Below, piece by piece: positions 1 to 47,776 of a DNA stretch of 47,776 bases. Where the stretch lies: contig DVAE01000001.1 of assembly GCA_014189675.1 (NCBI GenBank), positions 1 to 47,776 on the forward strand. Reading direction: 5' to 3'. The position numbers and the translations under genes are program-made. Numbering within the stretch: position 1 is the stretch's first letter; each line of letters starts with the position of its first letter. The notes under the pieces are model-generated. The model was not told where the DNA came from. It did not search any database and saw only the letters and a program-made list of their open reading frames with translations. Source of the stretch: Candidatus Undinarchaeales archaeon SRR5007147.bin71 (GTDB lineage Archaea; Undinarchaeota; Undinarchaeia; Undinarchaeales; Undinarchaeaceae).

Positions 1-2
1 AT

Positions 3-434
3 AGTGGGGACACCATTCTTGCTTCTGCATCCTCAGGAGAATTGAATGGCCTTGGATGGAATTATGGCTGCTCCAATCTTCCAGCAGCATATCTTACAGG
101 ACTTCTTTGTGGTACAAGGTCAAAAGGGTCTAAAGTTAAAGCTGCGGTTCTTGATATAGGATTGTATCGCCCGATAGGCGGTTCAAAGATCTACGCAGCC
201 GCAAAAGGGGCGTCCGATACAGGTCTAGTAGTTCCCTATGGTGACTCAGAAAAACTTTCAGAAGAGCGCCTGTCTGGTGGCCACATAGCTGCATACGCTG
301 AGAAATTAGAAAAAGATGACAAGAAAAAATACGAGTCCCAGTTTTCAGACTATATATCTTCAAAAACAAATCCAAAAGATATTCAAACGCAATTTGAAGC
401 TACTAAGAAAAAAATAATGGAGGGCGTAAAATGA
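3..434 (+). CDS. rpl18: 50S ribosomal protein uL18 (L18P/L5e), 5'-truncated by window edge
   Basis: The frame is open from nt 3 (SGDTILASASSGELNGLGWNYG...) and the sequence is L18/L5e-like. It precedes uS5 as in the canonical archaeal operon. The stop overlaps the next start (ATGA at 431-434). Confidence 0.88.
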   Translation, partial: SGDTILASASSGELNGLGWNYGCSNLPAAYLTGLLCGTRSKGSKVKAAVLDIGLYRPIGGSKIYAAAKGASDTGLVVPYGDSEKLSEERLSGGHIAAYAEKLEKDDKKKYESQFSDYISSKTNPKDIQTQFEATKKKIMEGVK

Positions 435-1255
435 GCGAAGAAGAAAAACCAGCAGAAAAGAAAGTAGAGCTTAAAACTGAGAAAAAATCTGAAGAGAAGA
501 AAGCTGCTGTAAAAGAGAAAAAAGCTCCTGCTAAAAAAGAGTCTACTCCTCCCTTGACAGAGGAAAAATCAAAGACTAAAAGTCAGACAAGCGGAAACAA
601 GCGCTCAAAATTCGGAAGGCCTTCAACTATAGACCTGGAAAATTGGAATCCAAAAACTGATCTTGGACGGGAAGTCCTTGATGGAAACTACGAATCACTT
701 GATTCCATCTGGGATAATAGTAAGGTTATCCGGGAGCCGGAAATTGTGGACTTTCTACTTCCTGGTCTTGAGGAAAGGATATTGAAGATTGGAAAAGGGC
801 AAAGACCCTTTAAATGGGTTCAGAGAATGACTGACTCTGGCAGAAGAAGCAAGTATTTCGTGGCAGCAGCCGTTGGAGATAAAAATGGATATGTTGGTTT
901 TGGAATAGGTAGGGCAAAAGAGTTTGGAGGCGCAATATCTCAGGCTATGCGAAGAGCAAGGCTTAACTTAACTAAAGTTGAGTTTGGAAGCGGTTCTTGG
1001 GATGAGGCTTCCTCAGAAGGCAGGCATTCTATTCCTTACAAGGTTACTGGGAAGTGCAGTAGTGTGAGTTTGGATTTACTTCCTGCTCCAAAAGGAACAG
1101 GGCTGGTTGCTAACAAGATATCAAGTGACTTAATTTCTCTTGCAGGTATCTCAGACCTATGGACCAAGTCAAGAGGACATACTAAAACAAGAGTTAATAT
1201 GGCTATGGCAACATTCAATGCCTTAAAAAAGCTAAGTAAGGATAACAATGACTGA
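431..1255 (+). CDS. rps5: 30S ribosomal protein uS5 with Lys/Glu-rich N-terminal extension
   Basis: The core GRRSKYFVAAAVGDKNGYVGFGIGRAKE...AIRRA-like sequence is typical of the S5 dsRBD and C-terminal domain. It sits between uL18 and uL30. Confidence 0.9.
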   Translation: MSEEEKPAEKKVELKTEKKSEEKKAAVKEKKAPAKKESTPPLTEEKSKTKSQTSGNKRSKFGRPSTIDLENWNPKTDLGREVLDGNYESLDSIWDNSKVIREPEIVDFLLPGLEERILKIGKGQRPFKWVQRMTDSGRRSKYFVAAAVGDKNGYVGFGIGRAKEFGGAISQAMRRARLNLTKVEFGSGSWDEASSEGRHSIPYKVTGKCSSVSLDLLPAPKGTGLVANKISSDLISLAGISDLWTKSRGHTKTRVNMAMATFNALKKLSKDNND

Positions 1256-1637
1256 AGAACACAAAAGCAAAAAAGCTAAAGAGAAAAAAGGGAAGATTTG
1301 TGCAATTCTTCTTAGAGGGAGTGTTGGAGCAGGTCCTAAAATAAAGGAAACTCTTAAAACACTCAATCTAAATTCAGTCAATAATTGTGTTCTTTTGGAG
1401 GATACACCTTCTACGAAAGGTGCACTGAGGGTTTTACAGGGTTATACTACTTGGGGGGAAGCTGATGCATCTCTTGAAAAAGACATTCAAGCAGCTGGTA
1501 GGGAGAAAGTTCCCTACGGACTCCATCCTCCTCGAGGCGGTTTTGAAAGAAAAGGCAAGAGGAACTTGTTCACTAGCGGTGGATCTCTAGGTTACAGAGG
1601 ATCTGCTATAAATTCACTTGTCAGGAGGATGCTATGA
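1248..1637 (+). CDS. rpl30: 50S ribosomal protein uL30
   Basis: ILLRGSVGAGPKIKETLKTLNLNSVNNCVLLEDTPSTKG is an L30 ferredoxin-like fold signature. The start overlaps the uS5 stop, and operon position fits. Confidence 0.85.
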   Translation: MTEEHKSKKAKEKKGKICAILLRGSVGAGPKIKETLKTLNLNSVNNCVLLEDTPSTKGALRVLQGYTTWGEADASLEKDIQAAGREKVPYGLHPPRGGFERKGKRNLFTSGGSLGYRGSAINSLVRRML

Positions 1638-2089
1638 GTACCACAAATAAAAAAATACGAAAGTACCGTGGAAGGAAAACAGGAGGCGGCGCCAAGAAAA
1701 AAAGAAGAGGGGCAGGAAACCGTGGAGGTCGCGGAAACGCAGGTCGCTGGGATCACAAGAAGATGATTGCTCTTACAAGGGACTTGAAGAACAAAAAACT
1801 CAAGTCAATCAAAACAAAAATACCTGTTATTAATCTCAGTCAGCTTAATTCCATTGTAATAAAAGATGATTTAAAGGAGATAGATCTAAGCGGATACAAG
1901 GTCCTTGGCAAAGGAAGCTTGACAAAGGCTATATCAATAAAGGCCTCAAGCTTTTCAAAGTCAGCGGCTGAAAAAATAAAGGAAATCGGGGGAAATGCGG
2001 AAGGATCTGTGTCCGGTGAAGAGAGGACATCTGAGCCTGATGCTATAACAGAGGATGTCATTTCAGAAAATACTTCAGAATCTTCCTAG
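1634..2089 (+). CDS. rpl15: 50S ribosomal protein uL15 with acidic C-terminal tail
   Basis: The Gly/Arg-rich N-terminus (RGRKTGGGAKKKRRGAGNRGGRGNAG) is characteristic of L15. ATGA overlap with uL30. It precedes secY. Confidence 0.85.
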   Translation: MSTTNKKIRKYRGRKTGGGAKKKRRGAGNRGGRGNAGRWDHKKMIALTRDLKNKKLKSIKTKIPVINLSQLNSIVIKDDLKEIDLSGYKVLGKGSLTKAISIKASSFSKSAAEKIKEIGGNAEGSVSGEERTSEPDAITEDVISENTSESS

Positions 2090-3467
2090 TGTAGCAAAAC
2101 CGTCAAAGACGCTTAGCTTCAAACAGAAGCTTAAATGGACGGCTCTACCTCTTATTGCGTTTTTCATTCTTGGTGAGGTAGCACTTTTCGGCCTTGAACC
2201 TGGAGCTGCAGGCGGAGATATTTTTGGAAGCCTTAGAGCAATTCTTGCCACAAGCTTTGGAACAGTTCTTACATTAGGTATTGGTCCTCTAGTTATGGGA
2301 AGCATTATTCTTCAGCTTCTTAACGGAGCTGGTGTGTTCAAGTTTGACATGAGCACACCTGAAGGTAAGGCTACTTACCAAGGTGCTCAAAAGATACTTG
2401 CACTTGCATTTACTCTTTTTGAGGCGGCTGTTCTGGTTATTTCAGGTCAGATTGCTTCATCGGCTCTCCTGGCGGCATCAAAGGGATTATTCTTTGCTAA
2501 TTCAATTGTAATTGCGCAGATAGTCCTAGGGGGTATCATAATCATATATCTTGACGAAGTTGTCTCAAAATGGGGCTTCAGCTCTGGTATAAGTTTGTTC
2601 ATAGCTGGTGGAGTTTCTCTTGAAATAATTACAAGGTCACTTGATCCATTCAGGCTTGGACCAGGCCAGCCTATTAATGGGGCGATTCCTGCATTTATAT
2701 CCTCTTTAGTGGAGGGTTCTATACAATTTATTCGTGTCCATCCAAATGATATGCTCGCTCTTTTTGCAACTATAATTGTTTTTGTGGTTACAATGTATGC
2801 ACAGACTATGAAGGTTGAGATTCCAATATCTTATGGAAGAATTCGCGGTTTTGCCAGGCGTTATCCACTTCCTCTTGTATATGCCTCAAATATGCCTGTC
2901 ATCTTTATAGCTGCCCTCATTGCAAACTTGAATTTCTGGGTTGCTATGTTGAATAAAGCAGGAATAAACTTACTCGGATATTTTGATCCTGCAGGTGGGG
3001 CGCATGGATTCATTTTCTATATTAGTCCATACACTTCCTTTGCAAAAGATTTGATACAAACAAACGTTGGAGCTCTTGACCTTCTGCACGCTTTCACATA
3101 TTTCACTGTGGTAGTTCTAGGTTCTATCATGTTTTCAAAACTTTGGGTTGGTATTTCCGGCACAAATTCAAAAGCCCTTGCAGAAAAGCTTGTGAACTCC
3201 GGAATGCAAATTCCTGGTTTCCGAACTGATACAAGAGTAATAGAAAAAGTTCTGGATCGCTACATTCCTTCGTTGACAGTTCTCGGTGGAGCCTTTGTCG
3301 GTGCTCTTGCTGCTATTGCCGAATTTAGCGGGGCTCTAGGAGGGGGAACAGGAGTTCTTCTTACAGTAGGTATAATATATCAGCTCTATCAAGAAATAGC
3401 ATCTGAACAGCTAATGGAAATGCATCCTGCTATAAGGGGTTTCCTTGGTGAAGGAGGTTTAATATGA
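2055..3467 (+). CDS. secY: Preprotein translocase subunit SecY
   Basis: 470-aa polytopic membrane protein with a SecY-like N-terminus (LPSVAKPSKTLSFKQKLKWT) and about 10 TM segments. It follows uL15, the canonical position. Confidence 0.93.
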   Translation: MSFQKILQNLPSVAKPSKTLSFKQKLKWTALPLIAFFILGEVALFGLEPGAAGGDIFGSLRAILATSFGTVLTLGIGPLVMGSIILQLLNGAGVFKFDMSTPEGKATYQGAQKILALAFTLFEAAVLVISGQIASSALLAASKGLFFANSIVIAQIVLGGIIIIYLDEVVSKWGFSSGISLFIAGGVSLEIITRSLDPFRLGPGQPINGAIPAFISSLVEGSIQFIRVHPNDMLALFATIIVFVVTMYAQTMKVEIPISYGRIRGFARRYPLPLVYASNMPVIFIAALIANLNFWVAMLNKAGINLLGYFDPAGGAHGFIFYISPYTSFAKDLIQTNVGALDLLHAFTYFTVVVLGSIMFSKLWVGISGTNSKALAEKLVNSGMQIPGFRTDTRVIEKVLDRYIPSLTVLGGAFVGALAAIAEFSGALGGGTGVLLTVGIIYQLYQEIASEQLMEMHPAIRGFLGEGGLI

Positions 3468-4033
3468 CAGACAAAATAATCGCAATTACTGGTGTTCCCG
3501 GTTCCGGTAAGACAACAGTTCTCAAGAAAGCTATCAGCAAGGCTCCTAATGTATCTGTTGTAAATTTTGCAGAAGTGATGCTCAGTGTTGGAACTGAACT
3601 TGGTCTTGGCTCGGATCATGATGCAATAAGGACTCAGCCTCTTGATGTTCAGAGAGATCTCCAGAAGAAGGCCGCAGAAAAAATAGCAAAAGAATCTAAA
3701 GGTGTTACTATAGTTGATACTCATGCAACAATAAAGACCAGCTCTGGTTATCTGCCTGGTCTCCCTCAGTGGGTTCTTGATGCACTTAATCCATCAACAA
3801 TAGTTATTGTTGAATCACCTCCTAAAGACATAAATTTCAGAAGGAAAATGGATAAGTCAAGGAATCGTGATGACGAAGGGGAGGCAGGAATAGAATTACA
3901 TCAAAGCTTAAACCGAGCAATATCTCTTGCCTACGCTGCTTCATCAGGTGCCACTGTCAAGATAATCGCAAATGAGCAGAACAAGCTTGAAGAGGCTTCA
4001 AAAGATCTTCTGGACTTGTTTGGGGGAGTATAA
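3464..4033 (+). CDS. adkA: Archaeal-type adenylate kinase
   Basis: P-loop ITGVPGSGKTTV, 189 aa, and the canonical position after secY. Confidence 0.85.
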   Translation: MTDKIIAITGVPGSGKTTVLKKAISKAPNVSVVNFAEVMLSVGTELGLGSDHDAIRTQPLDVQRDLQKKAAEKIAKESKGVTIVDTHATIKTSSGYLPGLPQWVLDALNPSTIVIVESPPKDINFRRKMDKSRNRDDEGEAGIELHQSLNRAISLAYAASSGATVKIIANEQNKLEEASKDLLDLFGGV

Positions 4034-4489
4034 GTGAGCATTCTTGCAAGTCCTATGTATTTCATCATGGTGGTTTCTGCAGTCCTTACTTTGATTCTTT
4101 CCCTTGTAAATAAAGTTTTTACGGATCCTGATAGAATGAAAGAAATTCAGGCTACAATGAAGTCATATAATAAGGAATTAATGGCAGCCACTCGGGCTAA
4201 GGATAATGAAAAGCTTGAAAAGCTTCAGAAGGACAAGCCGAAAATTTCTCAAATGCAGCAGGAAATGATGAAAATGCAAAAACCCATTTTTTTGTCAATG
4301 ATTCCTTTCTTGGTGGTGTTCTATTTTCTCGGAAAGCTAGCTACGGGCCAGGGGTGGGGTGAATTCATACAACTTCCTTTCACAATAAGTCTTTTTAGCG
4401 TAGGTAATGACCTAACTTGGATTGGCTGGTATATGTGGTGTTCTCTTCCCTTTACAATGCTTTTCAGGAAGGCTCTAGGAATAAGCTAA
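4034..4489 (+). CDS. DUF106 / EMC3-TMCO1-like membrane protein (Oxa1-superfamily insertase-like)
   Basis: One TM segment, then a charged coiled region (KELMAATRAKDNEKLEKLQKD...QQEMMKMQ), then two more TM segments. It sits between adk and cmk, the conserved archaeal position. GTG start; an ATG 7 codons downstream is an alternative. Confidence 0.6.
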   Translation: MSILASPMYFIMVVSAVLTLILSLVNKVFTDPDRMKEIQATMKSYNKELMAATRAKDNEKLEKLQKDKPKISQMQQEMMKMQKPIFLSMIPFLVVFYFLGKLATGQGWGEFIQLPFTISLFSVGNDLTWIGWYMWCSLPFTMLFRKALGIS

Positions 4490-4490
4490 A

Positions 4491-5045
4491 ATGGTAGTAA
4501 TTATTGTAGGAGGTCCCCCTGGGGCAGGAACAACCACAGTCGCAAAAGCCTTGGCAGAGCATTTTGGCCTCTCTTATGTTTCTACAGGGGATATTTTCAG
4601 GCATATTGCAAAAGAGCGTGGTATAAGTCTTAATGAGCTTAATAAGACTGCAGAGAAGGAGGTTGACGAACTTGTTGACAAAGGAAGCAAAGAGGCAGGT
4701 CTTGCTGGAGATGTTGTAATTGATGGTGATATAGCAGCGTGGATGAATCCGGACGCAGATTTTAAACTTTATTTTTCCGCATCTCCCTTGACGCGGGCAA
4801 ATAGGATTTTTGAAGATTCAAACCCAAGAATTACTGAGGAACGTCAGACTCTGGAGGAAGTTAAACGAAATATTGAGCAACGACTTGGAGATGACAAGCG
4901 CCGATATATGGAATATTATGGAATAGATCTTGATAATCTCTCAATATATGACTTAGTTATTGATACTGAAGCTCTTTCGGTCGAAGACGTTATAAAGCGG
5001 GCAATAGAGTATATAGAGCGGGAAGGACTTGGTAAAGATGATTAA
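4491..5045 (+). CDS. cmk: Archaeal cytidylate kinase
   Basis: IVGGPPGAGTTTVAKALAEHFGLSYVSTGDIFR P-loop with an NMP-binding motif. Canonical position. Confidence 0.8.
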   Translation: MVVIIVGGPPGAGTTTVAKALAEHFGLSYVSTGDIFRHIAKERGISLNELNKTAEKEVDELVDKGSKEAGLAGDVVIDGDIAAWMNPDADFKLYFSASPLTRANRIFEDSNPRITEERQTLEEVKRNIEQRLGDDKRRYMEYYGIDLDNLSIYDLVIDTEALSVEDVIKRAIEYIEREGLGKDD

Positions 5046-5397
5046 GGTAGGAACAGTATGCACGAAGACTGCCGGAAGAGAAAACGGTAATATTTGCATT
5101 ATTCTGGAAAATATTGACGATATTTTTGTTATTGTTGCAGGACCAAGTGTACGGAAAAAAAGGTGCAATGTGAAACACCTTTCTCAACTTCCAAGAGAGC
5201 TTGTCGTTTCAAAAGGGGCTTCTCAGGCGGATGCTTCTAAACTTCTTGCAGATGCAGGTCTTGTGGAAGAGTCTGAAGTGTCGGCTCCTAAAAAGAAGGC
5301 AGACGCAAAAACACCCGCTAAACCTGTAAAAAAATCGGAGAAGAAAAAGGATTCTAAAAAAGCGCTAAGCAAAAAGACTCTTCCCGCGAAAAAATAG
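5038..5397 (+). CDS. rpl14e: 50S ribosomal protein eL14 with Lys/Ala/Pro-rich C-terminal tail
   Basis: KOW-like N-terminus (IKVGTVCTKTAGRENGNICIIL...KKRCNVKHL). It sits between cmk and cbf5. The ATG at 5038 is preferred over the TTG at 5029. Confidence 0.75.
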   Translation: MIKVGTVCTKTAGRENGNICIILENIDDIFVIVAGPSVRKKRCNVKHLSQLPRELVVSKGASQADASKLLADAGLVEESEVSAPKKKADAKTPAKPVKKSEKKKDSKKALSKKTLPAKK

Positions 5398-5403
5398 GTA
5401 GTT

Positions 5404-6384
5404 ATGAATCCTGGAAAGTTGCCCTTTGAAAAGGAGAGAGAATTATTAATTCGTCGTGAGGAGGAAACTAATCCGGATTTTGGATGTCTTCCAAACGAAA
5501 GAAGTATTGAAGACCTTCTTAAAGGCTGCATAATAAATATTGATAAGCCGGCAGGTCCTACTTCTGCGCAGGTTAGTGATTTTGTCAAGGATATCCTGGG
5601 AATACGGAAATGCGGGCACTCAGGAACTCTTGATCCTGGAGTTACTGGTGTTTTCCCAGTTGGTGTTGGAAGCGGAACTAAGGCACTCCATTCTCTTCTT
5701 ATAGCTGGGAAGGAATACCTTACTCTTATGCGTTTGCACGAAGAACTTTCTGAAAGGAAGATCAAAAAAGTTCTTAAAAAATTCACCACAAAAATATACC
5801 AGACTCCTCCAATAAAATCAAATGTCAAAAGAGTTCTCAGAGTAAGAGAAGTGTATTATACTAAACTTATTGAGTCAGAGGGAAAGGATGCACTTTTTAC
5901 TGTTGGCTCTGAAGCTGGAACTTATATCCGTAGACTTTGCCACGACATTGGAGAAGTAACTGGCTCAGGTGCTCATATGCAGCAGCTCAGGAGAACTCGT
6001 GTGGCAAACTTTAATGAAGATACGCTTTTTACATTGCAGCAACTCAAGGATGCCTTTGTTTTCTGGAAAGAAGGGGATGAAGGTGGGCTTAGAAAAGCAT
6101 TACTTCCTATGGAATCTGCATTATCACATCTTCCAAAAGTTACAATAAGTGATTCTGCAGTTCCCTCAGTAACAACTGGGGCGCAGCTGGCTGTTCCTGG
6201 TATACTTAGTGTAGAGTCAGGGATATCTCCTGGAGATTTAATTGCAGTTTTAACCCAAAAAGGTGAGGGAGTTCTCTATGGTTCAGCTCTTGTTTCTTCT
6301 GAAGATATGATTTCAATGAAGAAGGGGCTTGCAGTCAAAACAGAAAGAGTTCTTATGAATCCATCAATATATTCGCCAAAATGA
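5404..6384 (+). CDS. cbf5: H/ACA RNP pseudouridine synthase Cbf5 (TruB family, with PUA domain)
   Basis: GCIINIDKPAGPTSAQV...GHSGTLDPGVTGV is the catalytic Asp motif. There is a C-terminal PUA-like region. Confidence 0.9.
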   Translation: MNPGKLPFEKERELLIRREEETNPDFGCLPNERSIEDLLKGCIINIDKPAGPTSAQVSDFVKDILGIRKCGHSGTLDPGVTGVFPVGVGSGTKALHSLLIAGKEYLTLMRLHEELSERKIKKVLKKFTTKIYQTPPIKSNVKRVLRVREVYYTKLIESEGKDALFTVGSEAGTYIRRLCHDIGEVTGSGAHMQQLRRTRVANFNEDTLFTLQQLKDAFVFWKEGDEGGLRKALLPMESALSHLPKVTISDSAVPSVTTGAQLAVPGILSVESGISPGDLIAVLTQKGEGVLYGSALVSSEDMISMKKGLAVKTERVLMNPSIYSPK

Positions 6385-7061
6385 GCACTGAAAAACAGCA
6401 GGAGCATTATTATAAGGAAAAGACAAAGATTCCTCTTCAGCTCGGAGAAGTTTCGGCTTTAATCAAGGGCAGGGAACTAAAGTTATTTTCTTCGTCTCCT
6501 GTATTTTCCTGGAGGCAAATTGACAAAGGCAGTCTTATTATGGCTGAGAATATGCTTATTCCGGAAGGGCAGGGAAAGCTCCTGGATATGGGTTGTGGTT
6601 ATGGAGTTCTCGGTATTTTTGCAGCTCTTCAGAATCCTCTACTCGAGGTGCAGATGGTAGATTCAAGCGAGCGTGCCGTTTATCTGTCCAAGAAAAACAT
6701 TCGTAAATATGGTCTTGGTTCTCGCGTCACAGTTGTTCAGGGAGATTTGTTTGAAAAGATTGAGGATAAAGATTTTGATACTATTGTCTCAAATCCGCCA
6801 TATTCTGCTGGGAAGGATGTGGTTGAACTCTTGATTGCGGATTCTCCAGCTTATTTGGCTGAAGGGGGTACGCTTCAAATTGTCGGCCGGCATTCAAAAG
6901 GCGGAAAAATGTATCGTGACCACATTAAAGAGGCATTTACTTATGAGTTTGAGTTTGGAAAACAGAGCGGATTTCGTATATATCTCGGGAGTAAAAAAGA
7001 TATACCTGAACTAAGAGAGGATAAAGAGTCTATACTGGAGTCTTATTCCAAGGAGGAATAA
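6381..7061 (+). CDS. Class I SAM-dependent methyltransferase (RsmC/MJ0882-like small-domain MTase)
   Basis: LDMGCGYGVLG is SAM motif I and SNPPY is motif IV. ATGA overlap with cbf5. Confidence 0.75.
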   Translation: MSTEKQQEHYYKEKTKIPLQLGEVSALIKGRELKLFSSSPVFSWRQIDKGSLIMAENMLIPEGQGKLLDMGCGYGVLGIFAALQNPLLEVQMVDSSERAVYLSKKNIRKYGLGSRVTVVQGDLFEKIEDKDFDTIVSNPPYSAGKDVVELLIADSPAYLAEGGTLQIVGRHSKGGKMYRDHIKEAFTYEFEFGKQSGFRIYLGSKKDIPELREDKESILESYSKEE

Positions 7062-7083
7062 AGTCTGCCACTGTATCTACACT

Positions 7084-7167
7084 GCCGAGATCGCATAATC
7101 TGGTATTGCGCTACCCTGGAAAGGTAGTTTCCTTCGGGATGTGTGAGTTCAAATCTCACTCTCGGCG
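7084..7167 (+). tRNA. tRNA-Ser (anticodon GGA)
   Basis: Hand-folded. Acceptor GCCGAGA/TCTCGGC. Anticodon stem CTACC/GGTAG with loop CTGGAAA. Long variable arm. T-arm GTGAG-TTCAAAT-CTCAC. Discriminator G. No encoded CCA. Confidence 0.85.
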
Positions 7168-7183
7168 TATCCTTAATCCTAAA

Positions 7184-7188
7184 TTTTT
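7184..7188 (+). terminator. Oligo-T tract downstream of tRNA-Ser
   Basis: TTTTT lies 17 nt after the tRNA 3' end. Archaeal RNA polymerase terminates at oligo-T. Confidence 0.3.
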
Positions 7189-7229
7189 CTGAAAATAAAT
7201 AAATACTCTTAACTAATTAGTATAAAATA

Positions 7230-7628
7230 ATGAAATTACTGCATCACGCTCTTGCCGGTCTCGTTTTAGGTTGGGCATTCGGCTACGATCTCTGGTTGAG
7301 CATGCTGTTTTCTATAGGTCCTGATATTCCCCAGGCTCTGATTCTTTACCCCTTACTGGCCTACAAACACAAAAGAATAATTCTTCCTCTTGATGGTGAC
7401 TGGAAAAACTTCAGTAAAAGTGCCTGGAGTCATCTATACTTCGCCCCTCATAGTCTGCTTTTTGTAGCTATTCTCAGCTTTTCTGATTTCTCAGCATTCT
7501 TTATTGGACTCTATTCTCTCCATATACTAGTAGATATTCCAACGCATACTGGTGAATGGTCTATTCGCTTACTGTGGCCTGCTTCCTGGAAACTTGAGGG
7601 CTTTTTTGACGCCTGGAAACGCTCTTGA
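7230..7628 (+). CDS. Small polytopic membrane protein, possibly DUF457-like metal-dependent hydrolase
   Basis: 132 aa with 3-4 TM segments and conserved-looking His/Asp residues (HHAL, GPDIPQ, HILVDIPTH). Family assignment is tentative. Confidence 0.4.
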   Translation: MKLLHHALAGLVLGWAFGYDLWLSMLFSIGPDIPQALILYPLLAYKHKRIILPLDGDWKNFSKSAWSHLYFAPHSLLFVAILSFSDFSAFFIGLYSLHILVDIPTHTGEWSIRLLWPASWKLEGFFDAWKRS

Positions 7629-7632
7629 TGTA

Positions 7633-8193
7633 TTATTTCTTATTTTTCTCAACAAGTTCTTTTATTCTATCAAGAACTGCTTGCTCTGGCTTTTCAATCT
7701 GATCTCCAAAATTCCAGTACTTTCCGCCACGATAAATAAGAGGCTCTTTTTCTCTTGATATTATTTCGACAACTTCTCCGACCATCATAGTGTGGTCTCC
7801 TAACTCTACCTCTTGCATAAGTTTGCACTCTGCTTGCATTACGGCATCTTCCAGCATAAGTAGATCTATTTTACTTGCATTATAAAACTTGACTCCAAGT
7901 TCCTTTAGTACAGCTATTTTGTCTACTTCTTTACCTGTACTTCCTCCAGATATGCTTGAAAGCACATTTTGGTCAAAGGCTGCCAGATGCACTCCAAATT
8001 CCCGTGTTTCTCTAATATTTTCGAGTGTCGCTTTGTTAGGTCCTATACAGACTGCCATAAGGCTTGGTGCATAAGAAACATGGTGTGTCCATTCTGCCGC
8101 CATTATATTGTTTCCATGTGCTCCCTTGCTAGTTATGAGTCCCACATTCGTTACAAATTTTCTTGTTCGTTCGTCGTCCCACTTAAGATCCAT
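7633..8193 (-). CDS. Flavin reductase-like (FMN-binding split-barrel) protein
   Basis: VGLITSKGAHGNNIMAAEWTHHVSYAPSLMAVCIG is typical of the flavin reductase-like domain. The start is set at MDLKWDDE (8193), about 24 nt from a TATTTATATA element. Confidence 0.7.
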   Translation of the reverse strand: MDLKWDDERTRKFVTNVGLITSKGAHGNNIMAAEWTHHVSYAPSLMAVCIGPNKATLENIRETREFGVHLAAFDQNVLSSISGGSTGKEVDKIAVLKELGVKFYNASKIDLLMLEDAVMQAECKLMQEVELGDHTMMVGEVVEIISREKEPLIYRGGKYWNFGDQIEKPEQAVLDRIKELVEKNKK

Positions 8194-8286
8194 AATTTTC
8201 CTTAAGCTTCGGTATTTATATACTGCGTGCATATAGCAAATAGGTGGCATTGGCTAAATAGGTCTAAAATATTCCACAGCTTCGTA

Positions 8287-8811
8287 ATGAGGCACCAATG
8301 GGTGCCCTTTTACTTTATTCCACATTCACGCAATTTTTCATCCAAGCGTGGCTTTGCTGAATCAAATCTTCGAAGGCGTCTTGAAAAACAGGGATGGTCT
8401 GTCTGGAAAGGCCTCCTGATTGGTGCCGTACGAATGCAAGATGATTATTCAACTGCCACAGAAAAGTATGAATTACTTTCTAAATTTTTAGAAAAACACA
8501 GTGCTGAGCTTCTGGAAAAACTCCAATATTACTGCTCTGTTCATTTTGGATTTCCTGATTTTATTTGCTACAAGAATGGTGAGTGGAAGTTTGTTGAATG
8601 CAAGCTAGGCTATGAGCCTCTCAGTGAAACACAGAAAAAATGTATAATGGAGCTTCAAGTTCTCGGCTTTAATGTTGAGGTTCATAAACTAGTTAGCAGT
8701 CATACGGGAACTCGGTCTGCAATGGTAAATTTGAAGGGCTCTGGGAAAATAGTAACCAGGAAACAACTTACTCTTAATAACAGGCTCTTCAGAAAGTGCC
8801 AAAACATATAA
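8287..8811 (+). CDS. VRR-NUC / PD-(D/E)xK nuclease-like protein
   Basis: GFPDFICYKNGEWKFVECKLGYEPLSETQKKCIMELQVLGFNVEVHKL fits the VRR-NUC pattern (G-x-PD...E-x-K...LS-x-x-Q...G). There is an upstream GFAES acidic residue. The start is uncertain: GTG at 8227 or ATG at 8287. Confidence 0.55.
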   Translation: MRHQWVPFYFIPHSRNFSSKRGFAESNLRRRLEKQGWSVWKGLLIGAVRMQDDYSTATEKYELLSKFLEKHSAELLEKLQYYCSVHFGFPDFICYKNGEWKFVECKLGYEPLSETQKKCIMELQVLGFNVEVHKLVSSHTGTRSAMVNLKGSGKIVTRKQLTLNNRLFRKCQNI

Positions 8812-8839
8812 ACAGTTCTTATCTAATTCTAGCTATCTT

Positions 8840-9001
8840 ATGTTGAAAGAAATCAGAGACAAATTGCAGAGACTTAACAAAACAAAGACCTGTCCTGTGT
8901 GTAATTCGGGTGATATTACATACGGTTCTAAAGGTAAACCGCATTTATGCAATGATTGTGGTGTAGATATTCAGGATAATATTTCTTCTAAAACAAGGTG
9001 A
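8840..9001 (+). CDS. 53-aa zinc-ribbon mini-protein
   Basis: Hand-translated: MLKEIRDKLQRLNKTKTCPVCNSGDITYGSKGKPHLCNDCGVDIQDNISSKTR*. It carries a CPxC...CxxC pair. It is below the ORF-track size cutoff and starts 28 nt after the VRR-NUC stop on the same strand. Confidence 0.45.
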   Translation: MLKEIRDKLQRLNKTKTCPVCNSGDITYGSKGKPHLCNDCGVDIQDNISSKTR

Positions 9002-9028
9002 TTTTTGGGGTTTTCTATATAGAAAAAG

Positions 9029-9036
9029 TATATAAA
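9029..9036 (+). promoter_or_regulatory. TATA-box-like element with purine-rich BRE-like upstream flank
   Basis: AGAAAAAG-TATATAAA sits about 25-34 nt upstream of the first structured-RNA unit. This is the spacing expected for an archaeal promoter. Confidence 0.4.
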
Positions 9037-9056
9037 CTCATATACATTAAAGATTG

Positions 9057-9260
9057 TGCTAGGAGGTGAAGGCGGCGCAAACCTTCGGGGGTGCGCTTTG
9101 AAGTGTTTCGAAAGGGACACGGATGCTGCTGTAAAAAGCGGGTCTTCGCTTTATGGCTCCCATAAAATGCTGGGAGGTGAAGGCAGTACAATTCTTCGGA
9201 CTTGTGCTTTGAAATATCTTGAAAGAGATATGGATGCTGCTGTAAAAAGCGGGTCTTCAC
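9057..9260 (+). ncRNA. Tandem duplicated structured RNA candidate (two units, 111-nt period), unclassified
   Basis: Each unit has a closing stem (GUGAAG/CUUCGC at 9066-9149; GUGAAG/CUUCAC at 9177-9260), a 9-bp hairpin capped by UUCG, and a 7-bp hairpin capped by GAAA. Differences between the units in the stems are compensatory or wobble-compatible. The junction sequences are identical. The canonical tetraloops occur only on the + strand. Confidence 0.5.
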
Positions 9261-9270
9261 AACACAGCAC

Positions 9271-10014
9271 TTAAAGTTCTGATTGCTTAGCAACCTTTTC
9301 TGCCTCTAGTCTGGCTTTTTCAGCATCTCCTAGATAGTAATTTTTTATAGGTTTCAAGTCCTTGTCAAGTTCATAAACGAGAGGGATTCCGGTTGGTATA
9401 TTTAACTTCGTTATTTCTTCGTCTGATATCTTATCCAAATATTTTACAAGAGCTCTGAGGCTGTTTCCGTGAGCGCAGATTATCAATTTCCGTTCTTCTT
9501 TTAATGCCGGAGCAATTTGCGCATTCCAATAAGGTAGCACTCTCCCAACAACGTCTTCCAAACTTTCTGTGCTTGGAATCTCAGTTTTTTCAAGATCTGC
9601 GTAAAGTTCGTCATTTTTTGGATGCCTCTCATCATCTTCGCTCAGCGAAGGCGGTCGAACATCATAACTTCTCCTCCACAGGAAAACTTTCTCTTCTCCT
9701 TCCGTTCTTGCTGTTTCTGCTTTGTTAAGTCCTTGGAGAGCTCCGTAGTGGCGTTCGTTTAGCCTCCAGCTCCTGTGAACAGGTATTTCGGAAAGCTCCA
9801 TCTCCTTTAGAACTATGTCAAGAGTTTCTGTTGAACGTTTTAAAACTGAAGTATAGGCTTCATCAAACACATAATTTCCTTCTGATAAAAGCTTGGCAGA
9901 ATCTCTGGCTTCTTCTTCACCTTTCTCAGTCAGTCCTATATCCGTCCATCCTGTAAACCTGTTTTCAAGATTCCATACACTTTCTCCGTGCCTTAGAAGT
10001 ACTAGTTTTATCAT
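9271..10014 (-). CDS. gpmA: 2,3-bisphosphoglycerate-dependent phosphoglycerate mutase
   Basis: [22 protein letters not shown] is the histidine phosphatase RHGE motif. The full-length 247 aa is dPGM-like. Confidence 0.9.
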
Positions 10015-10015
10015 A

Positions 10016-10702
10016 TTATATTTGGAAAAGGAGCCCTAGGTTATAAGTCAAAGCAGTCGCGAATATACCAATTGCTACCATTTCAAAACCTCCAACATAC
10101 CATTTTTTAACAGTAAATTTACTTTTTGCAGCTCCTCCTGCAAAAAGAACTGCTGCTGTGAAAGAAACTGCATATGGAAGTGCTTGTGCGGATAGAGAGA
10201 ATATCATAAAAGGTATTACCGGTATTATTGCACCCAAAACAAAGGCGAGTCCTGTGAATCCTGCCGCCTTCATCGGATTCTTATTACTGACCTTTCCAAA
10301 ACCAAGCTCTTCTTCCATCATTACTCTGAGCCATACTTCTTCATCAGATGTTATTACCTCAACAACTCTTTCTAAGTCCTTCCCTTTGAATCCCTTCTTC
10401 GCATAAATGTCACGTATTTCCTGTCTCTCTACATCAGGCATATCACGTATTTCTTGCTTTTCTCGCTCAAGCTCCTTGTCATACAGTTCAGAATTGGATT
10501 TAGTTGACAAGTAGTTGCTGGACATCATAGATATGGCTCCTGCGAGAACTTCTGCTATCCCAGCTATCAATACAATGTTGCTATGTGCGACGGCACCTGC
10601 TACCCCTGCAACAAGGGCTAGGTTTGAAATAAGGCCATCATTGAGTCCAAGTACGGCGTCTGATATGTATTTTTTCTCATCAATGAAATGCTTTTCTTCC
10701 AT
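10016..10702 (-). CDS. VIT1/CCC1-family iron/manganese transporter
   Basis: [20 protein letters not shown], a cytoplasmic acidic helical insert, and C-terminal TM segments give the VIT family architecture. Confidence 0.85.
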
Positions 10703-10756
10703 GCAAGAGCTTATTTAAGAGTGGCATAAATATGTTTTGAAGCAGATATTCTTAAA

Positions 10757-11455
10757 ATGATTCCAAAAAAATATGTTGCAAGTCTTAAGAGCGTAGATGC
10801 GCTTTCTGACGATGTCAGTTATTTCACTTTTAATTTGGGCTCATCAATGCTTTTTGAGCCGGGGCAGTTTGTAATGATTTCTATGGATATCGGAGGTGAG
10901 ACTGTTAAGAGAGCCTACTCTATTGCCAACAGTCCAGAATCTACAGAGGCTCTTTCTTTCTGTGTCAAGCTTTTGAAAGATGGGAAACTTTCCTCTGCTC
11001 TTGACAAACTCGAAACAGGTGATACAGTGGAGATTCAGGGTCCTTATGGAAATTTTTTACTCTCTGAGCCTGGACTTGATCAGCTTTTTATAGCGGCAGG
11101 AACTGGTGTGGCTCCCTTAATTCCTATGCTGAAATCTTATCTTGAAAATAATACTTGTGAGGTAACCCTACTATTTGGCTTCAGACACGAAAAAGATTTT
11201 CTTTTTAAAAAAGACCTGGAAAAACTCACTTCAAGCTATGCAAACTTTAAGCTAGTTCCTATAATGAGTAGTCCTCATGAAGGGTGGACTGGCCTGTCTG
11301 GACACGTTACCTCATATCTTGCAGATCATATAAATGATATAGATAGAACAATTTCCTATGTCTGTGGTCATAATGATATGGTGGTCGCTGTTAGAAAGAT
11401 CTTAATCGAGTCTGGTTTAAGTCCAGAGAGAATAAAAATTGATAACTGGGGATAA
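10757..11455 (+). CDS. FAD/NAD(P)-binding oxidoreductase (ferredoxin-NADP reductase-like fold)
   Basis: RAYSIAN is the RxYS FAD motif. GPYG and AAGTGVAP are NAD(P) motifs. 232 aa with no Fe-S tail. Confidence 0.75.
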   Translation: MIPKKYVASLKSVDALSDDVSYFTFNLGSSMLFEPGQFVMISMDIGGETVKRAYSIANSPESTEALSFCVKLLKDGKLSSALDKLETGDTVEIQGPYGNFLLSEPGLDQLFIAAGTGVAPLIPMLKSYLENNTCEVTLLFGFRHEKDFLFKKDLEKLTSSYANFKLVPIMSSPHEGWTGLSGHVTSYLADHINDIDRTISYVCGHNDMVVAVRKILIESGLSPERIKIDNWG

Positions 11456-12874
11456 TTACCCCTTCAGAACTCCAAGAGGAATCAATCTTGCCACAATTTT
11501 CCCAATTCCAAGTTCGTGCGATACTTTGACGACTTCGTCAATATCCTTGTAAGCACCGGGAGCTTCCTCTGAAACACCTCTCCAGCTTGCTGATCTAACA
11601 AGTATTCCTTTTCGTTTCAAGTCTTTCTGAACTTTTTCTCCTGTATATAGTTTATTTGCCTGATGTCTGCTCATAAGACGTCCGGCTCCGTGTGGTGTGC
11701 TCCCAAAAGTTTCCTTCATCCCTTCCTCAGTCCCTACAAGTACATAGGAAGCAGTTCCCATGCTTCCAGGTATCAGAATAGGCTGTCCGACATCCCTATA
11801 TATTTCAGGTATCTCTTTCTGGCCCGGACCAAAGGCTCTTGTTGCACCTTTCCTATGTACATAGACTTTTTTCATTTTGCCGTCTATTTCATGCTCCTCA
11901 AGCTTTGCCATGTTGTGGCATACGTCGTACATCAGTTTCAAATCAGAATCAGGGAATACTTTCTTGAATGAATTTCTTGTTTCATATGTCATAACTTGCC
12001 TGTTACACCATCCAAAATTTGCTGCCGCACTCATAGCTTTATAATAATCATCAGCGATCTCAGTTCCAAGAGGCGCGTATATCAGCTCCTTATCTTCAAG
12101 ACTTTTGAATATTTTAGGCTGTTCTGTTTCCATTCTTCTCAAATAGTCTGTACAGACTTGGTGACCGAGACCTCTTGAGCCTGAGTGTATAATTATAAGG
12201 ACTTGGCCTTCTTCCTTTATTCCAAATTTTTCCGCCGTGCTTTTATCCAGTATCTTTTCAACAGCCTGAATCTCTATAAAGTGGTTTCCGGCTCCTAATG
12301 AGCCAACCTGTTTTCGTCCGCGTTTTTTCGCACGGTCTGAAACTTTTGAAGAGTCCGCCTGCGGCATCCTTCCATTTTCTTCACAACGTTCCTTGTCTTC
12401 CTCTGTTGCGTATCCCTTCTTAATTGCCCAGTCTATTCCTGTATCAAGAAGTTCTTCAAGCTCACTAGTTTCCAGCCTTATTTTGGATTCAGATCCTATT
12501 CCTGTATGAATATTTTCATAGAGAACATTGAGAATCTCCTCTAACTTTTCCTTTACTTCATCCACTCCTAGATTGGAGCTTAATATCCGTACTCCGCAGT
12601 TTATGTCGTATCCAATGCCTCCGGGACTGATAATTCCCCTTTCTGCGTCAAAGGCGGCAACACCTCCTATTGGAAAGCCGTAGCCTTGGTGGGCGTCCGG
12701 CATCATTATTGCATGCTTGCAAATTCCTGGAAGTTTTGTCATGTTAATCCCCTGTTCAAGTGCTCTGTCCTTTTCTATATCTTCCATCAGCTTTTCTGAA
12801 GCGAAGACTTTAAGGGGGACTTTCATATCCCCCTTTTTCTCAAATACATAGGTATTTTCTGATTCTTTTTTCAT
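11456..12874 (-). CDS. rtcB: RNA-splicing ligase RtcB
   Basis: MPDAHQGYGFPIGGV, GGIGYDINCG, SLGAGNHFIE, HSGSRGLGHQ and HGAGR are RtcB signatures. The start MKKESENT overlaps the archease stop (ATGA). Confidence 0.95.
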   Translation of the reverse strand: MKKESENTYVFEKKGDMKVPLKVFASEKLMEDIEKDRALEQGINMTKLPGICKHAIMMPDAHQGYGFPIGGVAAFDAERGIISPGGIGYDINCGVRILSSNLGVDEVKEKLEEILNVLYENIHTGIGSESKIRLETSELEELLDTGIDWAIKKGYATEEDKERCEENGRMPQADSSKVSDRAKKRGRKQVGSLGAGNHFIEIQAVEKILDKSTAEKFGIKEEGQVLIIIHSGSRGLGHQVCTDYLRRMETEQPKIFKSLEDKELIYAPLGTEIADDYYKAMSAAANFGWCNRQVMTYETRNSFKKVFPDSDLKLMYDVCHNMAKLEEHEIDGKMKKVYVHRKGATRAFGPGQKEIPEIYRDVGQPILIPGSMGTASYVLVGTEEGMKETFGSTPHGAGRLMSRHQANKLYTGEKVQKDLKRKGILVRSASWRGVSEEAPGAYKDIDEVVKVSHELGIGKIVARLIPLGVLKG

Positions 12875-13305
12875 ATGTCTACAACCACCTGCACTATGCA
12901 CTTTTCTGGTCTGTCGTCTACTATCATTTCACTATATGTCATGGATTTTATATTTCCTGAGACTAGATACTTTTTATCTCCTCTCTTATGAAGGTCCCCA
13001 GCTGCAAGAGCCTTCAAGGTGTAGCCTGTCGCTTCCTTATTTATTTTAAGCTCCTTTATTTCATTAAGGAGGAAATTATCAGTATCTAGGAGGAAAAGGA
13101 GCTCATCTAGGTATTCATAAAGAAGTTCAGGCAAGCCATTTCCTTGCACTTCCACGGTTTTTTCAACAATTGACTGAACCTTTTCCGTGTCAGTTAGGAT
13201 TCCAAACATCGCAAGAGCTGCGTTTGAGAAAGCTTCCTCAATAGTTTTTCCAAATGCCCTGAATTTCGCGTCTGCTGTATGTTCAAGATATTCGTATTTT
13301 TTCAT
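12871..13305 (-). CDS. Archease (RtcB activator)
   Basis: YEYLEHTADAKFRAFG at the N-terminus and 144 aa in length. It is translationally coupled to rtcB. Confidence 0.9.
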   Translation of the reverse strand: MKKYEYLEHTADAKFRAFGKTIEEAFSNAALAMFGILTDTEKVQSIVEKTVEVQGNGLPELLYEYLDELLFLLDTDNFLLNEIKELKINKEATGYTLKALAAGDLHKRGDKKYLVSGNIKSMTYSEMIVDDRPEKCIVQVVVDI

Positions 13306-13326
13306 TAAAAAAGGTAGATTGAATAG

Positions 13327-14079
13327 CTAAATAAGTCCTTCGTAGCCTTTCTTCTCAATCTCTTCTGCAAGTTCCGGACCACCAGATTTTACAATTTTCC
13401 CCTTGTTCATAACAATAACTCTATCCGGTTTTATATAGTTCAGAATGCGCTGGTAGTGTGTAATTATTAAGACTCCCATATTATCACTTCTTATTTTGTT
13501 AATGCCTGATGCTACTGCTTTTAGTGCATCGACATCAAGGCCTGAGTCAGTTTCATCTAAAATTGCTATTTCAGGCTTTAACACTGCCATTTGGAGTATT
13601 TCAGTAATTTTTTTCTCTCCACCAGAAAACCCCTCATTCAAATATCTGGATAAGAATGATTCATCAATATTGAGCTCATCCGCGTTTTCTTTAATTTCAT
13701 CGTAGAATTTAAGAATATCAATTTTTTCATTTTTTTCAAGTCTCGACTGCATCGCCGTTCTTAGGAAATTTGCAACGGTAACTCCTGTGATTGCAGAAGG
13801 GTACTGAAAGGACAGAAAAATTCCTAATTTTGAGCGCTTGTCTGGGCTTAGCTCAAGAATGTTCTTGCCTTTGTATGTCACTTCTCCAGAATCAACCTTG
13901 TAATTTGGATTGCCCATAATAATGTTAGCAAGCGTGCTTTTACCAGAGCCATTAGGTCCCATCAAAGCTACAACTTCCCCTTTGCCAATCTCTAGATTGA
14001 CACTTTTCAATATTTTTTCATTATCTACACTAACTTCTAGGTTTTTTACTACAAGTTTGTCTTTAGATAGGTCTTCCAT
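13327..14079 (-). CDS. sufC: Fe-S cluster assembly ATPase SufC
   Basis: GPNGSGKSTL is Walker A, LNEGFSGGEKK is the ABC signature, and AILDETDSGLD is Walker B. Confidence 0.95.
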   Translation of the reverse strand: MEDLSKDKLVVKNLEVSVDNEKILKSVNLEIGKGEVVALMGPNGSGKSTLANIIMGNPNYKVDSGEVTYKGKNILELSPDKRSKLGIFLSFQYPSAITGVTVANFLRTAMQSRLEKNEKIDILKFYDEIKENADELNIDESFLSRYLNEGFSGGEKKITEILQMAVLKPEIAILDETDSGLDVDALKAVASGINKIRSDNMGVLIITHYQRILNYIKPDRVIVMNKGKIVKSGGPELAEEIEKKGYEGLI

Positions 14080-14084
14080 TTTAA

Positions 14085-14486
14085 CTATTCCTTTACCTCT
14101 ATACTTCCTTCTTCTTCACTTGAGTCTAGGGCACACTTTACTGTTACTAGACCTAGTATTGCACATTTTGTTCTTACGGGACCGACACTTATCTTAAGCA
14201 TATCTAGAATGTCTGGACGCTCAAGTGCTTTAATTTCCTCAACAGATAGGTTCTTAATCTTTTCCGTGAGCATGGATGAAGCCGCCTGGCTTATTGCACA
14301 GCCTTTTCCTTCAAACATTATATCTCTTAAGATATTATTGTCAATTTTAAGTGTATAAACAAGCTTATCTCCGCAGAGGGGGTTTTCTCCTGTGAAAGTG
14401 ATATCTGCCTTCTCAAGCCTGCCATAATTACGTGGATTCTTATAATGTTCCATTATATTCTCCCGATATATCGTGTCAGTGTTCAC
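14085..14486 (-). CDS. sufU: SufU/IscU-type Fe-S scaffold / sulfur acceptor
   Basis: The three conserved Cys are present (NPLCGD, GKGCAIS, RTKCA). The N-terminus is YRENIMEHYKNPRN. Confidence 0.85.
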   Translation of the reverse strand: MNTDTIYRENIMEHYKNPRNYGRLEKADITFTGENPLCGDKLVYTLKIDNNILRDIMFEGKGCAISQAASSMLTEKIKNLSVEEIKALERPDILDMLKISVGPVRTKCAILGLVTVKCALDSSEEEGSIEVKE

Positions 14487-15706
14487 TTAAACAAGTCCCG
14501 TGCTTTCTTTAAAGCTTCCACAAAAATATCAATTTCTTCTTTTGTATTGTAAAGATAAAAACTTGCCCTTGCACTTGCGTCTATTCCCAATAATTTCATG
14601 AGAGGCTGTGTACAATGGTGCCCTCCTCGTATCGCTACTCCTTCTTCGTCCACAAGTGCCGATATATCGTGCGGATGTATTCCTTCCATAGTGAAAGAAA
14701 TTATCCCAGCCAGTTTCTCTAAAGTAGGTGTGTACAGCCTCAGATCTTCAAAGTTTTCCAGCTCTTCAAGTGCATATTTAGTAAGTTCTTTTTCGTGCTG
14801 GTATATTTTATTCATACCTACCTTATTTAGGTAGTCAATAGCCTTTCCAAAACCAATACCTTGAGCAATATTTGCTGTTCCTGCTTCAAACTTCCATGGA
14901 CTTACATTCCATTTTGCTGAATCATATTCAACTTCAGAAATCATCCCTCCTCCAAAATTGAAGGGTTCCAGTTCTTTCATAAGTTCTTCTTTGCCATACA
15001 GAGCTCCTATCCCAGTGGGTCCGAGCATTTTATGGCCTGAAAATGCAAAAAAGTCACAGTCAATATCTTTTACATCTATTTCCATATGTGGCGCACTTTG
15101 GGCTCCGTCAACAATCATAAGGGCATTGTTATCATGGGCTATTTTTCCAAGTGTCTTAACATCATTTATAGTTCCAAGCGAGTTCGACACATGTACAGCA
15201 GAAACAAGTTTTGTTTTGCTGCTCATAAGTTCTGCAGCTTGCTCCAAATTTAATGCATAATCATCATTTATCTCAATGAATTTCATCTGTGCCCCTGTTT
15301 TATTACAAATTTGCTGCCATGGGAGTAAATTACTGTGGTGTTCCATGCGCGTTATAACAATTTCATCATTTTTCTTTAGATTGTTTAATCCCCAGGAATA
15401 TGCGAGTAAATTAAGGGATTCTGTGGTATTTTTGGTAAATGCAAGTTCAGCCATTGAGTTGGCTCCTATAAAGTTAGCAACTTTCCGGTGGGCGCCTTCA
15501 TAGAGCTCAGATGCTTCCTCACTTAAAGTAGAGGTTCCTCTGTGTACGTTAGCATTTGAATTCGTATAAAAATCCGAGATGGAATCAATAACACTCTGAG
15601 GCTTTTGGGAAGTTGAGGCATTATCAAAATACACCAATGCATTTCCATTTATCTCCCTCTTTAAAATCGGAAAATCTTTCCGTATCTTTTCAGTGTTTAA
15701 GCTCAT
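14483..15706 (-). CDS. sufS: Cysteine desulfurase SufS (class V aminotransferase, group II)
   Basis: FSGHKMLGPTGIG carries the PLP Lys and RGGHHCTQPL carries the active-site Cys. 407 aa. Confidence 0.95.
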   Translation of the reverse strand: MSLNTEKIRKDFPILKREINGNALVYFDNASTSQKPQSVIDSISDFYTNSNANVHRGTSTLSEEASELYEGAHRKVANFIGANSMAELAFTKNTTESLNLLAYSWGLNNLKKNDEIVITRMEHHSNLLPWQQICNKTGAQMKFIEINDDYALNLEQAAELMSSKTKLVSAVHVSNSLGTINDVKTLGKIAHDNNALMIVDGAQSAPHMEIDVKDIDCDFFAFSGHKMLGPTGIGALYGKEELMKELEPFNFGGGMISEVEYDSAKWNVSPWKFEAGTANIAQGIGFGKAIDYLNKVGMNKIYQHEKELTKYALEELENFEDLRLYTPTLEKLAGIISFTMEGIHPHDISALVDEEGVAIRGGHHCTQPLMKLLGIDASARASFYLYNTKEEIDIFVEALKKARDLFK

Positions 15707-16886
15707 TTATTCCTCCCACTCTTTCAAGAATTATTTTCTTCAAGTCGGCCTTTACTACCTCTACTGGTATTTTCTGAATAAAGGGCTCAAAAAATCCTTC
15801 CACGAGTTTTCTCTTTGCAGTAATTTCATCCATTCCGCGTGTCATCATATAAAATAACTTACTCTTGTCAATCTGTCCAATTGCAGTTCCATGGCTGCAT
15901 TTTACATCGTTGTTGTCAATTTCTAGATTGGGGACAGCCGAAGCTTCCGCATCACTACTTAACAGTAATGTTTCCTCGTTTTGATATCCGTCTGAATTTG
16001 GTGCCCCTTTTTCAATCCGCACAAGGCCACGGTATATTGCCTTTGATTTTCCATCTAAGGCGCCTTTGACATCTAAATATGATTTTGTATCCTTTGCTTT
16101 ATGATGTGCCTCCAGATAAAAATCAAAATTCTGCTCACCTCTTCCAAAGAACATACTTCTGCTACTTACATTAGAACCACGGCCTTCAAGGTTTGTAATA
16201 AGGGTAACCCCTCCAAACCTCGCTCCAATATCACATGCTATCCAATCGATAGTGGCATCTTTTTGTACATGGGCAATTTTCTTTGAGAAGTAATTTGTCT
16301 TTTCACTAAGATTTTGGAATTCACCATATTGAATTCTTGCTGAATCTTGAACATGAATCTCAATATTACTTGTTTTGAATTGCGGGTTCCCGGTGCTCTT
16401 CTGGAGAACTGTCATCTTGCTTCTAGGCTCTGCAACAAGTAAATTATGCTCAGCAATTGCAATTGCTTTTGCATCACTTGTAATATTAACAGGAGTTTTA
16501 ACTTCGCTTCCCTCTGTAATTTTTACAAACAGTCCTTCACTCCAAACAGCCTGGTGAAGTGCTTCAATTTTATTTACTGGGCTTGTCTTGAATAAGTAGT
16601 CTTTCAAATCCTCGTCTTTAACCGCATCTGAAAGCTTCTTAACAATAATTTTATCGTCTGCAGTGCTTCTTATCTCTGAAGGTAGGCTCCAAAGGTTTTT
16701 CGGAACTGCAATTTCCAAATCAAGCGTATCAGTGTTTAGATTTATCCCCAGCCCGTAACTGAAGTTCGGGTCTTCAAATTTTTCAAATTGCTTCAATCCA
16801 TCTAGCCGTTTCTTTAGTAGCCATTTTGGCTCGTCTCTGCCTGCAGAGAATACCCTAATTGCTTCAGTACTCAATTCAGAAGACAT
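15690..16886 (-). CDS. sufD: Fe-S cluster assembly protein SufD
   Basis: SufB/D beta-helix family (NEETLLLSSDAEASAVPNLEIDNNDVKCSHGTAIGQID). It sits between sufB and sufS. Confidence 0.85.
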   Translation of the reverse strand: MSSELSTEAIRVFSAGRDEPKWLLKKRLDGLKQFEKFEDPNFSYGLGINLNTDTLDLEIAVPKNLWSLPSEIRSTADDKIIVKKLSDAVKDEDLKDYLFKTSPVNKIEALHQAVWSEGLFVKITEGSEVKTPVNITSDAKAIAIAEHNLLVAEPRSKMTVLQKSTGNPQFKTSNIEIHVQDSARIQYGEFQNLSEKTNYFSKKIAHVQKDATIDWIACDIGARFGGVTLITNLEGRGSNVSSRSMFFGRGEQNFDFYLEAHHKAKDTKSYLDVKGALDGKSKAIYRGLVRIEKGAPNSDGYQNEETLLLSSDAEASAVPNLEIDNNDVKCSHGTAIGQIDKSKLFYMMTRGMDEITAKRKLVEGFFEPFIQKIPVEVVKADLKKIILERVGGINELKH

Positions 16887-16888
16887 AT

Positions 16889-18316
16889 TTAACCTATAGA
16901 GCCCTCCATCTCCATTTCAATAAGTCGATTTAATTCAACAGCGTATTCCAGGGGCAGTTCTTTCACTATTGGTTCGATAAATCCTGAAACAATCATTTTT
17001 TTTGCCTCTTCTTCGTTGAGCCCACGGGACATTAAGTAAAATATATCATCTGAGCTTATTTTTCCTACACTTGCTTCATGTGAAACGTCAACTGCGTCTT
17101 CATTTATTTTCATGTAAGGATATGTGTTTGAAACTGAGATGTCATCAACTAAAAGGGCGTCACACTGTACACTTGCTTTGCTATCTACAGCTCCCTTATT
17201 AATCCCAAGGTAGCCTCTGTAAGAAGTTACTCCCCCTCCTTTGCTTATACTCTTGGCTGTGATTGTTGAGCTTGTGTTCGGGGCAAGGTGGTACATCTTA
17301 CTTCCTGTGTCCTGATTCTGTTCCCCAGAAGCAAATGCAATTCCAAGGTAATCTGAGCGAGCACCTCTTCCAATGAGCAGACTTGATGGATAAAGCATTG
17401 TTACACAGCTTCCCATATTACCATTAACCCATTCAAGTGTTCCGTTCTTTTCAACAAGCCCTCTTTTGGTGTTTAGGTTGAATGTGGTTTTGCTCCAATT
17501 CTCCACGGAGCTATATCTTCCCTTAGCACCTTCATTGATGAATATTTCAACTCCACCTGCATGTAGGGAATATTCGTTATATTTTGGAGCTGAACAGCCC
17601 TCAATGTAATGGAATTCTGAATTTTTGTCAGCAATTAATAGTGTATGTTCAAATTGTCCTCCAGCTTCCGCATTCATTCTGAAGTAGGCCTGTAGAGGCA
17701 TGTCTACTTTCACACCTTCCGGAATATAGAGGAAAGTTCCTCCTGACCAGACCGCTCCATGCAGAGCTGCGAATTTATGCAGACTTGGTGGGATGCATTT
17801 AGTCATAAAGTGTTTTTTAACAAGTTCAGGATATTCCTGTACGCCTACATCCATATCTAAGAATACGACACCTTGGGTTTCCCACTCCTTCTTTAAATTG
17901 TGATATACAACATCACTTTCATACTGAGCTCCTACTCCTGCGAGAGATTTTTGTTCAGCTTCAGGTATTCCAAGTTTTTCAAATGTATTCTTGATATCGT
18001 CAGGAACCTCATCCCATGTTTTTGTATTTCGTTCAGCGTCGGGTGACATATAGAAATGAATCTTATTCAAATCGAGTTTCTCCAGTCTTGGGCCCCATGT
18101 TGGCATTGGCATTTTCTCAAAAATGTTCAGGCATTTTAATCTGTGTTCAAGCATCCAATCTGGTTCGTTCTTCTCTGAAGAAATTAATCTTACGACATCT
18201 TCACTCAGTCCGGGTTCAGGTTTTAAGCGATGCCGTTCCTCGTTTGCATGATCAAATCTCTCCCTATTAATTTTAGTGGCGAGTTTCTGCTTTTCCAGTA
18301 TTTGTGAATCAGTCAT
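16889..18316 (-). CDS. sufB: Fe-S cluster assembly protein SufB
   Basis: 475 aa. Typical SufB sequences are GVQYESDVVYHNLK-like, FRMNAEAGGQFEHTLLIAD and CDALLVDDISVSNTYPYM. Confidence 0.95.
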   Translation of the reverse strand: MTDSQILEKQKLATKINRERFDHANEERHRLKPEPGLSEDVVRLISSEKNEPDWMLEHRLKCLNIFEKMPMPTWGPRLEKLDLNKIHFYMSPDAERNTKTWDEVPDDIKNTFEKLGIPEAEQKSLAGVGAQYESDVVYHNLKKEWETQGVVFLDMDVGVQEYPELVKKHFMTKCIPPSLHKFAALHGAVWSGGTFLYIPEGVKVDMPLQAYFRMNAEAGGQFEHTLLIADKNSEFHYIEGCSAPKYNEYSLHAGGVEIFINEGAKGRYSSVENWSKTTFNLNTKRGLVEKNGTLEWVNGNMGSCVTMLYPSSLLIGRGARSDYLGIAFASGEQNQDTGSKMYHLAPNTSSTITAKSISKGGGVTSYRGYLGINKGAVDSKASVQCDALLVDDISVSNTYPYMKINEDAVDVSHEASVGKISSDDIFYLMSRGLNEEEAKKMIVSGFIEPIVKELPLEYAVELNRLIEMEMEGSIG

Positions 18317-18710
18317 TATTTTCCCCCTGGGGCCTGTTCTCAGGCGCTATATGGCATCCTGCACATGCATTTTCTGCTTCTGGATCGTCTTTTTTATGTA
18401 TATTACAAACTATGTCAAAAGCCCTGGGTAAATTAAGCAATCGTAAAAGTTCCTGAAGGGGCTCTGATGTACCATTTTTCAGTCTTTGTGAAGAAATACG
18501 AATTTCCTCAAGCATTTCATCCCCAAATTTGAGCCTTCCGCCTCTTTTCGCACTTCTATATTGTGAAATAGCGCTTGAAGTAACACCTAGAAGAGCTGCA
18601 GCATCACTTTGCTTGAGTTTTTGTTGGTCTATAAGTGAAAGTGCTAATTCGCGCCGTAGAGCTGGTAATACATAATTTGCTTGGATCTCTTGAGGTAATA
18701 GTGTTTTCAT
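18309..18710 (-). CDS. XRE-type HTH transcriptional regulator with Cys/His-rich C-terminus
   Basis: The HTH is SDAAALLGVTSSAISQYRSAKRG. The C-terminal part has ...VCNIH...ENACAGCH. It overlaps the sufB start by 8 nt and is probably the first gene of the suf operon. Confidence 0.65.
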   Translation of the reverse strand: MKTLLPQEIQANYVLPALRRELALSLIDQQKLKQSDAAALLGVTSSAISQYRSAKRGGRLKFGDEMLEEIRISSQRLKNGTSEPLQELLRLLNLPRAFDIVCNIHKKDDPEAENACAGCHIAPENRPQGENND

Positions 18711-18756
18711 ACAATAATTAAGTTAACAGCCGTTAATAAAACTTGTTATTTAAAAA

Positions 18757-18987
18757 TTATTCCTCTTCTGATATAGCATCAACTGGGCAATACTCTATAG
18801 ATTCCTCTATCATTTTTTTATTGTATTTTTTCTTTTTGATGACTTCTGCCTTTTCTCCCTGCTCTGTTTGCACCATTTTGAAATCAGGATCTTCAAAATT
18901 CACAGTTGGGCAAAGGCAACATCCTATACATTTTTCCTTGTCTACAATTGGCTTTTTCTCAGTAAATTCTTCACTCATATAAAACAA
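18757..18987 (-). CDS. Small single-cluster [4Fe-4S] ferredoxin-like protein
   Basis: CIGCCLCP plus a distal CPVDAISEEE resembles Thermotoga/Pyrococcus-type mono-cluster ferredoxins. The start is uncertain (M1 or M4). Confidence 0.55.
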   Translation of the reverse strand: MFYMSEEFTEKKPIVDKEKCIGCCLCPTVNFEDPDFKMVQTEQGEKAEVIKKKKYNKKMIEESIEYCPVDAISEEE

Positions 18988-19022
18988 GTCATTTTTCGGC
19001 TTATAAACTCTTTCACTTAGCC

Positions 19023-19715
19023 CTAAACAGGTGCAACGGACATTAAATAATTCAGGAAGTCAATCAGTACATAGTGGTATAATATCCAGTTAAACATGTA
19101 GATTAGTGCAATTTGTATCATAACTTCTGGAACTGGCCTTGCCGTTAAAATAAGTGTCAAAATCACGAAGAAGACCATATAAACGGTAAGGCTCAGGAAA
19201 TAATAGAATCCAATGTTGATGAGGATACCACTTGTTCCAACAAGCTCAAATATAACACTTATAATTAAAGTCCAGATGCTCAAGTAGATTAACTGGGTGA
19301 TAGCTATTTGAGAGTCCTTGATTATTGCAAAATCAATAAGCCGAGGCTTTGAGTTTATTCTCACCATTATAAGTGTGGTTACAACAATTATTGAGAGGAC
19401 CAGCCATAGGCTGAAGTAAAGCATCAATCCAAAAAGTATTATGTGTACGAAGGCTATGCCTATCTGATTTAAAATGGACATCCTTGATAAAAGGAAAATC
19501 ACAGACAGCAACAAAATGGCGTTTATTGCTTCGTTTTCACCGCCAACATTTGCCGCCCACGCAAGAGTTATTATTAAACCAACTAGGAATACCATTACAA
19601 TTGTTGCAATAAATTTTCCTGGGTTAGGACTTCCTGAAGAATATTGTCTACCTTTTGTCACGGCACCCTTCATGCCGATTCCTCCTCCTAATTTTGAGGC
19701 TAAATCTTTCCGCAT
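19023..19715 (-). CDS. Hypothetical polytopic membrane protein
   Basis: 230-aa ORF with about 6 hydrophobic segments. No recognisable family. Confidence 0.5.
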   Translation of the reverse strand: MRKDLASKLGGGIGMKGAVTKGRQYSSGSPNPGKFIATIVMVFLVGLIITLAWAANVGGENEAINAILLLSVIFLLSRMSILNQIGIAFVHIILFGLMLYFSLWLVLSIIVVTTLIMVRINSKPRLIDFAIIKDSQIAITQLIYLSIWTLIISVIFELVGTSGILINIGFYYFLSLTVYMVFFVILTLILTARPVPEVMIQIALIYMFNWILYHYVLIDFLNYLMSVAPV

Positions 19716-19735
19716 AGTCCACCACTGTTCTAGTA

Positions 19736-20194
19736 CTATTGCTTTGCCGTTTTATCTATCTTTGTATATCCAAAATAAAGCAATGCTGCGAGTGCAAAGC
19801 CTATCAAGCTCAGCCTGAGGTATTTATTCAGGAATCCCCAATATCTTAGTGTGGTGTAAATAAACAGGAATATTCCTCCACTTAGAAGCCCAGATCCGAC
19901 TGCGTCAAGGCTTGTAAGTAGTATCCCTGCCGCAATTGCTAGTGTTGCTATAGTTCCAAGCGCTATGAAACCAACTCTTGCGTGTTTTTCACTTTCTATG
20001 TCATATATCTCTTCGCAAGCTCGATAGTTAGGGTCATTATTTGGGTTAAAATAAGAGTCTCTTGTCTCATTTTTGTCTAAAAGATCCCAACAGTCATGAT
20101 CAGGACTTTCATAGAAAACGTCCATTCCATATGCAAAGAATATAGTGAATATCAGACCAATACCGATAATGACAAAGAATTTTTTGAAACCCAT
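19736..20194 (-). CDS. Hypothetical membrane protein with Cys-containing extracytoplasmic loop
   Basis: The start is set at MGFKKFFVIIG (20194), which leaves a TATATAAAG-containing divergent intergenic region. There is one N-terminal TM segment and three C-terminal TM segments. Confidence 0.5.
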   Translation of the reverse strand: MGFKKFFVIIGIGLIFTIFFAYGMDVFYESPDHDCWDLLDKNETRDSYFNPNNDPNYRACEEIYDIESEKHARVGFIALGTIATLAIAAGILLTSLDAVGSGLLSGGIFLFIYTTLRYWGFLNKYLRLSLIGFALAALLYFGYTKIDKTAKQ

Positions 20195-20258
20195 GTTATA
20201 GTTTAGTGGGAAATTTGTATATAAAGCTTTATTTAGTCTTATGTTCAATTATCAAACT

Positions 20259-21158
20259 ATGTTCAGAATAACTTTTCTCGGAACAAGCTCAGGCACGCCT
20301 ACCGTAGCGAGGGCTCATTCAGCAATAGCTCTTCACTTGGGTGGGGAGATACTTCTTTTCGACTGCGGAGAAGGAACTCAGAGGCAGATGATGAAGGCGA
20401 AAACATCTATGATGAAAGTCCGCAGAATTTTTATTACACACTGGCATGCTGACCATTCTCTTGGTCTTGGAGGTCTTATTCAGACAATGTCCTTGCTCGG
20501 AAGGACTGATGCTCTTGAGATATATGGTCCAAGTGGGACGAAAAAATATATGAAAAGCCTTCTTGATGTTGGTCACTTCAGTCCAAAATATCAGCTTCGC
20601 GTAAACGAGCTTAAGGATGGAGAAAAAGTTGAAACAAAGGACTACACTGTCTTGGCAATAGACGCTAAACATTCTGTTCCTGCCCTAAGTTATCGCATGG
20701 ATGAGCCCCAGAAACCTGGAAAATTTGACAGGAAAAAGGCAGAGTCTTTTGGGCTAAAACCACCTCAATTCGGTGAGCTTCAGCGCGGAAATACTCAAAA
20801 GGTTGGAAGAAAAACCATTAAGCCCTCAGATGTCATGGGTCCGCTCAGAGAGGGCGCTTCTTTTGTTTATTCAGGGGACACAGCGTATAATGAGTCTCTT
20901 GTAAAATTGTCGAAGAAGGCCACAGTCTTGGTCCACGAATCAAGCTTTGCTAATGATAAAAAAGACTTTGCAAAGGAAGTCCTACATTCAACAGCAGAAG
21001 ACGCTGCGACCGTCGCAAAAAAAGCAGGAGTCAAAAATCTTGTGCTGACTCATATAAGTCCAAGGTATCTGGAGACTGATGTTCTTTTGAAAGAAGCTAG
21101 TAAAATTTTCAAAAATACCACTCTTGTGAAAGATTTTGATAAGCTAGAATTTAAGTAG
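20259..21158 (+). CDS. rnz: Ribonuclease Z (tRNA 3' endonuclease, MBL fold)
   Basis: ITFLGTSSGTPT and ITHWHADHSLGLGGL give the HxHxDH motif. The C-terminal THISPRY is typical of short-form RNase Z. Confidence 0.9.
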   Translation: MFRITFLGTSSGTPTVARAHSAIALHLGGEILLFDCGEGTQRQMMKAKTSMMKVRRIFITHWHADHSLGLGGLIQTMSLLGRTDALEIYGPSGTKKYMKSLLDVGHFSPKYQLRVNELKDGEKVETKDYTVLAIDAKHSVPALSYRMDEPQKPGKFDRKKAESFGLKPPQFGELQRGNTQKVGRKTIKPSDVMGPLREGASFVYSGDTAYNESLVKLSKKATVLVHESSFANDKKDFAKEVLHSTAEDAATVAKKAGVKNLVLTHISPRYLETDVLLKEASKIFKNTTLVKDFDKLEFK

Positions 21159-22013
21159 TTAGCAGGCAGCTGCGATTGTAGTAAATACTGACACTATATA
21201 CGGTGCTGTATATGCAAAAATAACGATCATGGGTATTGCCCAGGCTAAAATAGCTTTCACTGTATCAAATCCATGGGAGACCTTTGTTGCAATCGTCAAA
21301 GGATAAAACCACAACATTCCAGCTATTAAATATGCTATAAATATTACGCAAGTATTAGGTATTGCCGAAACCATCGCCAGTAGGAGTACTATTGGCGACA
21401 TAGAAATTGCGATTAAGTGTGAGTGAGTTCTGAAACTTTTCTTTCCACCTATCGCCAGGGAGAAGAAATGTAGTAATGCGCTGAATGAAATCCACAGAAG
21501 TATTGCTACAAGAGGGTACACAAGAATATGTGAAAAGGATTTCAGTGCTCCTGCTTTTCCAAAAATACTTGAAATTCCAATTCCTGAAGCAAGAGCTTCA
21601 GTAGAAGCTCCTGTAAAAATTGTCGAAATCACCGTTATTAAGCCACCAATAAGTCCTCCTAAAACACCTGCAATGGCAATATGTGCCATTGAGTTTGGAA
21701 GTCTTGCTGCTTTTCTCTCTTTTGTAAAGATGGCAGTAGGCGACACAAAAACTCTTACCCACATCGTGAGATAATCAGCTATACTAAGTTCTCTCTCTTT
21801 CAGAGTTTTCGTTGCTGTCTTCCTTGGTCCGACTTGGACTTGCGTTGGTTTAGGTTTTGTTATTCCTTCTATGGAAGTATCTATTTTTCTAATGTCATGA
21901 CCAAAGCTTACAAGGTGCTGGCGAATATTCTCTTCACTGTGACCCAAAGCAATCTGTTGCTTTATGTACTCTTCCAGCCCTTCTTTAGTCATACTCTGCC
22001 TAAAGTTTTCCAT
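21159..22013 (-). CDS. Yip1-like polytopic membrane protein with small N-terminal cytoplasmic helical module
   Basis: About 90 aa of soluble N-terminus followed by 5 TM segments in a Yip1-domain-like topology. The N-terminal module resembles the C-terminus of the 40875-42527 protein. Confidence 0.5.
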   Translation of the reverse strand: MENFRQSMTKEGLEEYIKQQIALGHSEENIRQHLVSFGHDIRKIDTSIEGITKPKPTQVQVGPRKTATKTLKERELSIADYLTMWVRVFVSPTAIFTKERKAARLPNSMAHIAIAGVLGGLIGGLITVISTIFTGASTEALASGIGISSIFGKAGALKSFSHILVYPLVAILLWISFSALLHFFSLAIGGKKSFRTHSHLIAISMSPIVLLLAMVSAIPNTCVIFIAYLIAGMLWFYPLTIATKVSHGFDTVKAILAWAIPMIVIFAYTAPYIVSVFTTIAAAC

Positions 22014-22101
22014 TATATATCTCTTGCTTCTGCTATGTTTTGCTATGTTTTTGTTTGAAAATTGGTCAAATATTTAAACTCGCTGCCACAGAGCTTAGTT
22101 T

Positions 22102-23265
22102 ATGCAGGAAAATCCCTTCAGCGATTCCGTCCCATCCCATCTTGCCATAGCGGCAACAGTTTACACCAAACCCCTTTCTGACCTTGAAAAACTATCTGAT
22201 ACCAATCGGTCAAAGCTTTTTCTTGTTATTGGGGACTATGGAAACGGAAAATCTCATGCATTAGAAAAGCTGAAGAATGATTTAAACATCAAGAAAAAGG
22301 ATACTCTTGCTGTGTACACCTCAGCCTTTGCCACAAAAAGCTTGAGAAGAATTTACGAACAGGTTTGCGCTGAGCTTATTACAGGGAAAATCGAAAAGTT
22401 TGAAAAAGGCAGTGAAGTTCGTCTAGCAATGGTCTCTAAAGGTATTCCTTCCAAAATAATTGAAATTTTTTATGAGGGCAATCATCTCAAAAATCTTGAC
22501 GGGATTTCTGAGTGTCTTCCTTTCGGCAAAGTGGTTAACTCTTCAGCTGATGCGGTTGATTTCATCTGTGCAATAAGTCTTCTTGTAGACCAGCTTGTAC
22601 TTTTAATAGATGATATTGAAGAAGCAAGTGTTCTTGAGAGGGCGGAACGCAAGGCATTTTTCGGTCACATAAGAGCTCTCTACGACCAGGCAGTGAGAAA
22701 GGACTTGAATCTTACTGTAATTTTGGCTATGACTTACAAAAAAGTTGAGCTTCTTGAGGCAGATCGCCCGGATTTGCTGGAAAGAACAGACCATTTTATT
22801 GATTTTGTCAAGCCTAGCAAGAAGGAGTTTTCTGAAATGGTTAAAAGGCGACTGGAGGTAAGTGGGCTTGGAAATTATTCTTTCACAGATGATACACTTG
22901 AAGCCACGTGGGAAGGCTTCCCTTCAATAAGGTCCATGTTTAATCTTCTCCGTGATAGTCTTGACAAGGCAGAGAAAGAAGGACTTGAGGAAATTAAATC
23001 TATAACTGTTCCTCAAAAGAAAAAATCGGAGATGGCAAGTGCTCTAAAAAGGGCAGCATATAAGCCGGCAGACGATGAAATTGTTACAGCTCTGAGAAAA
23101 AATGATGGTATGTATGTTGAAGAAATTGTGAGCAGAACTAAGATGAGCGCGTCATGGATACGTCACAGGCTCGCAGATTTGGTAAGAGGGAATATCCTAA
23201 GGAAGGAACAGGAGGCAAGAAATAAACCTGCCAAATACTATTTGGTAAAGGGTAAGAGTCGCTGA
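22102..23265 (+). CDS. P-loop NTPase with C-terminal winged-helix domain (family unresolved)
   Basis: Walker A-like FLVIGDYGNGKSHAL and Walker B-like LVLLIDDIEE. The C-terminal wHTH-like segment is DEIVTALRKNDGMYVEEIVSRTKMSASWIRHRLADLVRGNIL. The overall AAA-plus-wH layout resembles Orc1/Cdc6 or AAA_16/BrxD-like ATPases, but the motifs are atypical. Confidence 0.55.
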   Translation: MQENPFSDSVPSHLAIAATVYTKPLSDLEKLSDTNRSKLFLVIGDYGNGKSHALEKLKNDLNIKKKDTLAVYTSAFATKSLRRIYEQVCAELITGKIEKFEKGSEVRLAMVSKGIPSKIIEIFYEGNHLKNLDGISECLPFGKVVNSSADAVDFICAISLLVDQLVLLIDDIEEASVLERAERKAFFGHIRALYDQAVRKDLNLTVILAMTYKKVELLEADRPDLLERTDHFIDFVKPSKKEFSEMVKRRLEVSGLGNYSFTDDTLEATWEGFPSIRSMFNLLRDSLDKAEKEGLEEIKSITVPQKKKSEMASALKRAAYKPADDEIVTALRKNDGMYVEEIVSRTKMSASWIRHRLADLVRGNILRKEQEARNKPAKYYLVKGKSR

Positions 23266-23270
23266 ATTAT

Positions 23271-23990
23271 ATGAGAATTGGAGCCCGAGTTTTTTCAATT
23301 TCTGTAGATGAAGATGAATATCTCACTATACTAAATAGACTTGAAAAGAACTATTCGCTTATTGTAGATCCCAGGAAATTTGACACCCCTCTCAAAATAA
23401 ATGCGCGTTTCAAGACTCGGGACTCAAAAACCAGGTATATAGAATTAAATTCTAGCGGGATGGCTTATATTGAACACAGTGGATTGAAAAAAGAGGCCGA
23501 AAAAATTCTTGATTCCTTTAAATTTCTTATTTCATCTATGATGAGTGAGATGCAGGTAAAAGAGGAGGATTTTGAGATTGTTACAATGGAGCTCCTTTCC
23601 AGAAAAAAACCACTACTAATGCCAAATGACAAAGAGGAACTTCAAACATTCAGGCGTCTTGAAACCAAGAATATTCTCTCCCGGGCCCAGCCAGTGAAAT
23701 GTCCTCGATGCAGCCAGTCATTTCTCTTGCTCTATGAAAATTTAATTAATCCTGAACACAGGGTGCTTTGTTCTGATTGTATGTTCTGGTTTTCTCCTAA
23801 AAATAAAAAGGAAGTTTACGTGGTAAATGAGGAGTATATGAAGGTTATGAGTGGCGTATGGAACAAGGTTCAAAAGATAATAAATGCTAGCTGGAGGGAA
23901 GTTACAAGGCATGGCCTGCCAATGATAGGCCGTGGGAGTACTCTAGATGAAAAAAAACCTGAGAAAAAAACACCTTCTAAAAAGAAGTGA
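23271..23990 (+). CDS. Hypothetical protein with internal zinc-ribbon (CPRC...CSDC) and Lys-rich tail
   Basis: 239-aa ORF starting 5 nt after the ATPase gene. No recognisable family. Confidence 0.45.
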   Translation: MRIGARVFSISVDEDEYLTILNRLEKNYSLIVDPRKFDTPLKINARFKTRDSKTRYIELNSSGMAYIEHSGLKKEAEKILDSFKFLISSMMSEMQVKEEDFEIVTMELLSRKKPLLMPNDKEELQTFRRLETKNILSRAQPVKCPRCSQSFLLLYENLINPEHRVLCSDCMFWFSPKNKKEVYVVNEEYMKVMSGVWNKVQKIINASWREVTRHGLPMIGRGSTLDEKKPEKKTPSKKK

Positions 23991-24519
23991 AATCCCAATC
24001 CCTTCAGTTTTGAAAAAAAGCGAAGTCATTGGGGAAAAATTATTGCAGCTTCAGGAGATTTCTGAGTCTTCAAAAATAATGCTTTATTCCTCTCTGGAAT
24101 CTGAGGTAGATACTGCGGTGATTATACGCTTCTGTCTCAAAAGTGGGAAAGAAGTCTACCTCCCTCGGACTGACATCAAAACACGAAAAATGGAGGCAGT
24201 TCGTATAAAGAAGTTCCCAGATGAGGTCGAAAGTGCTTCCTTTGGAATACTTGAACCCAAAAAAGAACTGCCTGCCTGTGAAAGCATCAGGGAAATAGAC
24301 TTGGTTATTGTTCCTGGTGTGGCATTTGACGAAAGTGGAAATAGACTTGGTTATGGCTTTGGTTTTTACGACAGGTTCTTAGCGGAAATCAGAGCCCCAA
24401 AAATAGGGCTATCATTTGAATCACACATTCTTGATATAGTTCCTACTGAGTCACATGATATAAAGGTGGACAAAATAGTGACAGAACTCCGTGTTATAGA
24501 CTGTTCTAATTTTTCTTGA
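23947..24519 (+). CDS. 5-formyltetrahydrofolate cyclo-ligase (MTHFS)
   Basis: LVIVPGVAFDESGNRLGYGFGFYDRFL is the family signature. The N-terminus LRKKHLLKRSEI is typical. Confidence 0.85.
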   Translation: MKKNLRKKHLLKRSEIPIPSVLKKSEVIGEKLLQLQEISESSKIMLYSSLESEVDTAVIIRFCLKSGKEVYLPRTDIKTRKMEAVRIKKFPDEVESASFGILEPKKELPACESIREIDLVIVPGVAFDESGNRLGYGFGFYDRFLAEIRAPKIGLSFESHILDIVPTESHDIKVDKIVTELRVIDCSNFS

Positions 24520-24552
24520 AATTATATAAATGACTTGATACTATTTTGTTTT

Positions 24553-25800
24553 ATGGTCAATTTAGAGCCCTTAAAACAAGGAGATCCTGAATTGTATAAT
24601 CTCATTGTGAAAGAGACCTCGCGACAGAATTCCGGTCTCGAGCTTATACCTTCAGAGAATTTTGTCAGCAAGGCAGTTCTTGAAGCAATGGGTTCCGTCC
24701 TGACAAACAAGTATGCTGAAGGTTATCCGGGAAAACGGTATTATGGTGGAAACCAGTATATTGACCAGATAGAGCAAATTGCAATAGATCGTGCAAAGAG
24801 CCTTTTTGGTGCAGAATACGCAAATGTTCAGCCAAATTCCGGTTCTCCTGCTAACATGGCTGTCTATTTTGCCCTCATGGAGGCAGGAGACAAGCTTATG
24901 GGTCTTGAACTCTCACAGGGAGGCCATCTAACCCACGGGAGCCCTGTTAATTTTTCCGGAAAATTATACGAAGCTTCTTCTTACAGTGTTGATAAAGAAA
25001 CTGAAATGATTGATATGGATGTTGTCAGGAAGTATGCAGAAAAGGAAAAACCAAAAATTCTCCTGTCCAGTACCACTGCATACCCCCGAGAGCTGGATTT
25101 CAAGGAATTTTCCGAAATTGCCAAGGATATCGGAGCCATATCGCTGGCAGATATAGCGCATATTGCAGGTCTGGTAATTGGAAAGGTGCATCAGGATCCA
25201 TTTCCCTTTACTGATGTTGTTACAACGACTACTCACAAGACTCTCCGTGGACCAAGGAGCGGTCTTATACTCTGCAAGGAAGAATATGGGAAGGCAATTG
25301 ATAAGGCAGTATTTCCTGGAATGCAAGGTGGGCCCCACGAGCATATAATAGCTGCAAAAGCAGTATGTTTTAAGGAAGCAGCAAGTCCAGAGTTCTCTGA
25401 ATACGCAAAACAAATAGTCAAAAACGCAAAAAAACTTTCCGAATCGCTCATAGAGCACGGCTTTAGGCTTGTAACAGGTGGTACTGACAATCATCTCATG
25501 TTGATAGACCTTACAAACAAAGGAATAACTGGTAAGGAGGCCCAAAATTCCTTGGATGAGGCTGGAATAACAACAAACAGGAATACAATCCCCTTTGAAC
25601 CAAGATCTCCATTTGATCCCTCTGGTCTAAGACTTGGAACACCTGCAATAACTAGCCGTGGTATGAAAGAGTCTGAAATGGAGCAGGTTGCCGGCTGGAT
25701 AAATAGAGTTATAGAAAATCACGGGGATTCATCACTTAAGGAAAAAATCAGAGAGGAAATACGAGAATTTTGCACGGAATTTCCATTATATCCTAAATAA
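24553..25800 (+). CDS. glyA: Serine hydroxymethyltransferase
   Basis: [30 protein letters not shown] and [16 protein letters not shown] (PLP Lys). The ATG at 24553 lies about 27 nt from the ATTATATAAA element. Confidence 0.95.
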
Positions 25801-26630
25801 TGCCTGCACAACTTATTGATGGTCAAAAAATAGCTAAGGATAAATACATAGCTTTGCAGCTTGCAATAGCTAAACTTGATTTTCAGCCAGGTATAGCTAC
25901 AATTGTTACAGAGGATAATGCGGCCTCAAAACTTTATGCTTCAAAAAGAGGAGAAATAGCAAAGAGTATTGGCATGTATTCTGAAGTTCATGATTTAGGA
26001 GGATCTTCCAAAGATAAAGATATTATCAGACTTATCTCAGATCTTAACAAGGATGTAAAAATTCACGGGATAATTGTTCAGATGCCCCTCCCAAAAAATG
26101 CAGACATCAGTGCTGTTCTGGGATCTCTCAATCCTAAAAAAGACGCGGATGGGATGCACCCCTCTAACCTTGGAAATTTATTTTTAGGCACTCCTGTTAT
26201 AATTCCTGCTACAAGTAAAGCTATACTTGAGTTAATAAATTCAACAGGACTTAGCCTTCCAGGCACGAAGGTTACTGTTATAGGGAATGGTCTTGCATCA
26301 GGAAAACCAACTGCGCTTCTTCTTCAAAATGCGGGAGCTGTAGTCACAGTATGCAATTCCAAAACAAAAAATTTAAAGAGCCACACTCTTGATGCAGACA
26401 TAGTTATTGCTTCTGCGGGAAAAGCAAAAATTCTTACTGAAGATATGATAAAAGAAGGAGCAATCATTATAGATGCAGGTATAAACATCCTTGATGGAAA
26501 GATTGTCGGGGATCTTGACTTTAAAGGAGTGTCTAAAAAAGCGGCGTATATTACACAAGTCCCAGGTGGACTTGGCCCTCTTACTTCTGCAAGTCTCCTC
26601 GAGAATGTAATTTCCCTTGCATTACGATAA
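25800..26630 (+). CDS. folD: Bifunctional methylene-THF dehydrogenase / methenyl-THF cyclohydrolase
   Basis: ASKLYASKRGE, HGIIVQMPLP, DADGMHP and VPGGLGPLT. TAATG overlap with glyA. Confidence 0.93.
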   Translation: MPAQLIDGQKIAKDKYIALQLAIAKLDFQPGIATIVTEDNAASKLYASKRGEIAKSIGMYSEVHDLGGSSKDKDIIRLISDLNKDVKIHGIIVQMPLPKNADISAVLGSLNPKKDADGMHPSNLGNLFLGTPVIIPATSKAILELINSTGLSLPGTKVTVIGNGLASGKPTALLLQNAGAVVTVCNSKTKNLKSHTLDADIVIASAGKAKILTEDMIKEGAIIIDAGINILDGKIVGDLDFKGVSKKAAYITQVPGGLGPLTSASLLENVISLALR

Positions 26631-27479
26631 TTACCTTGGGACAATGTGGACGAATGCTTCCTCTATCCCTTCCAGATCCTCAATATCATCCCTTACTTCT
26701 TCCTGTATTTTATGAACAAGAGTCACTGTGTCTTTCTCATCCACATAAATTTCAATTTCAACGTGGACTTGATTTCCAACATAATGAGGTCTTACTGCTC
26801 CAATACCGATAACTCCTCTTACTTCTTTAGCAGTGTTTCGTATAGCTTTCACCATCTCAGGATCAGGTGTTCCACCCATTAAATAATTCATATTCTCACT
26901 GGCTATTCTATATCCTGCCCACAAAATAAAGAGGGCAACCATGCCTGCCGCGATGCTGTCAGCCAGAGGGAAATATTTTATTCCTATAACTCCTATAAGC
27001 GCAACAGCAGAAGAAATAGAGTCATATCTCCCGTCAATTGCAATCGCTTTGATAGAGGGACTCCTTAATTTTTCAGAGACTTTTGTGTGATATATAGACA
27101 TAATAGCTTTAACAATAACACTCATTGCCAGAACTCCTATTGCCAGCCAGCTGAAAATCACATCAGTCGGATTTAAGATTCTTGAAACTGCCGCTGTGAT
27201 AATTTCATATGCTGCAAGTCCTGCAAAAAGTGCCACTATGAGCCCGGCAACTGGCTCTGCCCTCGTATAGCCATACATATGCCCTGGGTCTGCTTTCTTC
27301 CTAGATATTCTGAAAGATATTGCTACTGCAAAGGAAGTTAGTACATCTGTCAGTGAGTTAATTGCATCAGATATTACCGCGAGACTGCCTGTGCTAATTC
27401 CAACAACAAGTTTTAAAACAAATAATATAGTGTTTACTACAACTCCAACGGTAGTTGCAATACTTCCAGCCTTTTCCAT
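26631..27479 (-). CDS. Cation diffusion facilitator (CDF) family metal efflux transporter
   Basis: SLAVISDAINSLTDV is in TM2, there are six TM segments, and there is a C-terminal cytoplasmic domain (HVEIEIYVD...). Confidence 0.85.
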   Translation of the reverse strand: MEKAGSIATTVGVVVNTILFVLKLVVGISTGSLAVISDAINSLTDVLTSFAVAISFRISRKKADPGHMYGYTRAEPVAGLIVALFAGLAAYEIITAAVSRILNPTDVIFSWLAIGVLAMSVIVKAIMSIYHTKVSEKLRSPSIKAIAIDGRYDSISSAVALIGVIGIKYFPLADSIAAGMVALFILWAGYRIASENMNYLMGGTPDPEMVKAIRNTAKEVRGVIGIGAVRPHYVGNQVHVEIEIYVDEKDTVTLVHKIQEEVRDDIEDLEGIEEAFVHIVPR

Positions 27480-27569
27480 GAACTGACTTTGATATTACAT
27501 GGAGCTTAATTAATCTTTCTGTCCTGCTCAGCCCCAAACCTTATAAAAACAAATTCTTTAGAGTGAAAT

Positions 27570-28733
27570 ATGATTGATCTCTTGGTAAGCGTTATAATTT
27601 TGCTTTTTCTGGCAAGGCTTTGCGGCGCTCTTGCTGAAATTCTTGGTCTTAGTGCAATAGTTGGGGAGGTATTTGCAGGAGTTTCTGTTGGTTCCACACT
27701 CTTCCCTCAGCTCACATATTTTTTTACTGAATCAGTTCTTCTAGAGGGAATGGCAGATATAGGAATTATTTTTCTTATTTTTTTAGTTGGTCTAAAAATA
27801 AATCTTAAATCCTTTGAGAAATTTCTTAGAGCTGGTGCAATTATAGCTATGTTTGGGGCCTTTATACCTTTCTTTGCAGGAACTTATCTGGGTTTTGCAT
27901 ATTTTTCATGGAATCCTGTGCAATCATTGTTTTTAGGTGGAATAATGATGGCCTCCAGTATGGCAATCGCAGGCAGGATGCTGTATGATTGCCGGCTTCT
28001 GAATAAAAGAGTGGGGACTTTGGCTATTGATGCTGTTCTGGTGGGAGAGCTTCTGTCCCTCTTGATGCTCATATTCCTTGTCCAGCTTGTAAACACTTCT
28101 ACTTTTAGTTTGCAGAATCTTGCAAAATCAACAGTTTATGTCGCAGTGTTTTTTGCATCAGTAATTCTCTTAGGGAAATATATCAGCAGATACATAGAAA
28201 TCCTCGGAAGATTCCTTAACTTGCGTGTTAAGGAAGGACTCCTTTCGATGGTGATTATACTTATATTTACATTATCCTTAATTGCTGAAGCAATAGGTGT
28301 TTCCATGGTTATAGGTGCTTTTCTTGCAGGTCTGGTTTTGCATGAGAGACATCTGAAAAAAATAGAGCATGAAATCTACAGTATGGCGTATGGTCTGTTT
28401 ATCCCCTTATTTTTCGCTCTCCTTGGGGTCTATGTTAATCTTTTTGAGATGATAGCCCTGTGGCCTCTTTTGCTTAGTATATTTTCTGTTGCAGTTATAT
28501 CAAGATTGTTTAGTGCATACTTAGGTGCAAGAGTTTCTGGGATGAACAGCAAGAATTCTCTTATTGTATCTCTTGCAATGACTCCACGTGCTGAAGTGGC
28601 TTTCATAATATCCAGTGTTGCACTTCTTAATGGTGTCTTCAGCAGTTCTATTTATTCTGCTGTAATTGGAGCCTTGATTCTTAGTATTGTTGTTGTTCCG
28701 CCTGTTTTTAGGAGAGTTGTCTGGACAAAATGA
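27570..28733 (+). CDS. Cation:proton antiporter (CPA2 / Kef-NapA-like Na+/H+ exchanger family)
   Basis: 387 aa with about 12 TM segments. The N-terminus ARLCGALAEILGLSAIVGEVFAGV is typical of the Na_H_Exchanger family. A TTATAAAAA element sits 25 nt upstream. Confidence 0.8.
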   Translation: MIDLLVSVIILLFLARLCGALAEILGLSAIVGEVFAGVSVGSTLFPQLTYFFTESVLLEGMADIGIIFLIFLVGLKINLKSFEKFLRAGAIIAMFGAFIPFFAGTYLGFAYFSWNPVQSLFLGGIMMASSMAIAGRMLYDCRLLNKRVGTLAIDAVLVGELLSLLMLIFLVQLVNTSTFSLQNLAKSTVYVAVFFASVILLGKYISRYIEILGRFLNLRVKEGLLSMVIILIFTLSLIAEAIGVSMVIGAFLAGLVLHERHLKKIEHEIYSMAYGLFIPLFFALLGVYVNLFEMIALWPLLLSIFSVAVISRLFSAYLGARVSGMNSKNSLIVSLAMTPRAEVAFIISSVALLNGVFSSSIYSAVIGALILSIVVVPPVFRRVVWTK

Positions 28734-29665
28734 TTGCAGCTTTCCCTTTAGAAAGTATGGGTGTTTTTATTATATCTATTGCAATTTTGTTGAAAGGGGC
28801 ATCTGTGTTTACACGAAGGTCTGTGTATATAGCAAGACAAATTGGGGTATCTGAATTTGCAATAGGTCTTACACTCGTTGCATTTTCAACTTCTCTTCCT
28901 GAGCTGGCTATATCTCTGACTGCATCTTTGTCCGGGTCTGACGGAATAGCTATTGGCAACATAATTGGCTCAAATATAGCAAATATTGGTCTTATAGTAG
29001 GTATTGCTGCTATTTTTATGCCTCTTGTGCTTAAGAAAGAAGACTTTAAACAGGTGCTTTTAATGATAGCAGTTCTCTTTCTTGGTTCAATTTTCATGTA
29101 CAATGGACTGTCACGAATAGAAGGCCTCATATTGGTTTCAATTCTTATTGCCTATGTAATAAATGCACTTAAGCAGGGAAAAGTTGGAACAGCAAAAGCT
29201 TCAAAAGGCCAATCTCTGTCCTCAAATCTATTCTTCGCGCTTGTTGGAGCTGGAGCAGTCGTCGTAGGAGGTAAATTTGTTGTTGATTCTGCAGTAGTAA
29301 TTGCTAGGTGGGCAGGGATATCTGAAGTACTCATAGGAATCACCATAATTGCAATAGGGACTTCTCTTCCTGAACTTGTTACATCTCTTATTGCGGCAAA
29401 AAATAATATGCCAGGAATGGCTATTGGTAATATTATAGGAAGTAATATCTTCAATATTGCAGCAGTTCTGGGACTAACTTCGTTGATATCTCCGATATCA
29501 GTATCTCTTGATGTATTTCTCTTCGATATACCAGCAATGATGCTCTTCTCCATCATTTTAGCTTCATTCATGTATTTTGGAGCCAATAGAATTAGTAAAA
29601 AAAGTGGAATTTATCTTCTAACGCTTTATGTAATATATTTGGGGGCCCATGTATTCTTCTTCTGA
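28730..29665 (+). CDS. Ca2+/cation antiporter (CaCA, YrbG/NCX_Mj-like)
   Basis: Two alpha-repeats are present: TSLPELAISLTAS...GNIIGSNIANIG and TSLPELVTSLIAA...GNIIGSNIFNI. Confidence 0.88.
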   Translation: MIAAFPLESMGVFIISIAILLKGASVFTRRSVYIARQIGVSEFAIGLTLVAFSTSLPELAISLTASLSGSDGIAIGNIIGSNIANIGLIVGIAAIFMPLVLKKEDFKQVLLMIAVLFLGSIFMYNGLSRIEGLILVSILIAYVINALKQGKVGTAKASKGQSLSSNLFFALVGAGAVVVGGKFVVDSAVVIARWAGISEVLIGITIIAIGTSLPELVTSLIAAKNNMPGMAIGNIIGSNIFNIAAVLGLTSLISPISVSLDVFLFDIPAMMLFSIILASFMYFGANRISKKSGIYLLTLYVIYLGAHVFFF

Positions 29666-29713
29666 CAGAAAATCCTTAAATATAAGAACCTTTAACTCAA
29701 TTTATTCTTTAAT

Positions 29714-30154
29714 ATGACAACAAGTTCTGTAATAGCAACACGATTAAAACAAGGAGATCTCTTTCTTCTAGATGGTCAGGGGGATGAAATCTTTAAAGTA
29801 AAAAAACTAAGTACTTCTTCTCCTGGTAAACATGGCCATGCCAAAGTTCGTATAATGTATGTTAATTTTTTCACAGGCTCGGGAGGAGAAGTAACATATA
29901 GCGGTCACAAAGAGATTGATAAACCTGTTATTGAAAAAGAAAGATCCCAAATAATTTCAATTACACCTGGGAAGATCTCAAATGACCCTAATGTCCCTCC
30001 TGTTCCTGCGGAGCTTCAGCTTATGCATCTGGAAACTTTTGAGACTTACGAACTTCCTTGCCCTAGTGGAATTCCAGAGCCGGATTTGGAAGTTGGTAAA
30101 GAGGTTGAAGTCCGAAAATTTGAAAGCAAGAAGTGGATTGAGAAGATCATCTAA
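29714..30154 (+). CDS. eif5a: Translation initiation factor 5A (aIF5A)
   Basis: The hypusination loop is STSSPGKHGHAKVRI. There is a C-terminal OB-like domain. Confidence 0.9.
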   Translation: MTTSSVIATRLKQGDLFLLDGQGDEIFKVKKLSTSSPGKHGHAKVRIMYVNFFTGSGGEVTYSGHKEIDKPVIEKERSQIISITPGKISNDPNVPPVPAELQLMHLETFETYELPCPSGIPEPDLEVGKEVEVRKFESKKWIEKII

Positions 30155-30159
30155 TTTCG

Positions 30160-31041
30160 ATGGACTTTTATTTGAATAAATTTTGCAGACTATCTGGGGC
30201 AAGAAATTCTGTCAAGGATAGCAAGGTAATTTTTCTTGGAGTACCTTATGATTGGTCAACTATAGATAGGCCAGGTTCCCGATATGGTCCTTTGCATATA
30301 CGAAAATCTTTTGAGCAGTTCCTAGGTTATGATTCGACGAGTGAGAAGGACCTCTATGAAAGTCTCCTCCCTTGTGATTTAGGTGATATTGCAGTAGTTC
30401 CTGGAGATTACACTGAGACTCATAAAAGGACTGAAGAAACACTTGGAAAAATTCTCTCTGAGAATAGCAAAGCCTTCCTGGTGGGGTTGGGAGGAGAGCA
30501 TTCAATTAGCTATTCCTTCCTCAAATCTCTCAGGAAAGTGAATGAGGACTTTGCAGTTGTCAGTTTTGACGCACATCCTGACTTAAAAGAAGACTACATG
30601 GGGAATAAAGAGACTAATGTAACTTATCTCAGGAGGGTTTGTGACTTTGTAGAGCCTTCTTCTATAACTCTTGTTGGAATCCGTGATGCAGACCGTGATG
30701 AGATGGACTATGTAAACAAGAATAATATTAATCTTTTTCATGGGAAATCTATAAAAGAAGACTTGGAAGCTTCACTTTCGGCCTTCAAAAAGGCAATAAG
30801 GGGGAAGAAACTTTATGTCACAATAGATATTGATGTTCTTGACACAGCTATAGCTCCAGGTACTTCAAGTCCCTCCCCTGGTGGTTTGAGCATGGATGAA
30901 ATAAAGGCATTTCTTGATATATGTATCCCGCAGGCTATTGGAATGGATATAGTTGAAGTTTCACCTCCTTTTGATGTAGGTGAAACGACAAGTTTTACTG
31001 CTGCGAAACTTATTTATTATGCACTGAGTTTAAAAGCATGA
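30160..31041 (+). CDS. speB: Agmatinase (arginase/ureohydrolase family)
   Basis: The Mn-binding motifs are GGEHSISY, SFDAHPD and TIDIDVLDTAIAPGTSSPSPGG. Adjacency to aIF5A is common in archaea. Confidence 0.85.
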   Translation: MDFYLNKFCRLSGARNSVKDSKVIFLGVPYDWSTIDRPGSRYGPLHIRKSFEQFLGYDSTSEKDLYESLLPCDLGDIAVVPGDYTETHKRTEETLGKILSENSKAFLVGLGGEHSISYSFLKSLRKVNEDFAVVSFDAHPDLKEDYMGNKETNVTYLRRVCDFVEPSSITLVGIRDADRDEMDYVNKNNINLFHGKSIKEDLEASLSAFKKAIRGKKLYVTIDIDVLDTAIAPGTSSPSPGGLSMDEIKAFLDICIPQAIGMDIVEVSPPFDVGETTSFTAAKLIYYALSLKA

Positions 31042-31042
31042 T

Positions 31043-31189
31043 ATGGCTATAGAAACTTCTCTTCTTTTGCTGGTAATTCTCATAGTCATTGGCTTCATTG
31101 TGTACAGAATGGTCAGGGGAATTTGGACTGTTCTCCTGTGGGTTCTCATAGCTGGAGGGGTATTGTTCGTAGTATATTACCTATTATAA
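31043..31189 (+). CDS. 48-aa two-TM micro-protein (candidate)
   Basis: Hand-translated: MAIETSLLLLVILIVIGFIVYRMVRGIWTVLLWVLIAGGVLFVVYYLL*. It fills the gap between speB and the next gene exactly. It is below the ORF-track cutoff. Confidence 0.35.
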   Translation: MAIETSLLLLVILIVIGFIVYRMVRGIWTVLLWVLIAGGVLFVVYYLL

Positions 31190-31190
31190 G

Positions 31191-31946
31191 ATGGTACTTG
31201 AATCATTATTTACTGTGGAAGAAGCCAAACAGGACCCTTCTAATCTCTTTCTTCTTGGAGTAGTAATATCTACAGTTGCACTTTGGCTGTCATTTTATAT
31301 ATTTCCACAGGGAGCCAGCACATGGATGCTTTTTATTATAACTCTAGCAATTGTGCCTCTTATGCACAAGGCTTTCATGGGGGAGGAGGCACGGGATATG
31401 GCTCACAGCAAGAAACTATTGAGAGGTCACCTTCCAATCATAAAAATGTATCTCTACCTATTTTTAGGAATCTTTGTATCTCTTTTATTCTGGTATATTT
31501 TTCTGCCTACTCATTTACTTGAGATAATCTTTTCTGTTCAAATGAATGTTGCAAGCACAATTCTCACAGACGGTGCAATTCTCATAATGAGTCTAAAGGT
31601 TCTTACTTTGTTCATGCTTCTAACTTTTATATATGGGGCAGGCGGTATTCTTATACTTGCATGGGATGCAGCCCTGACTTCAGTGATTGTTGGGAACCTT
31701 CTTAAGCATGTTCTTCTTGGAAGCTATGTTCCTGGAATGGCCGCAATTTTGCTTCCTGCTGTATTTCAAATTATAGCTTACTCAATAGCAGCAGTTGCTG
31801 CAGGAATATTGTCGGTTGCTTTTTACAAAGGTCATTTGAAAGGAAAGTTAGCAAAATATATACTGATTGATTTTACAGTCCTCAGTTTAGTCGCTCTAGT
31901 TATGCTTGCAGTAGGGGCACTAATTGCACAAGGAGTTGTAGCATAG
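31191..31946 (+). CDS. SpoIIM/DUF95-like membrane protein, paralog 1
   Basis: Polytopic, and similar in its N-terminal segment and topology to the next ORF. It contains GAGGILILAWDAAL (compare GAGAILLLTWNAAV in paralog 2). Confidence 0.5.
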   Translation: MVLESLFTVEEAKQDPSNLFLLGVVISTVALWLSFYIFPQGASTWMLFIITLAIVPLMHKAFMGEEARDMAHSKKLLRGHLPIIKMYLYLFLGIFVSLLFWYIFLPTHLLEIIFSVQMNVASTILTDGAILIMSLKVLTLFMLLTFIYGAGGILILAWDAALTSVIVGNLLKHVLLGSYVPGMAAILLPAVFQIIAYSIAAVAAGILSVAFYKGHLKGKLAKYILIDFTVLSLVALVMLAVGALIAQGVVA

Positions 31947-32879
31947 ATGGTTCTAGAGATGATTATGAAGCCGGAATATGCACAAAAAAGTCCAATTAAA
32001 ACTCTACTTCTTGGCTTTGGTGTATCGTCTCTTGCTTTATGGATTTCATATCTAGCTACTCTGTGGCTACCAAGCTATATTTTCCCTGAACATGCGAATT
32101 CCTGGTTCTTGTTTCTAACAGCCGTGGCTCTTATACCTTTTCTTAATAAAATATATTTGATTGAGGAAAGAGAAGCTGAACGAATTTATGAAAAAAATAT
32201 ATTAAGGCGTCACGAGGACCTTCTCTTTATTTACATATTTCTTTTCCTTGGCATGATTCTTTCATTCTCATTTTGGTTTACAATACTTCCATTAAAAATT
32301 TCTCAGATAGTATTCTCAGGTCAAGTTGCGGAGATTTACAGAATCCAAGGTCTTAAAACAAGCTTGTCAGGAGCTCTTATAGCTACTGGAGCAGGGGCTA
32401 TTACAGGAAATATTTTAGCAAAAATAACTGGATATGCAACCTCAAGAGTAGCGTTTTTGAAGCTTATAATGTTCAATAATGTGAGGCTTCTCTTACTTTT
32501 CATGGTCTTTTCCTTTGTATTTGGAGCAGGAGCAATCTTACTTCTTACTTGGAATGCTGCAGTTGTCGGCGTTGCCATGGGCTTCATAATTAGGGACAGT
32601 ATACTTGTGTCTGCTAACGTTCTTCTAAAAAGCGCCTTCTATCTAAAAGAACTTCCATTTAGTTTTATGTCATTTTTCCTTCACGGTATTTTTGAGATAG
32701 TTGGATATTTTGCTGGTGCGATTTCCGGAGGAATTTTTTCAGTTGCAATACTCAGAGGTATGCATAAGACCAAACATTTCAAAACTATACTAAAGGACGT
32801 TATATTTTTCCTAGTTCTGGCTCTTGCTCTTGTCGGCATTGGGGCTGTTCTGGAGGTCTATGTAACTCCTCTTCTCTGA
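31947..32879 (+). CDS. SpoIIM/DUF95-like membrane protein, paralog 2
   Basis: FNNVRLLLLFMVFSFVFGAGAILLLTWNAAVVGV and HGIFEIVGYF resemble the stage II sporulation protein M family. Confidence 0.55.
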   Translation: MVLEMIMKPEYAQKSPIKTLLLGFGVSSLALWISYLATLWLPSYIFPEHANSWFLFLTAVALIPFLNKIYLIEEREAERIYEKNILRRHEDLLFIYIFLFLGMILSFSFWFTILPLKISQIVFSGQVAEIYRIQGLKTSLSGALIATGAGAITGNILAKITGYATSRVAFLKLIMFNNVRLLLLFMVFSFVFGAGAILLLTWNAAVVGVAMGFIIRDSILVSANVLLKSAFYLKELPFSFMSFFLHGIFEIVGYFAGAISGGIFSVAILRGMHKTKHFKTILKDVIFFLVLALALVGIGAVLEVYVTPLL

Positions 32880-33364
32880 TGACAACATATGTTCTGGATG
32901 CCTCTGCAATTCAAAGCGGTTTTGAAGCCCTCGGATTTGCCGAAGATTTATTTTCAACACCGAGTGTTATTGAAGAAGTCCGAAACAAAGTTCTTGCATA
33001 CAATTTGAGCCTTGCAGTTTCTCTGGATAAAATAAAATTGGAAATTCCTGCTGAAAACTACATAAATCATGTTTCTGAAACCGCAAGGGAGAGCGGGGAC
33101 AGACTATCTGATAATGATGTTGGTTTAATTGCTCTTGCCCTTAAGAGAAAGTCTGAGGGTCGTGTCAGGATTGTTACGGACGATTACGGAATTCAAAATG
33201 TGTCTTCAATTCTAGGAATAGACTTTCTTCCTATAAGTACTGAGGGAATAAGAGAAATAATAGAATGGCTTTACTATTGTCCAGCCTGTTTTAAAAAACA
33301 CAGCCCGCAAGTAGATATTTGTGATGTTTGCGGAACAAAAATAAAACGTAAAAAACGTGCCTAA
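32879..33364 (+). CDS. nob1: Nob1-like endonuclease (PIN domain + C-terminal zinc ribbon)
   Basis: YVLDASAI and IVTDDYGIQNV are PIN acidic motifs. The zinc ribbon is CPACFKKHSPQVDICDVCG. Confidence 0.8.
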   Translation: MTTYVLDASAIQSGFEALGFAEDLFSTPSVIEEVRNKVLAYNLSLAVSLDKIKLEIPAENYINHVSETARESGDRLSDNDVGLIALALKRKSEGRVRIVTDDYGIQNVSSILGIDFLPISTEGIREIIEWLYYCPACFKKHSPQVDICDVCGTKIKRKKRA

Positions 33365-34437
33365 AGTCGTTTGAATAAATCCTCAAGAATGTGTCTTTTT
33401 TCAATATAAAGCATCACTATTGCCTGAGCAAGTCCCAAAACAAGAGGACCAATAATTATTCCCTTGAAGCCCATCACAAAGGGTCCTCCAAAGAAACCAA
33501 GCAATATCAGTAGAGGGTGGATATCTGCATCTCTTCTCACAAGTTTTGGTCTTATATAGAAATCAGGAACTATTGTTAGCATAAGAGATCCATATATTAA
33601 AATCAGGATTCCCGGCATAGTTCCTCCTGGTAAAAGGGCCATATACCAAAGACCCATTGGAACATACATCAGCCAAGGACCTATCAGAGGTAGGAAGGAT
33701 ACAACAAACATCATTCCTACAAGGAAACCGAGTGTTATCAGAGGAGGTCTTAAAATAGCCCAGAAACCAACAGCTGCCAGGCCTGCTATAATTACAGATG
33801 TAAGTAAGTGACCTATGAAAAGTCCATAAAATATTTTGTCAATTGTTGACATAAGTTCATGGAGGAATTTTTCTCTTGTTGGAATGTGCTTCTTTATGAG
33901 TTCCATAAGTCTTGGACCCTCATAGAGGAAGTAGAAAGTTGCTACAAAGAACAATGCAAGACTTATCGAGGTCTCAAGGAACCATGTAGGCTGTGTCACT
34001 TGGGTCCACAAGGCGTCAGTTGCAGAACTTATAAGCCTCCCTAACTCTGAGCCCAGGCGTTCACTCACAACACCGAAGCCTGCAGAATCCAGACCACTTT
34101 TCAGTCCCTCAGTAAAACTACCTGACTGTATCATACCGAAGTTTTCAATCAGCCACTGAAGAATAACATTCAGGCTGTATATCATAATATAGATTACCGG
34201 AAGTGCAACCAAAAGAACTGATGAAAGACAGGCAGTGAGATATTTTCTGCCGGCTTTTCTGTTTCCCCCGCTAAAATAACCAGCCAGAGGGTAAATAATG
34301 TAAGCCATTGCAAAGCTGACAAGAAGGAGCCCTATAAAATTCCACATAACCATCGCCGCTCCTCCCAGTATTGCCAAGAGAATAAAAATACCTACAAATC
34401 TCCATCTGTGTATTGCCATAAACATCAATAAGTACAT
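33361..34437 (-). CDS. AI-2E family (PerM/UPF0118) transporter
   Basis: Polytopic membrane protein with the conserved C-terminal half ...IGPWLMYVPMGLWY...PDFYIRPKLV...HPLLILLGFFGGPFVMGFKGIIIGP. The start is uncertain (34437, 34425 or 34419). The ORF-track start at 34503 would overlap the divergent gene. Confidence 0.78.
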   Translation of the reverse strand: MYLLMFMAIHRWRFVGIFILLAILGGAAMVMWNFIGLLLVSFAMAYIIYPLAGYFSGGNRKAGRKYLTACLSSVLLVALPVIYIMIYSLNVILQWLIENFGMIQSGSFTEGLKSGLDSAGFGVVSERLGSELGRLISSATDALWTQVTQPTWFLETSISLALFFVATFYFLYEGPRLMELIKKHIPTREKFLHELMSTIDKIFYGLFIGHLLTSVIIAGLAAVGFWAILRPPLITLGFLVGMMFVVSFLPLIGPWLMYVPMGLWYMALLPGGTMPGILILIYGSLMLTIVPDFYIRPKLVRRDADIHPLLILLGFFGGPFVMGFKGIIIGPLVLGLAQAIVMLYIEKRHILEDLFKRL

Positions 34438-34462
34438 ATATTTAAAAGCCTTTTTATTGTAC

Positions 34463-35473
34463 ATGCGAAGAGAGAAAACACTGTTTAGTGCTAAAACCAT
34501 CATTCCTCTTGTCCTAGTTATTGTAGCTGCCGTATTTCTCTTCTGGAATTTTTACACACCAGATGTACATAGGAATGATCTTGTACTAAGTATGACGGCA
34601 AACATTAGCTATTCAAACACAATCCCTATATTAGAAGATGGAGATTCTCCGCTTCCGGCAAATCTGTCAATTATAACGTATAATATACCCTCTGATTTTG
34701 AAGCTCAGACAGTTCTTTTGTCAGGAATTAGTGAGCCCTACTCATTCCATACAGATAAATTTGGGAACAGGTATAAGAAATTGATATTTCAAAATCCAGA
34801 ACTTGGGATTAACTCTTATGAATTGTGGGCAATCGTAGAAGTATTGCCAATAAGTTTTGAAATAGCACCCTCATCTGTCGGAAATGTCAATGAAGTTCTT
34901 TCTGAATATAAAGAAGCTAGCGAAATGGTTCAGAGCGATTCTTCTTCAATAATTTTGCTTGCAGAGGAAATAACAACACATGCAGAAACACAATTTGAGG
35001 AAGCAGTGGCTATCAATCACTGGGTTTATACTAATATAACTTATGATAGCGCGTACATAAACGTGACAAAGGATGCACTGTGGACCTATGAAAATAGAGT
35101 AGGTGTCTGCACAGAATACGCTCACCTAGCCAGCGCTCTTATGCGAGCTAGAGGAATCCCTGCCAGAATAGCATATGGAGCTGCACCATATGACTACCCA
35201 GACGGATGGCTGCCACATACATGGGTCGAAGCCTACTTTAATGGGACTTGGTATCCTTTTGACCCGACTTGGGACCTGTCAGGACGTCTGGATGCAACTC
35301 ACATAAAAATGGCATCTCTACCAGACCAATCTTATGTCTTCATAAATGTTACTTTAAGTGGAATAAATATCGATCTCGGAAGTCTTGAGCAGTCAGAGTT
35401 AAAAGTTGAAATTATGGATTCAAATGAAGAAAGCCCTAAACTTGACTGGGAAATCCTGAGGAAACTAGCCTGA
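34463..35473 (+). CDS. Membrane-anchored transglutaminase-like (cysteine protease fold) protein
   Basis: There is an N-terminal TM anchor. The core is GVCTEYAHLASALMRARGIPARIAYG...HTWVEAYFNGTWYPFDPT, giving the Cys-His-Asp triad. Confidence 0.78.
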   Translation: MRREKTLFSAKTIIPLVLVIVAAVFLFWNFYTPDVHRNDLVLSMTANISYSNTIPILEDGDSPLPANLSIITYNIPSDFEAQTVLLSGISEPYSFHTDKFGNRYKKLIFQNPELGINSYELWAIVEVLPISFEIAPSSVGNVNEVLSEYKEASEMVQSDSSSIILLAEEITTHAETQFEEAVAINHWVYTNITYDSAYINVTKDALWTYENRVGVCTEYAHLASALMRARGIPARIAYGAAPYDYPDGWLPHTWVEAYFNGTWYPFDPTWDLSGRLDATHIKMASLPDQSYVFINVTLSGINIDLGSLEQSELKVEIMDSNEESPKLDWEILRKLA

Positions 35474-36667
35474 TTATTTAGGTCTATATCTCAAAAAAGC
35501 TCCAATCCCTACACCCATACTGTAGAATTGAATTCCAAGTTGAGTAGAAGTTCCGATTATTTCCACTGAGCTACCCAGTGTATTGGCAAGTTCCGTCAAC
35601 TCATCAGCAATATCAATATTCTTTGTTTCAGGTTCTAGAGCCATTTCACATCTACTGCAACTTTTTACATCAACATACTCCTTTCCGCATTGCTCACATA
35701 CATATATTGATACTGGCTTGTCAAGTTTTTCAGAGATTAACAAGGTTTCAACAGCACCTTGCTGCAGAAGATCTTTTACATGAAGATATCCACTTGTTGC
35801 TAGTCCCTTCTTTTTTGATATTTCCTCAAAATACTTTTCAAGAAGTTTCTTCTCCTGAATTATCTCAGATTCTGCTATTATTTCATCTGACTTGTGTAGC
35901 ATTTCATCAATTCCGGATTTTCCCGTGTATCCTGTATCCACAACTCCAAGGATTTTTTTGGAAAGTTCTGGACGAAGATGGCCTGCGTCAAGAAAATCAT
36001 TTTTCGTCGGTCCAGGACCTCCGAGTACAATTCCCTTAAGATTTTCTATATTTCCGAGTTCTTTATTCGCAGCTTCTGATACTTTTTTATAGAAATCCTG
36101 TGCCATCCCCTCAATGACGCGCTCAAACCTCTGTGCAGACTGACCTCCTGCCCTAAATTTCCCGGGAACGAGAGAATCAAGAGAAGTTAGTATTTCAATT
36201 CTCTTCCCCTTGAGAGTCCCTATGTCTGCATCGCGTCTGTCTACAAGAATTATTCCATAAGTATCATGGTGCTCAAGTAGGTCAAGTAAAGGTTCTAAAA
36301 CAAATGTTTTTGAGCACCTGTAGAGGTTGATACTAAGTTTTTCAGGTGGGATTATTGTTTCAATAAGATAGTCTGTTTGACCTTCTCCTTCTGCCACATT
36401 TCCACAGAAAACTGCAAGACCATTATCTGGTGTTTTCTTGAACAATCTTAATTCCCCAATTATTTTTTCAAGGGAATTTGTCACGTGTTTTTTTGTTGCC
36501 TTGGACTTAATATTGGAGGCAGTTCCTATCTCTTCTGAAAGAAGTCCTACAGTCTTGTTTATGTCATAACCTGCAGAAATATAAACTGTAATGAACTCAG
36601 TGTGCCGTCCTCTAAGTGCGCCGAGATGCTTCAGCTTCTTTTTCATTTCAAAGTCTTCATGTGCCAT
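35474..36667 (-). CDS. prf1: Peptide chain release factor aRF1
   Basis: NIKS (TASNIKSK) and GGQ (RAGGQSAQRFER) motifs are present. The start MAHEDFEMKKKL overlaps the valS stop (TAATG). An upstream ATG at 36679 is an alternative. Confidence 0.9.
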   Translation of the reverse strand: MAHEDFEMKKKLKHLGALRGRHTEFITVYISAGYDINKTVGLLSEEIGTASNIKSKATKKHVTNSLEKIIGELRLFKKTPDNGLAVFCGNVAEGEGQTDYLIETIIPPEKLSINLYRCSKTFVLEPLLDLLEHHDTYGIILVDRRDADIGTLKGKRIEILTSLDSLVPGKFRAGGQSAQRFERVIEGMAQDFYKKVSEAANKELGNIENLKGIVLGGPGPTKNDFLDAGHLRPELSKKILGVVDTGYTGKSGIDEMLHKSDEIIAESEIIQEKKLLEKYFEEISKKKGLATSGYLHVKDLLQQGAVETLLISEKLDKPVSIYVCEQCGKEYVDVKSCSRCEMALEPETKNIDIADELTELANTLGSSVEIIGTSTQLGIQFYSMGVGIGAFLRYRPK

Positions 36668-39075
36668 TATTCTATCCACACTCCTATTTTCTCGCCGACA
36701 ATTATAGATTCTCCTTTTCCTTTACCTGCTTCAACAGAATCTGCACGGGCTGCTCCTTTTAAATCCAAAAGAATGGGTTCCAAAAGCTTATTGTCGCAAT
36801 CAACTATGACTCTACTTATCTCCTTCCCTAAAGATAATCCTTTCCCCTGTTTATGCTGTCTTACAGCGGCAACTATGGAAATCAGCAAATCACCAGATGC
36901 TTCAGCTTCTTCATCTATTAGTGACTTGTCAAATTCAGGCCAGCTTTCAAGATGTATGCTTGGGCTCCCTCCCTTCTTGAAAAAGATTTGATACAATTCC
37001 TCTGTAATATGTGGCATGAAGGGAGCCATCATCTTTATACACTGAAGGGATGCCTCTCCAAGGGTGTATTGAGCCCCTGTACGCTCGTCTTTTCCGTATT
37101 TATCGGGATTATACAACCTATCCTTTGCAATTTCAAGGTAGTTGTCGCAAAAGGTGCCAAGATAGAAGGATTCTACCGCACTCTTTGCCTTTGAATACGC
37201 GTAGACATCAAAAGACTCTGTAGATTCCTTCACAAGTTTTGCAAGTTTAGAGAGGAGCCATTTATCAAGAACTCTAGTTCTTTTCCGTTCTTCATTATAA
37301 TCCTCAAGATGCATATTGGAGAATTTTGTAGCATTCCACATTTTGTTAATAAATTTAAGCCCTGTAACAAGGTCCTTCTCCTGGAAGGGCATATCATCCC
37401 CTAGTTTTGAGCCAGCGGCCCAGAAACGAATTGCATCTGCGCTATATTTTTCAATCATATCCTGCGGCCTGATGACATTCCCTCGAGACTTGCTCATTTT
37501 TCTTCCACGTGGGTCAAGCGCCCATCCAGATATTGTAACATCTTTCCAAGGAATACTATCTTCATGGAAATGGCTTTTCACAACAGTGTTAAACAACCAA
37601 AATGCAATAATATCATGAGCTTGTGGTCTCAAATCCATTGGGAAGAGCCTGTCTTTAAGTTTTGGATGAAGTCCAATCGCTATCTGTGGAGTCAGGGAAG
37701 AAGTAGCCCATGTGTCAAGAGTATCTTTTTCCGGAATGAATTTCTTACTTCCACATTTGCATGGTTTTTTAGGAGAATCCTTTAAAGGATCTATTGGTAG
37801 GTCTTTTTCACTAGGGAGTAAAACTTCCTCACATTCAGTGCAGTACCACACAGGGATTGGAATTCCAAAGTAACGTTGCCGTGAAATGCACCAGTCCCAT
37901 TGCAGACCCCCAACCCAATTATCATATCGGTTTTTCATAAACTCAGGAGTCCAGTTAAGCTCTTTGCCAAGCTCAATGAATTTGTCTTTTAAATGCAGAT
38001 ATTTTATGAACCACTGTACAGAATTTATTATTTCAATAGTGGTTCCACAGCGTTCATGGGTGTTTACTGCATGAGTAATTGCTTTCTGACTCCGTATGAG
38101 CTTAGAAGCCTTCAAGTCAGAAAGGATGGCCTTTCTGGCTTCATCTATTTTCATTCCGGCGTATTTTCCGGCAGATTCAGTCATTTTTCCGTCCTTTCCT
38201 ATAGATTCTATAAGTTCCAGATTGTGCGCAAGGTACCACTCTATGTCAGTAAGATCTCCAAATGTGCAGCACATTACAAGACCTGTCCCTTTCTCAAGTT
38301 CTACACGACTATCTTCACGGATTTCAACTTCCTGATTGAAGAGGGGGACTCTTACCTTCTTCCCAACAAGTTTCTTGGCTTTTTTGTCATCAGGATGAAT
38401 AAAAATAGAAACGCAGGAAGAAAGAAGCTCAGGTCTTGTTGTAGATATCACAATATCTGAACCATCTTCAAGCTTGAAGATAATATCACTAAATGTACTC
38501 TCAAAGTCTTTGTCGTCCATTTCGACCTGAGAAACCGCCATAGTACATTTAGGACACCAGGTTATTGGGGCCTCTTTTCTGTATTCATGACCTGCAAGAT
38601 ACAGGTCAATAAAAGACTTCTGTGATATTCTTCTGGAATGCTCATCAATCGTTGAATAGAACAATGACCAGTCACAGCTTATTCCAATTTTTTTCCAGTC
38701 CTGAATATATTTTGGTCTTAAATCTTCTAAAACATTCAGACACATTTTGATAAATTTCTCTCTCCCTATTTTTTCAGCCTTGACACCTTTTATTTTCTCT
38801 ACAAGAAGATTTGTTGCAATCCCATTATCGTCTGTTCCAAAGGGATAAAACAAATTATAGCCCCTCATTCTTTTATATCTGGCAATGAAGTCCATTTGAG
38901 AATAAGAAAATGTATGGCCAATATGCATTTCTCCTGAAACGGTTGGAGGAGGTGTATCTATAGAAAAGATTGGCTTTTTGCTCTTGGGGTTAAATTTGTA
39001 AATTTTTTCTGAATCCCAGAACTCCTGTAGCCTTTGTTCGGCTTCTTTTGGGTCGTATATTTTTTTCTCTGCCAT
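36667..39075 (-). CDS. valS: Valyl-tRNA synthetase
   Basis: PPPTVSGEMHIGH is the HIGH motif and RKMSKSRGN is the KMSKS motif. A CP1 editing region is present. 802 aa, consistent with archaeal ValRS. Confidence 0.88.
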   Translation of the reverse strand: MAEKKIYDPKEAEQRLQEFWDSEKIYKFNPKSKKPIFSIDTPPPTVSGEMHIGHTFSYSQMDFIARYKRMRGYNLFYPFGTDDNGIATNLLVEKIKGVKAEKIGREKFIKMCLNVLEDLRPKYIQDWKKIGISCDWSLFYSTIDEHSRRISQKSFIDLYLAGHEYRKEAPITWCPKCTMAVSQVEMDDKDFESTFSDIIFKLEDGSDIVISTTRPELLSSCVSIFIHPDDKKAKKLVGKKVRVPLFNQEVEIREDSRVELEKGTGLVMCCTFGDLTDIEWYLAHNLELIESIGKDGKMTESAGKYAGMKIDEARKAILSDLKASKLIRSQKAITHAVNTHERCGTTIEIINSVQWFIKYLHLKDKFIELGKELNWTPEFMKNRYDNWVGGLQWDWCISRQRYFGIPIPVWYCTECEEVLLPSEKDLPIDPLKDSPKKPCKCGSKKFIPEKDTLDTWATSSLTPQIAIGLHPKLKDRLFPMDLRPQAHDIIAFWLFNTVVKSHFHEDSIPWKDVTISGWALDPRGRKMSKSRGNVIRPQDMIEKYSADAIRFWAAGSKLGDDMPFQEKDLVTGLKFINKMWNATKFSNMHLEDYNEERKRTRVLDKWLLSKLAKLVKESTESFDVYAYSKAKSAVESFYLGTFCDNYLEIAKDRLYNPDKYGKDERTGAQYTLGEASLQCIKMMAPFMPHITEELYQIFFKKGGSPSIHLESWPEFDKSLIDEEAEASGDLLISIVAAVRQHKQGKGLSLGKEISRVIVDCDNKLLEPILLDLKGAARADSVEAGKGKGESIIVGEKIGVWIE

Positions 39076-39115
39076 TCTGAAACAAATAGATAAGATGATA
39101 TAAAAACTTAGCAGG

Positions 39116-39946
39116 TCAGACCCCAGTTATTCTTATTGGTTTTGGGCTTCCAAATGTCTTCAGAGTTGACTGGTCATGATCTTTCATTGATATGACCATA
39201 CCATCTTCGGCTGCTATGGTTCTTATACCAGTAGTGTCGTTAACTCTTTTCGCTTCTCCAATAGGACCGATTTTTAAAATTCTGAGGCCGAAATAACTCA
39301 TTATTGCAAGTTTCGGCTTAACAGCATCAACAAGCTTTATTATGTCGTCAGAGCAGAGATGATAAGGAATACGTTCATTTCCAGGGCGTGTTGCATTCAT
39401 AATCAAGACATCCGTCCCTTTAAATTGCTCTGAAAGTCCATCAAAATATGAAGTGTCAGAAGTGTAGGAAATTGTTCCGCATTTTGCCTTCATTTTAAAA
39501 CCAATTGTAGTAGAATCTTTATGCTCAGCTCCAGTAAAAAGAAAATCAACACCATTAACAACAGCAAGATCTTCCCTTGCCATATTTAGGCACTCAAAAA
39601 CCTGTCTTTTGTGGAAATCTGATACAATTGGTCCATTTTCCTCAACTTTCTCAAAAACAGATTTTGAACCAATTACAGATCCCCTCTTCTCTGTAAGCCC
39701 GCGAGTCATTGCTTCGATTGCAACATTTGTTTCAGTGGAATGATCAACATGAGCGTGACTTACAAATATTGCATCAACTTTTTGAGGATCTTGTCCATAT
39801 TGTTTTGACCTTGCAAGGTATCCAGGACCAGGATCAACTGCAAGATTCATCTCCTCAAGATTTAGCCTAAATCCTCCAGTTGCACGTTTCTGAGTTATGG
39901 TTGACCATCGTCCTCCACCAGTTCCAAGAAAAACAATCTCATTCAT
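39116..39946 (-). CDS. MBL-fold metallo-hydrolase
   Basis: IVFLGTGGG and IFVSHAHVDHS give the HxHxDH motif. 276 aa. Confidence 0.75.
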   Translation of the reverse strand: MNEIVFLGTGGGRWSTITQKRATGGFRLNLEEMNLAVDPGPGYLARSKQYGQDPQKVDAIFVSHAHVDHSTETNVAIEAMTRGLTEKRGSVIGSKSVFEKVEENGPIVSDFHKRQVFECLNMAREDLAVVNGVDFLFTGAEHKDSTTIGFKMKAKCGTISYTSDTSYFDGLSEQFKGTDVLIMNATRPGNERIPYHLCSDDIIKLVDAVKPKLAIMSYFGLRILKIGPIGEAKRVNDTTGIRTIAAEDGMVISMKDHDQSTLKTFGSPKPIRITGV

Positions 39947-39991
39947 GCAAAAACTTTGTAAAAGCGTCTTTATTAGAGTTTGTATAGAAGC

Positions 39992-40000
39992 TTTTATTTA
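39992..40000 (+). promoter_or_regulatory. TATA-box-like element upstream of tRNA-Ala
   Basis: TTTTATTTA is centred about 31 nt upstream of tRNA position 1. Confidence 0.35.
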
Positions 40001-40026
40001 TCATTGGCAAGATTTTGAGGTATTAT

Positions 40027-40100
40027 GGGCCCTTAGCTCAGATCGATAGAGTGCCGCTTTCGCATGGTGGAGGCCACGAGTTCAAATCTCGCAGGGTCCA
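40027..40100 (+). tRNA. tRNA-Ala (anticodon CGC)
   Basis: Hand-folded. Acceptor GGGCCCT/AGGGTCC includes the G3-U70 alanine identity pair. Anticodon loop TTCGCAT. T-loop TTCAAAT. Discriminator A. There is one A-C mismatch at 49-65. Confidence 0.85.
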
Positions 40101-40101
40101 C

Positions 40102-40878
40102 TTATATCTTTTCTAGAACAAGATTGTGCAATTTATCATTTGCACTCGCAAGAACATTTGTAGTATTCACTTGAAAATTTCTAAAATCAAAATCTTTGTT
40201 TTCAAAATCACTTACAGGGCAACCGGCCTGTCTGCATATGTATATGGCTGCAGAAACATCAATAAGTCTTGGAACTCCAGAGTGCATAAGAAAATCAAAG
40301 CTTCCGTCAGCAACTCTGCAAAATTCCAGAGCAAGAGAGCCATAAGTCCTGTAATTTTTTGTGGACATACAAATTTTTGAGACAGTGTCGCGTCCTTTTT
40401 TGGAAGAATCCGGAGATCTGTGCAATAGGGAAGACCTCAACTCAGTAGAACTATTCCCTTTTATTTTATTTCCATTTTTGAAGGCTCCTTTTTCAGATGC
40501 AAAATATGTATTGTCGCTAACGACATTGTGAACGTATCCTGCAATTGGCTTGAAGTTCAGGTCGAGAATTCCTAAAGATACTGAAAAGTAGCCAACTCCT
40601 TTCTTAAAATTGAAAGAACCATCAAGAGGGTCAACAACAGCATAATATTCTGGATTTTCTACTTCGAGAAGTCCCTGTTCTTCAGTAAGTATGGAAAATT
40701 TTCCGGCATTGTTAAAAGAATCTACAATAGCTTTTTCAGCTTCAATGTCAGCAAGCATTGTAATATCACCGCCTGCTCCAGCCATTACCTCCCGCTTTCC
40801 GTCTTCAGTAAGATAATATGATTTCAGAACACCAGAGGCTTTCTCTCCAATTTCAGTCAGTAGTTTTTCCCAGTTCAT
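40102..40878 (-). CDS. suhB: Inositol monophosphatase / fructose-1,6-bisphosphatase family protein
   Basis: ILTEEQG and VDPLDGSFNF are metal-binding motifs. 258 aa. Confidence 0.8.
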   Translation of the reverse strand: MNWEKLLTEIGEKASGVLKSYYLTEDGKREVMAGAGGDITMLADIEAEKAIVDSFNNAGKFSILTEEQGLLEVENPEYYAVVDPLDGSFNFKKGVGYFSVSLGILDLNFKPIAGYVHNVVSDNTYFASEKGAFKNGNKIKGNSSTELRSSLLHRSPDSSKKGRDTVSKICMSTKNYRTYGSLALEFCRVADGSFDFLMHSGVPRLIDVSAAIYICRQAGCPVSDFENKDFDFRNFQVNTTNVLASANDKLHNLVLEKI

Positions 40879-42527
40879 TTTTTATCTGTCTTCCGAGTAA
40901 GTTTTTTCCCCTCATATTCAATGTCTTCAAGAAGATCTCTTATATGGTTCTCCTTCCAACCATAAGATTTTAAATGCTCAGTTATGTAGTGTGTATCATG
41001 ACCTTGTTTTATGGCTACTTTAACATAATTTTTCATTTTAGTATGAGTTTTCTTCTTTAAGGACTTTCCAATCATTCTGAAAAAAACTTTACGATATTTC
41101 CTTGCTTCTTCATCATTAAGAATAACATATGTTATGTAAGAACCGAACAATATAAGGAGGGCCAAACCAAGAGTCCACGAAATACTTGGATACTCGTCAG
41201 AAAGAAGAAATTCATCAAATTCCCAGTCAGATTCATTGATAGTAGGAATATCTCCACTTATGGAGCTTGGCCGTTCTATATCAGATCTAAAATCAGGTGC
41301 AAAGATGGTAAGAGACCTTGTAGAAGGAGAGTATGTAGCTCCTTGCTCATTCGTGCACTTCACAGTCCAGGACAATAAACCAGGAGAAATCACTACATCA
41401 GAAAAGCGATTTGACTGATTTGTGAAAAAAATGCTTGATTTTTCTCTTGCAACCCCATTAATTAACAATGTGCATGCGTCCAATTCTCCAGCATATGACA
41501 AGTCATAGACAAATGTCACATTTGAGGTAATAAGCTCACTCATGTGAGCAGGAGACTTAAGACTCACAGAAAGGTGTGTAGTCAGTGGTATGAACTCTAC
41601 AGTCAAATTCATCGCCCCTTTTGATCTTGCACTGTAACCATTTGAATTTACGCAACGGACATACCAGGTCCAGTTTCCTCTTTTAAGGACTACATCAAAG
41701 GAATTATTGGCGTTTGCATCTACACTCGTTGATTGATTCTCGAATGTATCGTTAGTGAAAAGAGAGCAACCTACAACAGGACTTGAGCTGGAAACATAAT
41801 ATTTGAATGTGATATCATTTATCAAAAGTTTGGAATTATTTTCAGGAGAAAGTGCTGTCACATTTATTTGAGTCGGCTCAGATTCTGATTCGTGGCTCAA
41901 AATACCTGACCACTCTGTATAATTATTACGATCAGTACAGCTAGCATTCCAAAGCCAGTCTCCCTTTGCGAGATAAAATTGGAAGGATAGTTTAGAATTG
42001 TTCTGGACGTTTGTAGACTTAGATGTATATTCTCCGCTTCCGATGTCTATACTACACTCCCGGAGTCCGGAATGTAAATCATATGGTACGAAAGAGAATG
42101 TTGAAAGACCGCTACTGTTGTCACTTGTTTCGTTAAAGCTTCCCAGGACTGGCTTTGTTACATCCTCCTCTACAATAAGGGTACGAGGAGTACTTGAGTT
42201 TCTACGATTAGTGAATGTATCCATACATTCAACTTTCCAAGTATAAGTCCCGTTTGTAATATTGATATCTCTAAAGTAGTTGTCAGTATTGTTGTTTATA
42301 TTCTGATTTATTTTCGCTACGGAACTATTGAGCCACAGCTTGCACCATAATATTTCGGAGGCATCAATTGCTTTGAATGTGAAATTAACATACTCGAAAT
42401 AGGATTTATAACCCTGAACAGGGGAAGACACACTTATCTCTGGGCTATTGCTTTCAAGAGCATATGCAGAATTCACAAAGAGAAATAAAGCAAACAAACA
42501 CCCAAACATAAGTCCTGCCTTTTTCAT
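40875..42527 (-). CDS. Type I membrane surface protein with four ~90-aa Cys-pair beta-domain repeats and cytoplasmic helical tail
   Basis: The signal peptide is MKKAGLMFGCLFALFLFVNSAYA. A recurring motif appears four times: G(T/D/N/L)-x-x-W-x-(V/A)-x-C-x-(D/N) (GTYTWKVECMD, GDWLWNASCTD, GNWTWYVRCVN, GLLSWTVKCTN). There are many N-x-S/T sequons. A TM segment is followed by a basic tail. Confidence 0.55.
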   Translation of the reverse strand: MKKAGLMFGCLFALFLFVNSAYALESNSPEISVSSPVQGYKSYFEYVNFTFKAIDASEILWCKLWLNSSVAKINQNINNNTDNYFRDINITNGTYTWKVECMDTFTNRRNSSTPRTLIVEEDVTKPVLGSFNETSDNSSGLSTFSFVPYDLHSGLRECSIDIGSGEYTSKSTNVQNNSKLSFQFYLAKGDWLWNASCTDRNNYTEWSGILSHESESEPTQINVTALSPENNSKLLINDITFKYYVSSSSPVVGCSLFTNDTFENQSTSVDANANNSFDVVLKRGNWTWYVRCVNSNGYSARSKGAMNLTVEFIPLTTHLSVSLKSPAHMSELITSNVTFVYDLSYAGELDACTLLINGVAREKSSIFFTNQSNRFSDVVISPGLLSWTVKCTNEQGATYSPSTRSLTIFAPDFRSDIERPSSISGDIPTINESDWEFDEFLLSDEYPSISWTLGLALLILFGSYITYVILNDEEARKYRKVFFRMIGKSLKKKTHTKMKNYVKVAIKQGHDTHYITEHLKSYGWKENHIRDLLEDIEYEGKKLTRKTDKK

Positions 42528-42608
42528 AATGCGTTTAAAGCGACCGCCGTTAAAAGCATTTCTGTCCAATCAAAACTTTTAAATGCAGATGAATACACAA
42601 TATTGCTT

Positions 42609-43358
42609 ATGAATATAACAGCGAGAGGTAGTGCGTATTTCATATTGTTAGCTTTCTTTTTATTAAGTGCAGGAATGCTTGCCTCTGAATCTGAGCTGAC
42701 TGCGAAACTTACAGGAAAGGTGGTTGGAGCCCCTGACTGTATTTCTACCTTAAAAATGACACCCGGACATGCTGAGATTGTCCTTGCCCCAGGAAGTTCT
42801 GCGGAAACAACACTCACAATCAGTGATGTTCAGTGCGGAGCATCATATATACGGCTTGATGTAGAAGATCTTCCATCAGAATATTTTGAGTTTGCCCCAT
42901 CATACTTAAGAACATTGACACCAGGAGATACTGGAAGATTCATAATCTATCTTGACATACCACTTGATGCTGAATACAAGGCCTATACAGCAACATACAA
43001 GCTTTACACCAGTGAGGGACGATATGCAGGACCTGAACTCACTCTATCAATAGAGGATGTGGAAAAACCTCAGCTTAGAGCCAGAACAGAGTCTATTACA
43101 GAAGGAAGTCCTTCAGAGAAAGAGTCAATGGATAACAGTCAGTTTTGGTGGCTGATTATGCTAGGAGCTGTAGTCTTTGTGGCTGCAATATATGCATCAG
43201 AGTATTTTGAGAAGAAACTTCACGAAAACGAAGAAAAAAGAAAAAGACCATCACACGGGAAAACCACACTCAGATCCCTCGTAAAAAAGGACCGGAAAAA
43301 GGAAGAACTCAACATAAAAAGAGTCTCAAAAGCTCTGAAGAAAGGAAAGAAGAGATAA
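42609..43358 (+). CDS. Secreted, C-terminally membrane-anchored hypothetical protein with Lys-rich tail
   Basis: There is a signal/TM segment at the N-terminus, a beta-rich ectodomain of about 150 aa, a TM segment (FWWLIMLGAVVFVAAIYA), and a KR-rich tail. ATG at 42609 is preferred over TTG at 42603. Confidence 0.45.
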   Translation: MNITARGSAYFILLAFFLLSAGMLASESELTAKLTGKVVGAPDCISTLKMTPGHAEIVLAPGSSAETTLTISDVQCGASYIRLDVEDLPSEYFEFAPSYLRTLTPGDTGRFIIYLDIPLDAEYKAYTATYKLYTSEGRYAGPELTLSIEDVEKPQLRARTESITEGSPSEKESMDNSQFWWLIMLGAVVFVAAIYASEYFEKKLHENEEKRKRPSHGKTTLRSLVKKDRKKEELNIKRVSKALKKGKKR

Positions 43359-43402
43359 ACAAAAGCTTTTTAAGCAAGGTGAAAGAAAGAGGGTAATCTA
43401 TT

Positions 43403-43750
43403 ATGAAAGACAGCTTTGCTACAGCAATTATGGGCGAACTGGAGAGAGCAGGACGTGGAAAGGACGAGAAATTCCTGGGGAATATATCCCGACTAATGGG
43501 AAAACCGCGAAAAAATCTTGCCACTGTCAACCTTTCAAAACTTGACAGAATTACAAAAAAAGGGGAAGTTATTGTAGTCCCGGGGAAACTATTGGGAACA
43601 GGTTCACTAGATCACAAACTAGAGATATACTCATTTGGAGCATCCAAAGCGGCTGTGGTAGGTGTGGAAAAGTCAGGGGGAAGCATTTCCCCTATACTTG
43701 AAATTGCAAAGAAACATCCAAAAGGGACTGGAGTAAGGATAATAAAATGA
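43403..43750 (+). CDS. rpl18e: 50S ribosomal protein eL18
   Basis: KPRKNLATVNLSKLDRITKKGEVIVVPGKLLGTG is typical of L18e. It precedes uL13. Confidence 0.85.
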   Translation: MKDSFATAIMGELERAGRGKDEKFLGNISRLMGKPRKNLATVNLSKLDRITKKGEVIVVPGKLLGTGSLDHKLEIYSFGASKAAVVGVEKSGGSISPILEIAKKHPKGTGVRIIK

Positions 43751-44169
43751 CAATCATAGACGGAACAAATTTGAGACTTGGGCGTCTTGCAAGTAATGTT
43801 GCAAAACGAGCCCTAAGTGGAGAAGAAATTATAATATTAAATTCTGAAAAGTGTGTTATAACAGGAGAAAAAAAGAGTGTGATTAAAGATAAAAGGGTGA
43901 TGAGACAGATAGGAAGTAGATACAAAGGGCCCTTTCTGCCAAAAAGAGCAGACAGGATAGTCAAAAGAGCTATAAGAGGAATGCTGCCTTATAAAAAGAA
44001 AAGAGGGCGAGAAGCTATGGGAAGAATCAGGACCTATATTGGTATACCGGACGAATTTGCAGAACAGGTAAAGGACTTAGAGACTGTAGAAAACGCAGAA
44101 CTAGGAGCTGTAATGAAGAAAAACTACATAACGGTTGAAACTCTCTCTAAGGAGGCAGGATACACATAA
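43747..44169 (+). CDS. rpl13: 50S ribosomal protein uL13
   Basis: IIDGTNLRLGRLASNVAKRAL...GMLPYKKKRGREA. ATGA overlap with eL18. Confidence 0.9.
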   Translation: MTIIDGTNLRLGRLASNVAKRALSGEEIIILNSEKCVITGEKKSVIKDKRVMRQIGSRYKGPFLPKRADRIVKRAIRGMLPYKKKRGREAMGRIRTYIGIPDEFAEQVKDLETVENAELGAVMKKNYITVETLSKEAGYT

Positions 44170-44585
44170 TGGCAAAGAAAGCTGAGACAGGTGTAATAGC
44201 AACTGGAAAGAAAAAAACAGCAACAGCAAGAGCGAGTTTTAAAGAAGGAAGAGGGAATATAATAATAAATTCACAACCTCTTGAGCAGTGGGGATCTGAT
44301 TATGAGAGGGGAATGATAACAGAGCCACTTCAAATAGCTCAGAGCTACATTTCAAACTGTGATATAAGTATAAATGTTGCAGGAGGGGGCCGTGTGGGCC
44401 AGGCAGTGGCAACACGAACAGCTGTAGCAAGAGGAATTTATAAATGGTCAAAGAATAATGAAAAGTTAAGGCAAGCTTTTCTAGAGTATGATAACAAACT
44501 TCTAGCAGGAGACTCCAGACTAAAAGAAGCTTGCAAACCAGGTCGTTCAAAGGCTCGTGCAAGGAGGCAAAAGTCGTACAGGTGA
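44169..44585 (+). CDS. rps9: 30S ribosomal protein uS9
   Basis: [10 protein letters not shown]..., [18 protein letters not shown], and a C-terminus ending ARRQKSYR. Confidence 0.9.
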
Positions 44586-44589
44586 TACT

Positions 44590-44784
44590 ATGATAATTCC
44601 AATTCGTTGTTTTACATGTGGAAAACCAATTGCCTCAGAGTATGAGGAATACAAAAAAAGAGTGGAAGCTGGAGAGAAAGCACAGGAAGTAATGGACTCC
44701 CTTAAGCTCAGCAGATACTGCTGCAGGAGAATGTTGGTTTCACAAGTTGACCTTATAGATGAAGTTGCTCAGTTCAAATACTGA
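44590..44784 (+). CDS. rpoN: DNA-directed RNA polymerase subunit N (Rpo10/RpoN)
   Basis: [15 protein letters not shown]...SRYCCRRM is the zinc-bundle signature. 64 aa. It follows uS9, the canonical position. Confidence 0.9.
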
Positions 44785-46230
44785 TTAATAACTTTTAGAA
44801 AAATAAGCTCTATGTTGAGACTTTTTACCACATAGAACACATTTGCCACTTCCTTTTCCTTTATTAAAAGGTATACAGCGTACTGTCGCGGTCGTCTCCT
44901 CCTGTATCTTTATCTCGCAGTCTTCAGAACCGCACCATTGTGCGATAATGAAACCTCTGGAACTGTCCATTACTTTTTTGAATTCAGTATAGGACTTTAC
45001 TTCATGTGTATTATTTTTGAGGAATTTCCGTGCTGAGGAAAGCATATCTTTCTGCATTTTTTCAAGCTCAGTAGTAACAAATGTCCTGAGTTCTGAAAGT
45101 TTTACAAATGATTTCGTACCTGTGTCCCGACGGACAACAACGGCTTGTTTCTTTTCGACATCTTTAGGACCAATCTCTATTCTGAGAGGGACACCTACAA
45201 GCTCCCATTCATTGAATTTCCAGCCTGCTGAATAATTCTCGCGGTCATCGAAATGAACTGCGATATCTTTTGAAAGCTTATCTACAATTTTTCTGGACGC
45301 AGCCAGCACCTTCTTTTTTGAATCCTCAAATAATATAGGAACCACCACAGCCTTTGTATCTGCAATTTTTGGAGGAAGAACCAGACCTTTATCATCTCCG
45401 TGCACCATAATGAGAGCTCCAATAAGCCGTGTACTGACCCCCCATGAAGTTTGCCAAGCGAACTTTTCTTTTTCATCTTTGTCTATAAATTTAATTCCGA
45501 ATGCCTTGGAGAAATTCTGGCCAAGATTGTGTGAAGTTCCCATTTGAAGGGCCTTTCCATCAGGCATAAGGGCTTCTATAGCCGTCGTTGTCAGTGCACC
45601 TGCAAACCTTTCACGGTCTGTCTTAAGCCCTTGAATAACAGGAATAGCGAGAAGAGTCTCACAGAGATCCTTATAGGTATCGAGCTGCTGCCTCACTTCG
45701 ATATCTGCCTCCTCTCTTGTTGCGTGAACAGTATGACCTTCCTGCCAGAGAAATTCTCTGGTCCTCAGAAATAGTTTTGTCATTTTTGTTTCGTATCTGA
45801 ATACAGAGCACCAGACATTGAGAAGAAGTGGAAGCTCGCGCCAGCTCTTAATCCATTTTGAATAGGAATCATACATTATTGTCTCTGAAGTCGGGCGAAG
45901 TGCTAGGCGCTCTTCAAGATCATTTTCGCCCTCCTGTGTTACCCAGAAAGCTTCTGGGGCAAAGCCTTCAATGTGCTGAGCCTCTTTAGTTAAAAAATTT
46001 TCAGGAATAAGAGCAGGGAAATATGAATTTCGGTGACCTGTTTCCTTAAAACGGGCATCAAGATAGGACTGAATTTTTTCCCAGATATTATAGCCATTTG
46101 GCCTTATTGCCATAAAGCCCTTGATTGCTGTGAAATCTGCCAGCTCTGCCTTCAGAACAAGTTGGTTGTACCACTCACCAAAGTCATCGTCCTTCTTGAC
46201 TGTTATTCCAGCTGTCTGATCTTCTGCCAT
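44785..46230 (-). CDS. proS: Prolyl-tRNA synthetase (archaeal/eukaryotic type)
   Basis: Class II motifs are present (FRYETKMTKLFLRTREFLWQEGH). There is an anticodon-binding domain and a C-terminal Zn domain that ends in ...YFSKSY. Confidence 0.93.
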   Translation of the reverse strand: MAEDQTAGITVKKDDDFGEWYNQLVLKAELADFTAIKGFMAIRPNGYNIWEKIQSYLDARFKETGHRNSYFPALIPENFLTKEAQHIEGFAPEAFWVTQEGENDLEERLALRPTSETIMYDSYSKWIKSWRELPLLLNVWCSVFRYETKMTKLFLRTREFLWQEGHTVHATREEADIEVRQQLDTYKDLCETLLAIPVIQGLKTDRERFAGALTTTAIEALMPDGKALQMGTSHNLGQNFSKAFGIKFIDKDEKEKFAWQTSWGVSTRLIGALIMVHGDDKGLVLPPKIADTKAVVVPILFEDSKKKVLAASRKIVDKLSKDIAVHFDDRENYSAGWKFNEWELVGVPLRIEIGPKDVEKKQAVVVRRDTGTKSFVKLSELRTFVTTELEKMQKDMLSSARKFLKNNTHEVKSYTEFKKVMDSSRGFIIAQWCGSEDCEIKIQEETTATVRCIPFNKGKGSGKCVLCGKKSQHRAYFSKSY

Positions 46231-46266
46231 GCTTTTCCTAAAGCCTTGTTCTTTAATAAGTTTAAT

Positions 46267-46450
46267 GGGGCTGGAGAGATTTATAACCCACCTTTTTCCA
46301 GAGGAAAAAGTTGGACCAAAAAGCCTCGCCCTGCTCGGCTATTCTTGAGTGGGGCTGGAGAGATTTATAACCCACCTTTTTCCAGAGGAAAAAGTTGGAC
46401 CAAAAAGCCTCGCCCTGCTCGGCTATTCTTGAGTGGGGCTGGAGAGATTT
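46267..46450. repeat. 84-bp perfect tandem repeat (2 full copies + 16-nt third copy that is the 3' end of tRNA-Pro)
   Basis: Copies at 46267-46350 and 46351-46434 are identical by eye. Each begins GGGGCTGGAGAGATTT, which is the complement of the tRNA-Pro acceptor 3' strand, T-stem and part of the T-loop. The third occurrence (46435-46450) is inside the tRNA itself. Confidence 0.9.
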
Positions 46451-46507
46451 GAACTCCCGACCACGTGACCCCCAGCCACGCATCATACCAAGCTAGACCA
46501 CAGCCCC
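46434..46507 (-). tRNA. tRNA-Pro (anticodon GGG)
   Basis: Hand-folded on the minus strand: GGGGCTG-TG-GTCT...; anticodon stem CGTGG/TCACG with loop CTGGGGG; T-arm GGGAG-TTCAAAT-CTCTC; acceptor CAGCCCC; discriminator A. Confidence 0.85.
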
Positions 46508-46568
46508 TTTTTTTAGAAGCTTTTAATGAATCGTAAGAGATATAAGCACTTCTCCCCCCTATAAAAAT

Positions 46569-47141
46569 ATGGCAAGAAAGAAGATTGATTTGGGAGAACA
46601 TTTTTCCAAGCACTTGCATGACATCCTTCTTTATCCGAAGGCAGCAATAAGAAAAATACTCAAAGAAGACCGTAGCACCATAGGGCTATGGGTTCCGGCC
46701 TTTGTTGTAGTGGGAGCTGCCATACTGACTTCGCTAGGAAGCGCTATCTGGAGTATAATAATAACTGATTCAACTTTGATTGGTCTCATGGAGGTAGCGA
46801 AGTTCTATCTGAGCTTCGTAGTTCTTCCTTTCTGGTATCTGAGCTTGTGGATAGTCTGGGCGCTTGCAATACATTTTATGGCTTCAGTATTCACAGGAAA
46901 GGACATAACGAACTGGGATGTCTTCTATAGAACTATGAAAGTAGTAGGAATTGCATGGGCACCACTTTTCCTGAATATATTGCCTTTCTTTGTAAGAATA
47001 ACATGGTTCTGGTGGATTTATCTGGTCTTTTGGGGTGTAAAATACAACTACGGCACATCCAAAAAGACTGCATTCATGGTTGTAGTTCCAGCGCTATTTA
47101 TTGAAGTTCTAAAACTTTACACTTTATTAGCCTCATTATAG
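46569..47141 (+). CDS. Hypothetical polytopic membrane protein (Yip1-like topology)
   Basis: 190 aa with a short soluble N-terminus and then about 5 TM segments. Family is uncertain. Confidence 0.45.
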   Translation: MARKKIDLGEHFSKHLHDILLYPKAAIRKILKEDRSTIGLWVPAFVVVGAAILTSLGSAIWSIIITDSTLIGLMEVAKFYLSFVVLPFWYLSLWIVWALAIHFMASVFTGKDITNWDVFYRTMKVVGIAWAPLFLNILPFFVRITWFWWIYLVFWGVKYNYGTSKKTAFMVVVPALFIEVLKLYTLLASL

Positions 47142-47179
47142 GCAGATTTTTAACTCTGCTGATTTATTAATCATCTATT

Positions 47180-47263
47180 GCGGGGATTCCAGAGCGGCCA
47201 AATGGGCAGGATTTAAGCTCCTGTGGCTTAGTGCCTTCGTGGGTTCGAATCCCCCTCCCCGCA
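47180..47263 (+). tRNA. tRNA-Leu (anticodon UAA)
   Basis: Hand-folded. Acceptor GCGGGGA/TCCCCGC. 3-bp D-stem CCA/TGG. Anticodon stem CAGGA/TCCTG with loop TTTAAGC. Long variable arm. T-loop TTCGAAT. Discriminator A. One U-C mismatch in the T-stem. Confidence 0.8.
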
Positions 47264-47264
47264 C

Positions 47265-47269
47265 TTTTT
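47265..47269 (+). terminator. Oligo-T tract immediately after tRNA-Leu
   Basis: TTTTT starts 2 nt after the discriminator base. Confidence 0.3.
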
Positions 47270-47311
47270 ACTTTGTTATTATATAACACTTAATCTTATG
47301 GAATAATATAT

Positions 47312-47632
47312 ATGAAGAAAAATATTTTTGAGGGTGTTCCAGAGAATCTTGAGCTCAGTGAAGAATTTATTGATAAAATTATCAATACTGAGAATCTTAT
47401 CATTAAGAGAATTATCTCAAAGGGGCACAAATCTCCTAAAGGTGAGTGGTATGACCAGGATAAAAACGAGTGGGTATTGTTAATTAAGGGGAGTGCAAGA
47501 CTTGCCTATGAAGATGGTGAGAAAATAAGCCTTAGCGAAGGAGACCATATTAATATTCCAGCACATACAAAACACCGGCTTGACTGGACTGACCCTGAAC
47601 AAGATACTGTATGGTTACTTGTGTATTATTAA
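47312..47632 (+). CDS. Cupin-domain protein
   Basis: 106 aa. GDHINIPAHTKHRL is a cupin motif 2-like segment. A TTATTATATAA element sits about 28 nt upstream. Confidence 0.65.
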   Translation: MKKNIFEGVPENLELSEEFIDKIINTENLIIKRIISKGHKSPKGEWYDQDKNEWVLLIKGSARLAYEDGEKISLSEGDHINIPAHTKHRLDWTDPEQDTVWLLVYY

Positions 47633-47639
47633 ATAAAAT

Positions 47640-47774
47640 CTAAATTTCCAAGTCGTCGATTTTGGCAGCCATTATAAAATCATTTACGCTGAGACCGCCA
47701 ATAGCATGTGTCCAGAATGTTATCTTGACTTTTCCCCAGGTAAAATCTATATTCGGATGATGCCCCTGCTCTTC
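47640..47774 (-). CDS. Pterin-4a-carbinolamine dehydratase (PCD/DCoH), 5'-truncated by window edge
   Basis: Hand-translated minus strand: EEQGHHPNIDFTWGKVKITFWTHAIGGLSVNDFIMAAKIDDLEI*. It matches the HHP...TH..GGL...D signature of PCD. Confidence 0.75.
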   Translation of the reverse strand, partial: EEQGHHPNIDFTWGKVKITFWTHAIGGLSVNDFIMAAKIDDLEI

Positions 47775-47776
47775 CG

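Follow-up and report, generated by a model that had tools for sequence, protein, structure and literature searches.

What is encoded by the tandem repeat lying between a short Zn-ribbon gene and the convergent gpmA gene of this archaeal genome? The earlier note on this DNA had proposed a pair of structured RNA units sharing a 111-nt period and a common fold on the + strand, and this was borne out by repeat comparison, MFE z-scores and shuffles. In the window, which here means the whole 47,776-nt stretch that was analysed, the repeat period is exactly 111 nt (9057 to 9168), and the 23-mer GGATGCTGCTGTAAAAAGCGGGT is present twice against zero expected from shuffles. The repeats form an array of two modules, U1 and U2, that occupies the entire intergenic space of a compact genome (Table 1).

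Sequence comparison strongly supports a lineage-specific non-coding RNA gene, read from the + strand, in a marine Woesearchaeota-like DPANN archaeon. It is very probable that the + strand specifies a functional structured RNA, and this RNA may be multivalent and protein-binding. Taking identity and mechanism jointly, we place the probability of this reading at about one half. The genomes of DPANN archaea are tiny and densely packed, and to our knowledge almost nothing is known of the non-coding RNAs in them. An RNA-only locus of 270-490 nt under clear purifying selection is unlikely to be idle in such a genome.

Table 1. Positions of the RNA modules, their helices and the flanking features in the window.
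Feature	Position	Strand	Remarks
Zn-ribbon ORF	8840-9001	+	53 aa, four cysteines; conserved; syntenic neighbour in every lineage
T5-GGGG-T4 run	9002-9014	+	Directly after Zn-ribbon ORF stop; similar T-runs in relatives
BRE-like element AGAAAAAG	9021-9028	+	Conserved in L067, L068 and L071
TATA box TATATAAA	9029-9036	+	Conserved in L067, L068 and L071
Module U1	9057-9158	+	102 nt; covariance-model score 110.8 bits; from MFE fold, RNAalifold and pair counts
U1 P0	9058-9061 / 9154-9157	+	
U1 P1	9066-9073 / 9142-9149	+	
U1 P2	9074-9097	+	UUCG loop 9084-9087
U1 k-turn-like element	9097-9125	+	At P3 base; loop U9097-U9099; geometry inferred from k-turn consensus
U1 J2/3	9098-9102	+	
U1 k-turn-like pairs	G9100.A9123, A9101.G9122, A9102.G9121	+	Flanking P3
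U1 P3	9103-9120	+	GAAA loop 9110-9113
U1 J3/4	9121-9125	+	
U1 P4	9126-9141	+	GUAAAA loop 9131-9136
Linker CCCAUAAAA	9159-9167	+	9 nt, A/U-rich, between U1 and U2
Module U2	9168-9269	+	102 nt; type amplified in relatives; from MFE fold, RNAalifold, covariance model and pair counts
U2 P0	9168-9172 / 9265-9269	+	
U2 4x4 internal loop	9173-9176 / 9261-9264	+	GGAG / AACA
U2 P1	9177-9184 / 9253-9260	+	
U2 P2	9185-9208	+	
U2 k-turn-like element	9208-9236	+	
U2 P3	9214-9231	+	
U2 P4	9237-9252	+	
First T4 run 3' of array	9296-9299	+	Inside 3' end of convergent gpmA ORF
gpmA	9271-10014	-	2,3-BPG-dependent phosphoglycerate mutase; convergent; context, not part of the RNA

Fold and covariation of the modules

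Each module folds as a five-helix cloverleaf, with helices P0 to P4. The same MFE fold was obtained for U1 and U2 on the + strand, with z-scores of -5.40 and -4.42 and none of 200 shuffles as good, while folding of the - strand was weak (z = -1.00 and -1.43). An RNAalifold consensus independently yielded the identical five helices. The outer helix P0 (GCUR/YRGC) extends each module to ~102 nt, and once it is counted in, the linkers are only 8-9 nt. P1 has 8 bp (GUGAAGGC/GUCUUCRC) and together with P0 forms a long closing stem. P2 is capped by a UUCG loop and P3 by a GAAA loop. The fourth hairpin, P4 (CUGCU-GUAAAA-AGCGG), carries a GUAAAA hexaloop and is stacked directly on P1. The GC content of the modules is 44-55%, compared to 39.7% for the window.

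The substitutions follow this fold. Between U1 and U2 there are 18 differences in a 93-nt core, and 16 of them fall within the 34 positions of the two hairpins called A and B in the earlier note (hypergeometric P = 5e-7), which upholds its claim that the differences are concentrated in stems. The four double compensatory changes it listed are also present, at columns 21-38, 26-33, 47-64 and 49-62 of alignment A3. Homologs from related contigs preserve the helices as well, with compensatory changes. Across nine distinct modules, 98.3% of cells retain pairing for the 33 base pairs, as opposed to 35-52% with slid partners; eight of the 33 are changed on both sides, and the covariation score was reached by none of 500 shuffles. 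Twelve of the 33 use G.U in some sequence, for which the - strand equivalent would be A.C. When the window U1 is compared to the U1 of L067, all seven substitutions lie within pairs and pairing is retained. Between lineages the module sequences share 93-94% identity, whereas for gpmA the identity is 80% over the whole gene and only 64% when third codon positions are taken alone. Independent covariation events are few, because most double changes trace to one old split between U1 and U2, and P1 never varies among modules.

The junctions had been described as single-stranded and invariant. Their sequences are indeed near-invariant, but they are largely paired, in P1 and P4, and P4 covaries in relatives. 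The anti-16S-like motif pointed out at the start of each unit, GGAGGUGA, is not conserved in U1: U1 orthologs have GGGAG or GGGGG, and the segment is base-paired in U1. It is invariant in U2, but no start codon follows it, and we rejected it as a conserved anti-16S or Shine-Dalgarno mimic. Three other structural candidates were set aside. A spacer hairpin between U1 and U2 (UUUAUGG/CCAUAAA) is broken by G-to-A and U-to-G changes in relatives, and the same changes fit P0. A pseudoknot between L4 (AAAA) and J2/3 (UUU) lacks support, because a U-to-C change in the U2 of L067 has no compensating change. A bulge-helix-bulge splicing motif at P0/P1 does not fit, as there is a 4x4 internal loop rather than 3-nt bulges around 4 bp. 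The P4 hexaloop GUAAAA resembles that of the 23S GTPase-centre hairpin (GUAAUA), but there is no Rfam LSU match and this identification was also rejected.

A k-turn-like signature in a four-way junction

A k-turn had been suggested at the base of P3. The G.A/A.G signature, UUU-GA(A)...(G)GA, is real, and its purines on both strands (G,A,A with G,G,A) are invariant in all nine distinct modules; loop position 2 varies, from U to C in the U2 of L067. However, the element sits in a multi-helix junction rather than a two-helix turn. The canonical C helix of a standard k-turn is absent: the partner of position -1b (column 40) is inside P2, and -1n (U68) runs on into P4. Like k-turns and k-junctions such as Kt-7 and those of the TPP riboswitch and DUF-3268, the module has a 3-nt pyrimidine loop followed by G.A and A.G pairs, and Kt-7 shares its A.G third pair. 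The arrangement differs from both the two-helix turn and the three-way junction in that the element lies within a four-way junction. P4 is an extra helix on the non-bulged strand, and a fourth helix, P1, comes between it and P2, unlike in a three-way k-junction. As in k-junctions, P4 as the next helix begins on the non-bulged strand two nt after A1n (PMC10573300). Binding of L7Ae, the obvious archaeal candidate partner, is doubtful based on this comparison, because the topology is that of a junction, and published work on k-junctions saw no folding induced by L7Ae and argues that the extra helix blocks L7Ae sterically (PMC10573300).

Locus and distribution

The array is likely an independent transcription unit, judging from its flanking signals. 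The T-run after the Zn-ribbon ORF is likely an archaeal oligo-T terminator that separates this gene from the RNA gene. Beyond it lies the BRE/TATA-like element reported earlier, AGAAAAAG-TATATAAA at 9021-9036, and its presence was confirmed. The same promoter element, as GTATATAAA, is found 16-24 nt upstream of the gene 20241 start codon in the window. Transcription is predicted to start at approximately 9053-9061, at the 5' edge of U1. The first T4 run 3' of the array is a candidate terminator of the RNA gene, and in L067 a T5 run follows P0 at a distance of 5 nt. The gpmA stop codon (9271-9273) is 1 nt from the P0 end of the last module.

About ten contigs from marine metagenomes, representing four or five closely related lineages, carry the same locus. 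All homologs fall within one narrow clade, with gpmA 83-100% identical. The array has the architecture U1-(U2)n, with two, three or at least four modules; one to at least three U2 copies are present in L067, L068, L104, L117 and L118. Since L117 has two non-identical U2 copies, the module multiplicity is real. The linker between U2 copies in relatives is CUAUAAAA, at 8 nt, and the U2-U2 period is 110 nt, unlike the 111 nt in the window.

The family is a genuine orphan structured-RNA gene of apparently narrow distribution. A covariance model, applied to the fetched loci, located no module copies outside the array, either in the window or in these loci. In viral contigs, there were 0 matches to the exact 23-mer and 32 and 31 to two gapped patterns, all of them chance by nhmmer, and phage BLAST gave no matches. 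In GTDB species representatives, the pattern TGAAN{12,28}GGATNNNNNNGTAAAANNNNNNGTCTTC gave 30 matches, all bacterial and all chance; the family was therefore not found in representative genomes with that pattern. Loci of distant VRR-NUC homologs (45-54% identity; L113-L116 and L120-L123) had no conserved neighbourhood and no credible covariance-model match, the best being 14.7 bits in a coding region without P3 or the G.A signature. Two candidate members were rejected. L072 is a chance match. The wetland contig L066 also contains GCTTTGAA-12 nt-GGATGCTGCTGTAAAAAGCGG but lacks P2 and P3 (22.6 bits), and its match is antisense within a plausible bacterial secreted-protein ORF.

Function of the array and competing explanations

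The units had been called unclassified, and this description stands, as does the RNA reading, which survived the note's refuting conditions on Rfam matches, helix conservation and codon-like conservation. Rfam 15 gave no match on them at gathering thresholds or at E<=10. Across the whole window at gathering thresholds it returned only four tRNAs, all elsewhere, and in region 8950-9350 at E<=10 only junk matches to CRISPR-DR22 (16 bits) and sR52 (11 bits), lying beyond the units or at their edge. ARAGORN predicted no genes in 8900-9400, and RF00005 had no match there. For box C/D sRNAs, UGAUGA and CUGA are both absent from 9057-9269 and there is no Rfam C/D match on the units. For H/ACA sRNAs, a large internal pocket was not found, U1 has no ACA after P1, and the ACA of U2 falls inside the P0 region. 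A description of such an RNA was not found in the literature searched.

In the reading we prefer, the array would be transcribed from its own BRE/TATA promoter as a single precursor. Its exposed A/U linkers may then be cut to give stable ~100-nt modules protected by P0-P1, with 9159-9167 as a candidate processing site, though we propose processing into monomers only tentatively. The near-invariant core, made up of P1, the G.A-paired junction and P4 including its loop, would serve as the recognition surface for a protein partner, and P2 and P3 would be mere struts, free to covary. The 53-aa Zn-ribbon protein is a possible partner. Multiple identical cores per transcript could make the RNA a ribonucleoprotein scaffold or decoy that is multivalent or tunable by dosage, a mode of action that we put forward more tentatively still. 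Sequestering RNAs of the CsrB/RsmZ type and polycistronic small-RNA precursors similarly have a repeated structured binding unit and strain-variable copy number, but CsrB and RsmZ are bacterial and use simple GGA hairpins, whereas the units here are complex five-helix folds. The multi-module design, which pairs a founder module with a second, amplifiable one and has a k-turn-like element within a four-way junction, is unusual among archaeal small RNAs. Should it prove abundant in marine metatranscriptomes, the RNA would open a way into the biology of an uncultured lineage and supply a further natural case in which a k-turn is part of a higher-order junction. As an orphan RNA it is a good candidate, of the sort that comparative genomics catalogues, and not yet a mechanistic discovery.

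The compact fold, invariant core, variable peripheral stems, k-turn-like bend and GNRA cap also resemble aptamer architecture. It is unlikely, but conceivable, that each module represents a new class of aptamer for a small molecule or metal ion, the first from DPANN, in a variable-valency array that has no 5'-leader context and acts in trans or gates antisense read-through into the VIT1-gpmA operon. Slightly less probable are tandem ligand-sensing aptamers whose folding sets termination versus antisense read-through into the convergent gpmA-VIT1 operon. Tandem aptamers are known, such as those of the glycine and tandem glnA/glutamine-II riboswitches, and share with the array adjacent repeated folds, conserved cores and covarying peripheral stems. 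A single nucleotide separates the last module from the gpmA stop, gpmA itself contains candidate T-run terminators, and metal-related genes (VIT1 and SUF genes) are neighbours. Unlike tandem riboswitches, however, the array has no downstream same-strand gene, the next gene being the convergent gpmA, and no recognisable expression platform. Copy numbers of two to at least four with identical U2 copies are unusual for riboswitches, few conserved unpaired nucleotides are available to build a pocket, no Rfam 15 riboswitch matches, and the data suggest no ligand.

Similarly improbable is a passive cis element, resembling the REP/BIME arrays of bacteria, acting as a bidirectional terminator, insulator or 3'-end stabiliser between the Zn-ribbon gene and gpmA. 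The position between convergent genes and the varying copy number would suit such a role, as would the - strand T5 run in each module (complementary to GUAAAAAG), which lies 25 nt past the stop codon of gpmA. Against this, pairing is specific to the + strand via many G.U pairs, the array has its own conserved promoter 3' of a separate Zn-ribbon terminator, and the conservation of junction and loops far exceeds what a terminator needs. The array is also a single locus rather than a dispersed element, with no other copies in the window or fetched loci.

Head-to-tail multimers with short linkers and a conserved junction core could also indicate self-processing, in which a new self-cleaving ribozyme cuts at the linker and the monomers are possibly ligated or circularised by RtcB and Archease, encoded 2 kb away at 11456-13305. 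We consider this very unlikely, and a new self-cleaving or RtcB-circularised module is even less likely than the new-class aptamer array. No Rfam ribozyme family matches at E<=10, and there are no conserved internal loops like those of the hairpin or twister-sister four-way ribozymes. RtcB and Archease are moreover the housekeeping archaeal tRNA ligase pair, lie on the other strand, and are separated from the array by three unrelated genes.

A small repeat protein is highly improbable. Both candidate frames, a 72-aa ORF at 9056-9274 (+) and a 92-aa ORF at 9015-9293 (-), are open through both window modules, and such ORFs are annotated by gene callers in relatives, but the substitutions follow base pairs instead of codons. 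The changed codons are non-synonymous in 6/7, 7/10 and 5/9 cases, and in both frames non-synonymous changes equal or outnumber synonymous ones except in one single-codon comparison. Codon-like conservation of the 72-aa ORF, which would have spoken for coding, was thus absent, and the 110-nt U2-U2 period shifts the sense frame into stop codons in three- or four-module arrays. ORFs on both strands across the array have no Pfam, NCBIfam or PADLOC family, and a six-frame translated query against a set of 5.8 billion proteins, for arrays miscalled as genes, found nothing.

There is equally little likelihood of a type III toxin-antitoxin-like antitoxin RNA, processed by and neutralising a neighbouring nuclease: a gene for a VRR-NUC nuclease is located 250 nt upstream, and like ToxI the array has tandem near-identical repeats, variable in number and presumably on one precursor, but ToxI-type repeats are about three times shorter than the ~102-nt modules and differ in architecture, no + strand toxin gene follows the array, VRR-NUC has no PADLOC match, and its homologs (45-54% identity) occur in other DPANN archaea without such an RNA nearby.

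The remaining likeness is to the tRNA cloverleaf and the tRNA-like modules of YrlA RNAs. The module has no ARAGORN, Rfam tRNA or Y-RNA match and lacks an anticodon-type loop, T-loop/D-loop consensus and CCA context. No Ro/TROVE gene is present among 26 neighbouring window ORFs compared to Pfam (up to ~20.2 kb). Bacterial YrlA (Y-RNA-like) loci have the arrangement rsr-yrlA-rtcBA, and the array likewise has RtcB nearby. The ~100-nt module shares with these RNAs a four-way junction with a 5-bp 3' hairpin stacked on the closing stem and, as in tRNA, a 5-nt segment at the position of the "variable loop".

Fold and conservation of the tandem modules

Here we found that the stretch between a Zn-ribbon ORF and the convergent phosphoglycerate mutase gene gpmA carries a conserved, strand-specific, non-coding five-helix fold, arranged in tandem modules and held by purifying selection. 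The earlier note had described two like-folded units with a 111-nt period, and this was confirmed: a 93-nt core is present in two copies offset by exactly 111 nt, and the 23-mer GGATGCTGCTGTAAAAAGCGGGT occurs twice, with 0 occurrences expected from shuffles. Folded in isolation on the + strand, the two modules, U1 and U2, adopt an identical structure at -41.0 and -30.2 kcal/mol (z = -5.40 and -4.42; equalled by 0 of 200 shuffles); their reverse complements fold unremarkably (z = -1.00 and -1.43). All four double compensatory changes reported earlier are present, and the differences are indeed concentrated in stems, with 16 of 18 core differences falling in P2 (UUCG loop) and P3 (GAAA loop), the former hairpins A and B, which together span 34 positions (P = 5e-7).

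The structure drawn from relatives is larger than the first version. Stem covariation held, but the segment GGAUGCUGCUGUAAAAAGCGGGU, previously read as a single-stranded junction, contains a fourth hairpin, P4 (CUGCU-GUAAAA-AGCGG), that covaries in relatives. One C-G pair of P4 becomes U-A in U1 of loci L068 and L117 and U-G in L067 U1 and L117 U2a, and two adjacent pairs show wobble changes. The closing stem comprises P1 (GUGAAGGC/GUCUUCRC), whose 8 bp are invariant and hence without covariation support, and an outer helix, P0, formed by conserved UGCUR upstream and YRGCA downstream. In P0, a G-C pair of U2 is A-U in U1, and a U-G pair of the window is U-A in relatives; the same substitutions break a small spacer hairpin, which was rejected.

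RNAalifold, not given the proposed structure, recovered the same five helices. The final alignment comprised nine distinct 102-nt modules. For 33 pairs, 98.3% of its cells are standard, and sliding the partners by 1-3 columns lowers this figure to 35-52%. Both sides change in 8 pairs, and the covariation score, uncorrected for phylogeny, is reached by 0 of 500 column shuffles. G.U occurs in one or more modules at 12 pairs, which fixes the strand as +. Most double changes stem from the U1/U2 split, a single old event, so independent covariation events are few. Modules of the window and of its most distant relatives (the L103/L067 lineage) are 93-94% identical, compared with 80% for gpmA DNA and 64% at its third codon positions. 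Module GC is 44-55%, versus 39.7% for the window.

Positions of features in the window and in compared contigs (L-numbers)
Feature	Position	Strand	Remark
Ribosomal-protein cluster end	42-7061		
tRNA gene	7084-7167		
132-aa ORF and flavin-reductase gene	7230-8250		
Flavin-reductase gene	7633-8250	-	
VRR-NUC ORF, listed GTG start	8227		overlap 8227-8250
Zn-ribbon ORF	8840-9001	+	53 aa
T5 and T4 runs	9002-9014		after Zn-ribbon ORF
BRE/TATA	9021-9036		conserved in relatives
U1 (core)	9057-9158 (9057-9149)	+	
U2 (core)	9168-9269 (9168-9260)	+	
gpmA	9271-10014	-	
VIT1 and gpmA	9271-10702	-	operon
RtcB-Archease and SUF genes	11456-18316		
Partial module match	L066:2388-2441	-	
Signal-peptide ORF	L066:2170-2625		151 aa
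Public gene calls on array	L104:4802-5068, L109:4745-5182, L117:3355-3792, L002:1355-1459, L118:3413-3517, L119:1941-2048		

Distribution and copy number

The earlier note regarded the RNA as unclassified, in agreement with Rfam 15: across the whole window at gathering thresholds only four tRNAs away from the array were matched, and 8950-9350 gave no match at E<=10. ARAGORN placed no tRNA or tmRNA at the array. Among the tests run for known RNA classes, only that for the k-turn sequence signature gave a clear positive; the RNA lies outside every described family and is a new fold among orphan structured small RNAs.

A degenerate-pattern metagenome scan returned seven loci, five of which (L067-L071) represent this locus in relatives, flanked upstream by the Zn-ribbon ORF and downstream by gpmA. 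Homologs of gpmA form a tight archaeal group (83-100% identity), followed at ~70% by mostly bacterial proteins, and their contigs added L103/L104, L109/L110, and L117-L119. Homologs of the upstream VRR-NUC neighbor are named Candidatus Woesearchaeota or Nanoarchaeota, which identifies the organism as a marine DPANN archaeon. Scanning GTDB species representatives with the pattern used gave no member and 30 bacterial matches, all chance, and no member was found in the viral contigs scanned, in phage records, or beside more distant VRR-NUC genes. The RNA is thus narrowly distributed, across what is roughly a single genus-level lineage of marine DPANN archaea. A wetland-sediment contig (L066) carries GCTTTGAA, 12 nt, and GGATGCTGCTGTAAAAAGCGG, identical to the module from J2/3, which joins P2 to P3, through P4, without P2 and P3. 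This match is antisense within a plausible signal-peptide ORF, and the coincidence is far above chance expectation for the pattern.

Array order is constant: a U1-type module always comes first, and U2-type modules follow. We counted two modules in the window, L069, L103, and L109/L110, three in L067, L104, and L117, at least three in L118, and at least four in L068. The two U2 copies of L117 are non-identical (GGAUAUUGCU versus GGAUGCUGCU), so the multiplicity is real and cannot be put down to the assembler. Contigs from many independent assemblies end at the array or inside it (L001, L068, L070, L105-L108, L111, L112, L118, L119), which fits identical tandem U2 copies exceeding the assembler k-mer; true copy numbers, including that of the window, may be above those assembled.

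Junction, predicted transcript, and proposed role

At the base of P3, UUU-G-A-A on one strand faces G-G-A on the other, so that a three-nucleotide loop is followed by G.A, A.G, and A.G pairs, the signature of a k-turn. None of its six purines varies among the nine distinct modules; the middle loop base does. The proposed k-turn is therefore upheld as a signature, but the accompanying proposal of L7Ae binding is doubtful. From the element one strand runs into P2 and the other into P4, making it a junction form, and in a described k-junction, a three-way junction whose extra helix sits on the non-bulged strand, L7Ae addition caused no significant folding and the extra helix was argued to block L7Ae (PMC10573300). 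The module differs in having a four-way junction. It is plausible that a sharp bend brings the GAAA-capped P3 back against the body.

An anti-16S-like motif claimed for each unit is invariant in U2 only, as GGAGGUGA; its GGAG there forms one side of a 4x4 internal loop, facing AACA or AAAA. The U1 counterpart reads GGAGG, GGGAG, or GGGGG and is largely paired with the 3' strand; no start codon follows the motif, and conservation does not extend to the family as a whole. Among internal operon genes of the window, some use GGAGG-type ribosome-binding sites, so U2 could possibly have a ribosome-related role.

The BRE/TATA-like element noted upstream is present and kept in relatives, and it shares GTATATAAA with the promoter of window gene 20241. 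Its position would place the transcription start at approximately the 5'-most paired nucleotide of U1. The gpmA stop codon follows P0 of the last module at a distance of 1 nt, and the first + strand T-runs beyond the array fall inside the gpmA 3' end, so the two transcription units probably overlap at their 3' ends. On the - strand, each module contains a T5 run. At the sequence level, the array bears the hallmarks of an independent archaeal gene.

We consider a functional structured RNA very likely, with a probability of about 0.9. A scaffold or decoy mechanism is more tentative, at clearly less than even odds. On this view, cleavage of a single precursor at its A/U linkers of 8-9 nt would release ~100-nt modules, the invariant core (P1, G.A junction, P4 hexaloop) would form a protein-recognition surface, and the variable module number would set valency or dose. 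To specialists the candidate would be solid and, for its tandem U1-(U2)n layout and for a k-turn-like element set into a four-way junction, somewhat unusual, though not at this stage a first-rank surprise.

Ligand-sensing aptamers gating antisense read-through into VIT1-gpmA are an unlikely alternative, and a passive terminator or insulator is equally so. A self-cleaving or circularised RNA is improbable, and a type III antitoxin still more so. The chance of a small protein is just as slight. Frames of 72 aa (+) and 92 aa (-) are open across the window's two modules, and neither has a family in Pfam, NCBIfam, or PADLOC. In three orthologous U1 comparisons, non-synonymous changes account for 6 of 7, 7 of 10, and 5 of 9 altered codons of the sense frame, with similar numbers in the antisense frame, and all seven substitutions that separate L067 U1 from window U1 fall in base pairs and leave the pairing intact. 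The U2-U2 spacing is 110 nt, which shifts the frame into stop codons in 3- or 4-module arrays, and the RNA reading was thus favored over the 72-aa repeat ORF. Public gene calls of 34-145 aa on either strand of the array are probably spurious annotations.

Neighboring genes

The four-cysteine Zn-ribbon ORF has weak TFIIB-ribbon similarity only. In every lineage carrying the RNA it is conserved, shows protein-like substitutions, and lies immediately upstream; its product is a possible partner of the RNA. Beyond the immediate lineage, gpmA has its nearest relatives at ~70% identity, and the organism-named ones are mostly bacterial, which suggests that this DPANN archaeon acquired its cofactor-dependent phosphoglycerate mutase horizontally. 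The listed VRR-NUC ORF and the divergent flavin-reductase gene overlap at their starts. Database VRR-NUC proteins are 169-174 aa, so the real start is probably further downstream. The 132-aa ORF and flavin-reductase gene separate VRR-NUC from the tRNA/methyltransferase region in the window and in the L109/L117 lineages; the L103/L104 lineage has neither, which marks a small indel adjoining the tRNA gene. The housekeeping context consists of the end of a ribosomal-protein cluster (L18, S5, L30, L15, SecY, Adk, EMC3-like, Cmk, Cbf5, a methyltransferase) on one side, and RtcB-Archease with a SUF Fe-S cluster operon (SufC, IscU-like, SufS, SufD, SufB) on the other.
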